64,000 nucleotides of DNA, from assembly GCA_030390025.1 (NCBI GenBank), contig JASTWF010000322.1:186001-250000 (forward strand), read 5' to 3'. The translations under genes and the position numbers were made by a program. The number at the start of each line of letters is the position of its first letter. The stretch's first letter is position 1. The notes beneath the pieces are model-generated. The model saw only the letters and a program-made list of their open reading frames with translations. It was not told where the DNA came from and searched no databases. Positions 1-64,000 of the stretch are shown piece by piece. Origin of the DNA: Squalus acanthias (taxonomy: Eukaryota).

Positions 1-340
1 TATATGCCTATAGAAGATTTTTGGATTACCTTTTATGTTGGCTGCCATTCTATTCTCATACCCTCTCTTTGCCCCTCTTATTTTCTTTTTCACTTCTCCT
101 CTGAACTTTCTATATTTAACCTGATCATGGCTGATCTTCGACCTCAACTCCACTTTCCCGCCCGATCCCCATATCCCTTGATTCCCCTAGAGTCCAAAAA
201 TCTCTCGATCTCTGTCTTGAATATACTCAATGACTGAGCCTCCACAGCCCTCTGTGGCAGAGAATTCCAAAGATTCACCACCCTCTGAGTGAAGAAATTC
301 CTCCTCATCTCAGTCCTAAATGGCCGACCCCTTATCCTGT
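1..340 (-). mobile_element. CR1 LINE fragments (ORF2 internal piece plus ORF2 C-terminus/3' UTR)
   Basis: Minus-strand translation [29 protein letters not shown] is the CR1 ORF2 C-terminus; 1-60 reverse-translates to NPKIFYRHI, as in the CR1 copy at 49596. Confidence 0.85.
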
Positions 341-814
341 TGTTGCTGGTTAGCCCAGTTGCCAATACACTCCTAACCCCCACCGTCTGATTCTGCCCGC
401 CAGGAAAACCAGCCACCGCCCTGATTTACATTTTCCTTTTTGCAATTCCGCTTGTTGTTTATTGCAACAGCGAAAAGTACTGACAAACACTGCGGAACAC
501 TGAGGCTTACCAATCTCACAGACCGGCAGTGGCGTTCCAGAGCCACATCACAATTTAAAAAGTGACGCGGACCAGAGGAAGCAGCTGATTGGGTGAGTAC
601 GGCCAGGTGAGTATTTATACTACTCTGTAGTTTGACAGTTAAGGTTAATAGTTTATAAAGTTTAGAAGGTCCTCATTTTTGTGGTTATAGTTTCTAAGGT
701 CTCTGTTGTGTAGCAGGGAGTGCTAGTATACAAGGGCCCTTGAGTATATCATTTAATTGTAGTGTAATTTGTGGTATTGATTTGAGTTAATTTAAATGAA
801 TTAAAGGATAAGTC

Positions 815-1766
815 ATGGCAGCACAGCTCAGCCCTGTGGCATGCTCCTCCTGCACTATGTGGGAAATCAGGGACAATTCCTGTGTCCCTGTTGACCATGT
901 ATGCGGGAAGTGTATCCAGCTGCAGCTACTGGCAGACCGCATTGCGGCGCTGGAGCTGCGAATGGATGCATACTGGAGCAGTCGCGATGCTGAGGACATC
1001 GTGGATAGCACGTTTAGGGAGTTGGTCACACCGCAGGTAAAGGCTGCACAGGCAGGAAGGGAATGGGTGACCACCAGGCAGAGTAGTAGGCACAGGCAGG
1101 TAGTGCAGGGGGGTCCCCTGTGGACATCCCCCTCTCAAACAGATATACCACTTTGGATATTGTTGAGGGAGATGGCTTATTGGGGGAAGGCAGCAGCAGC
1201 CAACTTCCTGGCACCATGGGTGGTTCTGCTGCACAGGACGGGAGGAAAAAGGGTGGTAGAGCTATAGTGATAGGGGTTCTATTGTAAGGGGAATAGATAG
1301 GCGTTTCTACGGCCGCAAACGAGACTCCAGGATGGTATGTTGCCTCCCTGGTGCAAGGGTCAAGGATGTCTCGGAGCGGCTGCAGGGCATTCTGGAGGGG
1401 GAGGGTGAACAGCCAGTTGTCGTGGTGCATATAAGTACCAACGATATAGGTAAAAAATGGGATGAGGTCCTAAAAGCTGAATATAGGGAGTTAGGAGGTA
1501 AATTAAAAAATAGGACCTCAAAGGTAGTAATCTCAGGATTGCTACCGGTGCCACGTGCTAGTCAGAGTAGAAATAGAAGGATATTTCAGATGAATACGTG
1601 GCTAGAGGAATGGTGCAAGGGGGAGGGATTCAAATTCCTGGGACATTGGAACCGGTTCTGGGGGAGGTGGGACCACTACAAACTGGACGGGTTGCACCTG
1701 GGCAGGACCGGGACCGATGTCCTAGGGGGAGTGTTTGCTAGTGCTGTTGGGGAGGGTTTAAACTAA
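815..1766 (+). pseudogene. CR1 ORF1 (N-terminal Cys/His zinc finger and coiled coil, C-terminal SGNH esterase-like domain), frameshifted
   Basis: CSSCTMW...HVCGKC in ORF 815-1267; CLPGARV...VVVHISTND...DGLHL in ORF 1332-1766; split across frames. Confidence 0.88.
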
Positions 1767-1951
1767 AATGGCAGGGGGTTGAGAACCTGTGCAGGGAAAC
1801 AGAGGAAAGAGAAGCAAGGATAGAAGCAAAAGACAGGAAGGAGAAAAGCAAAAGTGGAAGGCAGAGAAATCAAGGGTGTAAATCAAACAGGGCTACAGTA
1901 AATAATAATTCTAAAAGGAATAAGAGTGCTAAAAAAACAAGCCTGAAGGCT

Positions 1952-3870
1952 TTGTGTCTTAATGCGAGGAGCATTCGTAATAAGGTGGATGAATTAGCTG
2001 CGCAAATAGATGTAAACGGATATGATATAATTGGGATTACGGAGACGTGGCTCCAGGGTGACCAAGGCTGGGAATTCAACATCCAGGGGTATTCAATATT
2101 CAGGAAGGACAGACAAAAAGGAAAAGGAGGTGGGGTAGCATTGCTGGTTAAAGAGGAGATTAATACAATAGTAAGGAAGGATATTAGCTCTGATGATGTG
2201 GAATCTGTATGGGTAGAACTGAGAAATAACAAGGGGCAGAAAACGTTAGTGGGAGTTGTATACAGACCCCCGAACAGTAATGCTGAGGTTGGGGATGGCA
2301 TTAAACGGGAAATTAGAGATGCGTGCAATAAGGGCACAGCAGTTATCATGGGTGACTTTAATCTACATATAGATTGGGCTAACCAAATTAGTAACAATAC
2401 TGTGGAGGAGGAATTCCTAGAATGTATACAGGATGGTTTCCTGGACCAATATGTCGAGGAACCAACTAGAGATCAGGCCATCTTAGACTGGGTATTATGT
2501 AATGAGAAAGGATTAATTAGCAATCTTGTTGTGCGAGTCCCCTTGGGGAGGAGCGATCATAATATGATAGAATTCTTCATTAAGATGGAGAGTGAAGTAG
2601 TTGACTCAGAGACTAGGATCCTGAATTTAAATAAAGGAAACTACGATGGTATGAGGCGCGAGTTGGCTAAGATGGATTGGGGAGTGTTACTTAAAGGGTT
2701 GACGGTGGATAGGCAATGGCAAACATTTAAAGATCGCATGGATGAACTACAGAATTTGTTCATCTCTGTTTGGACTTTCAGAAGGCTTTCGATAACGTCC
2801 CGCATAAGAGATTAGCGTGCAAAGTTAAAGCACATGGGATTGGGGGTAAGGTATTGATTTGGATAGAGAACTGGTTGGCAGACAGGAAGCAAAGAGTTGG
2901 AATAAACGGGTCTTTTTCCGAGTGGCAGGCAGTGACTAGTGGGGTACCGCAGGGATCGGTGCTAGGACCCCAGCTATTCACAATATATATTAATGATCTA
3001 GAAGAGGGAACTAGATGTAATATCTCTAAGTTTGCAGATGACACAAAGCTGGGTGGCCGTGTGTGCTGTGAGGAGGATGCAGAGAAACTCCAGTATGATT
3101 TGGACAGGTTGGGTGATTGGGCAGACGCATGGCAGATGCAGTATAATGTGGATAAATGCGAGGTTATCCACTTTGGTGGCAAAAACAGGAAGACAGATTA
3201 TTATCTGAACAGCAATAGATTGGGAAAAGGGGAAGTGCAACGAGATCTGGGAGTCCTTGTGCACCAGTCGCTGAAGGTAAGCATGCAGGTGCAGCAGGCG
3301 GTTAAGAAGGCAAATGGTATGTTGGCCTTCATAGCGAGAGGATTCGAGTACAGGAGCAAGGATGTCTTGCTGCAGTTGTACAGGGCCTTGGTGAGACCAC
3401 ACCTTGAGTATTGTGTGCAGTTTTGGTCGCCTTATCAGAGGAAGGATGTTCTTGCCATGGAGGGAGTGCAGCGAAGATTTACCAGACTGATACCTGGGAT
3501 GGCAGGAATGACGTATGAAGAGAGATTGGGTCGATTAGGCTTATATTCGCTAGAGTTTAGAAGAATGAGAGGGGATCTCATTGAAACTTATAAAATTCTA
3601 ACAGGACTAGACAGACTAGATGCAGGAAGGATGTTCCCGATGGCGGGGGAGTCCAGAACCAGGGGTCACAGTCTAAGGATAAGGGGTAAGCCATTTAGGA
3701 CTGAGATGAGGAGGAATTTCTTCACCCAGAGAGTGGTGAACCTGTGGAATTCTCTACCACAGAAGGCAGTTGAGTCCAATTCATTAAATGTATTCAAGAA
3801 GGAGTTGGATATATTTCTTAAGGCTAAAGGGATCAAGGGATATGGGGAGAAGGCAGGGACAGGGTACTGA
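1952..3870 (+). pseudogene. CR1 ORF2: AP endonuclease joined out of frame to the C-terminal part of the RT
   Basis: CLNARS, GITETW, GDFN and SDH endonuclease motifs; [17 protein letters not shown] and FADD RT motifs; the intervening region is missing at about 2770. Confidence 0.9.
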
Positions 3871-3997
3871 GTTTGGATGATCAGCCATGATCGCATTGAA
3901 TGGCGGAACAGGCTCGAGGGGCCGAATGGCCTACTCCTGCTCCTATCTTCTATGTTTCTATGATTCTGAAATATCAGCAGAAATCGCCGCAATTCAG

Positions 3998-4395
3998 TAC
4001 AGCAGCGTAGCGGTTAAGTCACTGGACTAGTAATCCAGGGGCTTGGACTGATGATCCAGAGACACGAGTTCAAATCCCACCACGGCGACTGGGGAATTTC
4101 AATTCAGTTAATGAAATAAATCTGGAATAAAAAGCTTGTATCAGTAATGGTGACCATGAAACTATCGGATTGTCGTAAAAACTCATCCGGTTCCCTACTG
4201 TCCATGAGGGCGGGAAATCTGCTGCCCTTACCCGGTCTAGCCGATATGTGACTCCAGACCCACTGCAACGTGGTTGACTCTTAACTGCCCCTCTGAAATG
4301 GCGGCTCACCACCACCTTCTCGAGGGCAATTAGGGACTGCCAATAAATGCTGGCCTTGCCAGCGACGCCCACATCCCAGGAACCAATAAAAAAAA
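3998..4395 (+). mobile_element. tRNA-derived SINE with a LINE-derived 3' tail
   Basis: A-box-like tagcggttaag and B-box gagttcaaatccc; tail 4300-4395 matches the LINE 3' ends at about 43285-43383 and 63753-63847. Confidence 0.8.
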
Positions 4396-4396
4396 T

Positions 4397-5292
4397 TACC
4401 CAGAATGGTACCAGGGATGAGGGACTTCAGTGATGTGGAGAGACTGGAGAAGCTGGGATTGTTCTCCTTGGAGCAGAGAAGATTAAGGAGGAGATTGACC
4501 AGAATGGTTCCAGGGATGAGGGACTTCAGTGATGTGGAGAGACTGGAGAAGCTGGGGTTGTTCTCCTTAGAGCAGAGAAGGTTAAGGGGGAGATTGACCA
4601 GAATGGTACCAGGGATGAGGGACTTCAGTGATGTGGAGAGACTGGAGAAGCTGGGGTCGTTCTCCTTAGAGCAGAGAAGGTTAAGGGGAGATGTACCAGG
4701 GATGAGGGACTTCAGTGATGTGGAGAGACTGGAGAAGCTGGGATTGTTCTCCTTCGAGCAGAGAAGGTTAAGAGGAGATTTAATGGAGGTGTTCAAAATT
4801 ACAAAGGGTTTTGATAGAGTAAATAAGGAGAAACTGTTTCCAGTGGCAGGAGAGTCGGTAACCAGAGGACACAGATTGAAGATAATTGGCAAAAGAACCA
4901 GAGGGGGAGATGAGGAAACATTTCTTTACGCAGCGAGTTGTTGTGATCTGGAACGCGCTGCCTGAAAGGGCGGTGGAAGCAGATTCAATAGTAACTTTCA
5001 AAAGGGGAATTGGAGAAATCCTTGGCAAAAGATCTAGAGGGGCGATGAGGAGAGATTTGTTCACACTGAGAGTTGTGGGGATCGGGAACGCTCGATCTGA
5101 AAGGGCGGGTGAAGCTGATTCCGTCAATAATTGTAAAAGGGAGTTGGACGGGTAACTGAGGACGAGGAGCTTCCAGGGTTATGGACAAACAGCGGGGGGT
5201 GCGGTGGGACTGAGCACGACTGCTCGTTCAAAGAGACGGCACAGGCACGACGGGCCGAATGGCCTCCTCCTGCGCTGTAAGTATCTACGATT
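4397..5292 (+). mobile_element. CR1 3' fragment(s) with about 4 copies of a 99-bp internal tandem repeat
   Basis: Repeated LTRMVPGMRDFSDVERLEKLGLFSLEQRRLRG, then CR1 C-terminus and 3' UTR. Confidence 0.85.
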
Positions 5293-5678
5293 CAAAGAGC
5301 TGCTGTTGTATTGCTAAACCCATGCGTTCTGCTTGCAGGAAGTCCAACGGAAGTCACGCTCCCCCGAGCCTGGATATCCTGCCTCTTCCCCACTCTGCCG
5401 TCCTTGCTATTGGCTGGTGACACGCCAATCATTCCAAATCCCCCATCACCGCCCCTCCCATCCCCTCGCCGGTTGAGAAAGTTTGTGGCTTGTGGTTTGT
5501 ACTCGCTCCTGAAATAACATCTTAAAGAAAGAGTCGCCCCCCACCCCCCGCAAGCATTAAAACCGAACACCAAACGAAACTGCCCCCCTTTTAAACCAAT
5601 AAATAACTTGGAAATAAAAACAGGAAATGCCGGAGCCACTCAGCAGGTCAGGCAGCGTCCACAGGGAGTGAGAAACAG

Positions 5679-5715
5679 AGTTAACGTTTCAGGTCGATGA
5701 CCCTTCGTCAGAGCT
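5679..5715 (-). ncRNA. Minimal hammerhead ribozyme motif, family A (one stem I mismatch)
   Basis: agct CUGACGA a ggguc-auc-gaccu GAAA cgUU aacu. Confidence 0.7.
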
Positions 5716-5751
5716 GGAAAAAGTTCGAGATGTGACAGAATTTAAGTAATT

Positions 5752-6928
5752 ACATAGAAGATAGGAGCAGGAGTAGGCCATTCGGCCCCTCGAGCCTGCT
5801 CCGCCATTCGATGAGATCATGGCTGATCATCCAAACTCAGTACCCTGTCCCTGCTTTCTCTCCATATCCCTTGATCCCTTTAGCCTTAAGAAATATATCC
5901 AACTCATTCTTGAATATATTTAATGACTTGGCCTCAACTACCTTCTGTGGTAGAGAATTCCACAGGTTCACCACTTTCTGGGTGAAGAAATTCTTCCTCA
6001 TCTCTGTCCTAAATGGCTTACCCCTTATCCTTAGACTGTGACCCCTGGTTCTGGACTCCCCGACCATCGGGAACATCCTTCCTGCATCTAGTTTGTCCAG
6101 ACCTGTCAGAATTTTATATGTTTCAACGAGATCCCCTCTCGTTCTTCTATACTCCAGCGAGTATAAGCCCAATCGACCCAATCTCTCCTCATATGTCATT
6201 CCTGCCATCCCAGGTATCAGCCTTGTGAATCTTCGCTGAACTCCTTCCATGGCAAGAACATCCTTCCTTAGATAAGGTGACCAAAACTGCACACAGTACT
6301 CAAGGTGTGGTCTCACCAAGGCCCTGTACAACTGCAGCAAGACATCCTTGTTCCTGTACTCAAACCCTTTCGCTATGAAGGCCAACATACCATTTGCCTT
6401 CTTCACCGCCTGCTGCACCTGCATGCTTACCTTCAGCGACTGGTGCACAAGGACACCCAGGTCTCGTTGCACTTCCCCTTCTCCCAATCTATTGCCATTC
6501 AGATAATAATCTGCCTTTCTGTTTTTGACACCAAAGTGGATAACCTCGCATTTATCCACGTTATATTGCATCTGTCACGCTTCTGCCCACTCACCCAACC
6601 TGTCCAAATCATCCTGGAGTTTCTCGGTATCCTCCTCGCAGCACACACGCCCACCCAGCTTTGTGTCATCTGCAAACTTGGAGATATTACATTTAGTTCC
6701 CTTATCTAGATCATTAATGTATATTGTGAATAGCTGGGGTCCAAGGACTGATCCCTGCGGTACCCCACTAGTCACTGCTTGCCACTCGGAAAAAGACCCA
6801 TTAATTCCTACTCTCTGCTTTCTGTCCGCCAACCAGTTGTCTATCCAAGTCAATACCTTGCCCCCAATCCCATGTGCCTTAACTTTACACGCTAATCTCT
6901 TATGCGGGACCTTATCGAAAGCCTTTTG
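5752..6928 (-). mobile_element. 5'-truncated CR1 LINE (RT to 3' UTR)
   Basis: ORFs 6575-6853 (FADD) and 5837-6571, nearly identical to 2770-3870; in-frame stop between them. Confidence 0.92.
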
Positions 6929-7419
6929 AAAGGGGGGAGGGGAGGAAAGAACAAAAGGGAAGGTCTGTGATGGGGTGGAAGGCAGGAGAGATTAAATGAC
7001 AAAAGGGATGATGGTGCAAGGTGAGAGGAGATGGTAATGGGACGAGTAAAGGAACAAAAGATGGGTCGAGAGGAGGTGTAAATGGGAATGGCTGAATCAG
7101 CACCTGATTCGAGAAAATGGGAGCAGTGGTTATGATCTGAAATTGTTGAACTCGATGTTGAGTCCAGAAGGCTGTAAAGTGCCTGATCGAAAGATGAGGT
7201 GCTGTTCCTCGAGCTTACGTTGAGCTTCATTGGAACAATGCAAGAGGCCGAGGACGGTGAGGTCAGAGTGGGAGTGGAGCGGAGAATTAAAGTGACAGGC
7301 CACCGGAAGCTCGGGGTCCCCCTCACGGACTGAACGGAGGTGTTCCGCAAAGTGGTCGCCCAACCTGCGATCAGTCTCCCCAATGTAGAGGAGACCACAT
7401 CACGAGCAGCCAATACAGT

Positions 7420-8200
7420 ATCAAACCTTTATCAAACACTGGTTCGGCCTCAACTGGAGTATTGTGTCCAATTCTGGGCGCCGTACTTTAGGAAGGATGT
7501 GAAGACCTTGGAGAGGGGGCAGAAAAGATTTACGAGAATGGTACCAGGGATGAGGGACTTCAGTGATGTGGAGAGACTGGAGAAGCTGGGATTGTTCTCC
7601 TTGGAGCAGAGAAGGTTAAGGGGAGATTGACCAGAATGGTACCAGGGATGAGGGACTTCAGTGATGTGGAGAGACTGGAGAAGCTGGGGTTGTTCTCCTT
7701 GGAGCAGAGAAGGTTAAGGGGAGATTGACCAGAATGGTACCAGGGATGAGGGACTTCAGTGATGTGGATAGACTGGAGAAGCTGGGGTTGTTCTCCTTGG
7801 AGCAGAGAAGATTGAGAGGAGATTTGATAGAGGTGTTTAAAATCATGAGGGGTCTAGACAGAGTAGATAGAGAGAAACTGTTCCCATTGGCGGAAGGGTC
7901 GAGAACCAGAGGACACAGATTCAAGGTGATTGGCAGAAGAACCAAAGGCGACATGAGGAATAACATTTTTACGCAGCGAGTGGTGAGGATCTGGAATGCG
8001 CTGCCTGAGAGGGAGGTGGAGGCAGACTCAATCGTGGCTTTCAAAAGGGGAATTGGATAAGTACCTGAAGGAAAAAAATTTGCAGGGCTACGGGGAAAGG
8101 GCGAGGGGAGTGGGACTAGCTGAAGTGCTCTTGCAGAGAGCCGGCACGGGCTCGAGGGGCCGAATGGGCCTCCTTCTGCGCTGTAACCATTCTATGATTC
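7420..8200 (+). mobile_element. CR1 3' fragment with about 3 copies of the 98-99-bp repeat
   Basis: [19 protein letters not shown], repeated MVPGMRDFSDV, tail ttctatgattct. Confidence 0.88.
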
Positions 8201-9285
8201 TAGTGTACTAAATTGCAAGAAGTACAAGTAAATCGCTGTTCCACCTGGGGAATAAAGTAATTCTCTGTCGTCTTTCCCAACCCCCACCTCCAATACTTTT
8301 ATACGGACAAAAATCTTCAAGGAAAATGGAATAAAAACACACGTGTGCGATTGTTTTCTTAACGCCCCTACGGTTTCCCTCTCCCGGTGTTGCCCCCAGC
8401 AGTGACCGGGAGATTAATCTTCAATTCTTGGAGACTCCGAGACAGTCCTGGGGCGGTGGCGACCTGCAGCGTAAGTGAAACAGTTTGGGCTGGATTTTGC
8501 CAATGGGGTGCTTTTGGAGGCGGGACTCCCACTTGTCGGGTTTTAGTCCCGCTTCCATCGACTTCTGGCCAACCCACGCTATTTTCCCTTGATTGACCTG
8601 GTGAAGCCCGCCCAGCGGGCTGAGCAGGCCGATTAATGGGAAGCTGGATACAGAGAATGTCAGCGTATGACCATTTCATCTGTCGAAAATTTTTGACAGG
8701 TGAATTGTCATCATTTGACAGCTCTGTGAAGCTGTCAAACACTGACATTCTCTGTAGTTTGATGAGTTCTTGAATTCAAGACCTCATCAAACCTCTTTCT
8801 TCAGCAGAAATTAGATGGTTGCTGCATTGGAGAATGCAACGACCATCTGTCATCTCTACCGCGGAGATGCGAGACTCTCCGCATCCCCAACGATTGAAGT
8901 CTGCAGGAAGAAACAAAGGTTAATACACTTTTTCTAACACTTTGCACTTACCTCAGACACTCACCTCTCCACACTTGCACCCATCACTCACCTCCACAGC
9001 GCACTTTTGCACCCCTCCGACCCCCGCAGACCCAGTACTCGCCTCGCTGACCCTGGCGGGTTTCGGAGCCTTCAGGCTGTAATCCCCTTCCCGCCTCCAA
9101 GGAGACGGGACCCGGTGCGGGTCGACTACCCGCCTCCTGGCAAGATGGCACGGAGGCGGCACGGAGGCGGGATGGGCACCTGCCCCCAGATTCTGCCATT
9201 TTCCCGGCAGTCCCGCCTCCATACCCGCCTCCCCAGGGCTGTCGAGATCGCGCCCAACCTCTCTCTCAGGAATGTCCTGTTATCT

Positions 9286-9665
9286 GAGAAGTCGCACAAC
9301 ACCAGGTTATAGTCCAACCGCTTTATTTGAAATCACAAGTTTTCGGAGCGCTGCTCCTTCGTCAGGTGAAGTGAAGAGATGCATATAGGCACAGCATATA
9401 TAGTCAGAGAACACTGCCAGGTGACTACAGTTAATCTTTCTAACTGAGGTGTGATAAAGGGCAGTTAGAAAGATTAACTGTAGTCATCTGGCTGTGTTCT
9501 CTGACTATATATGCTGTGACTATATGCATCTCTTCACTTCACCTGACGAAGGAGCAGTGCTCCGAAAGCTTGTAATTTCAAATAAAGCGGTTGGACTATA
9601 ACCTGGTGTTGTGCGACTTCTCACATTTGTCCACCCCCAGTCCAACACCGGCATCTCCGCATCAC
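9286..9665. mobile_element. Penelope family B pseudo-LTR inverted pair
   Basis: 9286-9445 is the reverse complement of about 9460-9622; each arm carries a mutated hammerhead motif. Confidence 0.82.
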
Positions 9666-9934
9666 GGCTGTTATCTGAGCACCAGTTCACTTCTGGCTTT
9701 GCATTGGTGCTTGCAAATCTACTGCTGAAGCGGTTTCCAATCGGACCGGGTCTTTGGGTATCTGAGCAACCACCGCCCCTGACCACCGCCCGACTCTGGG
9801 TGTTATCATAATCCTCAAACAACAACACCTTGCATCGATACAGCGCCTCTAACGTAGTCAAACGGCCCAAGGCGCTGTCGCAGGAGCGATTACCAAACAC
9901 AATTTGACGACCGAGCCACATCAGGAGATATTGG

Positions 9935-11326
9935 GGGGAGACCGAACGCAGATTTGGCGACCGCTTTGTGGAACTCCTCCGCTCAGTCCGTGAGGGGGAC
10001 CCCCTGAGCTCCGGTGGCCTGTCACTTTAATTCTCCGCTCCACTCCCGCTCTGACCTCACCGTCCTCGGCCTCTTGCATTGTTCCGCTGAAGCTCAGCAT
10101 AAGCTCGAGGAACAGCACCTCATCTTTCGATTAGGCACTTTACAGCCCTCTGGACTCGACATAGAGTTCAACAATTTCAGACCAGAACCTCTGCCCCTGT
10201 CGGTTTTTTTCCCATTTATTTTATTTTATTTATTCTTTTTGTTTTCTCTCTCCCACAGGCCAGCTGTCGAACATTCTGCCAGAGCCATTCACACTTCATC
10301 TAGAGCCATCTTTTGTTTCTTAACCTGTCCCATTACCATCTCCTCTTGCCTTGCACCATCTCTTAATGTCTCTTAATCTCTCCTGCCTTCCATCCTATCA
10401 CAGACCTTCCCTTTTGTTCTTTCCTCCCCTCCCCCCTTTCCCAGCCCCTACACTTGCTTAAAAATCTGTTCCATTTCCTGCTTTTTTCCAGTTCTGACGA
10501 AACGACCTGAAACGTTGGGCTGGATTTTGATACTGGGGCGGGTTGGGGTCTTGTTATCCACCCGACTGCAATTGGATGTGGGAGATTGATACAATTTTCA
10601 CTTAATTGGGCTATTGAGATCCAGCATGTGGGAACCCATGAACCAATCAGTGGTTTCAGTCTGAAAGTCGCCTCTGATGATGTCATCATTGCAGGTCAGA
10701 GGCTGCCTGGTCTCAGAGACTGCCTGGCCTTTGCTGTGAGAGGACCTGGATGCAAAAATGAGCAGCAACTCAGAGAGACAGAGAGAGAGACAGAGAGAGA
10801 GACAGACAGAGAGAGAGAGAGAATTTTTTTTGCAAATCAGGTGACTTTCAGACCTAATACTACTACTACCTTCATCACAATACTACTACTACCTTCATCA
10901 CATCTCCGTTGTAATAGTAGACCTGCAGCTGATAGTCAGCTATCCACTTGTGCTCCCGCCAGGTTTCACTGGCATGTTTCACACCAGGCGTACTTCACGT
11001 CGCTAAAACGTTTCCAAATGGCATTACAGAGCCAATTTAGGGCTTGTTAAGGGCTTTAATGGCCTCTCCCGCCTCTTGGAGGCGGGACGGAGTCGGGAAC
11101 CCCGCGACCGATTTTGTCAAAATTGCGTGGAGGCGGGATGGAGTCGGGACCCCCGAATCTGCAACTTTAACCCACCGCACGCCTCCAAACCTGACTCCAC
11201 GGGTCATTGAAAATCCAGCCCGTTAACTCTGTTTCTCTCTCCACAGATGCTGCCTGACCTGCTGAGTATTTCCAGCATTCGCTGTTTTTATTTCAGATTT
11301 CCAGCATCCGCAGTATTTTGCTTTTG
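9935..11326 (+). mobile_element. Penelope family A 3' fragment interrupted by a MITE
   Basis: GIY-YIG end ACHFNSPLH...GTLQPSGLDIEFNNFR; the pLTR stops at 10516 and resumes at 11222. Confidence 0.82.
10517..11221. mobile_element. Non-autonomous DNA transposon (PIF/Harbinger-like MITE)
   Basis: TIR gggctggatttt / aaaatccagccc; 3-bp TSD GTT at 10514-10516 and 11222-11224; second copy at 56879-57638. Confidence 0.82.
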
Positions 11327-11527
11327 TAAGGAGATGTTAGGGCAGGTGACCAAAAGCTTGGTCAAAGAGGTCGGTTTTAAGGAGAATCTTAAAGGAGGGG
11401 GGAGAGGCGGAGAGGTTTAGGGAGGGAATTCCAGAGCTCAGGGCCCCAGGCAGCTGAAGGCACGGCCGCCAATGGTGGAGCGATGGAAATCGGGGGATGC
11501 TCAAGAGGCCAGAATTGGAGGAGCGCA
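11327..11527 (-). mobile_element. L2 LINE 3' fragment
   Basis: Reverse complement of the L2 end at 14510-14670 (GGRAFS..GPELWNSLPK). Confidence 0.8.
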
Positions 11528-11539
11528 TTACAGTCAATT

Positions 11540-12965
11540 TTTGGAAGTGCGGTCACTGTTGTAATGTGGGAAACGCGACAGCCAATTTGCGCACAGCAAG
11601 CTCCCGCAAACCGCAAGGTGACAATGACCAGATCATCTGTTTTAGCGATGTTGGTTGAGGGATAAACATTCGGCCCCGGGACACCGGGGAGAACTCCCCC
11701 CCCTGCTCTTCTTCGAAATAGTGGCCGTGGGATCTTTTACGTCCACCTGAGAGGGCAGACGGGGCCTCGGTTTAACATCTCATCCGAAAGACGGCACCTC
11801 CGACAGGGCAGCACTCCCTCAGTACTGGCACCGGGGAGTGTGGGCCTGGATTATGGGGCTCAAGTCCTAGAGTATATACATCTACCTCCAACAGTGCAGC
11901 GCTCCCTCAGTACTGGCACCGGGGAGTGTGGGCCTGGATTATGGGGCTCAAGTCCTAGAGTATATACATCTACCTCCGACAGTGCAGCGCTCCCTCAGTC
12001 CTGGCACCGGGGTGTGTAGGCCTGGATTATGGAGCTCGAGTCCTAGAGTATATACATCTACCTCCGACAGTGCAGTGCTCCCTCAGTACTGGCACCGGGG
12101 AATGTGGGCCTGGATTATGGGGCTCCAGTCCTAGAGTATATACATCTACCTCTGACAGTGCAGCACTCCCTCAGTACTGGCACCGGGGAGTGTGGGCCTG
12201 GATTATGGAGCTCGAGTCCTCGAGTATATACATCTACCTCCGACAGTGCAGCGCTCCCTCAGTACTGGCACCGGGGAGTGTGGGCCTGGATTATGGGGCT
12301 CGAGTCCTAGAGTATATACATCTACCTCCGACAGTGCAGCGCTCCCTCAGTACTGGCACCGGGGAGTGTGGGCCTGGATTATGGGGCTCAATTCCTAGAG
12401 TATATACATCTACCTCCGACAGTGCAGCGCTCCCTCAGTCCTGGCACCGGGGTGTGTAGGCCTGGATTATGGAGCTCGAGTCCTAGAGTATATACATCTA
12501 CCTCCGACAGTGCAGTGCTCCCTCAGTACTGGCACCGGGGAATGTGGGCCTGGATTATGGGGCTCGAGTCCTAGAGTATATACATCTACCTCTGACAGTG
12601 CAGCGCTTCCTCAGTACTGGCACCGGGGAGTGTGGGCCTGGATTATGGAGCTCGAGTCCTCGAGTATATACATCTACCTCCGACAGTGCAGCGCTCCCTC
12701 AGTACTGGCACCGGGGAGTATGGGCCTGGATTATGGGGCTCGAGTCCTAGAGTATATACATCTACCTCCGACAGTGCAGCGCTCCCTCAGTACTGGCACT
12801 GGGGAGTGTGGGCCTGGATTATGGGGCTCCAGTCCTAGAGTATATACATCTACCTCCGACAGTGCAGCGCTCCCTCAGTACTGGCACCGGGGAGTGTGGG
12901 CCTGGATTATGGGGCTCGAGTCCTAGAGTATATACATCTACCTCCAACAGTGCAGCGCTCCCTCA
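11540..12965 (-). mobile_element. Deu-domain SINE (AmnSINE1/SacSINE1-like) with an internal 88-bp array
   Basis: Reverse complement of ggtgccgtctttcggatgagatgttaaaccgaggccccgtctgccctctcaggtggacgtaaaagatccc, which I recognise as the Deu core. Confidence 0.75.
11795..12965. repeat. 88-bp tandem repeat, about 13 copies
   Basis: Unit cctccgacagtgcagcgctccctcagtactggcaccggggagtgtgggcctggattatggggctcgagtcctagagtatatacatcta; ORF starts recur every 88 bp. Confidence 0.95.
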
Positions 12966-12967
12966 AT

Positions 12968-14672
12968 ACTTCTCTCGACCCCTCCACTGTCTCTCAATTG
13001 TCAGACCGCTTATCTGACATCCAGTTCTGGATGAGCAGAAATTACCTGCAATTAAATATCGGGAAGACCGAAGCCATTGTCTTCTGTCCCCGCCACAAAC
13101 TCCGTTCCCCGAGCCACCAAGTCCATCCCTCTCCCTGGCAACTATCCGAGACTGAACCAGAATATTCGCAACCTTGGTGTCATATTTGACCCTGAAATGA
13201 GCTTCCGACCACATCTCCACTCCATCACAAAGACCGCCTACTTCCACCTCCGTAACATCGCCCGTCTCCGCCCCTGCCTCAGCTCATCCGCTGCTGAAAC
13301 CCTCATCCCTGCCTTTGTCCCCTCTAGACTTGACTATTCCAACGCTCTCCTGGCTGCCCTCCCACATTCCACCCTCCGTAACCATCAGCTCATCCCAAAC
13401 TCCTGCTGCCCCCGTGTCCTAACTCGCACCGAGTCCCGTTGACCCATCACCCCCTGTGCTCACTGACGTACACTGGCTCCCGGTCCGGCAACGCCTCGAT
13501 TTCAAAATTCTCATCCTCCTGTTCAAATCCCTCCATGGCCCCTCGCCCCCTCCCTATCTCTGTAACCTCCTCCAGCCCTACAATTCTCATCCTCCTGTTC
13601 AAATCCCTCCATGGCCCTCGCCCCCTCCCTATCTCTGTAACCTCCTCCAGCCCCTACAATTCTCATCCTCCTGTTCAAATCCCTCCATGGCCCTCGCCCC
13701 CTCCCTATCTCTGTAACCTCCTCCAGCCCCTACAATTCTCATCCTCCTGTTCAACTCCCTCCATGGCCCTCGCCCCCTCCCCATCTCTGTAACCTCCTCC
13801 AGCCCTACAATTCTCATCCTCCTGTTCAACTCCCTCCATGGCCCTCGCCCCCTCCCTATCTCTGTAACCTCCTCCAGCCCCTACAATTCTCATCCTCCTG
13901 TTCAAATCCCTCCATGGCCCTCACCCCCTCCCTATCTCTGTAACCTCCTCCAGCCCTGCAATTCTCATCCTCCTGTTCAAATCCCTCCATGGCCCTCGCC
14001 CCCTCCCTATCTCTGTAACCTCCTCCAGCCCCTACAATTCTCATCCTCCTGTTCAGATCCCTCCATGGCCCTCGCCCCCTCCCTATCACTGTAACCTCCT
14101 CCAGCCCTACAATTCTCATCCTCCTGTTCAAATCCCTCCATGGCCCATGTCCCCTCCCTATCTCTGTAACCTCCTCCAGCCCTACAATTCTCATCCTCCT
14201 GTTCAAATCCCTCCATGGCCCATGTCCCCTCCCTATCTCTGTAACCTCCTCCAGCCCTACAATTCTCATCCTCCTGTTCAAATCCCTCCATGGCCCTCGC
14301 CCCTCCCTATCTCTGTAACCTCCTCCAGCCCTACAATTCTCATCCTCCTGTTCAAATCCCTCCATGGCCCTCGCCCCCTCCCTATCTCTGTAACCTCCTC
14401 CAGCCCTACAATTCTCATCCTCCTGTTCAAATCCCTCCATGGCCCCTCGCCCCCTCCCTATCTCTGTAACCTCCTCCAGCCCTACAACCCTCCGAGATCT
14501 CTGCGCTCCTCCAATTCTGGCCTCTTGCGCATCCCCGATTTCCATCGCTCCACCATTGGCGGCCGTGCCTTCAGCTGCCTGGGGCCCTGAGCTCTGGAAT
14601 TCCCTCCCTAAACCTCTCCGCCTCTCTCTCCTCCTTTAAGACGCTCCTTAAAACCGACCTCTTGGACCAAGC
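12968..14672 (+). mobile_element. L2 LINE 3' part with an internal 75-76-bp array
   Basis: LQLNIGKTE, RNLGVIFD, SRLDYSNALL and HWLPVRQRLDFKIL motifs typical of L2 ORF2. Confidence 0.88.
13506..14490. repeat. 75-76-bp tandem repeat, about 13 copies
   Basis: Unit aattctcatcctcctgttcaaatccctccatggccctcgccccctccctatctctgtaacctcctccagcccctac. Confidence 0.95.
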
Positions 14673-14904
14673 TGCATTTAAACCCCTCTCTCCGATATGT
14701 AAGGAGGGAGGGGAAAGAACAAAAGGGAAGGTCTGCGATAGGGTGGACGGCAGGAGAGATTAAATGACAAACAGGATGATGGTGCGAGGTGAGAGGAGAT
14801 GGTAATGGGACAAGTAAAGAAACAGAAGATGGGTCGAGAAGAGGTGTAAATGGGAATGGCAGAATCAGTACCCGCTGTCCGAGAAAATAGGAGCAGAGTT
14901 TATG

Positions 14905-15853
14905 AGGCCAGCATTTATTGCCCATCCCTAGTTGCCCTCGAGAAGGTGGTGGTGAGCCGCCTTCTTGAACCGCTGCAGTCCGTGTGGTGAAGGTGCTCCC
15001 ACAGTGCTGTTAGGGAGGGAGTTCCAGGATTTTGACCCAGCGACGATGAAGGAACGGCCGATATATTTCCCAGTCGGGATGGTGTGTGACTTGGAGGTGG
15101 AACTTGGAGGTGGTGGTGTTCCCATGCGCCTGCTGCCCTTGTCCTTCTAGGTGGAAGAGGTGGCGGGTTTGGGAGGTGCTGCCGAAGAAGCCTTGGCGAG
15201 TTGCTGCAGTGCATCTTGTAGATGGTACACACTGCAGCCACGGTGCGCCGGTGGTGGAGGGAGTGAATGTTTAAGGTGGTGGATGGGGTGCCGATCAAGC
15301 GGGCTGCTTTGTCCTGGATGGTGTCGAGCTTCTTGAGTGTTGTTGGAGCTGCACTCATCCAGGCAAGTGGAGAGTATTCCATCACACTCATGACTTGTGC
15401 CTTGTAGATGGTGGAAAGGCTTTGGGGAGTCAGGAGGTGAGACACTCGCCGCAGAATACCCAGCCTTTGACCTGCTCTTGTTGCCACCGTATTTATGTGG
15501 CTGGTCCAGTTAAGTTTCTGGTCAATGGTGATCCCCAGGATGTTGATGGTGGGGGATTCGGCGATGGTAATGCCGTTGAATGTCAAGGGGCGGTGGTTTG
15601 ACTCTCGCTTGTTGGAGATAGTCATTGCCTGGCACTTGTGTGGCGCGAATGTTACCTGCCACTTATCAGCCCAAGCCTGAACGTCGTCCAGGTCTTGTTG
15701 CACGTGGGCATGGACTGCTTCATTATCTGAGGAGTTGTGAATGGCGCTGAACACTGTGCAGTCAGCAGCGAACATCCCCATTTCTGACCTTATTTTGGGG
15801 GGAAGGTCATTGATGAAGCAGCTGAAGATGGTTGGGCCTCGGACACTGCCCTG
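14905..15853 (-). mobile_element. 5'-truncated LINE of a second CR1-group family (RT C-terminus to 3' tail)
   Basis: ORF 14915-15781 MFAADCTVF...QQDLDDVQAWADKWQVTFAPHKC...IYKAQV.SVMEYSPLAW. Confidence 0.85.
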
Positions 15854-16294
15854 ATCATGTCTGCAGCCCTTGCTGCTTGCAGTTCTCGCTTCCAGTCAGT
15901 AGATGTCACGAGACTCCAGTACATTGACATCTGCAGATCAGAGCGGAACAGGGACCTGGTTCACACAGCAACACCTGGCATTTATCCAGCGCCTTTAACG
16001 TAGTAAAACGTCCCAGGCGCTTCACAGGAAGCGATTATCAGACAAAATTTGACAGCGAGCCACATAAGGAGATACTAGGACAGGTGACCAGAAACTGCCG
16101 CGTTTCCTACATTACAACAGTGACCACACTTCAAAAAGGATTTCATTGGCTGTGGAGCGCTTTGGGACGTCCTGAGGTGGTGAAAGGCGCTGGAGAAATG
16201 TGAGTTTGCCAATTTATATGTGGACCTTCAACGGGTGAATATTCTACGAATCTTTCGGACATAAATGTTGATGAAACGAACATCTGATATGTGA

Positions 16295-16975
16295 AATAAC
16301 AACAGAAAACGCTGGAAAAACTCAGCAGGCCAGGCAGCATCCGTGGAGAGAGAAACAGAGTTAACGTTTCAGGTCGAAGACCTTTCGTCAGAACTGGAAA
16401 AAAGCAGGAAATGAAATAGATTTAAAGCAAGTTTAGGGGCTGGGAAAAGGGGGGAGGGGATGAAAGAACAAAAGGAGAGATTAAGAGACATTGAGAGACA
16501 TTGAGAGATGATCAAGGCAAGAGGTGGTGTTAATGTGACAGGTTGAGGCTAAAAGAAGGGTGAAATGCACTGGCAGAATGAAGGACAGCTGCCAGCTTCT
16601 AGGAGGAAAAGCAAAAAAAAAGGGGGGGGCCAAGCAAAAGGGTGGATGAAAAAATAAAATATAAATGTGATAGGGGCCGAGGTTATGATCTGAAATTGTT
16701 GAACTCGATATTGAGTCCAGAGGGCCGTAGAGTGCCTAAACGAAAGATGAGATTTAATCTCTCCTGCCTTCCACCCTATCACAGACCTTCCCTTTTGTTC
16801 TGTCCTCCCCTCCCTCCTTTCCCTGCCTCTGCACTTACTTAAAACCTGTCACATCTCGAACTTTTTCCAGTTCTGACGGAAGGTCATCGACCTGAAACGT
16901 TAACTCTGTTTCTCACTCCCTGCGGACGCTGCCTGACCTGCTAAGTGTCTCCGGCATTTCCTGTTTTTATTTCCA
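16295..16975. mobile_element. Penelope family A inverted pair
   Basis: Minus copy 16295-16752 abuts plus copy 16752-16975; hammerhead motif near each outer end. Confidence 0.78.
16359..16395 (-). ncRNA. Minimal hammerhead ribozyme motif, family A (intact)
   Basis: aguu CUGACGA a agguc-uuc-gaccu GAAA cgUU aacu: full core, stems I and II, palindromic AACGUU. Confidence 0.82.
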
Positions 16976-17289
16976 AGTTATTTATCGGTTTAAAAGGGGG
17001 GCAGTTTCGTTTGGTGTTCGGTTTTAACGCTTGTGCGGGGGGGGGGCGACTCTTTTTTTAAGATGTTATTTCAGGAGCGAGTACAAACCACGAACCACAA
17101 ACTTTCTCAACCGGCGAGGGGATGGGAGGGGCGGTGATGGGGGATTTGGAATGATTGGCGTGTCACCAGCCAATAGCAAGGACAGCAGAGTGGGGAAGAG
17201 GCAGGATATCCAGGCTCGAGGGAGCGTGACATCCGTTGGACTTCCTGCAAGCAGAACGCGTGGGTTTAGCAATACAACAGCAGCTCTTT

Positions 17290-17890
17290 GAATCGTAGAT
17301 ACTTACAGCGCAGGTGGAGGCCATTCGGCCCGTCGTGCCTGTGCCGGCTCTTTGAACGAGCAGTCGTGCTCAGTCCCACCGCACCCCCCGCTGTTTGTCC
17401 ATAACCCTGTAAGCTTCTCGTCATCAGGTACCTGGCCAAATCCCTTCAGGGAGAGCGTTCCCGATCCCCACAACTCTCAGCGTGAAAGGAAATGTTTCCT
17501 CATCTCCGCCCCTTTTGTCAATTACTTTAAATCTGCATTATCAAAGCCCTTCCTGATTTTGAACGCCTCTATTAAATCTCCCCTTAACCTTCTCTGCTCC
17601 AAGGAGAACAACCCCAGCTTCTCCAGTCTCTCCACATCACTGAAGTCCCTCATCCCCTGGTACCATTCTGGTCAATCACCCCTTAACCTTCTCTGCTCTG
17701 AGGAGAACAACCCCAGCTTCCCCAGTCTCTCCACATCACTGAAGTCCCTCATCCCCGGTACCATTCTGGTCAATCTCCCCTTAACCTTCTCTGCTCTGCG
17801 GAGAACAACCCCAGCTTCTCCAGTCTCTCCACATCACTGAAGTCCCTCATCCCTGGGACCATTCTGGTCAATCTCCCTTAAACCTTCTCT
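17290..17890 (-). mobile_element. CR1 3' fragment with about 3 copies of the 99-bp repeat
   Basis: Reverse complement of the 4397-5292 type sequence. Confidence 0.82.
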
Positions 17891-17898
17891 GAATCATA

Positions 17899-18640
17899 GG
17901 GGTAAAAAATCAGTTGGTTGCGCCTCCCGTTAGCGCCTTAAGAGGGCGCTGATGGGGCGCAAAGCCGCTAACGCCCGGGCGCAGCGATGTTTGCGCCGCT
18001 CCGGAACTTAACTAGACATTGTGCGGCGGCACTAAACTTTACCGCTGCGACCACCTGCGCGCGCAGATTGTGACGTCATTCCATGGTGCAACGCCCTTGT
18101 GGCGCCCCGGAGCGGAAATTGAGTGGCGCCCCCTGCCTTACCGCCTGGCGCATCCAACGACCGGAAGACTGGAACGCTATCAATCGCTGTGGGGCTGGGG
18201 GGGGGGCGCTATTTAAAGGGGGCCTCTTCCTGTCTTTTTCTGTGGTTGACATTTTTGCACCACTCGTTCTGAGAGAGAGAGAGAGATTCGGAGAGAGAGA
18301 AAGAGAGACTTCTGCATTGAGTCAACGCTTTGTGAGGTAGTTTTGCCTACTGATCCTAACAGTTGGCCCGCCCCGCTTTAAGAACTGGCCGGCGCCAGTG
18401 TGTCTGTGTTCCCTCGCTAACTGGCAGCACCTGCGCTGCGCTCGCACGCTGAGTTAGCGCCTCACTGCTCGGCCTTTGCGCCTTAAGACAGGTGTGCAGC
18501 GCCTGATTTAGCGCTCCACTCACCTCCCGGGGCGGTAAAAGTGAAGTTTCCAGTCAGTGACGATAATTAGCGCCAGGCGCTAATATTTGCGTCCAGACGA
18601 TATTTGCGCCCCAAACGGGGCGCGACCTAATTTTTCCCCC
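17899..18640. mobile_element. Non-autonomous DNA transposon (Harbinger-like MITE, second family)
   Basis: Ends ggggtaaaaaatcag / ctaatttttccccc; 3-bp TSD ATA at 17896-17898 and 18641-18643; GC-rich interior with many gcgcc motifs. Confidence 0.75.
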
Positions 18641-18985
18641 ATAGAATCATAGAAAGTTACAGCACAGAAGGAGGCCATTTCGGCCCATCGTGTCCGCGCC
18701 GGCCAACAAAGAGCTATCCAGCCTAATCCCACTTCCCAGCTCTTGGTCCGTAGGCCTGCAGGTTACAGCATCCCAAGTGCACATCCAAGTACTTTTTAAA
18801 TGTTGTTAGCATTCCTGCCTCTACCACCCTTTCAGGCAGTGAGTTCCAGACCCCCACCACCCTCTGGGTGAAGAAATTTCCCCTCAAATCTGCTCTAAAC
18901 CTTCCCCCAATTACTTTAAATCTGTGCCCCCTGGTTTTTGACTCATCTGCTAAGGTAAATAGGTCCTTTCAATCCACTTTATCTA
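18641..18985 (-). mobile_element. CR1 3' end
   Basis: atagaatcatagaa tail and reverse complement of [16 protein letters not shown]. Confidence 0.8.
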
Positions 18986-19706
18986 TGATGTGGAGACGCC
19001 GGTGTTGGACTGGGGTGGACAAATGTGAGAAGTCGCACAACACCAGGTTATAGTCCAACAGCTTTATTTGAAATCACAAGCTTTCGGAGCGCTGCTCCTT
19101 CATCAGGTGAAGTGAAGAGATGCATATAGGCACAGCATATATAGTCAGAGAACACTGCCAGGTGACTACAGTTAATCTTTCTAACTGCCCTTTATCACAC
19201 CTCGGCAGAGAGATAATCACGGCAATCGAAGGTGTGGATGGTGTCCAAACAGGTCAGTCAGGAAAACATGACATCAAAGACAATGAGGTGGGGTCACGAG
19301 GGGTCAATGTGGCAGATGCCGGGGTCTGGATGGAAAACAAAAAACTTTTTTTGCTGGAAATCACAGCAGGTCCGGCCGTATCTGTGTAGAGAGAACAAGC
19401 CAACGACGACTCGAGTCTGGATGACTCTACGTCAGGTGGGGTTACATGTAGCGTGACATGAACCCAAGATCCTGGTTGAGGCCGTCCTCATGGGTGCAGA
19501 ACTTGGCTATCAGTTTCTGCTCGACGATTTTGCGTTGTCGTGTGTCTCAAAGGCCGCCTTGGAGAACGCTTACCCGAAGATCAGAGGCTGAATGTCCTTG
19601 ACTACTGAAGTGTTCCCCGACTGGGAGGGAACACTCCTGCCTGGCGATTGTTGCGCGGTGTCCGTTCATACGTTGTCGCAGTGTTTGCATGGTCTCGCCG
19701 ATGTAC
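18986..19706 (-). mobile_element. Penelope family B 3' fragment (GIY-YIG end plus pLTR)
   Basis: Reverse strand encodes YIGETMQTLRQRMNGHR...EQKLIAKF, followed by the hammerhead-bearing repeat. Confidence 0.85.
19074..19110 (-). ncRNA. Minimal hammerhead ribozyme motif, family B (intact)
   Basis: ucac CUGAUGA a ggag-cagcg-cucc GAAA gcUU guga; palindromic AAGCUU. Confidence 0.82.
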
Positions 19707-19719
19707 TAGTTACTAGTTG

Positions 19720-20025
19720 ATGGTACAAGGACTAGGGGATACAGATTTAAGGTTTTGGGCACGAGATACGGGGGGGGGGGGAGGACGTGAGGAAAAACTT
19801 TTTTACGCAGCGAGTGGTGAGGACCTGGAACTCGCTGCCGACGGAAGTGGTGGAAGCGGAGACACTCAATGTTTTCAAGGGGAGACTGGATAGGCACTTG
19901 AGGGAAATAAACTTGCAGGGCTACGGGGATAGAGCGGGGGAATGGGACTGACTGGATTGCTCTACAGAGAGCCGGCACGGACTCGATGGGCCGAATGGCC
20001 TCCTTCTGTGCCGTTATGACGCTAT
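19720..20025 (+). mobile_element. CR1 3' end
   Basis: [17 protein letters not shown] and 3' UTR gggccgaatggcctcc. Confidence 0.8.
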
Positions 20026-20039
20026 GACATTACTCGCAC

Positions 20040-20174
20040 CTCATTCCGTGCAGCCTCACTGGAGGCAGTCTGATCCTCCTCTAGAATTTGATTCATCTTT
20101 TTAGCACGGGATTCTAACTGTTTAACCACGTCCGACAGATGAATGGTCATAATTTGGCCCTCTTCCAATTCCTC
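20040..20174 (-). other. Candidate 135-nt phase-0 coding exon of an unidentified gene
   Basis: taacag|GAG...GAG|gtgcga; open frame EELEEGQIMTIHLSDVVKQLESRAKKMNQILEEDQTASSEAARNE; non-repetitive; weak polypyrimidine tract. Confidence 0.3.
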
Positions 20175-20352
20175 CTGTTATAAACCATTCATTCTGTTCA
20201 AAATTTCCCTCAGACGATTTCTATCCGCGTTTACGGATCGATCGAAGTTGGCCAAATCAAGGCTATTAACGAGGGAGGGACCAGTGTTAAAGACAGTGGC
20301 TGCGTCATTTATCAGATCCCGTTGTGTTCTGATATGGTCCTCTTTAATCCCG

Positions 20353-20570
20353 ATGATGTGAGATGCCGGTGTTGGACTGGGGTGGACAAATGTGAGAAGT
20401 CGCACAACACCAGGTTATAGTCCAACAGCTTTATTTGAAATCACAATCTTTCGGAGCGCTGCTCCTTCGTCAGGTGAAGTGAAGAGATATATATCGGCAC
20501 AGCATATATAGTCAGAGAACACTGCCAGATGACTACAGTTAATCTTTCCAACTGCCCTTTATCACACCTC
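20353..20570 (-). mobile_element. Penelope family B pLTR fragment
   Basis: Same sequence as 18986-19200; hammerhead stem III mutated. Confidence 0.82.
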
Positions 20571-20574
20571 AGTT

Positions 20575-21445
20575 AGCTGCACTGTCGGAGGTAGATGTAT
20601 ATACTCTAGGACATGAGCCCCATAATCCAGGCCCACACTCCCCGGTGCCAGTACCGAGGGAGCGCTGCACTGTCGGAGGTAGATGTATATACTCTAGGAC
20701 TCGAGCCCCATAATCCAGGCCCACACTCCCCGGTGCCAGTACTGAGGGAGCGCTGCACTGTCGGAGGTAGATGTATATACTCTAGGACTCGAGCCCCATA
20801 ATCCAGGCCCACACTCCCCGGTGCCAGTACTGAGGGAGCGCTGCACTGTCGGAGGTAGATGTATATACTCTAGGACTCGAGTCCCATAATCCAGGCCCAC
20901 ACTCCCCGGTGCCAGTACTGAGGGAGTGCTGCACTGTCGGAGGTAGATGTATATACTCTAGGACTCGAGTCCCATAATTCAGGCCCACACTCCCCAGTGC
21001 CAGTTCTGAGGGAGCGCTGCACTGTCGGAGGTAGATGTATATACTCTAGGACTCGAGCCCCATATTCCAGGCCCACACTCCCCGGTGCCAGTACTGAGGG
21101 AGTGCTGCACTGTCGGAGGTGCCGTCTTTTGGATGAGACGTTAAACCGAGGCCCCGTCTGCTCTCTTGGGTGGACATAAAAGATCTCACGGCCACTATTT
21201 CGAAGAAGAGCAGGGGTGTTCTCCCTGGTGTCTTGGCCAATATTTATCCCTTAATCCACATTAAAAACAGATGATCTGGTCATTATCTCATTGCTGTTTG
21301 TGGGATCTTGCTGTGTGCAAATTGGCTGCCGCGTTTCCCACATTACAACAGCGACTACACTTCAAAAGTACTTCATTGGCTGTAAAACACTTTGGGTCAT
21401 CTGGTGGTCGTGAAAGGCGCTATAGAAATGCGAGTCTTTCTTTTT
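20575..21445 (+). mobile_element. Deu-domain SINE with about 6 copies of the 88-bp unit and an L2-like tail
   Basis: Array 20575-21115 runs into the Deu core; ends gaaaggcgctatagaaatgcgagtctttcttt. Confidence 0.8.
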
Positions 21446-21751
21446 AGGGCTCATGTGATATAACGGCTCTAATTTTGACTCTGCCAGTGTTGTGCAGGCT
21501 CTCTCCCAAAATCCCTCGGTTAATTCCAGCATCATCCTCCCATATAAACACACGCTGTCTCGGGCTCGCACCAGTTCGGCAGTCCCACCTCGGTCAGATT
21601 CAACATTACCGGCGCCACCTTGTGACGCACATCACGGTACAACACCATCCGAGTTGGGATTACTGCTAACCCATTTGTCGGGCCACCCTGGGAGTGTACA
21701 GACAGTTGTGTGTTATTTGTCGGGGGGAGAGGGAGTTTGTGATGGAGGGTG

Positions 21752-22262
21752 TGTGGAGGGAGTGCAGCGAAGATTCACCAGGCTGATACCTGGGATGGCA
21801 GGAATGACGTATGAAGAGAGACTGGGTCGATTGGGCTTATATTCGCTAGAGTTTAGAAGAATGAGAGGGGATCTCATTGAAACTTATCAAATTCTAACAG
21901 GACTAGACAGACTAGATGCAGGAAGGATGTTCCCGATGGCGGGGGAGTCCAGAACCAGTGGTCACAGTCTAAGGATAAGGGGTAAGCCATTTAGGACTGA
22001 GAGGAGGAGGAATTTCTTCACCCAGAGAGTGGTGAACCTGTGGAATTCTCTACCACAGAACGCAGTTGAGGCCAATTCATTAAATATATTCAAGAAGGAG
22101 TTAAATATATTTCTTAAGGTTAAAGAGATCAAGGGATATGGGGAGAAAGCAGGGACAGGGTACTGAATTTGGATGATCAGCCATGATCTCATTGAATGGC
22201 GGAACAGGCTCGAGGGGCCGAATGGCCTACTCCTGCTCATATCTTCTATGTTTCTATGTTTA
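21752..22262 (+). mobile_element. 5'-truncated CR1
   Basis: EGVQRRFTRLIPGMAG...GEKAGTGY plus tail. Confidence 0.9.
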
Positions 22263-22354
22263 TGTATGTTTATGAGGTAATACATATTCTGATGAAGTAA
22301 TATACAAACTGATGATGTAATACACATACTGATGAGGTAATGCACATTCTGATC

Positions 22355-25300
22355 ATGATGGAGGGTGTGGGAGGTCTATCTCAGGCTGTGATGGAGGGTG
22401 TGGGAGGTCTATCTCAGGCTGTGATGGAGGGTGCGGGAGGTCTATCTCAGGCTCTCAGGCTGTGATGGAGGGTGTGGGAGGTCTATCTCAGGCTGTGATG
22501 GAGGGTGTGGGAGGTCTATCTCAGGCTGTGATGGAGGGTGTGGGAGGTCTATCTCAGGCTGTGATGGAGGGTGTGGGAGGTCTATCTCAGGCTGTGATGG
22601 AGGGTGTGGGAGGTCTATCTCAGGCTGTGATGGAGGGTGTGGGAGGTCTATCTCAGGCTGTGATGGAGGGTGTGGGAGGTCTATCTCAAGCTGTGATGGA
22701 GGGTGTGGGAGGACTATCTCAGGCTCTCAGGCTGTGATGGAGGGTGTGGGAGGTCTATCTCAGGCTCTCAGACTGTGATGGAGGGTGTGGGAGGTCTATC
22801 TCAGGCTGTGATGGAGGGTGTGGGAGGTCTATCTCAGGCTGTGATGGAGGGTGTGGGAGGTCTATCTCAGGCTGTGATGGAAGGTGTGGGAGGTCTATCT
22901 CAGGCTGTGATGGAGGGTGTGGGAGGTCTATCTCAGGCTGTGATGGAGGGTGTGGGAGGTCTATCTCAGGCTGTGATGGAAGGTGTGGGAGGTCTATCTC
23001 ATGCTGTGATGGAGGGTGTGGGAGGTCTATCTCAGGCTGTGATGGAGGGTGTGGGAGGTCTATCTCAGGCTGTGATGGAGGGTGTGGGAGGTCTATCACA
23101 GGCTGTGATGGAGGGTGTGAGAGGTCTATCTCAGGCTGTGATGGAGGGAGTGGGAGGTCTATCTCGGGCTCTCAGGCTGTGATGGAGGGTGTGGGAGGTC
23201 TACCTCAGGCTGTGATGGAGGGTGTGGGAGGTCTATCTCAGGCTGTGATGGAGGGTGTGGGAGGTCTATCTCAGGCTGTGATGGAGGGCGTGGGAGGTCT
23301 ATCTCAGGCTGTGATGGAGGGTGTGGGAGGTCTATCTCGGGCTCTCAGGCTGTGATGGAGGGTGTGGGTGGTCTATCTCAGTCTGTGATGGAGGGTGTGG
23401 GAGGTCTATCTCAGGCTGTGATGGAGGGTGTGGGAGGTCTATCTCAGGCTGTGATGGAGGGTGTGGGAGGTCTATCTCAGGCTGTGATGGAGGGTGTGGG
23501 AGGTCTATCTCAGGCTGTGATGGAGGGTGTGGGTGGTCTATCTCAGGCTGTGATGGAGGGTGTGGGAGGTCTATCTCGGGCTCTCAGGCTGTGATGGAGG
23601 GGGTGGGAGGTCTATCTCAGGCTGTGATGGAGGGTGTGGGAGGTCTATCTCAGGCTGTGATGGAGGGTGTGGGAGGTCTATCTCAGGCTGTGATGGAGGG
23701 CGTGGGAGGTCTATCTCAGGCTCTCAGGCTGTGATGGAGGGTGTGGGAGGTCTATCTCGGGCTCTCAGGCTGTGATGGAGGGTGTGGGTGGTCTATCTCA
23801 GGCTGTGATGGAGGGTGCGGGAGGTCTATCTCAGGCTCTCAGGCTGTGATGGAGGGTGTGGGAGGTCTATCTCAGGCTGTGATGGAGGGTGTGGGAGGTC
23901 TATCTCAGGCTGTGATGGAGGGTGTGGGAGGTCTATCTCAGGCTGTGATGGAGGGTGCGGGAGGTCTATCTCAGGCTCTCAGGCTGTGATGGAGGGTGTG
24001 GGAGGTCTATCTCAGGCTGTGATGGAGGGTGTGGGAGGTCTATCTCAGGCTGTGATGGAGGGTGTGGGAGGTCTATCTCAGGCTGTGATGGAGGGTGTGG
24101 GAGGTCTATCTCAGGCTGTGATGGAGGGTGTGGGAGGTCTATCTCAGGCTGTGATGGAGGGTGTGGGAGGTCTATCTCAGGCTGTGATGGAGGGTGTGGG
24201 AGGTCTATCTCAAGCTGTGATGGAGGGTGTGGGAGGACTATCTCAGGCTCTCAGGCTGTGATGGAGGGTGTGGGAGGTCTATCTCAGGCTCTCAGACTGT
24301 GATGGAGGGTGTGGGAGGTCTATCTCAGGCTGTGATGGAGGGTGTGGGAGGTCTATCTCAGGCTGTGATGGAGGGTGTGGGAGGTCTATCTCAGGCTGTG
24401 ATGGAAGGTGTGGGAGGTCTATCTCAGGCTGTGATGGAGGGTGTGGGAGGTCTATCTCAGGCTGTGATGGAGGGTGTGGGAGGTCTATCTCAGGCTGTGA
24501 TGGAAGGTGTGGGAGGTCTATCTCATGCTGTGATGGAGGGTGTGGGAGGTCTATCTCAGGCTGTGATGGAGGGTGTGGGAGGTCTATCTCAGGCTGTGAT
24601 GGAGGGTGTGGGAGGTCTATCACAGGCTGTGATGGAGGGTGTGAGAGGTCTATCTCAGGCTGTGATGGAGGGAGTGGGAGGTCTATCTCGGGCTCTCAGG
24701 CTGTGATGGAGGGTGTGGGAGGTCTACCTCAGGCTGTGATGGAGGGTGTGGGAGGTCTATCTCAGGCTGTGATGGAGGGTGTGGGAGGTCTATCTCAGGC
24801 TGTGATGGAGGGCGTGGGAGGTCTATCTCAGGCTGTGATGGAGGGTGTGGGAGGTCTATCTCGGGCTCTCAGGCTGTGATGGAGGGTGTGGGTGGTCTAT
24901 CTCAGTCTGTGATGGAGGGTGTGGGAGGTCTATCTCAGGCTGTGATGGAGGGTGTGGGAGGTCTATCTCAGGCTGTGATGGAGGGTGTGGGAGGTCTATC
25001 TCAGGCTGTGATGGAGGGTGTGGGAGGTCTATCTCAGGCTGTGATGGAGGGTGTGGGTGGTCTATCTCAGGCTGTGATGGAGGGTGTGGGAGGTCTATCT
25101 CGGGCTCTCAGGCTGTGATGGAGGGGGTGGGAGGTCTATCTCAGGCTGTGATGGAGGGTGTGGGAGGTCTATCTCAGGCTGTGATGGAGGGTGTGGGAGG
25201 TCTATCTCAGGCTGTGATGGAGGGCGTGGGAGGTCTATCTCAGGCTCTCAGGCTGTGATGGAGGGTGTGGGAGGTCTATCTCGGGCTCTCAGGCTGTGAT

Positions 25301-28300
25301 GGAGGGTGTGGGTGGTCTATCTCAGGCTGTGATGGAGGGTGCGGGAGGTCTATCTCAGGCTGTGATGGAGGGTGTGGGAGGTCTATCTCAGGCTCTCAGG
25401 CTGTGATGGAGGGTGTGGGAGGTCTATCTCAGGCTCTCAGGCTGTGATGGAGGGTGTGGGAGGTCTATCTCAGGCTGTGATGGAGGGTGTGGGAGGTCTA
25501 TCTCGGGCTCTCAGGCTGTGATGGAGGGCGTGGGAGGTTTATCTCAGGCTGTGATGGAGGGAGTGGGAGGTCTATCTCAGGCTGTGATGGAGGGCGTGGG
25601 AGGTCTATCTCAGGCTCTCAGGCTGTGATGGAGGGTGTGGGAGGTCTATCTCGGGCTCTCAGGCTGTGATGGAGGGTGTGGGAGGTCTATCTCAGGCTGT
25701 GATGGAGGGTGCGGGAGGTCTATCTCAGGCTCTCAGGCTGTGATGGAGGGTGTGGGAGGTCTATCTCAGGCTGTGATGGAGGGTGTGGGAGGTCTATCTC
25801 AGGCTCTCAGGCTGTGATGGAGGGTGTGGGAGGTCTATCTCGGGCTCTCAGGCTGTGATGGAGGGTGTGGGAGGTCTATCTCAGGCTGTGATGGAGGGTG
25901 TGGGAGGTCTATCTCAGGCTGTGATGGAGGGTGCGGGAGGTCTATCTCAGGCTCTCAGGCTGTGATGGAGGGTGTGGGAGGTCTATCTCAGGCTGTGATG
26001 GAGGGTGCAGGAGTTCTATCTCAGTCTCTCAGGCTGTGATGGAGGGTGTGGGAGGTCTATCTCAGGCTGTGATGGAGGGTGTGGGAGGTCTATCTCAGGC
26101 TCTCAGGCTGTGATGGAGGGTGTGGGAGGTCTATCTCAGGCTCTCAGGCTGTGATGGAGGGTGTGGGAGGTCTATCTCAGGCTGTGATGGAGGGTGCGGG
26201 AGGTCTATCTCAGGCTGTGATGGAGGGTGTGGGAGGTCTACCTCAGGCTGTGATGGAGGGTGTCGGAGGTCTATCTCAGGCTGTGATGGAGGGTGTGGGA
26301 GGTCTATCTCAGGCTGTGATGGAGGGTGTGGGAGGTCTATCTCAGGCTGTGATGGAGGGTGTGGGAGGTCTATCTCAGGCTGTGACGGAGGGTGTGGGAG
26401 GTCTATCTCAGGCTGTGACGGAGGGTGTGGGATGTCTATCTCAGGCTGTGACGGAGGGTGTGGGAGGTCTATCTCAGGCTGTGATGGAGGGTGTGGGAGG
26501 TCTATCTCAGGCTGTGATGGAGGGTGTGGGAGGTCTATCTCAGGCTCTCAGACTGTGATGGAGGGTGTGGGAGGTCTATCTCAGGCTGTGATGGAGGGTG
26601 TGGGAGGTCTATCTCAGGCTCTCAGGCTGTGACGGAGGGTGTGGGAGGTCTATCTCAGGCTGTGATGGAGGGTTTGGGAGGTCTATCTCAGGCTGTGATG
26701 GAGGGTGTGGGAGGTCTATCTCAGGCAATCAGGCTGTGATGGAGGGTGTGGGAGGTCTATCTCAGGCTGTGATGGAGGGTGTGGGAGGTCTATCTCAGGC
26801 TCTCAGGCTGTGATGGAGGGTGTGGGAGGTCTATCTCAGGCTGTGATGGAGGGTGTGGGAGGTCTATCTCAGGCTCTCAGGCTGTGATGGAGGGTGTGGG
26901 AGGTCTATCTCAGGCTCTCAGGCTGTGATGGAGGGTGTGGGAGGTCTATCTCAGGCTGTGATGGAGGGTGTGGGAGGTCTATCTCAGGCTCTCGGGCTGT
27001 GATGGAGGGTGTGGGAGGTCTATCTCAGGCTGTGATGGAGGGTGTGGGAGGTCTATCTCAGGCTCTCAGGCTGTGATGGAGGGTGTGGGAGGTCTATCTC
27101 AGGCTGTGATGGAGGGTGTGGGAGGTCTATCTCAGGCTGTGATGGAGGGAGTGGGAGGTCTATCTCGGGCTCTCAGGCTGTGATGGAGGGTGTGGGAGGT
27201 CTACCTCAGGCTGTGATGGAGGGTGTGGGAGGTCTATCTCAGGCTGTGATGGAGGGTGTGGGAGGTCTATCTCAGGCTGTGATGGAGGGCGTGGGAGGTC
27301 TATCTCAGGCTGTGATGGAGGGTGTGGGAGGTCTATCTCGGGCTCTCAGGCTGTGATGGAGGGTGTGGGTGGTCTATCTCAGTCTGTGATGGAGGGTGTG
27401 GGAGGTCTATCTCAGGCTGTGATGGAGGGTGTGGGAGGTCTATCTCAGGCTGTGATGGAGGGTGTGGGAGGTCTATCTCAGGCTGTGATGGAGGGTGTGG
27501 GAGGTCTATCTCAGGCTGTGATGGAGGGTGTGGGTGGTCTATCTCAGGCTGTGATGGAGGGTGTGGGAGGTCTATCTCGGGCTCTCAGGCTGTGATGGAG
27601 GGGGTGGGAGGTCTATCTCAGGCTGTGATGGAGGGTGTGGGAGGTCTATCTCAGGCTGTGATGGAGGGTGTGGGAGGTCTATCTCAGGCTGTGATGGAGG
27701 GCGTGGGAGGTCTATCTCAGGCTCTCAGGCTGTGATGGAGGGTGTGGGAGGTCTATCTCGGGCTCTCAGGCTGTGATGGAGGGTGTGGGTGGTCTATCTC
27801 AGGCTGTGATGGAGGGTGCGGGAGGTCTATCTCAGGCTCTCAGGCTGTGATGGAGGGTGTGGGAGGTCTATCTCAGGCTGTGATGGAGGGTGTGGGAGGT
27901 CTATCTCAGGCTGTGATGGAGGGTGTGGGAGGTCTATCTCAGGCTGTGATGGAGGGTGCGGGAGGTCTATCTCAGGCTCTCAGGCTGTGATGGAGGGTGT
28001 GGGAGGTCTATCTCAGGCTGTGATGGAGGGTGTGGGAGGTCTATCTCAGGCTGTGATGGAGGGTGTGGGAGGTCTATCTCAGGCTGTGATGGAGGGTGTG
28101 GGAGGTCTATCTCAGGCTGTGATGGAGGGTGTGGGAGGTCTATCTCAGGCTGTGATGGAGGGTGTGGGAGGTCTATCTCAGGCTGTGATGGAGGGTGTGG
28201 GAGGTCTATCTCAAGCTGTGATGGAGGGTGTGGGAGGACTATCTCAGGCTCTCAGGCTGTGATGGAGGGTGTGGGAGGTCTATCTCAGGCTCTCAGACTG

Positions 28301-31300
28301 TGATGGAGGGTGTGGGAGGTCTATCTCAGGCTGTGATGGAGGGTGTGGGAGGTCTATCTCAGGCTGTGATGGAGGGTGTGGGAGGTCTATCTCAGGCTGT
28401 GATGGAAGGTGTGGGAGGTCTATCTCAGGCTGTGATGGAGGGTGTGGGAGGTCTATCTCAGGCTGTGATGGAGGGTGTGGGAGGTCTATCTCAGGCTGTG
28501 ATGGAAGGTGTGGGAGGTCTATCTCATGCTGTGATGGAGGGTGTGGGAGGTCTATCTCAGGCTGTGATGGAGGGTGTGGGAGGTCTATCTCAGGCTGTGA
28601 TGGAGGGTGTGGGAGGTCTATCACAGGCTGTGATGGAGGGTGTGAGAGGTCTATCTCAGGCTGTGATGGAGGGAGTGGGAGGTCTATCTCGGGCTCTCAG
28701 GCTGTGATGGAGGGTGTGGGAGGTCTACCTCAGGCTGTGATGGAGGGTGTGGGAGGTCTATCTCAGGCTGTGATGGAGGGTGTGGGAGGTCTATCTCAGG
28801 CTGTGATGGAGGGCGTGGGAGGTCTATCTCAGGCTGTGATGGAGGGTGTGGGAGGTCTATCTCGGGCTCTCAGGCTGTGATGGAGGGTGTGGGTGGTCTA
28901 TCTCAGTCTGTGATGGAGGGTGTGGGAGGTCTATCTCAGGCTGTGATGGAGGGTGTGGGAGGTCTATCTCAGGCTGTGATGGAGGGTGTGGGAGGTCTAT
29001 CTCAGGCTGTGATGGAGGGTGTGGGAGGTCTATCTCAGGCTGTGATGGAGGGTGTGGGTGGTCTATCTCAGGCTGTGATGGAGGGTGTGGGAGGTCTATC
29101 TCGGGCTCTCAGGCTGTGATGGAGGGGGTGGGAGGTCTATCTCAGGCTGTGATGGAGGGTGTGGGAGGTCTATCTCAGGCTGTGATGGAGGGTGTGGGAG
29201 GTCTATCTCAGGCTGTGATGGAGGGCGTGGGAGGTCTATCTCAGGCTCTCAGGCTGTGATGGAGGGTGTGGGAGGTCTATCTCGGGCTCTCAGGCTGTGA
29301 TGGAGGGTGTGGGTGGTCTATCTCAGGCTGTGATGGAGGGTGCGGGAGGTCTATCTCAGGCTGTGATGGAGGGTGTGGGAGGTCTATCTCAGGCTGTGAT
29401 GGAGGGTGTGGGAGGTCTATCTCAGGCTCTCAGGCTGTGATGGAGGGTGTGGGAGGTCTATCTCAGGCTGTGATGGAGGGTGTGGGAGGTCTATCTCGGG
29501 CTCTCAGGCTGTGATGGAGGGTGTGGGAGGTTTATCTCAGGCTGTGATGGAGGGAGTGGGAGGTCTATCTCAGGCTGTGATGGAGGGCGTGGGAGGTCTA
29601 TCTCAGGCTCTCAGGCTGTGATGGAGGGTGTGGGAGGTCTATCTCGGGCTCTCAGGCTGTGATGGAGGGTGTGGGAGGTCTATCTCAGGCTGTGATGGAG
29701 GGTGCGGGAGGTCTATCTCAGGCTCTCAGGCTGTGATGGAGGGTGTGGGAGGTCTATCTCAGGCTGTGATGGAGGGTGTGGGAGGTCTATCTCAGGCTCT
29801 CAGGCTGTGATGGAGGGTGTGGGAGGTCTATCTCGGGCTCTCAGGCTGTGATGGAGGGTGTGGGAGGTCTATCTCAGGCTGTGATGGAGGGTGTGGGAGG
29901 TCTATCTCAGGCTGTGATGGAGGGTGCGGGAGGTCTATCTCAGGCTCTCAGGCTGTGATGGAGGGTGTGGGAGGTCTATCTCAGGCTGTGATGGAGGGTG
30001 CAGGAGTTCTATCTCAGTCTCTCAGGCTGTGATGGAGGGTGTGGGAGGTCTATCTCAGGCTGTGATGGAGGGTGTGGGAGGTCTATCTCAGGCTCTCAGG
30101 CTGTGATGGAGGGTGTGGGAGGTCTATCTCAGGCTCTCAGGCTGTGATGGAGGGTGTGGGAGGTCTATATCAGGCTGTGATGGAGGGTGCGGGAGGTCTA
30201 TCTCAGGCTGTGATGGAGGGTGTGGGAGGTCTACCTCAGGCTGTGATGGAGGGTGTCGGAGGTCTATCTCAGGCTGTGATGGAGGGTGTGGGAGGTCTAT
30301 CTCAGGCTGTGATGGAGGGTGTGGGAGGTCTATCTCAGGCTGTGATGGAGGGTGTGGGAGGTCTATCTCAGGCTGTGACGGAGGGTGTGGGAGGTCTATC
30401 TCAGGCTGTGACGGAGGGTGTGGGATGTCTATCTCAGGCTGTGACGGAGGGTGTGGGAGGTCTATCTCAGGCTGTGATGGAGGGTGTGGGAGGTCTATCT
30501 CAGGCTGTGATGGAGGGTGTGGGAGGTCTATCTCAGGCTCTCAGACTGTGATGGAGGGTGTGGGAGGTCTATCTCAGGCTGTGATGGAGGGTGTGGGAGG
30601 TCTATCTCAGGCTCTCAGGCTGTGACGGAGGGTGTGGGAGGTCTATCTCAGGCTGTGATGGAGGGTTTGGGAGGTCTATCTCAGGCTGTGATGGAGGGTG
30701 TGGGAGGTCTATCTCAGGCAATCAGGCTGTGATGGAGGGTGTGGGAGGTCTATCTCAGGCTGTGATGGAGGGTGTGGGAGGTCTATCTCAGGCTCTCAGG
30801 CTGTGATGGAGGGTGTGGGAGGTCTATCTCAGGCTGTGATGGAGGGTGTGGGAGGTCTATCTCAGGCTCTCAGGCTGTGATGGAGGGTGTGGGAGGTCTA
30901 TCTCAGGCTCTCAGGCTGTGATGGAGGGTGTGGGAGGTCTATCTCAGGCTGTGATGGAGGGTGTGGGAGGTCTATCTCAGGCTCTCGGGCTGTGATGGAG
31001 GGTGTGGGAGGTCTATCTCAGGCTGTGATGGAGGGTGTGGGAGGTCTATCTCAGGCTCTCAGGCTGTGATGGAGGGTGTGGGAGGTCTATCTCAGGCTGT
31101 GATGGAGGGTGTGGGAGGTCTATCTCAGGCTCTCAGGCTGTGATGGAGGGTGTGGGAGGTCTATCTCAGGCTGTGATGGAGGGTGTGGGAGGTCTATCTC
31201 AGGCTCTCAGGCTGTGATGGAGGGTGTGGGAGGTCTATCTCAGGCTGTGATGGAGGGTGTGGGAGGTCTATCTCAGGCTCTCAGGCTGTGATGGAGGGTG

Positions 31301-31810
31301 TGGGAGGTCTATCTCAGGCTGTGATGGAGGGTGTGGGAGGTCTATCTCAGGCTCTCAGGCTGTGATGGAGGGTGTGGGAGGTCTATCTCAGGCTCTCAGG
31401 CTGTGATGGAGGGTGTGGGAGGTCTATCTCAGGCTGTGATGGAGGGTGTGGGAGGTCTATCTCAGGCTCTCAGGCTGTGATGGAGGGTGTGGGAGGTCTA
31501 TCTCAGGCTGTGATGGAGGGTGTGGGAGGTCTATCTCAGGCTCTCAGGCTGTGATGGAGGGTGTGGGAGGTCTATCTCAGGCTGTGATGGAGGGTGTGGG
31601 AGGTCTATCTCAGGCTCTCAGGCTGTGATGGAGGGTGTGGGAGGTCTATCTCAGGCTGTGATGGAGGGTGTGGGAGGTCTATCTCAGGCTCTCAGGCTGT
31701 GATGGAGGGTGTGGGAGGTCTATCTCAGGCTGTGATGGAGGGTGTGGGAGGTCTATCTCAGGCTCTCAGGCTGTGATGGAGGGTGTGGGAGGTCTATCTC
31801 AGGCTCTCAG
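22355..31810. repeat. About 9.5-kb satellite of 33-bp units with 41-bp variants
   Basis: Unit GTGATGGAGGGTGTGGGAGGTCTATCTCAGGCT; the variant adds CTCAGGCT. Confidence 0.98.
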
Positions 31811-32360
31811 TCGGTTATGAAGGGTGCGGCAGCTGCACCTTCGGCCCCCCGCCTGTGGGGGGCAGCAATGGTGGCTCTGCGCTCCCGGCAGCCTCCGCGC
31901 GCGGGAAAGCGCCCTATGCCGGCGGCGGGCGGCGGCGCTGCGCAGGCGCGGGGCGGGGCGCGGTGCCTGCCGGACAGGCGGCGGACTCAGCCAGCGGCGC
32001 CAGCCCCGTCGGTCGCTCAGTCGGGCGGGCGGGAGGCGCTCGGAGGGACGGACTGCGCCGCCGCCGCCGCGGGAGAGAGAGCGAGAGGCCGCAGGTCAGT
32101 GAGAGAGCGGGCGTGGGGAGAACCGATCGAAAGGGCGCATTTATTCTCTTTAATCACCTTAAGCACCGACGGAAGGGGGCGGCCGGGGTTCGGTTTTATT
32201 AATTTTTTTTTTAAAACAAACAGCCGCCCCGGAATCTGGATGGGGAAAGGAAGAGAGAGAAAAAAAATGTATTTTTTTTCAAATCCGCACCGGCCGCGGC
32301 GACGTCACCAAGCTCCACCTTCTTCCCCCCATGCGCGCTCGCCAGGCCCCGCCCCCCCGC
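31811..32360 (+). promoter_or_regulatory. CpG-island promoter and non-coding exon 1 of the zinc-finger gene
   Basis: Very CpG-rich; GC boxes (ggggcgggg near 31950, ccccgcccc near 32347); donor CAG|GTCAGT at 32094/32095. Confidence 0.7.
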
Positions 32361-34595
32361 TGTGACATCTTCAAGCTCCTCCCTCCTGTTCCTGATCCAC
32401 ATACTGGCCATTGTGACATCATCGAGCTCCTCCCCCCTGTTCCTGATCCTCATACTGACCATTGTGACATCATCGAGCTCCTCCCTCCTGTCCCTGATCC
32501 ACATACTGACCATTGTGACATCATCGAGCTCCTCCCTCCTGTCCCTGATCCACATACTGACCATTGTGACATCATCGAGCTCCTCCCTCCTGTCCCTGAT
32601 CCACATACTGACCATTGTGACATCTTCAAGCTCCTCCCTCCTGTTCCTGATCCACATACTGGCCATTGTGACATCATCGAGCTCCTCCCTCCTGTTCCTG
32701 ATCCTCATACTGACCATTGTGACATCATCGAGCTCCTCCCTCCTGTCCCTGATCCACATACTGGCCATTGTGACATCATCGAGCTCCTCCCCCCTGTTCC
32801 TGATCCACATACTGCCCGTTGTGACATCTTCAAGCAACTCCCTCCTGTTCGTGATCCTCATACTGACCATTGTGACATCATCGAGCTCCTCCCTCCTGTC
32901 CCTGATCCTCATACTGCCCGTTGTGACATCTTCAAGCTCCTCCCTCCTGTTCGTGATCCTCATACTGGCCATTGGGACATCATCGAGCTCCTCCCCCCTG
33001 TTCCTGATCCTCATACTGACCATTGTGACATCATCAAGCTCCTCCCCCCTGTTCCTGATCCTCATACTGACCATTGTGACATCTACGAGCTCCTCCCTCC
33101 TGTTCCTGATCCTCATACTGCCCGTTGTGACATCATCAAGCTCCTCCCCCCTGTTCCTGATCCACATACTGACCATTGTGACATCATCGAGCTCCTCCCC
33201 CCATGTTCCTGATCCACATACTGGCCATTGTGACATCATCGAGCTCCTCCCCCCTGTTCCTGATCCACATACTGACCATTGTGACATCATCAAGCTCCTC
33301 CCCCCTGTTCCTGATCCACATACTGGCCATTGTGACATCATCAAGCTCCTCCCCTGTTCATCAAGCTCCTCCCCAATTCATCAAGCTCCTCCACTGTTCC
33401 TGATCCACATACTCTTGTGACATCATCAAGCTCCTCCCCAATTCATCAAGCTCCTCCCCTGTTCCTGATCCACTTACAGCCCATTGTGACATCATCAAGC
33501 TCCTCCCCCTGTTCCTGATCCAAATACTGATTATTGTGACATCATCAAGCTCCTCCTCCTGTTCATCAAGTTCCTCTCCTGTTCCAGATCCACATACTGC
33601 CCGTTGTGACATCATCAAGCTCCTCCTCCTGTTCATCAAGTTCCTCCCCCTGTTCCTGATCCACTTACAGCCCATTGTGACATCATCAAGCTCCTCCCTA
33701 TTCAAGCTCCTCCCCCTGTTCCTGATCCAAATACTGATTATTGTGACATCATCAAGCTCCTCCTCCTGTTCATCAAGCTCCTCCTCCTGTTCATCAAGCT
33801 CCTCCTCCTGTTCATCAAGCTCCTCCTCCTGTTCATCAAGTTCCTCTCCTGTTCCAGATCCACATACTGCCCGTTGTGACATCATCAAGCTCCTCCTCTG
33901 TTCATCAAGCTCCTCCCCCTGTTCCTGATCCACATACTCTTGTGACATCATCAAGCTCCTCCCCAATTCATCAAGCTCCTCCCCTGTTCCTGATCCACTT
34001 ACAGCCCATTGTGACATCATCAAGCTCCTCCCTATTCAAGCTCCTCCCCCTGTTCCTGATCCAAATACTGATTATTGTGATATCATCAAGCTCCTCCTCC
34101 TGTTTATCAAGCTCCTCCTCCTGTTCATCAAGTTCCTCTCCTGTTCCAGATCCACATACTGCCCGTTGTGACATCATCAAGCTCCTCCTCCTGTTCATTA
34201 AGCTCCTCCCCCCTGTTCCTGATCCACATGCTGCCCATTGTGACATCAAGCTCCTCCCCTATTCAAGCTCCTCTACCCTGTTCCTGATCCAAATACTGAT
34301 TATTGTGACATCAAGCTTCTCCTCCCCCTTCCTGATCTGCATACTGCCCATTGTGACATCATCAAGCTCCTCCCCCCTGTTCCTGATCCACATGCTGCCC
34401 ATTGTGACATCATCAAGCTCCTCCCCTATTCAAGCACCTCTACCCTGTTCCTGATCCAAATACTGATTATTGTGACATCATCAAGCTCCTCCCCCTGTTC
34501 CTGATCCACATGCTGCCTATTGTGACATCAGCAAGCTCCTCCCCCTATTCAAGCTCCTCCCCCCTGTTCCTGATCTGCATACTGCCCATTGTGAC
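32361..34595. repeat. 51-bp minisatellite degenerating into mixed shorter sub-units
   Basis: Unit tgtgacatcatcgagctcctccctcctgttcctgatccacatactgaccat (17-codon period); irregular after about 33350. Confidence 0.95.
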
Positions 34596-34597
34596 AA

Positions 34598-36386
34598 CAT
34601 GTAGATGAGAAATAGGAGGGGGCCAAGGATAGATCCTTGGGGGACACCAGAGGTAACGATGCGGGAGTGGGAAGAGAAGCCGTTGCAGCTGATTCTCTGG
34701 CTACGATTAGATCGATGAGAATGGAACCAGGCGAGTGCAGTCCCACCCAGCTGGATGATGGTGGAGAGGCGTTGGAGGAGGATGGAGTGGTCAACCCGTG
34801 TCAAAGACTGCAGACAAGTCAAGAAGGACGAGGAGGGATAGTTTACCGTTGTCACAGTCACAAAGGATGTCATTTGTGACTTGGACGAGAGCCGTTTCGG
34901 TACTGTGGCAAGGGCGGAAACCTGATTGGAGGGATTCAAATTGCGGGAAAGATGGGCACGGATTTGGGAGGCGACAACACGTTCAAGGACTTTGGAGAGG
35001 AAAGGGAGGTTGATGATGGGGCGGTAGTTTGCAAGGACGGAGGGGTCAAGGGTTGATGTTTTGAGGAGAGGGGTGATGACGGCGGTTTTGGGGGAGAGGG
35101 GGACAGTACCTGAGGAGAGAGAACTATTAACAATATCAGCTAACATGGGAGCCAGAAAAGGAAGTTGGGTGGTCAGCAGTTTGATGGGAATAGGGCCGAG
35201 GGAGCAGGAGGTGTGTCTCATGGACAAGATGAGCGCAGAGAGATCATGAGGGGAGATCGGAGAGAAACTGGAGAAAGATGTGAGTTCAGGGCTAGGACAG
35301 GGGGGAACCTTAGAGGAAGTTTGGCCCAGTGGGCTAGGGGAAGGAAGGGAAGTGGCAGAGGCAGCTGAACGGATGGTCTCAATCTTAGAGACAAAGAAGT
35401 CCATGAGCTCCTCGCACTTGTTGTCGGAGGTGAGGGTGGAGGAGACAGGGGAGAGGGGTTTAAGAAGACGGTTGGCAGTAGAGAATAGAAGCCGGGGTTT
35501 ATCTTTGGATTCCAGAATGATTCTGGAATAGGGAGCAATTTTGGCAGACGAGAGCAGGGCCCGATAATGCTTTATGTGGTCCAGCCAGATCTGGCGGTGA
35601 ATGGCTAAACCAGTTGTCCACCATATCCGTTCGAGTCTGCGTCCCTTGGACTTAAGGGGGCAAAGATGAGGGCCGTACCAGGGGGAGCGGCCAGGGTGAG
35701 AGAGGGTAATTGTTTTAGTCGGGACTGGGGCATTGAGGGTGTGGTTGAGCAGATGGGTAGCTGCAGAAACGTCATGGTGAATGGAGGGCCACAGGCTGGA
35801 CAGTTGGGATTTCGTAAGTGCAGTTGTAAGGGAGTCGGGAGAGAGTTTTTTCCCAGGGGCGGACACAGAAGGAAGTAGGGTTGTGGAGGGAGGTGGGTGG
35901 AAGGGGGATGCGGGTGGAGAGCGATACGAGGAAGTGGTCAGAGACGGCCTTATCCGCAATTGACATGATGGGAGTAGCGAGGCCACGAGAGATGGCAAGG
36001 TCGAGGGGGTGGCCGTGAATATGGGTTGGGGAGTTCACAAGGAGGGAGAGACTCAGGGAGGATAGTGAACTTGGAGGAGAGATCATGATCAATTGAGATG
36101 GAGGTTGAAATCACCAAGGATGAGAAGTCGTTCGGTGCAGAGGCTGAGGGAGGAGAACAGTGAAGATATCTCAGTAATAAATTTTTTATTGTACTTGTGT
36201 GGGCGGTAGAGAACGAGAATTAAATGAGGTGAGAGGGGTGGAATAAGGTGAGGTGCTCAAAGGAGTAGAAAGTGCCGGAGGAGTAGGGGGACAGACCGAG
36301 GTGTGATTTGTTGATGAGAGCCACACTGCCACCACGACGCTCTGAGCGGGGCAAGTGGTGGAAGGTGTAGCCAGGTGGGGAGGCTT
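34598..36386 (-). mobile_element. L2 LINE ORF2 fragment (endonuclease, linker, RT N-terminus), degenerate
   Basis: [35 protein letters not shown] and GVPQGSILGPLLFLIY motifs. Confidence 0.88.
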
Positions 36387-36962
36387 CATAGAAACATAGA
36401 AGATAGGAGCAGGAGTAGGCCATTCGGCCCCTCTAGCCTGCTCCGCCATTCAATGAGATCATGGCTGATCATCCAAATTCAGTACCCTGTCCCTGCTTTC
36501 TCCCCATATCCCTTGATCCCTTTAGCCTTAAGAAATATATCCAACTCCTTCTTGAATATATTTAATGAATTGGCCTCAACTGCCTTCTGTGGTAGAGAAT
36601 TCCACAGGTCCACCACTCTCTGGGTGAAGAAATTCCTCCTCATCTCGGTCCTAAATGGCTTACCCCTTATCCTTAGACTGTGACCCCTAGTCCTAGAATC
36701 CCCAACCAGCGGAAATAGTTTCTCTCTCTCTCTCTACCCTATCAGTTCCCCTTAATATCTTGAAAACTTCGATCAGATCACCCCTTAACCTTCTGAATTC
36801 CCGGGAACACGACCCTAGTTTATGTAATCTCTCCTCGTAATTTAACCCTTGGAGTCCGGGATCATTCTGGCAAACCTTCGCTGCACTCCCTCCAAGGCCA
36901 ATATATCCTTCCTAAGGTGTGGTGCCCAGAACTGCTCCCAGTGCTCCAGGTGTGGTCTAACC

Positions 36963-37819
36963 TTCTTCTTCTTCTTCTTCTTAGGCAGTCCCTCGGAACC
37001 GAGGATGACTTGCTTCCACATTAAAAATGAAAGTGAGAAGTCGCACAACACCAGGTTATAGTCCAACAGTTTTATTTGAAATCACAAGCTTTCGGAGCGG
37101 CTGCTCCTTCGTCAGGTGAAGTGATTTCAAATCAAGTGAAGTCAGATTTCAAATAAAACTGTTGGACTATAACCTGGTGTTGCGCGACTTCTCACTTTTG
37201 TCCACCCCAGTCCAACACCGGCATCTCCGCATCATGGAGATTAAAAATGAGTTCTCAGGTGACTGATGAGTCCAATGCGGGACCGACAGTCTCTGTCACA
37301 GGTGGGGTAGACGGTGGTTGAAGGGGGCGGGTGGGTGGGGTGCTTGGGTTGACGTGCGCTCCTTGCGCTGCCTGCGCTTGGCTTCCGCTTGCTTCCAGCG
37401 AAGAGACTCGAGGTGTTCGGCGCCTTCCCGGATGCTTCTCCTCCACTTTGTGCTCTGGTCTTGGGCCAGGGATTCCCAGGTGTCGGTGGGGATGTTACAC
37501 TTTTTCAAGGAGGCTTTGAGGGTGACCTCGAAGCGTTTCCTCTGCCCACCTGGGGCTCTCTTGCCGTGTCGGAGCTCCGAGTAGAGCGCTTGTTCTGGGA
37601 GTATCGTATCGGGCATGCGGACGATGTGGCCCGTCCATCGGAGCTGATCGAGCGTGGTCAAAGCTTCGATGCTGGGGATGTTGGCCTGAGCGAGAACACT
37701 GACGTTGGTGCGCCTATCCTGCCAATGGATGTGCAGGATCTTGCGGAGGCAGCGTTGGTGGTACCTCTCCAGTGCTTTGAGGTGCCTGCTGTACATGGTC
37801 CATGTCTCTGAGGCATCCA
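36963..37819 (-). mobile_element. 5'-truncated RTE LINE with (GAA)n tail
   Basis: YSRHLKALERYHQRCLRKIL...QLRWTGHIVRMPD...GGQRKRF. Confidence 0.88.
37031..37239. mobile_element. Short inverted Penelope family B pLTR insertion inside the RTE
   Basis: 11-bp TSD attaaaaatga at 37020-37030 and 37240-37250; hammerhead motif at about 37082-37119 (-). Confidence 0.8.
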
Positions 37820-39039
37820 GGTCTAACCAGGGCTTTGTACAGCTGCAGCATAACTTCTACCCCCTTGTACCCTAGTCCTCTAGATATAAAGGCCAGCATT
37901 CTATTAGCCTTTTTGATTATTTTCTGTACCTGTCCATGACATTTTAATGATCTATGTATCTGGACTCCCGAAGTATCTTTGGACATGTGCACAGTTTGGG
38001 TCTCCTTATCTGAGGAAGGATAGACTTGCCTTGGAGGCGGTGCAACGAAGGTTCACTCGATTGATCCCTGGGATGTGAGGGTTGTCCTATGAGGAGAGAT
38101 TGAGTAGATTGGGCTGATACTCTCTGGAGTTTAGAAGAATGAGAGGTGATCTCATTGAAACATACAAGATTCTGAGGGGGATTGACAGGGTAGATGCTGA
38201 GAGGCTGTTTCCCCCTGGCTGGAGAGTCTAGAACCAGGGGACACAGTCTCAGGATAAGGGGTCGGCCATTTACATAGAAACATAGAAACTCCTGAAAGGT
38301 CTGTCTCTAATTTTTAGACTATGCCCCTAGTCCTAGAATCCCCAACCAGCAGAAATAGTTTCTCTCTCTCTCTCTACCCTGTCGGTTCCCTTTAATATCT
38401 TGAAAACTTCGATCAGATCAACCCTTAACCTTCGAAACTCCAGGGAACACGACCCTAGTTTGTGTAATCTCTCCTCATAACAATCCTTGGAGCCCGGGTA
38501 TCATTCTGGTAAACCTAGGCTGCACTCCCTCCAAGGCCAATATATCTTTCTTAAACTGTGGGGTCCAGAACTGCTCCCAGTGCTCCAGGTGTGGTCTAAC
38601 CAGGGCTTTGTACAGCTGCAGCAGAACTTCTACCCCCTTGTATTCTAGTCCTCTAGATATAAAGGCCAGCATTCCATTAGCCTTTTTGATTATTTTCTGT
38701 ACCTGTTGATGACATTTTAATGATCGATGTACCTGGACCCCCCAAGTCTCTTTGGACCTCCACTGTTTTTAGCTTTTCACCATTTAGAAAGTACCCTGTT
38801 CTGTCCTGCTTAGGTCCAAAGTGGATGACCTCACAATGGACTACATTGGAATCCATTTGCCACAGTTTTGCCCATTCACTTAATCTGCCGATATCCCTTT
38901 GTCAATTTATGCCTCCATCTGCACTGAAGCCTACAATGCCCCCTATCTTTGTGATGCGGAGATGCCGGTGTTGGACTGGGGTGGACAAAAGTGAGAAGTC
39001 GCACAACACCAGGTTATAGTCCAACAGCTTTATTTGAAA

Positions 39040-39076
39040 TCACAAGCTTTCGGAGCGCTGCTCCTTCGTCAGGTGA
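39040..39076 (-). ncRNA. Minimal hammerhead ribozyme motif, family B (intact)
   Basis: ucac CUGACGA a ggag-cagcg-cucc GAAA gcUU guga. Confidence 0.82.
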
Positions 39077-39261
39077 AGTGAAGAGATGCATATAGGCACA
39101 GCAAATATAGTCAGAGAACACTGCCAGATGACTACAGTTGATCTTTCTAACTGCCCTTTATCACACCTCGGCAGAGAGATAATCACGGCAGAAAGATTAA
39201 CTGTAATCATCTGGCTGTGTTCTCTGACTATATATGCTGTGCCTATATGCATCTCTTCACT

Positions 39262-39298
39262 TCACCTGACGAAGGAGCAGCGCTCCGAAAGCTTGTGA
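39262..39298 (+). ncRNA. Minimal hammerhead ribozyme motif, family B (intact)
   Basis: tcacctgacgaaggagcagcgctccgaaagcttgtga read directly on the + strand. Confidence 0.82.
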
Positions 39299-39877
39299 TT
39301 TCAGATAAAGCTGTTGGACTATAACCTGGTGTTGTGCGACTTCTCACATTTGCCTAACTTTGTGTTATCGGCAAATTTGCATATAAGACTTTCTATGCCA
39401 TCATCCAAGTCGTTAATAAATACTGAGAATAGTTGAGGCCCCCCACACAGATTCCTGCGGGACGCCACTAGTCACATCCTGCCAATTAGAGAGTACCGAC
39501 CCATTATCCTTACTGTCTGTCTCAGCCAGTTTCCTAACCAGGTCAATAATTTGCCCTCAATTCCGTGGGCTTCTACCTTAGTTTAAAAAAAAAAATTTTT
39601 TTTATTCGTTTATGGGATGTGGGCGTCGCTGGGAAGGCCAGCATTTATTGCCCATCCCTAATTGCCCTTGAGAAGGTGGTGGTGAGCCGCCTTCTTGAAC
39701 CGCTGCAGTCCGCGTGGTGATGGTGCTCCCACACAGTGTCTTGCTGGGCCATTTCAGAGGGGCAGTTAAGGGTCGAGCGCAACCGAAAACGCTGGAAAAA
39801 CTCAGCAGGCCAGGCAGCATCCGTGGAGAGAGAAACAGAGTTAACGTTTCATGTCGGTAAAAAGCAGGAAATGAAAT

Positions 39878-40455
39878 AGTACAGGGCCTTGGTGAGACCA
39901 CACCTTGAGTACTGTGTGCAGTTTTGGTCGCCTTATCTGAGGAAGGATGTTCTTGCCATGGAAGGAGTTCAGCGAAGATTCACCAGGCTGATACCTGGGA
40001 TGGCAGGAATGACGTATGAGGAGAAATTGGGTCGATTGGGCTTATACTCGCTGGAGTATAGAAGAATGAGAGGGGCTCTCATCGAAACATATAAAATTCT
40101 GACAGGTCTGGACAAACTAGATGCAGGAAGGATGTTCCCGATGGTCGGAGAGTCCAGAACCAGGGGTCATAATCTAAGGATAAGGGGTAAGCCATTTAGG
40201 ACAGAAATGAGGAAGAATTTCTTCACCCAGAGAGTGGTGAACCTGTGGAATTCTCTACCACAGAAGGTAGTTGAGGCCAAGTCATTAAATATATTCAAGA
40301 ATGAGTTAGATATATTTCTTAAAGCTAAAGGTATCAAGGGATACGGGGAGAAGGCAGGTACAGGGTACTGAGTTTGGATGATCAGCCATGATCTCATCGA
40401 ATGGCGGAGCAGGCTCGAGGGGCCGAATGGCCTACTCCTGCTCCTATCTTCTATG
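39878..40455 (+). mobile_element. 5'-truncated CR1 inserted in a Penelope family A copy
   Basis: ORF 39889-40371; Penelope A sequence at 39785-39877 and 40460-41022. Confidence 0.88.
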
Positions 40456-41029
40456 TAAAGCAAGTATAAAGCTGGGAAAAGGGGGAGGGGATGAAAGAAC
40501 AAAGGGGGAGGTCAGTGATGGGATAGAAAGCAGGAGAGATTAAGAGACATTTGTCCATCGAGTTCAACAATTTCAGATCATAACCCCGGCCCCTATCACA
40601 TATATATATATTTTTATTTTATTTTTTCATCCACCCTTTTGTTGGCCTTTTTTTTCTTCCCTCCCAGAAGCTGGCAGCTGTCCTTCATTCTGCCAGCGCA
40701 ATTCACACTTCATCTAGCCTCAATCTGTCACATTACCACCTCCTCTTGCCTTGAATATCTCTCAATCTCTCTTAATCTCTCCTGCTTTCTATCCTACCAC
40801 TGACCTTCCCTTTTGTTCTTTCATCCCCTCCCCCTTTTCCCAGCCCCTAAAACTTGCTTTAAAATCTGTTCCATTTCCTGCTTTTTTCCAGTTCTGACGA
40901 AAGGTCTTCGACCTGAAGCGTTAACTCTGTTTCTCTCTCTCCACGGATGCTGCCTGGCCTGCTGAGTTTTTCCAGCGTTTTCTGTTGTTATTTCGGATTT
41001 CCAGCATCCGCAGTATTTTGCTATCGTAA

Positions 41030-41305
41030 GAGTCAAGCACATTGCTGTGGGTCTGGCGTCACATATAGGCCAGACCGGGTAAGGGCGGCAGATTTCCTTC
41101 TACTAAAGGACATGAGTGAACCAGATGAGTTTTTACGATAATCCGATAGTTTCATGGTTACCATTACTGATACTAGCTTTTTATTTAATTAACTGAATTT
41201 AAATTCCCCAGCTGCTCTGGTGGGATTTGAACTCATGTCTCTGGATCATCAGTCCAGGCCTCTGGATTACTAGCCCAGTGACAGTACCACTACGCTACTG
41301 TTCCC
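41030..41305 (-). mobile_element. tRNA-derived SINE (same family as 3998)
   Basis: Reverse complement of 3998-4290, including B-box gagttcaaatccc. Confidence 0.78.
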
Positions 41306-41391
41306 GTAACAGTCTCTTATGTGGGACTTTATCAAATGCCTTCTGGAAGTCCATATAAACCACATCCATTGACATTCCCCTGTCCACTACA

Positions 41392-42480
41392 TAAGAAATA
41401 GGAGCAGGAGTGGGCCATTCGGCCCCTCGAGCCTGCTCCGCCATTCAATAAGATCGTGGCTGATCTTCGACCTCAACTCCACTTTCCTGCACTCTCCCCA
41501 TATCCCTTGAGAGAGGTTGGGCCCATACTCATTGGAGTTTAGAAGAATGAGAGGGGGATCTTATTGAAACATCTAAGATTCTGAAGGGGGTTGGACAGGG
41601 TAGATGCAGAGAGGATGTTTCCCCTCGTGGGGGAATCTAGAACTCAGGGGCATAGTTTCAGGATAAAGGGGGTTGCCCTTGACATGAATCTTGCCATTCA
41701 TGTGGAACTGACTTATGAAATAATACTGGGTGGCCTGTGGGTGGCGCTGTCCAGGGAGAGTATAAATACTCGGGCACGGGCCCAGCTTGCGCGGGACATT
41801 CTTTAACAGGAACTAGAAAAAGGACACAACTAGATCTCCATGTTGAAAAACAGTTGATTAAAGCTTTGTTTAAATGCTTAGACCAAGTGCCCAGTAGTTT
41901 TATTACGTCAACCCTTTTAAAACGGAAATGAGGAGGAATTTCTTCTCTCAGAGGGTCGTGAATCTTTGGAATTCTCTACCCCAGAGAGCTGTGCAGGGGC
42001 TGGGTCATTGAATATATTTAAGGTGGAGATAGAGAGATTTTTGAACGATAAGGGAGTCAAGGGTTATGGGGAGCGGGCAGGGAAGTGGAGTTGAGGCCAA
42101 GATCAAATCAGCCATGATCTTATAGAATGGCGGAGCAGGCTCGAGGGGCCGAATGACCGACTCCTGCTCCTACGTCTTATGTTCCCTTAATATTCAAATA
42201 ACTATCGATCTCTGTCTTGAATATACTCAATGACTGAGCCTCCACAGCCCTCTGGGGCAGAGAATTCCAAAGATTCACCGCCCTCTGAGTGAAGAAATTC
42301 CTCCTCATCTCAGTCCTAAATGGCTGACCCCTTATCCTGAGACTGTGACCCCTGGTTCTAGACTCCCCAGCCAGGGGGAAACAACCTCCCTGCATCTACC
42401 CTGTCAAGCCCTGTAAGAATTGTGTATGTTTCAATGGGATCACCTCTCATTCTTCTAAACTCTAGAGAATATAGGCCTAG
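41392..42480. mobile_element. Cluster of CR1 3' fragments in both orientations
   Basis: DRVDAERMFPLVGESRT and GESRTRGHSLRIRG translations. Confidence 0.8.
41680..41910 (+). mobile_element. Candidate solo LTR (231 bp)
   Basis: TG...CA ends with short inverted termini (tgacatgaat / attacgtca); TATA at 41761, ATTAAA at about 41858; flanks gccct/accct; interrupts a CR1. Confidence 0.65.
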
Positions 42481-42639
42481 TCCTACTCTACTTTAGTCAC
42501 CTCCTCAACAAATGTAATCAGGTTTGTCAGGCTGAACGACCATTCACAAATCCACGCTGGCTCTCTCTCTCTGATCAACTGAAAATTTTCGAGGAGTTCA
42601 GCAATTTCCCGACAGCAGATGTTAGGCTAACTGGTCTCT

Positions 42640-43383
42640 AAGAGTCTAACCACCGCCCCTTGACATTCAATGGCATTACCATCGCCGAATCCCCCACCAT
42701 CAACATCCTGGGGGTCACCATTGACCAGAAACTCAACTGGACCAGCCACATAAATACTGTGGCAACAAGAGCAGGTCAGAGGCTGGGTATTCTGCGGCGA
42801 GTGTCTCACCTCCTGACTCCCCAAAGCCTTTCCACCATCTACAAGGCACAAGTCAGGAGTGTGATGGAATACTCTCCACTTGCCTGGATGAGTGCAGCTC
42901 CAACAACACTCAAGAAGCTCGACACCATCCAGGACAAAGCAGCCCGCTTGATCGGCACCCCATCCAACCACCTTAAACATTCACTCCCTCCACCACCGGC
43001 GCACCGTGGCTGCAGTGTGCACCATCTACAAGATGCACTGCAGTGACTCGCCAAGGCTTCTTCGGCAGCACCTCCCAAACCCGCGACCTCTTCCACCTAG
43101 AAGGACAAGGGCAGCAGGCGCATGGGAACACCACCATCTCCAAGTTCCACCTCCAAGTCACACACCATCCTGACTTGGAAATATATCGGTCGTTCCTTCA
43201 TTGTCGCTGGGTCCAAATCCTGGAACTCCCTCCCGAACAGCACTGTGGGAGCACCTTCACCACACGGACTGCAGCGGGTCAAGAAGGTGGCTCACCACCA
43301 CCTTCTCAAGGGGCAACTAGGGATGGGCGATAAATGCCGGCCTTGCCAGCGACGCCCACATCCCATAAACGAATAAAAAAAAA
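42640..43383 (+). mobile_element. 5'-truncated LINE, second CR1-group family
   Basis: TFNGITIAESPTINILGVTIDQKLNW; aataaa plus poly-A end. Confidence 0.85.
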
Positions 43384-43464
43384 ATCCCTGGTTTCTGTCT
43401 CTCGCCATTCTTAAATAGCGGAGTGACATGCAAATTTTCCCATCTAAAGGGAGAATTAAAAACA

Positions 43465-45347
43465 ACAGCAACAAATTGTATTTATATAGCGCCTTTAACG
43501 TAGTAAAACGTCCGAAGGCATTTCACATAAGTATTTTAAGACGAAAACATTTGACACCGAGCCACATAAGGAGATATTAGGGGCAGGTGACCAAAAGCTT
43601 GGTCAAAGAGGTCGGTTTTAAGGAGCGTCTTAAAGGAGGAGCGAGAGGTAGAAAGAAAGTCTTGCATTTCTCCAGCGCCTTTCACGACCACCGGACGTCC
43701 CAAAGTGCTTCACATCCAATGAAGTACTTTTTGAAGTGGAGTCACTGTTGTAATGTGGGAAACGTGGCAGCCAATTTGCGCACAGCAAGCTCCCACAAAA
43801 CAGCAATGTGATAATGACCAGATCATCTGTTTTTGTTATGTTGGTTGAGGGATAAATATTGGGCCCAGGACACCGGGGAGAACTCCCCCCCCATGCTCTT
43901 CTTCCAATAGTGGCCGTGGGATCTTTTACATCCACCTGAGAGGGCAGACGGGGCCTTGGTTTAACGTCTCATCCAAAAGACGGCACCTCCGACAGTGCAG
44001 CACTCCCTCAGTACTGGCACCGGGGAGTGTGGTCCAGGATTATGGGGCTCAAGTCCAAGAGTATATACATCTACCTCCGACAGTGCAGCGCTCCCTCAGT
44101 ACTGGCACCGGGGAGTGTGGGCCTGGATTATGGAGCTCGAGTCCTAGAGTATATACATCTACCTCCGACAGTGCAGCGCTCCCTCAGTACTGGCACCTGG
44201 GAGTGTGGGCCTGGATTATGGGGCTCGAGTCCTGGAGTATATACATCGACCTCCGACAGTGCAGCGCTCCCTCAGTACTGGCACCAGGGAGTGTGGGCCT
44301 GGATTATGGGGCTCGAGTCCCTGGAGCGGGACTTGAACCCACAACCTTCTGACTCAGGCAAGGGTGCTACCCACTGGGCCACAGCTAACACTAGTTTCGA
44401 AGAGGTTTAGGGAGGTAATTCCAGAGCTTAGGGCTGAGGCAACAGAAGGCACGGCCGCCAATGGTGGAGCAATTATAATCAGTGATGCTCAAGAGGGCAG
44501 AATTAGAGGAGCGCAGATATCTCGGGGGGTTGTGGGGCTGAAGGAGATTACAGAGATTGGGAGGGGGGCGAGGGCCATGGAGGGATTTCAATAGGAGGAT
44601 GAGAATTGTAGGGGCTGGAGGAGGTTACAGAGATAGGGAGGGGGCGAGGGCCATGGAGGGATTTGAACAGGAGGATGAGAATTGTAGGGGCTGGAGGAGT
44701 TTACAGAGATAGGGAGGGGGCGAGGGCCATGGAGGGATTTGAACAGGAGGATGAGAATTGTAGGGGCTGGAGGAGGTTACAGTGATAGGGAGGGGGCGAG
44801 GGGCCATGGAGGGATTTGAACAGGAGGATGAGAATTGTAGGGGCTGGAGGAGGTTACAGAGATAGGGAGGGGGCGAGGGCCATGGAGGGATTTGAACAGG
44901 AGGATGAGAATTGTAGGGGCTGGAGGAGGTTACAGAGATAGGGAGGGGGCGAGAGGCCATGGAGGGATTTGAACACGAGGATGAGAATTTTGAAATCGAG
45001 GCGTTGCTTAACCGGGTGCCAATGTAGGTCAGCGAGCACAGGGGTGATGGGTGAACGGGACTCGGTGTGAGTTAGGACACGGGGGCAGCCGAGTTTTGGA
45101 TGACCTCAAGTTTACGCAGGGTAGAACGTGGGAGGGCAGCCAGGAGAGCGTTGGAATAGTCAAGCCTAGAGGTAACAAAGGCAGGGATGAGGGTTTCAGC
45201 AACGGATGAGCTGAGACAAGGGCGGAGACGGGCGATGTTACGGAGGTGGAAGTAGGCGGTCTGATTTATGCTGCGGATATGTGGTCAGAAGCTCATTTCA
45301 GGGTCAAATATGACATCAAGGTTGCGAACAGTGTGGTTCAGCCTCAG
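43465..45347 (-). mobile_element. L2 LINE 3' part with about 6 copies of the 76-bp unit, interrupted by a SINE
   Basis: (caa)n tail at 43461; LHWHPVKQRLDFKIL; array about 44545-44990. Confidence 0.85.
43650..44390 (-). mobile_element. Full-length Deu-domain SINE with tRNA-like head and about 4 copies of the 88-bp unit
   Basis: Head reverse complement tggcccagtggg...gggttcaagtccc (A and B boxes), array, Deu core, L2-like tail. Confidence 0.82.
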
Positions 45348-45954
45348 AAATTAGTAACTTTCAAAGGGGAATTGGATAAATACTTGAAGGGGAAATTTTG
45401 CAGGGCTGGTGGGAGAGAGCGAGGGAGTGGGCCGAATTGGATAGCTCGACCATAAAGCCGGCACAGGCACGATGGGTGGACTGGCCTCCTTCTGTGCTGT
45501 ACAGATACAAATTTGGTCTATGCTATCAATGGATGTATTTAGAGTTGAATCGTAAAACGTAGAGGAATTTGGAGAGGAGAGTTAGTCGGAGCGCAGACGC
45601 TACTTGGGCTGCGGAACTGGGAGAGGCAGAACGGAGGCGCCAGAGCGCCACCGCTGGCCGGAGAGTGCAATTACAGCGTGACATGTTGACATAGGATCGT
45701 TCCATTGTAAAGGTGGACAGGGGAATTCAGAATTGGGCGGGGGGGAGAAAATGTCGAGACTGTTTTGGAAACAGTTTTGTCGTGAGATGATTACTTTATT
45801 GAATGGAACGTATTTGATATTGAGCTGGCGAAAGGGATGGCTGCACGCTGTCGGGACAGGAGGAGGCTGTTCGGCCCCTCCAGCCCGTTCACTGACAGGC
45901 TGGCTGACCTGCACCTTAACTCCAACTTCCCCGTCTTTCTCCACAGGCACCAAG

Positions 45955-45990
45955 ATGGCGACTGGCGATGATGGATCTGCCGATACACAG
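45955..45990 (+). CDS. C2H2 zinc-finger gene, first coding exon (exon 45947-45990; MATGDDGSADTQ)
   Basis: Acceptor ccgtctttctccacag, strong start context AAGATGG, donor CAG|GTCAGT, phase 0, in frame with the exon at 58581. Confidence 0.72.
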
Positions 45991-46357
45991 GTCAGTCCTG
46001 TCTTTGAGACCTTACCTTTAGTGCTAACTAGCATCCACAGCTCCCTGGGGTAGAGAATGCCAAAGATTCACCACCCTCTGAGTGAAGAAATTCCTCCTCC
46101 AGCAACAACACCATGCTTTTCTGTAGCGCCTTGTAGCAAAACTTCCCGAGGCGCCACACAGGAGCGATTATCAAACTATTCGCCACACTTTAGGAAGGGT
46201 GGGAAGGTCTTGGAGAGGGTGGTGCAGAAGAGATTTCGAAAAAAAAGTAAGACTTGCATTTCTCCAGCGCCTTTCACCACCTCAGGACGTCCCAAAGCGC
46301 TTTACAGTCAATGAAGTACTTTTTGAAGTGGAGTCACTGTTGTAATGTAGGAAACGA

Positions 46358-46840
46358 TTGACCAGAATGGGACCAGGGGTGAGGGACTTCAGTGATGTGG
46401 AGAGACTGGAGAAGCTGAGGTTGTTCTCCTTGGAGCAGAGAAGGTTAAGGGGAGATTGACCAGAATGGTACCAGGGATGAGGGTCTTCAGTGATGTGGAG
46501 AGACTGGAGAAGCTGGGGTTGTTCTCCTTAGAGCAGAGAAGGTTAAGGGGAGATTTAATAGAGGTGTTCAAAATCATGTAGGGTTTTGATGGAGTAAATA
46601 AGGAGAAACTGTTTCCAGTGGCAGGAGGGTGGGTAACCAGAGGACACAGATTGAAGGTGATTGTCGAGATGAGGAAAAATATGTTGTGATCTGGAACGCG
46701 CTGCCTGAAAGGGCGGTGGAAGCAGATTCAATCGTAACTTTCTAGTATTTATCCAATTCCCTTTTGAAGGGGGGACATTGGACAGCACTTTCACAGGCAA
46801 GATGGGCCAAGAGGCCTCCTTCTGTGCCGTAAGGTTCTAC
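46358..46840 (+). mobile_element. CR1 3' fragment with 2 copies of the 99-bp unit
   Basis: Same sequence as 4397-5000. Confidence 0.8.
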
Positions 46841-46994
46841 GCAGATTTGAAGGGGGGGTGTTGGTTGCTAGGCATTGGCGTCGTCAAGCAGTGAGCTTTG
46901 GTGAGGCTTTGTCTCGGTATTGTGACATCAGAGAGTCAATCCCTGATGACGTCAGACAAGGCCGGCGCAGTCTAGGAGGTCAAAGAGGCAGTCC

Positions 46995-48099
46995 TCTTCT
47001 CTTCTTAGGCAGTCCCTCGGAACCGAGGATGACTTGCTTCCACACTAACAATGAGTTCTCAGGTGACTGATGAGTCCAATGCGGGACCGACAGTCTCTGT
47101 CACAGGTGGGGCAGACGGTGGTTGAAGGGGCGGGTGGGTGGGGTGCTTGGGTTGACGTGCGCTCCTTCCGCTGTTTGCGCTTGGCTTCCGCATGCTCCCG
47201 GCGAAGAGACTCGAGATGTTCGGCGCCTTCCCGGATGCTTCTCCTCCACTTTGTGCTCTGGTCTTGGGCCAGGGATTCCCAGGTGTCGGTGGGGGATGTT
47301 ACACTTTTTCAAGGAGGCTTTGAGGGTGTCCTTGAAGCGTTTCCTCTGCCTACCTGGGGCTCTACTGCCGTGTCGGAGCTCCGAGTAGAGCGCTTGTTTT
47401 GGGAGTCTCGTATCGGGCATGCGGACGATGTGGACCGTCCATCGGAGCTGATCGAGCGTGGTCAAAGCTTCGATGCTGGGGATGTTGGCCTGAGCGAGAA
47501 CACTGACGTTGGTGCGCCTATCCTGCCAATGGATTTGCAGGACCTTGCGGAGGCAGCGTTGGTGGTACCTCTCCAGTGCTTTGAGGTGCCTGCTGTACAT
47601 GGTCCATGTCTCTGAGGCATACAGCAGGGCGGGTATTACTACTGCTCTGTAGACCATGAGCTTGGTGCCGGGTTTGAGGTCCTGGTCTTCAAACACTCTC
47701 TTCCTCAGGCGACCGAAGGCACTGGCACACTGAAGGCGGTGTTGGACATCGTCATCGACGTCTGCCCTTGTTGACAGTAGGCTCCCGAGGTATGGAAAGT
47801 GGTCCACGTTGTCCAAGGCCTCGTCGTGGATTTTGATAATCGGGGGGCAGTACTGTGTGGCGGGGGCAGGTTGGTAGAGGACCTTTGTCTTACGGATGTT
47901 TAGTGTAGGGCCCATGCTCTCGTACGCTTCGGTGAAGGTGTTGACGATGGTTTGGAGTTCGACCTCCGAGTGTGCGCAGACGCAAGCGTCGTCTGCATAC
48001 TGTAATTCGACGACAGAGGAAGGGACGACCTTGGATCTGGACTGGAGGCGACGGAGGCTGAACAGTTTCCCGTTTGTTCTGTAAATTAGCTCCACTCCA
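46995..48099 (-). mobile_element. 5'-truncated RTE LINE (RT YADD region to 3' tail)
   Basis: ORF 47100-48095 ELQYADDACV...FPYLGS...LLYASETWT; 42-bp flanking direct repeats. Confidence 0.9.
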
Positions 48100-48512
48100 G
48101 ACGTAAGACAAGGCCGGCGCAGTGTAGGAGGTCAAAGAGGCCTACCCGATTCCCAAGCCCGCAACTACCCCTCGAGACTGCTCGCGATGGGGGAGCTGCG
48201 GCTTTCTGAGAACGAAAATTCGGACCTCCCGCTGAAAGCCTGATCTCTCGGCTTCGTTCTAACCCCAGCGCCATCTCTGAGCAACTATTGGCTGTTTGTT
48301 TGTATCTGAAACTTGCCAGAGGGCATCCCAGATAATCCCGTAACCAGGTAAATCCAGTATCCTAGCAACGAGAACGCCCTCTGACACCCCACCCCCCTCC
48401 TAAAGTAAAACGTCCCAGGGCGCTTCACAGGAGCGATTATCAAACACAATTTTGACACCGAGCCACATAATGAGATATTAGGACAGGCGACCAAAACCTT
48501 GGTCAAAGAGGT

Positions 48513-49161
48513 CATAGAATCATAGAAGATAGGAGCAGGAGTCGGCCATTCGGCCCCTCGAGCCTGCTCCGCCATTCAATGAGATCATGGCTGATCATCC
48601 AAACTCAGTACCCTGTCCCTGCTTTCTCCCCATATCCCTTGATCCCTTTAGCTTTAAGAAATATATCCAACTCCTTCTTGAATATATTTAATGAATTGGC
48701 CTCAACTGCCTTCTGTGGTAGAGAATTCCACAGGTTCACCACTCTCTGGGTGAAAAAATTCTTCCTCATTTCTGTCCTAAATGGCTTACCCCTTATCCTT
48801 AGACTGTGACCCCTGGTTCTGGACTCTCCGACCATCGGGAACATTCTTCCTGCATCTAGTTTGTCCAGACCTGTCAGAATTTTATATGTTTCGATGAGAT
48901 CCCCTCTCATTCTTCTATACTCCAGCGAGTATAAGCCCAATCGACCCAATCTCTCCTCATATGTCATTCCTGCCATCCCAGGTATCAGCCTTGTGAATCT
49001 TCGCTGAACTCCTTCCATGGCAAGAACATCCTTCCTCAGATAAGGCGACCAAAACTGCACACAGTACTCAAGGTGTGGTCTCACCAAGGCCCTGTACAAC
49101 TGCAGCAAGACATCCCTGTTCCTATACTCAAACCCTTTCGATATGAAGGCCAACATACCAT
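48513..49161 (-). mobile_element. 5'-truncated CR1 inserted in an L2 3' end
   Basis: ORF 48605-49156; L2 sequence at 48404-48512 resumes at 49163-49595 with about 3.5 76-bp units. Confidence 0.9.
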
Positions 49162-49595
49162 TAAGGTTTTAAAGAGCGTCTTAAAGGAGGAGAGAGAGGC
49201 GGAGAGGTTTAGGGAGGGAATTTCAGAGCTCAGGGCCCCAGGCAGCTGAAGGCACGGCCGCCAATGGTGGAGCGATGGAAATCGGGGATGCTCAAGAGGC
49301 CAGAATTGGAGGAGCGCAGAGATCTCGAAGGGTTGTAGGGCTGGAGGAGGTTACAGAGATAGGGAGGGGGGTGAGGGCCATGGAGGGATTTGAACAGGAG
49401 GATGAGAATTGTAGGGGCTGGAGGAGGTTACAGAGATAGGGAGGGGGCGAGGGCCATGGAGGGATTTGAACAGGAGGATGAGAATTGTAGGGCTGGAGGA
49501 GGTTACAGAGATAGGGAGGGGCGAGGGCCATGGAGGGATTTGAACAGGAGGATGAGAATTGTAGGGGCTGGAGGAGGTTACAGAGATAGGGAGGG

Positions 49596-51502
49596 GAAAA
49601 TAAGGAATCCAAAAGTCTTCTATCGGCACATAAATAGTAAACGGGTAGTAAGAGGAGGGGTTGGGTCGATTAGGAACCAAAAAGGAGACCTACGCATGGA
49701 GGCAGAGGGTATGGCTGAGGTGCCAAATGAGTACTTTGCATCTGTCTTCACCAGGGAAGAGGATGTTGCCATAGACATAGTAAAGGAGGAGGTCTCGGAG
49801 ATACTGGATGGGATAAGAATTGATAAAGAGGAGGTACTAGAAAGGCTGGCTGTACTTAAAGTAGATAAGTCACCAGGACCGGATGGGATGCATCCGAGGA
49901 CACTGAGGGAAGTGAAGGAGGAAATCGCGGAGGTACTGGCCATGATCTTCCAATCCTCCTTAGATACGGGGGTGGTGCCAGAGGACTGGAGAATTGCAAA
50001 TGTTACAGCCTTGTTCAAAAAAGGGTGTAAAGATAAACCCAGCAACTGCAGGTCAGTCAGCTTAACCTCGGTAGTGGGGAAGCTTTTAGAAACAATAATC
50101 AGGGACAAAATTAACCGTCACTTGGACAAGTGTGGATTAATTAAGGAAAGCCAGCACGAATTTGTTAAAGGCAAATCGTGTTTAACGAACTTGATCAAGT
50201 TTTTTGATGAGGTAACAGAGAGGGTTGATGAGGGCAATGCGGTTGATGTGGTGCACATGGATTTCCAAAAGGCTTTTGACAAAGTGGCACATAATAGGCT
50301 TACCAGCAAAGTTGAAGCCCATGGAATAAAAGGGACAGTGGCAGCATGGATACGGAATTGGCTGAGTGACAGGAAACAGAGAGTAGTGGTGAACGGTTGT
50401 TTTTCGGACTGGAGGAATGTATTTAGTGGTGTTCCCCAGGGGTCGGTTCTAGGACCACTGTTTTTCTTGATATATAATAATGACTTGGACTTGGGAGTGC
50501 AGGACACAATTTCAAAATTTGCAGATGACACAAAGCTTGGAAGTATAGTGAACAGTGAGGAGGATAGTGATAGACTTCAAGAGGACATAGACAGGCTGGT
50601 GGAATGGGCGGACACGTGGCAGATGAAATTTAACGCAGAAAAGTACGAAGTGATACATTTTGGTCGGAAGAACGAGGAGAGGAAATATAAACTAAAGGGC
50701 ACAATTCTAAAAGGGGTGCATGAACAGAGACCTGGGGGTATATGTGCACAAATCATTGAAGGTGGCAGGGCAGGTTGAGAAAGCGGTTAAAAAAGCATAC
50801 GGGATCCTGGGCTTCATGAATAGAGGCATAGAGTACGAAGGCAAGGAAGTTATGATGAACCTTTATAAAACACTGGTTCGGCCTCAACTGGAGTATTGTG
50901 TCCAATTCTGGGCACCGCACTTTAGGAAGGATGTGAAGGCCTTAGAGAGGGTGCAGAGGAGATTGACCAGAATGGTTCCAGGGATGAGGGACTTCAGTGA
51001 TGTGGAGAGATTGGAGAAGCTGGGATTGTTCTCCTTAGAGCAGAGAAGGTTAAGGGGAAATTGACCAGAATGGTTCCAGGGATGAGGGACTTCAGTGATG
51101 TGGAGACTGGAGAAGCTGGGGTTGTTCTCCTTGGAGCAGAGAAGGTTAAGGGGAGATTGACCAGAATGGTACCAGGGGTGAGGGACTTCAGTGATGCGGA
51201 GAGACTGGAGAAGCTGGGGTTGTTCTCCTTAGAGCAGAGAAGGTTATGGGGAGATTGACCAGAATGGTACCAGGGATGAGGGACTTCAGTGATCTGGAGA
51301 GACTGGAGAAGCTGGGGTTGTTCTCCTTGGAGCAGAGAAGGTTGAGAGGAGATTTGATGGAGGTGTTCAAAATCATGAGGGGTCTGGACAGAGTAGATGG
51401 AGAGAAACTGTTCCCATTGGTGGAAGGATCGAGAACCAGAGGACACAGATTTAAGGTGATTGGCAGAAGAACCAAAGGCGACATGAGGAAAAATGTATTT
51501 TT
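49596..51502 (+). mobile_element. CR1 ORF2 RT region (second subfamily) with about 4 copies of the 99-bp unit
   Basis: [27 protein letters not shown] and FADD motifs; frameshift near 50725. Confidence 0.92.
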
Positions 51503-51784
51503 TCATGAGAACTTTGCAAAATAAGATGCTGTGGCTGGAAGCTGTGAAAGCTGCCAATTGTCTTTCAGCAGATAAGGAAAAACAGACTTTGAAAGTTCTG
51601 TGGGAAGACACTATTGAGCTGCGGAATCAGTGCAAAAAACAGAAACATCTTCAGACTATGGAGTGTAACCGGCCTTGAAGCCCGCAGATGCTTAAGGGAC
51701 CGTTGATGGGAGCCACTGAAAACCCAACTAATGCCGTATCGTTTGGGACACGTAGGCAGCAAGAGGGTTGCCAAGTGTAAAACG

Positions 51785-52220
51785 TAGAAACATGGAAGAT
51801 AGGAGCAGGAGTAGGCCATTCGGCCCCTCGAGCCTGCTCCGTCATTCGATGAGATCATGGCTGATCATCCAAACTCAGTACCCTGTCCCTGCCTTCTCCC
51901 CATATCCCTTGATCCCTTTAGCCTTAAGAAATATATCTAACTCCTTCTTGAATATATTTAATGACTTGGCCTCAACTGCCTTCTGTGGTAGAGAATTCCA
52001 CAGGTTCACCACTCTCTGGGTGAAGAAATTCTTCCTCATCTCTGTCCTAAATGGCTTACCCCTTATCCTTAGACTGTGACCCCTGGTTCTGGACTCCCCG
52101 GCCATTGGGAACATCCTTCCTGTATCTGGTCTGTCTAGTCCTTTCAGAATTTTATAAGTTTCAATGAGATCCCCTCTCATTCTTCTAAACTCCAGTGAGT
52201 ATAAACCCAATCGACCCAAT
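51785..52220 (-). mobile_element. 5'-truncated CR1
   Basis: ORF 51875-52252 C-terminus. Confidence 0.88.
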
Positions 52221-52247
52221 TTTTTAAAACTGGAAATCACATCTGTG

Positions 52248-53262
52248 AACAAGCCAACGACGACTCGAGTCTGGCTGACTCTACGTCATGTAGCGTGACA
52301 TGAAACCAAGATCCCGGTTGAGGCCGTCCTCATGGGTGCGGAACTTGGCTATCAGTTTCTGCTCGATGATTTTGCGTTGTCGTGTGTCTCGAAGGCCACC
52401 TTGGAGAACACTAACCCGCAGATCCGAGGCTGAATGCCCTTGACTGCTGAAGTGTTCCCCGACTGGGAGGTAACAATCCTGCCTGGCGATTGTTGTGCGG
52501 TGCCCGTTCATACGTTGTCTCAGTGTCTGCATGGTCTCGCCGATGTACCATGCTCCGGGGCATCCTTTCCTGCAACGTATGAGGTAGACAACGTTGGCCG
52601 AGTCACATGAGTATGTACCATGTACCTGGTGGGTAGTGCCCTCACGTATGATGACGGTATCTGTGTTGATGATCTGGCATGTCTTGCAGAGGTTGCCGTG
52701 GCAGGGTTGTGTGGTGTCGTGGTCGCTGTTCTCCTGACAGCTGGGTAATTTGCTGCGAAAGATGGTACTTTTGAGGTTAGGCGGCTGCTTGATGGCGAGT
52801 AGTGGAGGCGTGGGGATGGCCTTAGCGAGGTGTTCGTCGTCGTCATTATTCTTACAGATGTGAGAAGTCGCACAACACCAGGTTATAGTCCAACAGCTTT
52901 ATTTGAAATCACAAGCTTTCGGAGCGCTGCTCCTTCGTCGGGTGAAGTGAAGAGATGCATATAGGCACAGCATATATAGTCAGAGAACACTGCCAGGTGA
53001 CTACAGTTAATCTTTCTAACTGCCCTTTATCACACCTCGGCAGAGAGATAATCTCGGCAATCAAAGGTGTGGATGGTGTCCAAACCGGTCAGTCAGGAAA
53101 ACATGACATCAAAGACAATGAGGTGGGGTCACGAGGGGTCAAATGTGGTAGATGCTGGGGGTCTGGATGGAAAACAAAAAACTTATTTTGCTGGAAATCA
53201 CAGCAGGTCCGGCCGCATCTGTGTAGAGAGAACAAGCCAACGACGACTCGAGTCTGGATTCT
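52248..53262 (-). mobile_element. Penelope family B: GIY-YIG fragment (52248-52845) and separate pLTR copy (52858-53257)
   Basis: Cys-rich linker then YIGETMQTLRQRMNGHR...DGLNRDLG; pLTR flanked by attcttacag duplication. Confidence 0.85.
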
Positions 53263-53574
53263 TACAGGGAACTGATAGGGTGGAGAGAGAGAGAAACTAT
53301 TTCCGCTGGTTGGGGATTCTAGGACTAGGGCGACATAGTCTGAAAATTAGAGCCAGACCTTTCAGGAGTGAAGTTAGGAAACACTTCTACACACAAAGGG
53401 TGGTAGAAGTTTGGAACTCTCTCCCGCAAACGGCAATTGATGCAAGATCAATTGTTAATTTTAAATCTGAGATTGATAGATTTTTGTTAACCAAATGTAT
53501 GAAGGGATGTGGGGCAAAGGCGGGTGGATGGAGTTAGATCACAGATCAGCCCATGATCTCACTGAATGGCGGAG

Positions 53575-54045
53575 CAGTCTCGAGGGGCTGAATGGGCCTC
53601 CTCCTGTTCCTGTGTAACAGGCTCGAGGGGCTGAATGGGCCTCCTCCTGTTCCTGTGTAACAGTCTCGAGGGGCTGAATGGGCCTCCTCCTGTTCCTGTG
53701 TAACAGGCTCGAGGGGCTGAATGGGCCTCCTCCTGTTCCTGTGTAACAGGCTCGAGGGGCTGAATGGGCCTCCTCCTGTTCCTGTGTAACAGGCTCGAGG
53801 GGCTGAATGGGCCTCCTCCTGTTCCTGTGTAACAGGCTCGAGGGGCTGAATGGGCCTCCTCCTGTTCCTGTGTAACAGGCTCGAGGGGGCTGAATGGGTC
53901 TCCTCCTGTTCCTGTGTAACAGGCTCGAGGGGCTGAATGGGCCTCCTCCTGTTCCTGTGTAACAGGTTCGAGGGGCTGAATGGGCCTCCTCCTGTTCCTG
54001 TGTAACAGGCTCGAGGGGGCTGAATGGGCCTCCTCCTGTTTCTAT
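53575..54045 (+). repeat. 43-bp tandem repeat (about 11 copies) derived from the CR1 3' UTR
   Basis: Unit caggctcgaggggctgaatgggcctcctcctgttcctgtgtaa, following the CR1 end at 53262-53575. Confidence 0.93.
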
Positions 54046-54282
54046 GTTCCTGTCAAAGATAGTCACCAATAAATCCAGTCGGGAATTCAGGAGAAATTTC
54101 TTCACCCAGAGAGTGGAACTCGCTACCACAGGGAGTGGTTGGCCCTCAGTTTGGAGTATTGTGTTCAATTCTGGGCACCGCACTTTCGGAAGGATGTCAA
54201 GGCCTTAGATTGGGTGCAGAGGAGATTGACCAGAATGGTTCTGCTCTGTGTTCGAGTTCCACCCTCCACTGTCTCTATATTG

Positions 54283-54637
54283 AGTCGTTGTTGGCTTGTT
54301 CTCTACACAAGTTTTTTGTTTTCCATACAGACCCCAGCATCTGCCACATTGACCCCTCGTGACCCCACCTCATTGTCTTTGATGTCATGTTTTCCTGACT
54401 GACCTGTTTGGACACCATCCACACCTTTGATTGCCGAGATTATCTCTCTGCCGAGGTGTGATAAAGGGCAGTTGGAAAGATTAACTGCAGTCATCTGGCA
54501 GTGTTCTCTGACTATATATGCTGTGCCTATATGCATCTCTTCACTTCACCTGACGAAGGAGCAGCGCTCCGAAAGATCGTGATTTCAAATAAAGCTGTTG
54601 GACTATAACCTGGTGTTGTGCGATTTCTCACATTTGT
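54283..54637 (+). mobile_element. Penelope family B pLTR
   Basis: Reverse complement of 19020-19400; hammerhead with altered stem III (gaaagatc). Confidence 0.82.
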
Positions 54638-56720
54638 CTCTATATTGTCAGACTGCTTGTCCGACAGCAGAAATTTCCTCCCAGCTAAATATTGGGGTGA
54701 CCAAAGCCATTGCCATCGGTCCCCGCCACAAACTCCGTTCCCGGCCACTGACTCCATCCCTCTCCCTAACATTGGTCTGAGGCTGAGCCAGAATGTTTGC
54801 AACCTTGGTGTCGTATTTGACCCTGAAATGAGCTTCAGACCACATATCCGCAGCATAACAAAGACCGCCTACTTCCACCTCCGTAACATCGCCCGTCTCC
54901 GCCCTTGTCTCAGCTCATCCGCTGCTGAAACCCTCATCCCTGCCTTTGTCACCTCTAGGCTTGACTATTCCAACGCTCTCCTGGCTGCCCTCCCACATTC
55001 CACCCTACGTAAACTTGAGGTCATCCAAAACTCGGCTGCCCCCGTGTCCTAACTCGCACCGAGTCCCGTTCACCCATCACCCCCTGTGCTCGCTGACCTA
55101 CACTGGCTCCCGGTCCGGCAACACCTCGATTTCAAAATTCTCATCCTCCTATTCAAATCCCTCCATGGCCCCTCGCCCCCTCCCTATCTCTGTAACCTCC
55201 TCCAGCCCTACAATTCTCATCCTCCTGTTCAAATCCCTCCATGGCCCTCGCCCCCTCTCTATCTCTGTAACCTCCTCCAGTCCCTACAATTCTCATCCTC
55301 CTGTTCAAATCCCTCCATGGCCCATGTCCCCTCCCTATCTCTGTAAACTCCTCCAGCCCCTACAATTCTCATCCTCCTGTTCAAATCCCTCCATGGCCCT
55401 CGCCCCCTCCCTATCTCTGTAACCTCCTCCAGCCCCTACAATTCTCATCCTCCTGTTCAATCTCTCCATGGCCCCTCGGCCCCCTCCCTATCTCTGTAAC
55501 CTCCTCCAGCCCCTACAATTCTCATCCTCCTGTTCAAATCCCTCCATGGCCCCTCGCCCCCTCCCTATCTCTGTAACCTACCCCAGCCCTACAATTCTCA
55601 TCCTCCTGTTCAAATCCCTCCATGGTCCTCGCCCCCTCCCTATCTCTGTAACCTCCTCCAGCCCTACAATTCTCATCCTCCTGTTCAAATCCCTCCATGG
55701 TCCTCGCCCCCTCCCTATCTCTGTAACCTCCTCCAGCCCTACAATTCTCATCCTCCTGTTCAATCTCTCCATGGCCCCTCGCCCCCCTCCCTATCTCTGT
55801 AACCTCCTCCAGCCCCTACAATTCTCATCCTCCTGTTCAAATCCCTCCATGGCCCTCGCGCCCTCCCTATCTCTGTAACCTCCTCCAGCCCTACAATTCT
55901 CATCCTCCTGTTCAAATCCCTCCATGGCCCTCGCCCCCTCCCTATCTCTGTAATCTCCTCCAGCCCCTACAATTCTCATCCTCCTGTTCAAATCACTCCA
56001 TGGCCCTCGCCCCCCCTCCCTATCTCTGTAACCTCCTCCAGCCGTACAATTCTCATCCTCCTGTTCAAATCCCTCCACGGCCCTCGCCCTCTCCCTATCT
56101 CTGTAACCTCCTGCAGCCCCTACAATTCTCATCCTCCTGTTCAAATCCCTCCATGGCCCTCGCCCCCTCCCTATCTCTGTAACTTCCTCCAGCCCCTACA
56201 CTTCTCATCCTCCTGTTGAAATCCCTCCATGGCCCTCACCACTCCCTATCTCTGTAACCTCCTCCAGCCCTACAATTCTCATCCTCCTGTTCAAATCCCT
56301 CCATGGTCCTCGCCTCCTCCCTATCTCTGTAAGCTCCTCCAGCCCCTACAATTCTCATCCTCCTGTTCAAATCCCTCTATGACCCTCGCCCCCTCCCTAT
56401 CTCTGTAACCTCCTCCAGCCCTACAATTCTCATCCTCCTGTTCAAATCCCTCTATGACCCTCGCCCCCCTCCCTATCTCTGTAACCTCCTCCAGCCCCTA
56501 CAACCCTCCGAGATCTCTGCGCTCCTCCAATTCTGACCTCTTGAGCATCCCCCGATTTCCATCGCTCCACCATTGGCGGCCGTGCCTTCAGCTGCCTGGG
56601 GCCCCGAGCTCTGGAATTCCCTCACTAAACCTCTCCGCCTCTCCCCCCTCCTTTAAGACGCTCCTTAAAACCGACCTCTTTGACCCAGCTTTTGGTCACC
56701 TGTCCCTAACATGTCCTTAT
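54638..56720 (+). mobile_element. L2 LINE 3' part with about 18 copies of the 75-76-bp unit
   Basis: NLGVVFDPEMSFRPHI...SRLDYSNALL; array 55136-56510. Confidence 0.9.
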
Positions 56721-56769
56721 GTGAGAAGTCGCAGAACACCAGGTTATAGTCCACCAGATTTATTTACAA

Positions 56770-56807
56770 TTACGAGCTTTCGGAGCTGTTGCCCCTTCCT
56801 CAGGTAA
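56770..56807 (-). ncRNA. Divergent family B-like hammerhead motif
   Basis: uuac CUGAGGA a ggggc-aaca-gcucc GAAA gcUC guaa; stems preserved despite substitutions. Confidence 0.75.
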
Positions 56808-56878
56808 AGGTACAATGAGGGAATCTACAGTATTACACAGCATATAAACACAGAAAGCAATTTGTCTGCAGAGATACA

Positions 56879-57638
56879 GGGCTGGATTTTGTCTTGGGGT
56901 TGGGTTGGGGTCGTGTAATCCGCATTTCGTGTTTCCCCCCCCCGACTCCAGATTAATGTGGATGAATGATGCAATTTTCACCTAATTGGGCAATTGAGTT
57001 GGAGCATGTGGGAACCCATGACCCAATTAGTGGTTTCAGTCTGAAAGTCGCCTCTGATGATGTCATCATTCCTGCTGCATTGCAGGTCGGAGACTGCCTG
57101 GCCTTTGCTGTGAGAGGACCTGGATGCAAAATTGATATATATGAGAGAAAGAGAGAGAGAGAGAGAGAGGAGAGAATTTTTTTTGCCTCCAAGTCCTCTC
57201 ACAGCAAAGGCCAGGCAGTCTCTGAAGACCTTCAATGCAGCAGCATCAGAGGCGACTTTCAGACCTAATACTACTACTACCTTCATCACATCTCCGTTGT
57301 AATAGTGGACCTGCAGCCGATAGTCAGCTATCCACTTGTGCTCCCGCCAGGTTTCACTGGCGTGTTTCACACCAGGCGTGCTTCACGTCAGAAGAGGGTT
57401 AAACTAGCTAAAACGTTTCAAAATAGCATTACAGAGCCAATTTAGAGCTTGTTAAGGGCTTTAATGGCCTCTCCCGCCTCTTGGAGGCGGGACGGAGTCG
57501 GGAACCCCACGACTGATTATGTCAAAATTGCGTGGAGGCGGGATGGAGTCGGGATGGGGTCGGAAACCCCGACCCCGCAAATTTAACCCCCCCCCACGCC
57601 TCCAAACCCGACTCCACGGGTCGTTCAAAATCCAGCCC
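56879..57638. mobile_element. Harbinger-like MITE (same family as 10517-11221), inside a diverged Penelope copy
   Basis: TIR gggctggatttt / aaaatccagccc; flanks aca/gca. Confidence 0.8.
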
Positions 57639-57949
57639 GCAATCTTTCAGGGAGGCTTTACATCAAAGACACACCAAGAGCACAGACAAGAGAATGAGGT
57701 GGGGTCACAGGGGGTCCAACGTGTCAAATCCTGCCATCTGCAGTTGAGATTTTAACTTTTTTTTTTGTGTTTTTTTTAAAACTGGAAAGACAGACAACGA
57801 TGTCGAGTCACGTTCTGTAGCATGACATGAACCCGAGATCCCTATTGAGGCCGTCCTCATGGGTGCGGAACTTGGCTCTCAGTTTCTGCTCGACGATTTG
57901 GCTCGAGGTCAAATTCTCCGTATGAGGCTCGAGGTCAATTTCCGTTTGA

Positions 57950-58465
57950 CATTCTTGCTATTGAGGGAGTGCAACGAAGGTTCACTAGATTGATTCCTGG
58001 GATGGCCAGACTGACATATCAAGAAAGACTGGATCAACTGAACTTGTATCCTCTGGAGTTCAGAAGAATGAGGGGGGATCTTATAGAGACGTTTAAAATC
58101 CTGACTGGTTTAGACAAATTAGATGCGGGCAGAATGTTTCCAATGTTAGGGAAAACTAAAACCAGGGGTCACATTCTAAGGATTAAGGGGAAGCCATTTA
58201 AGACTGAGATGAGGAGGAACTTCTTCACCCAGAGAGTGGTGAATCTGTGGAATTCTCTACCACAGAAGGTTGTTGAGGCCAGTTCGCTAAATATATTCAA
58301 AAGGGAGTTAGATATAATACTCACAACTAGGGGGATCAAGGGGTATGGCGAGAAAGCAGGAATGGGGTACTGAGGTAGCATGTTCAGCCATGAACGCATT
58401 GAATGGCGGTGCAGGCTCGAAGGACCGAATGGTCTACTCCTGTACCTATTTTCTATGTTTCTATG
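57950..58465 (+). mobile_element. 5'-truncated CR1
   Basis: ORF 57969-58373 plus ttctatgtttctatg tail. Confidence 0.88.
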
Positions 58466-58580
58466 TTTGATAATTGCTCCTGTGAAGCGCCCTGGGACGG
58501 TTTTACTACCTTGTGTGGAAGTTGTCGTGTGGGGAACGAGGTCCGCTTGGGTTTAACCCTCTCTCTCTCTCTCTCTGTAG

Positions 58581-59492
58581 GAGGACTCCATGGCCGAGGA
58601 GGAGGATCATCAGTCCGACTCCAGCTACGAGCCGACCGAGCTCTTTGAGGAGTGGGCAGAGGCGGGCGAGGGGGCCCCCGAGCAGCCCCCCCACAGGCCC
58701 CGGCCCCCGCCCCGCCAGAAGTGCTTCATCTGCACCGAGTGCGGGCGCAGCTTCAACAAGTACTCCAACTTCAAGCAGCACCAGCGGGTGCACTCGGGGG
58801 AGAAGCCCTTCAAGTGCGAGGACTGCGGCAAGGACTTCAACCTGTTGTCCAACCTGCGGCGCCACGAGAGGACCCACACGGGCGAGAAGCCCTACAAGTG
58901 TCTGACCTGCGGCAAGGAGTTCAGCGAGATGTCCAGCCTGCGGCGCCATGAGCGGACCCACACCGGGGAGAAGCCCTTCAAGTGCCCCTTCTGCGGCAAG
59001 CAGTTCAGCCAGTCCTCCATCCTGGTGATCCACCAGCGGACCCACACCGGCGAGAAGCCCTTCAAGTGCCTGGAGTGCGCCAAGGGCTTCAGCGAGCCCT
59101 CCAGCCTACGCAGCCACTTGCGGACCCACACCGGCGAGAAGCCCTTCAAGTGCCCCGACTGCGCCAAGGAGTTCCGCCACTCCTCCAGCCTGGTCCAGCA
59201 CCAGCGTACCCACACCGGCGAGAAGCCCTTCAAGTGCGCCGATTGCGGCAAGGGCTTCACCAAGTCCTCCACCCTGGCCCAGCACAAGCGCACCCACAGC
59301 CAGGAGCGGCCCTTCAAGTGCCCCGTCTGCGAGCGCGGCTTCTCCCGCCTCTCGGTGCTAGGGCGACACCAGCGGGTCCACACCTGGAAGGGGCCCCGCA
59401 CCTGCGCCGACTGCGGCCAGCAGTTCAAGAGCTCGTCCGGCCTCCATGCCCACCAGTGCGCGCCGGAGGCCAAGAAGCCGGCGGCCAGCTGA
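58581..59492 (+). CDS. C2H2 zinc-finger protein, terminal coding exon (acidic N-terminal segment, 8 canonical fingers plus 1 C2HC finger)
   Basis: Tandem CxxC-x12-HxxxH with TGEKP linkers; very high GC3; acceptor (ct)n-gtag at 58580. Confidence 0.95.
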   Translation, partial: EDSMAEEEDHQSDSSYEPTELFEEWAEAGEGAPEQPPHRPRPPPRQKCFICTECGRSFNKYSNFKQHQRVHSGEKPFKCEDCGKDFNLLSNLRRHERTHTGEKPYKCLTCGKEFSEMSSLRRHERTHTGEKPFKCPFCGKQFSQSSILVIHQRTHTGEKPFKCLECAKGFSEPSSLRSHLRTHTGEKPFKCPDCAKEFRHSSSLVQHQRTHTGEKPFKCADCGKGFTKSSTLAQHKRTHSQERPFKCPVCERGFSRLSVLGRHQRVHTWKGPRTCADCGQQFKSSSGLHAHQCAPEAKKPAAS

Positions 59493-61448
59493 TTGCCCCC
59501 TCTCTCGGGCCCCCCTCGCCGGCAATTCCTCTCTCTTCCCCCCCTCTGAATCGAGCTCCCTTGCCCCTTCGCTCCCCCTCTGAATCAGGAATCGATCTCG
59601 CTCCTTGCGGAACGAAGAAGAAAAGAAAGTGAACGCCCCCCCCAACGGCAACCGCCTCCCCTTCACTCCCCATCCGAACCGGGAATCGGTCCCGATCCTT
59701 TTCGAATGAGGAAATAGAAAGTAACGCACCAACGGCAGCCGCCACACCCGTCCGTCTCTTCGCCCGAGCTCTGAAGGTTTATCCCATTTCGCCCTGGCCC
59801 GAAATTCCTGTACTTTTCCTCCCCTGAATATCTCCTTCAGTCCCCCTCCCGCCACTGAATCAGGAGTCGATCCAGCTCCTCTTTGAACGAGACCAAAAAA
59901 AAACCACCCCCTTCCCTGAACGGCCGCTACAAGACTTGTCTCGTTTCCTCAGCCGAGCTCTGGAAGTTGAACCCGTTGAGTTCGGAGAGCGTGGCTCCTT
60001 CCAGTTTCGAATCACGTTCCCCCTCCCCGCCCGCCCCGCTCCGTGTCAGCCCCCTCTTTGAATTTTCCATCCTTTGTTTTGTGGGAGACGAATATCCGAG
60101 TCGGCGTTCTGCAGCCCTGCTCCAGAGCGGGAGACGAGGCCTGGCTTTGTCCTCCGCCGGCGGCGCGGCCGAGACCGCCCCGCGGAGGCACGGTGCCGAG
60201 CGGGGGAAGGGCCACGTGCGCGCTCCGCCTCTCCCCCCCCCCCCCCCCCACCCCTCCGTGAAACCGCCCGCCCTCGATCGGGGAGAGCGACAGGATTGAA
60301 TTCGTGTCCGATCCCGGAGAAAAGGGGGAACCGGCAGCACGTTTACGCAACCCAAAGCCAGCGGGCCGGGGTGGGGGGGGGGGACCCGCGCGCGCGCTCG
60401 AATCTGCGGCCGTGGCCACGCGGATCGGGGGCTTGTCGCCAGCTGTCGCAAGCGGCTGCAGAAGGCACAGACGGACAAAAGCGCCAAAGTTCACACCAGG
60501 GATCCAAGCAAGGTGGGGTGCGGGGGGGTGAAATTACGCGCACCCGGTAGATTATAGGCAGTGTAAATCCATCCCTGCGCCTCCCTGTGCTCCGGATCTC
60601 TCTGGGGGAGTCGGGGAATCTATTGCGGCGAGGGAATCAGCAAGGCGCCTCCTCTCTCGCTCTCTCACTCTCTCTCTCTGTCTCTCGCGCTAATGCCAGG
60701 AAACGATTCCACAATCGTTGACGCCCTACTCCCAGCCGAGGCGAGACCTGTCCTGGTGCGAGGGTTTGTCGGCTTCAAGCGACCTGGTCCCCGGGGGAGG
60801 GCGTCCAATCCCGCTGGGCATCAGCCCACCCTTCCCCCAGATCGGACGTGTACCCCCACCCCGCCCCTCTCAAACAGGAACTGGTCTCCTCGCTAACGGG
60901 AACAACGAGCTGTCCCCACACACCCGCGCACACACACACAAGTGCTCAGGGACGAGGAATCTGTCTCGCGCACAGATTTAGGAACCTGTCCACTTTGATC
61001 CTTGGCCGGTGCGGGGCGGGGAGGGGTGGGGAGCAGGAGCTGATCTCCGAGGGGCAGCACCTGGGCTGTAATGTCCACGTTTTGAGGATCGGCAGAAACA
61101 CCTGGAGGGGGTGGAGGGAGGAGGGGGATGCAGTCTCTCCTCCAGTGGCCGTCCCCGTTAACGGCTGCCACGGTCAGGGGTGGCACCAGACATGGAGCAA
61201 ACTAGCTCTCCTGCCTGCTCGGACGGCCAAACGCACCCAGCTCCCTCCGGCCCAGGGGCAGGAGGCTCCCTTCGTTCGCCTTGGTCGTCACGGTGACGGG
61301 ATCTTTCGATTGCGTATCTCTTGATCTCCCGGTTTTTCCCCAATGATTTGTAAAATTTGTGATCTGACTTTTAGTTCTGGAGTAAAAAAACAAAAAAACG
61401 ATTCAAAAGGTCGAACCGTTTGTCATGTTCTCCCTGCTGGCTCTTCAA

Positions 61449-62620
61449 AGGTCCCGCATAAGAGATTAGCGTGCAAAGTTAAGGCACATGGGATTGGGGG
61501 CAAGGTATTGACTTGGATAGAGAACTGGTTGGCAGACAGGAAGCAAAGAGTTGGAATAAATGGGTCTTTTTCCGAGTGGCAGGCAGTGACTAGTGGGGTA
61601 CCGCAGGGATCGGTGCTAGGACCCCAGTTATTCACAATATATATTAATGATCTAGACAAGGGAACTAGATGTAATATTTCCAAGTTTGCAGACGACACAA
61701 AGCTGGGTGGGAGTGTGTGCCGTGAGGAGGATGCAGAGAAACTCCAGGATGATTTGGACAGGTTGGGTGATTGGGCAGAAGCGTGGCAGATGCAGTATAA
61801 CGTGGATAAATGCGAGGTTATCCACTTTGGTGTCAAAAACAGGAAGGCAGACTATTATCTGAATGGCAGTAGATTGGGAGAAGGGGAAGTGCAACGAGAC
61901 CTGGGTGTCCTTGTGCACCAGTCGCTGAAGGTAAGCATGCAGGTGCAGCAGGCGGTTAAGAAGGCAAATGGTATGTTGGCCTTCGTAGCGAGAGGATTCG
62001 AGTGCAGGAGCAAGGATGTCTTGCTGCAGTTGTACAGGGCCTTGGTGAGACCACCTCTTGAGTATTGTGTGCAGTTTTGGTCGCCTTATCTGAGGAAGGA
62101 TGTTCTTGCCATGGAGGGAGTGCAGCGAAGATTCACAAGGCTGATACCCGGGATGGCAGGAATGACGTATGAGGAGAGATTGGGTCGATTGGGCTTATAC
62201 TCGCTGGAGTTTAGAAGAATGAGAGGGGATCTCATTGGAACTTATAAAATTCTGACAGGACTAGACAGACTAGATGCAGGAAGGATGTTCCCGATGGTGG
62301 GGGAGTCCAGAACCAGGGGTCACAGTCTAAGGATAAGGGGTAAGCCATTTAGGACTGAGATGAGGAGGAATTTCTTCACCCAGAGAGTGGTGAACCTGTG
62401 GAATTCTCTACCACAGAAGGCAGTTGAGGCCAATTCATTAAATATATTCAAGAAGGAGTTGGATATATTTCTTAAGGCTAAAGGTATCAAGGGATATGGG
62501 GAGAAAGCAGGTACAGGGTACTGAGTTTGGATGATCAGCCATGATCGCATTGAATGGCGGAGCAGGCTCAAGGGGCCGAATGGCCTACTCCTGCTCCTAT
62601 CTTCTATGTTTCTATGTTTC
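61449..62620 (+). mobile_element. 5'-truncated CR1 with an open RT C-terminal frame
   Basis: [10 protein letters not shown]...FADD...GEKAGTGY plus tail. Confidence 0.93.
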
Positions 62621-62754
62621 TTCATTCTCCCGTGTCGCGAATGTCTATGGCGTGAATTTACAGCTGCTTCACAAGGGGGCCTGCTGTTCAGATTGCGGGA
62701 GCCCATTGTGCCTGTGCCGACTCTTTGGTCGAGTTATCCCAACGGCTGGCTTGG

Positions 62755-63847
62755 AGTCGAACCCAGCACAAAGGAAGGTGGTTGTGGTGGTTGTGGTGGT
62801 TGAAGGTCAATCATCACAGCCCCAGGACATCGCTGCAGGAGTTCCTCAGGGTAGTGTCCCAGGCCCGACCATCTTCAGCTGCGTCATCAATGACCTTGCC
62901 CCACCCCCCCCCCCCCCCCCCCACCAACATAAGGTCAGAAATGGGGATGTTCGCTGCTGACTGCACAGTGTTCAGCGCCATTCTCAACTCCTCAGATAAT
63001 GAATCAGTCCGTGCCCGCATGCAACAAGACCTGGATGACGTTCAGGCTCGGGCTGATAAGTGGCTGGTAACATTCGCGCCACACAAGTGCCAGGCAATGA
63101 CTATCTCCACCTCCACTATCTCGCCCCTTGACATTCAACGGCATTACCGTCGCCGAATCCCCCACCATCAACATCCTGGGGGGTCACCATTGACCAGAAA
63201 CTTAACTGGACCAGCCACATAAATACTGTGGCAACAAGAGCAGGTCAGAGGCTGGGTATTCTGCGGCGAGTGTCTCACCTCCTGACTCCCCAAAGCCTTT
63301 CCACCATCTACAAGGCACAAGTCAGGAGTGTGCTGGAATGCTCTCCACTTGCCTGGATGAGTCCAGCTCCAACAACACTCAAGAAGCTCGACACCATCCA
63401 GGACAAAGCAGCCCGCTTGATTGGCACCCCATCCACCACCTTAAACATTCACTCCCTCCACCACCGGCGCACCGCGGCTGCAGTGTGCACCATCTACAAG
63501 ATGCACTGCAGCAACTCGCCAAGTCTTCTTCGGCAGCACCTCCCAAACCCGCGACCTCTTCCACCTAGAAGGACAAGGGCAGCAGGCGCATGGGAACACC
63601 ACCACCTCCAAGTTCCCCTCCAAGTCCCACACTAGCCTGACTTGGAAGTATATCGGCCGTTCCTTCATCGTTGCTGGGTCAAAATCCTGGAACTCCCTCC
63701 CTAACAGCACTGTGGGAGCACCTTCACCACACGGACTGCAGCGGTTCAAGAAGGCGGCTCACCACCACCTTCTCAAGGGGCAACTAGGGATGGGCGATAA
63801 ATGCCGGCCTTGCCAGTGACACCCACATCCCATGAACGAATAAAAAA
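62755..63847 (+). mobile_element. 5'-truncated LINE, second CR1-group family
   Basis: GVPQGSVPGP, MFAADCTVF and IYKAQVRSV motifs; aataaa end. Confidence 0.88.
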
Positions 63848-64000
63848 CAAATAAATTAGTCCCATATCCCTGCAAATTTTTCCCCTTCAAGTATTTATCC
63901 AATTCCCTTTTGAAAGTTACTATTGAATCTGCTTCCACCGCCCTTTCAGGCAGCGCGTTCCAGATCACAACAATTCGCTGCGTAAAAAAAATTCTCATCT

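Follow-up and report, generated by a model that had tools for sequence, protein, structure and literature searches.

Minimal hammerheads in Penelope-like elements

Penelope-like elements (PLEs) of metazoans carry minimal hammerhead ribozymes of type I, mostly in truncated copies, which are described with a 4-bp stem I, an extra nucleotide that sits between position 9 and position 10.1, a G10.1-C11.1 pair and a palindromic 15.2-16.2 (Cervera and De la Pena 2014, PMC4209133). The hosts named in that account include fishes, coelacanth, Xenopus, turtle and snakes, and for Schistosoma it reports pairs of minimal hammerheads on opposite strands, 100-700 bp apart. In the in vitro assays reported there, single minimal motifs gave no cleavage and dimers gave low cleavage (PMC4209133), and the hammerhead of PAc, a PLE of Anolis, is reported to need protein for cleavage (PMC11167929). 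PLE insertions with an inverted 5′-truncated pseudo-LTR (pLTR) and a one-sided tail of 30-40 bp have also been described (Arkhipova 2013, PMC3846280; Craig 2021, PMC8557442). Non-LTR retrozymes, too, contain type I hammerheads that derive from PLEs and act in dimeric form (PMC7229834; bioRxiv 10.64898/2026.07.22.740005); the retrozymes are head-to-tail tandem repeats, whereas the shark pair studied here is head to head, with its two motifs complementary on one RNA.

The family of hammerheads found in the 64,000-nt stretch of DNA analysed here (the window), termed family B, has the traits of the metazoan class, including the type I order, the 4-bp stem I, the extra nucleotide at 9/10.1, the G10.1-C11.1 pair and the occurrence mostly in truncated copies. 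The core boxes CUGANGA, GAAA and U16.1-H17 are present in both members of the pair at 39040 and 39262, with U as H17 in both. The minimal helix III is palindromic, being AGCU in both copies of the pair and ACGU in a second family. The initial annotation gave this helix as the palindrome AAGCUU; of this, only AGCU is able to pair, the first A and the last U being positions 14 and 17 of the core. Stem II has 5 bp, compared with 7-8 bp in Schistosoma (PMC4209133). The hammerhead is a real motif of a known kind in a known kind of insertion, and as such ordinary. With this locus a shark-type family joins a class of ribozymes known since 2014, in an insertion structure already documented for PLEs; its importance as it stands is small. 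A literature search for Penelope hammerheads in sharks returned none on the subject by title, and a shark motif may be among those in the supplementary figures of PMC4209133.

A scan of both strands of the window found the family core at 9365-, 9543+, 19106-, 20473-, 37115-, 39072-, 39266+ and 54550+, together with a U4>C copy of the core at 52941- and a tenth, diverged copy with an intact hammerhead at 56803-. The four copies previously called intact (C3 at 19106-, 37115-, 39072- and 39266+) all pass a descriptor made of CUGANGA, one extra A, a 5-bp stem II, GAA, AGCU, H17 and a 4-bp stem I, and the palindromic AGCU is found in each. The five copies said to be mutated are likewise present, with AACU at 9365-, a stem I mismatch at 9543+, AGAU at 20473-, U4>C at 52941- and both AGAU and C17 at 54550+. 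The descriptor matches nine times in the window (eight family B, the diverged copy included, and one second family); in 200 dinucleotide shuffles it matched 0.015 times on average and at most once. The copies are repeats, and the matches are therefore not independent. A plain core pattern matches 12 times, against 3.21 in shuffles. A search of Rfam at E<=5 gave no hammerhead match; all that came up was one miRNA family, unrelated and scoring under its own cut-off. Curated Rfam hammerhead models expect a closed helix III, and a match to them was therefore not treated as a requirement for minimal hammerheads. For the hammerhead fold of the plus copy, the cut proposed earlier, after 39294, would be the right one. 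The AATAAA that follows this copy is mutated to GATAAA (39305).

The diverged copy (56719-56809, minus strand) is 86% identical to family B; it has C17, and one pair of its stem I has gone from C-G to U-A. In two separate insertions, at 20473 and 54550, AGAU replaces AGCU and a second allele, at -76, is also common to both; these copies may represent a subfamily, in which the dimer helix would hold tandem G-A pairs. A pattern scan of viral contigs gave 0 loci. The same kind of scan of metagenome contigs gave 3 loci, 2 of them distinct over the motif and one with a GIY-YIG end upstream; both distinct loci have a 5-bp stem I, although stem I was absent from the collection pattern. A marine metagenome contig (L002:338-770) contains a related PLE, in which a GIY-YIG end precedes a hammerhead-bearing pLTR that has the downstream motif as well.

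Fifteen motifs were aligned, 14 of them distinct (nine family B with the diverged copy included, three second family and two metagenome). The structure, drawn from one member, is paired in 89.9% of the alignment cells, compared with 72.0% after shuffling. Covariation is found between families, where both sides have changed at 8 of the 12 pairs of helices I and II (14 distinct rows, few independent events), but not within family B. In the family-B arms, differences from the column majority amount to 8/335 cells in the hammerhead, 15/739 upstream and 11/500 downstream. Hammerhead positions decayed as fast as the flanks after insertion, and no excess conservation of the hammerhead was seen among the window copies; that both cores of the 39040/39262 pair are intact is expected at a divergence of ~2% per copy. 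The compensatory changes between families and the similar rates of difference in hammerhead and flanks indicate that the motif was selected in active lineages, with no sign of selection after insertion.

Judged from their sequence, the motifs are minimal type I hammerheads in the pLTRs of a GIY-YIG PLE that has a Neptune-type linker. The tie to a PLE, as first proposed for these pLTRs, holds because the end of a GIY-YIG ORF in insertion B runs unbroken into the 3′ UTR and the hammerhead at 19106. A piece of the ORF of insertion F (52850-52284) has 35 relatives among 155 candidates, and the best named ones are RT-bearing shark proteins, with up to 90% identity. The linker that precedes its endonuclease is CHGNLCKTC (CX4CxxC). 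The Neptune clade is defined by a C-terminal GIY-YIG preceded by a CX2-5CxxC linker (PMC8557442); the shark-type element resembles this clade in its linker and GIY-YIG domain, the ORF being partial in the window. Pfam gave no match to the GIY-YIG ORF fragment, and the motif was read by pattern and through the RT-bearing relatives. At 52281-53257 a pLTR without tail abuts a 5′-truncated ORF with 28 nt of 3′ UTR, after which comes CR1, a layout that may reflect a partial tandem or a template jump. A second PLE-like family, which has the ACGU-palindrome minimal hammerhead, forms head-to-head pairs at 16293-16973 and 39780-41000; the latter is split by a young CR1, and no TSD was found for either pair.

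Table 1. Positions in the window of the inverted pair, its sister insertions and the predicted gene
Feature	Positions	Strand	Remarks
Left TSD, 12 bp	38942..38953	+	11/12 identical to 39353-39364
Long arm, 5′-truncated pLTR	38954..39190	-	Ends in ~35-nt tail (about 38954-38987); inner ~42 nt = hairpin loop
Short arm, 5′-truncated pLTR without tail	39191..39352	+	Head to head with long arm
Right TSD	39353..39364	+	Identity to left TSD; flank overlap on other CR1 copy
Minimal type I hammerhead motif	39040..39076	-	C3 39072; predicted cut after 39044; AATAAA intact 39034-39029
Minimal type I hammerhead motif	39262..39298	+	Stem I 39262-65/39295-98; core 39266-72; extra A 39273
Plus-strand hammerhead, 3′ part	39274-39294	+	Stem II 39274-86; GAA; AGCU 39290-93; U17 39294
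Predicted pLTR promoter	39229..39263	+	TATATAT (39229) and Inr-like TCACTTC, its A at +30 (39259)
Old LINE fragment, presumably CR1, interrupted by insertion E	38780..39519	-	RT-type ORF relatives in window
Sister inverted insertion A	9277..9679	.	12-bp TSD; both hammerheads mutated; tail on + arm only
Sister insertion B	18986..19706	-	GIY-YIG ORF end 19705-19445 straight into full pLTR, hammerhead 19106, AATAAA, tail
Sister inverted insertion D	37020..37250	.	11-bp TSD; one hammerhead (37115-); tail on + arm only
Sister insertion F	52281..53257	-	pLTR with mutated core (52941), then 5′-truncated ORF: CxxxxCxxC linker and GIY-YIG
Sister single insertion G	54270..54647	+	13-bp TSD; hammerhead with non-palindromic AGAU
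Unique CpG island, GC boxes, strong donor at 32095	31841..32355	+	Predicted first exon of zinc-finger gene
C2H2 zinc-finger coding exon	58581..59492	+	Behind polypyrimidine tract and TAG acceptor

The inverted pair and its sister insertions

We put at about 0.85 the probability that the 39040/39262 pair is a single 399-bp head-to-head PLE insertion (insertion E) with a 12-bp TSD, whose read-through RNA is predicted to zip into a hairpin of ~160 bp that would keep the ribozyme inactive (Table 1). The single insertion, its TSD, the one-sided tail and the tie to a GIY-YIG ORF are seen in the sequence itself, all within this one window. On another copy of the interrupted LINE, which we take to be CR1, the two flanks of the insertion (6495-6665 and 6654-6817) overlap by exactly 12 nt. 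The inverted head-to-head build is found in three of the eight family-B insertions in the window (A, D and E), and A is a second inverted pair carrying both cores (9365-/9543+). Of the six insertions searched (A to E and G), four (A, D, E and G) have a TSD of 11-13 bp, compared with 1 of 400 random position pairs; no TSD was found for B (searched with too short a right end) or C, and word searches of their flanks gave no second copy. The 11 arm ends fall into two classes, 5 with a tail of ~35 nt and 6 without, and each of the three inverted insertions has one of each, an outcome with a chance of ~1 in 8. The combination of an inverted truncated pLTR, a one-sided tail and a TSD, as in EN+ PLEs, is present. 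The pair is a recurrent insertion structure of the element and is not special to the zinc-finger gene.

Three other identities were rejected. Two independent side-by-side insertions are ruled out because one TSD brackets both arms, and a MITE because both arms consist of pLTR sequence, which is tied to an ORF of the RT-EN kind. A non-LTR retrozyme is ruled out as well, since no tandem array holds the hammerhead motif and a head-to-tail tandem was not found.

Analogous to the PLEs described by Arkhipova 2013 (PMC3846280) and Craig 2021 (PMC8557442), the pLTRs lie head to head, the TSD surrounds the whole unit, the tail is at one end only, a palindrome lies at the junction and TATA and TCACT motifs are present in the pLTR. 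Differences from those accounts are that here no ORF lies between the arms, the TSDs are 11-13 bp rather than the 8-10 bp of the rotifer cases, and one junction recurs in two insertions. The same two 3′-end classes defining the tail, and a hammerhead near the pLTR 3′ end, are reported for the PAc Poseidon element of Anolis (Frangieh 2024, PMC11167929). PAc is of a different clade, and both-strand priming and protein-assisted cleavage are carried over from it to the shark element only by analogy.

The joining of two separately primed cDNAs fits these structures best and is their probable origin. The RT-endonuclease of the PLE would have nicked both strands 12 nt apart, cDNA would have started at two sites, the tail end and the tail start, and the two truncated cDNAs would have been joined mid-insert via a few complementary bases at a small pLTR hairpin. 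In vitro, the Anolis PLE protein is reported to nick and extend both strands, with two RT starts bounding the tail (PMC11167929), and nicking and priming of both strands may have occurred here in the same way. In the autonomous element the ribozyme would be of use, two same-sense pLTR copies pairing through AGCU, probably with the help of protein; the hammerheads at 39040/39262 would be decaying passengers with no role for the zinc-finger gene.

The pair could instead stem from fold-back self-priming of one cDNA, or from the copying of a master inverted-repeat sub-element, an origin that would leave the verdict on function the same and that we consider rather unlikely. Insertions A and C have an identical inversion junction (9446 and 20570), although only 4-5 nt of the second arm of C are left before an 88-nt tandem array interrupts it, and this suggests either that junctions favor this spot or that an inverted sub-element has propagated; the junction of E falls on the same small pLTR palindrome, or micro-hairpin. 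Private alleles are common to both arms of A (+47) and to both arms of D (+45), and self-priming at junction palindromes has been proposed for other PLEs (PMC3846280). However, the two arms of A (6/155 nt) and of E (5/155 nt) are no more alike than arms taken from separate insertions (2-9), and some of their differences fall at positions that are variable elsewhere (-56, -50, +83). In D, which joins at stem I complementarity with a 20-nt duplication, the tail is on the shorter arm, and a simple fold-back cannot give this. With regard to the preferred joining of two cDNAs, a literature search for Penelope twin priming and inversion returned only unrelated papers. The two 3′-end classes, the 11-13-bp duplications and the recurrent inversion junction constitute a genomic test of how inverted pLTRs arise.

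Predicted folding of the inverted pair and promoter-like sites

Folding was calculated by an equilibrium nearest-neighbour model, without proteins or kinetics. Insertion E folds into a hairpin of ~160 bp at -316.8 kcal/mol (z -34.9), so that the inverted pair would, as first supposed, form a long hairpin. Owing to the head-to-head geometry, the antisense arm is always made first, on either strand. Transcripts of 11 lengths were folded, and in every one the antisense arm pairs with 93-100% of the sense arm at equilibrium. If stems I and II are imposed, the cost is 57.4 kcal/mol for an RNA that ends just past the motif and 66.9 kcal/mol for the full RNA. In the isolated plus motif these stems form with P ~0.86, and in the read-through RNA with P ~1e-41 or lower. 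A minimal hammerhead needs a second sense copy, and the antisense copy cannot give the second AGCU half. The only other plus-strand family-B core in the predicted intron is that at 54550, which lies at a distance of 15 kb and is no longer palindromic.

Transcripts that start inside the insertion would be a different case. In 7 of the 8 arms that include it, TATATAT is spaced exactly 30 nt from an Inr-like A, the exception being the minus arm of the 39040/39262 pair; this A sits 3 nt ahead of stem I. It is conceivable, though very improbable, that these sites fire outward and start short same-sense RNAs without the antisense arm, whose trans dimers could cleave ~36 nt from the cap. In RNA starting at 39259, stems I and II are predicted at P 0.83-0.85 up to 39310, a TATA and TCACT arrangement is described in rotifer pLTRs (PMC3846280) and promoter activity of a pLTR is reported in Drosophila (PMC2377424). 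Yet the promoter motifs are consensus matches only, the TATA of the minus arm of the 39040/39262 pair is mutated to TATATTT, and the probability of stems I and II drops to 0.001 by 39352. Dimerization, too, is predicted to be unfavorable, since with the bare motif both a dimer with swapped stem II (-30.5) and two monomers (2 x -11.6) are more stable than the active dimer (-20.7), and for the Anolis element no read ends at the cut site are reported (PMC11167929). Taken further, and with the same very small likelihood, head-to-head pLTR pairs might be twin outward promoters giving capped RNAs with a half-ribozyme in the first ~40 nt, so that one locus, lying inside a predicted intron, would give both trans dimer partners and decap its own transcripts. 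If true, this would explain how minimal hammerheads that are dispersed come by a partner for dimerization. A small residual interest lies in the recurrent inversion junction and in the TATA/Inr-like pair just ahead of the ribozyme.

Least probable of all, and barely credible in the light of the modelled folding, is the proposal of the initial annotation that hairpin formation and self-cleavage compete in the zinc-finger pre-mRNA, here extended to a tuning of transcript output: although the plus copy is intact, would be sense to the predicted pre-mRNA and can form its stems in isolation, the antisense arm would precede it, the hammerhead fold would cost 57-67 kcal/mol more than the hairpin, the antisense twin could not act as dimer partner and the predicted intron has no intact same-sense one, single minimal motifs did not cleave and dimers did so weakly in the reported assays (PMC4209133), and the differences counted in hammerhead and flanks give no sign of selection.

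The predicted intron of the zinc-finger gene

A 26-kb first intron holding the pair is likely, as predicted from the CpG island with its donor at 32095 and from the exon at 58581 behind a pyrimidine tract. In the window as a whole, 99.5% of GT sites score below this donor. Further CpG-rich stretches, most of which overlap repeats, are found between the island and the zinc-finger exon. A protein search with the N-terminal 46 codons of the exon gave 0 of 10 candidates, a weak blank. Within the predicted intron (32095-58580), no intact hammerhead is in sense orientation except that which its twin would mask, and the free intact copies (37115 and 56803) are antisense, a pattern seen in very few copies. 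A 9.4-kb tandem array of 33/74-nt units (22356-31805) ends directly at the predicted promoter island, and a 51-nt array (32361-33353) lies on its other side.
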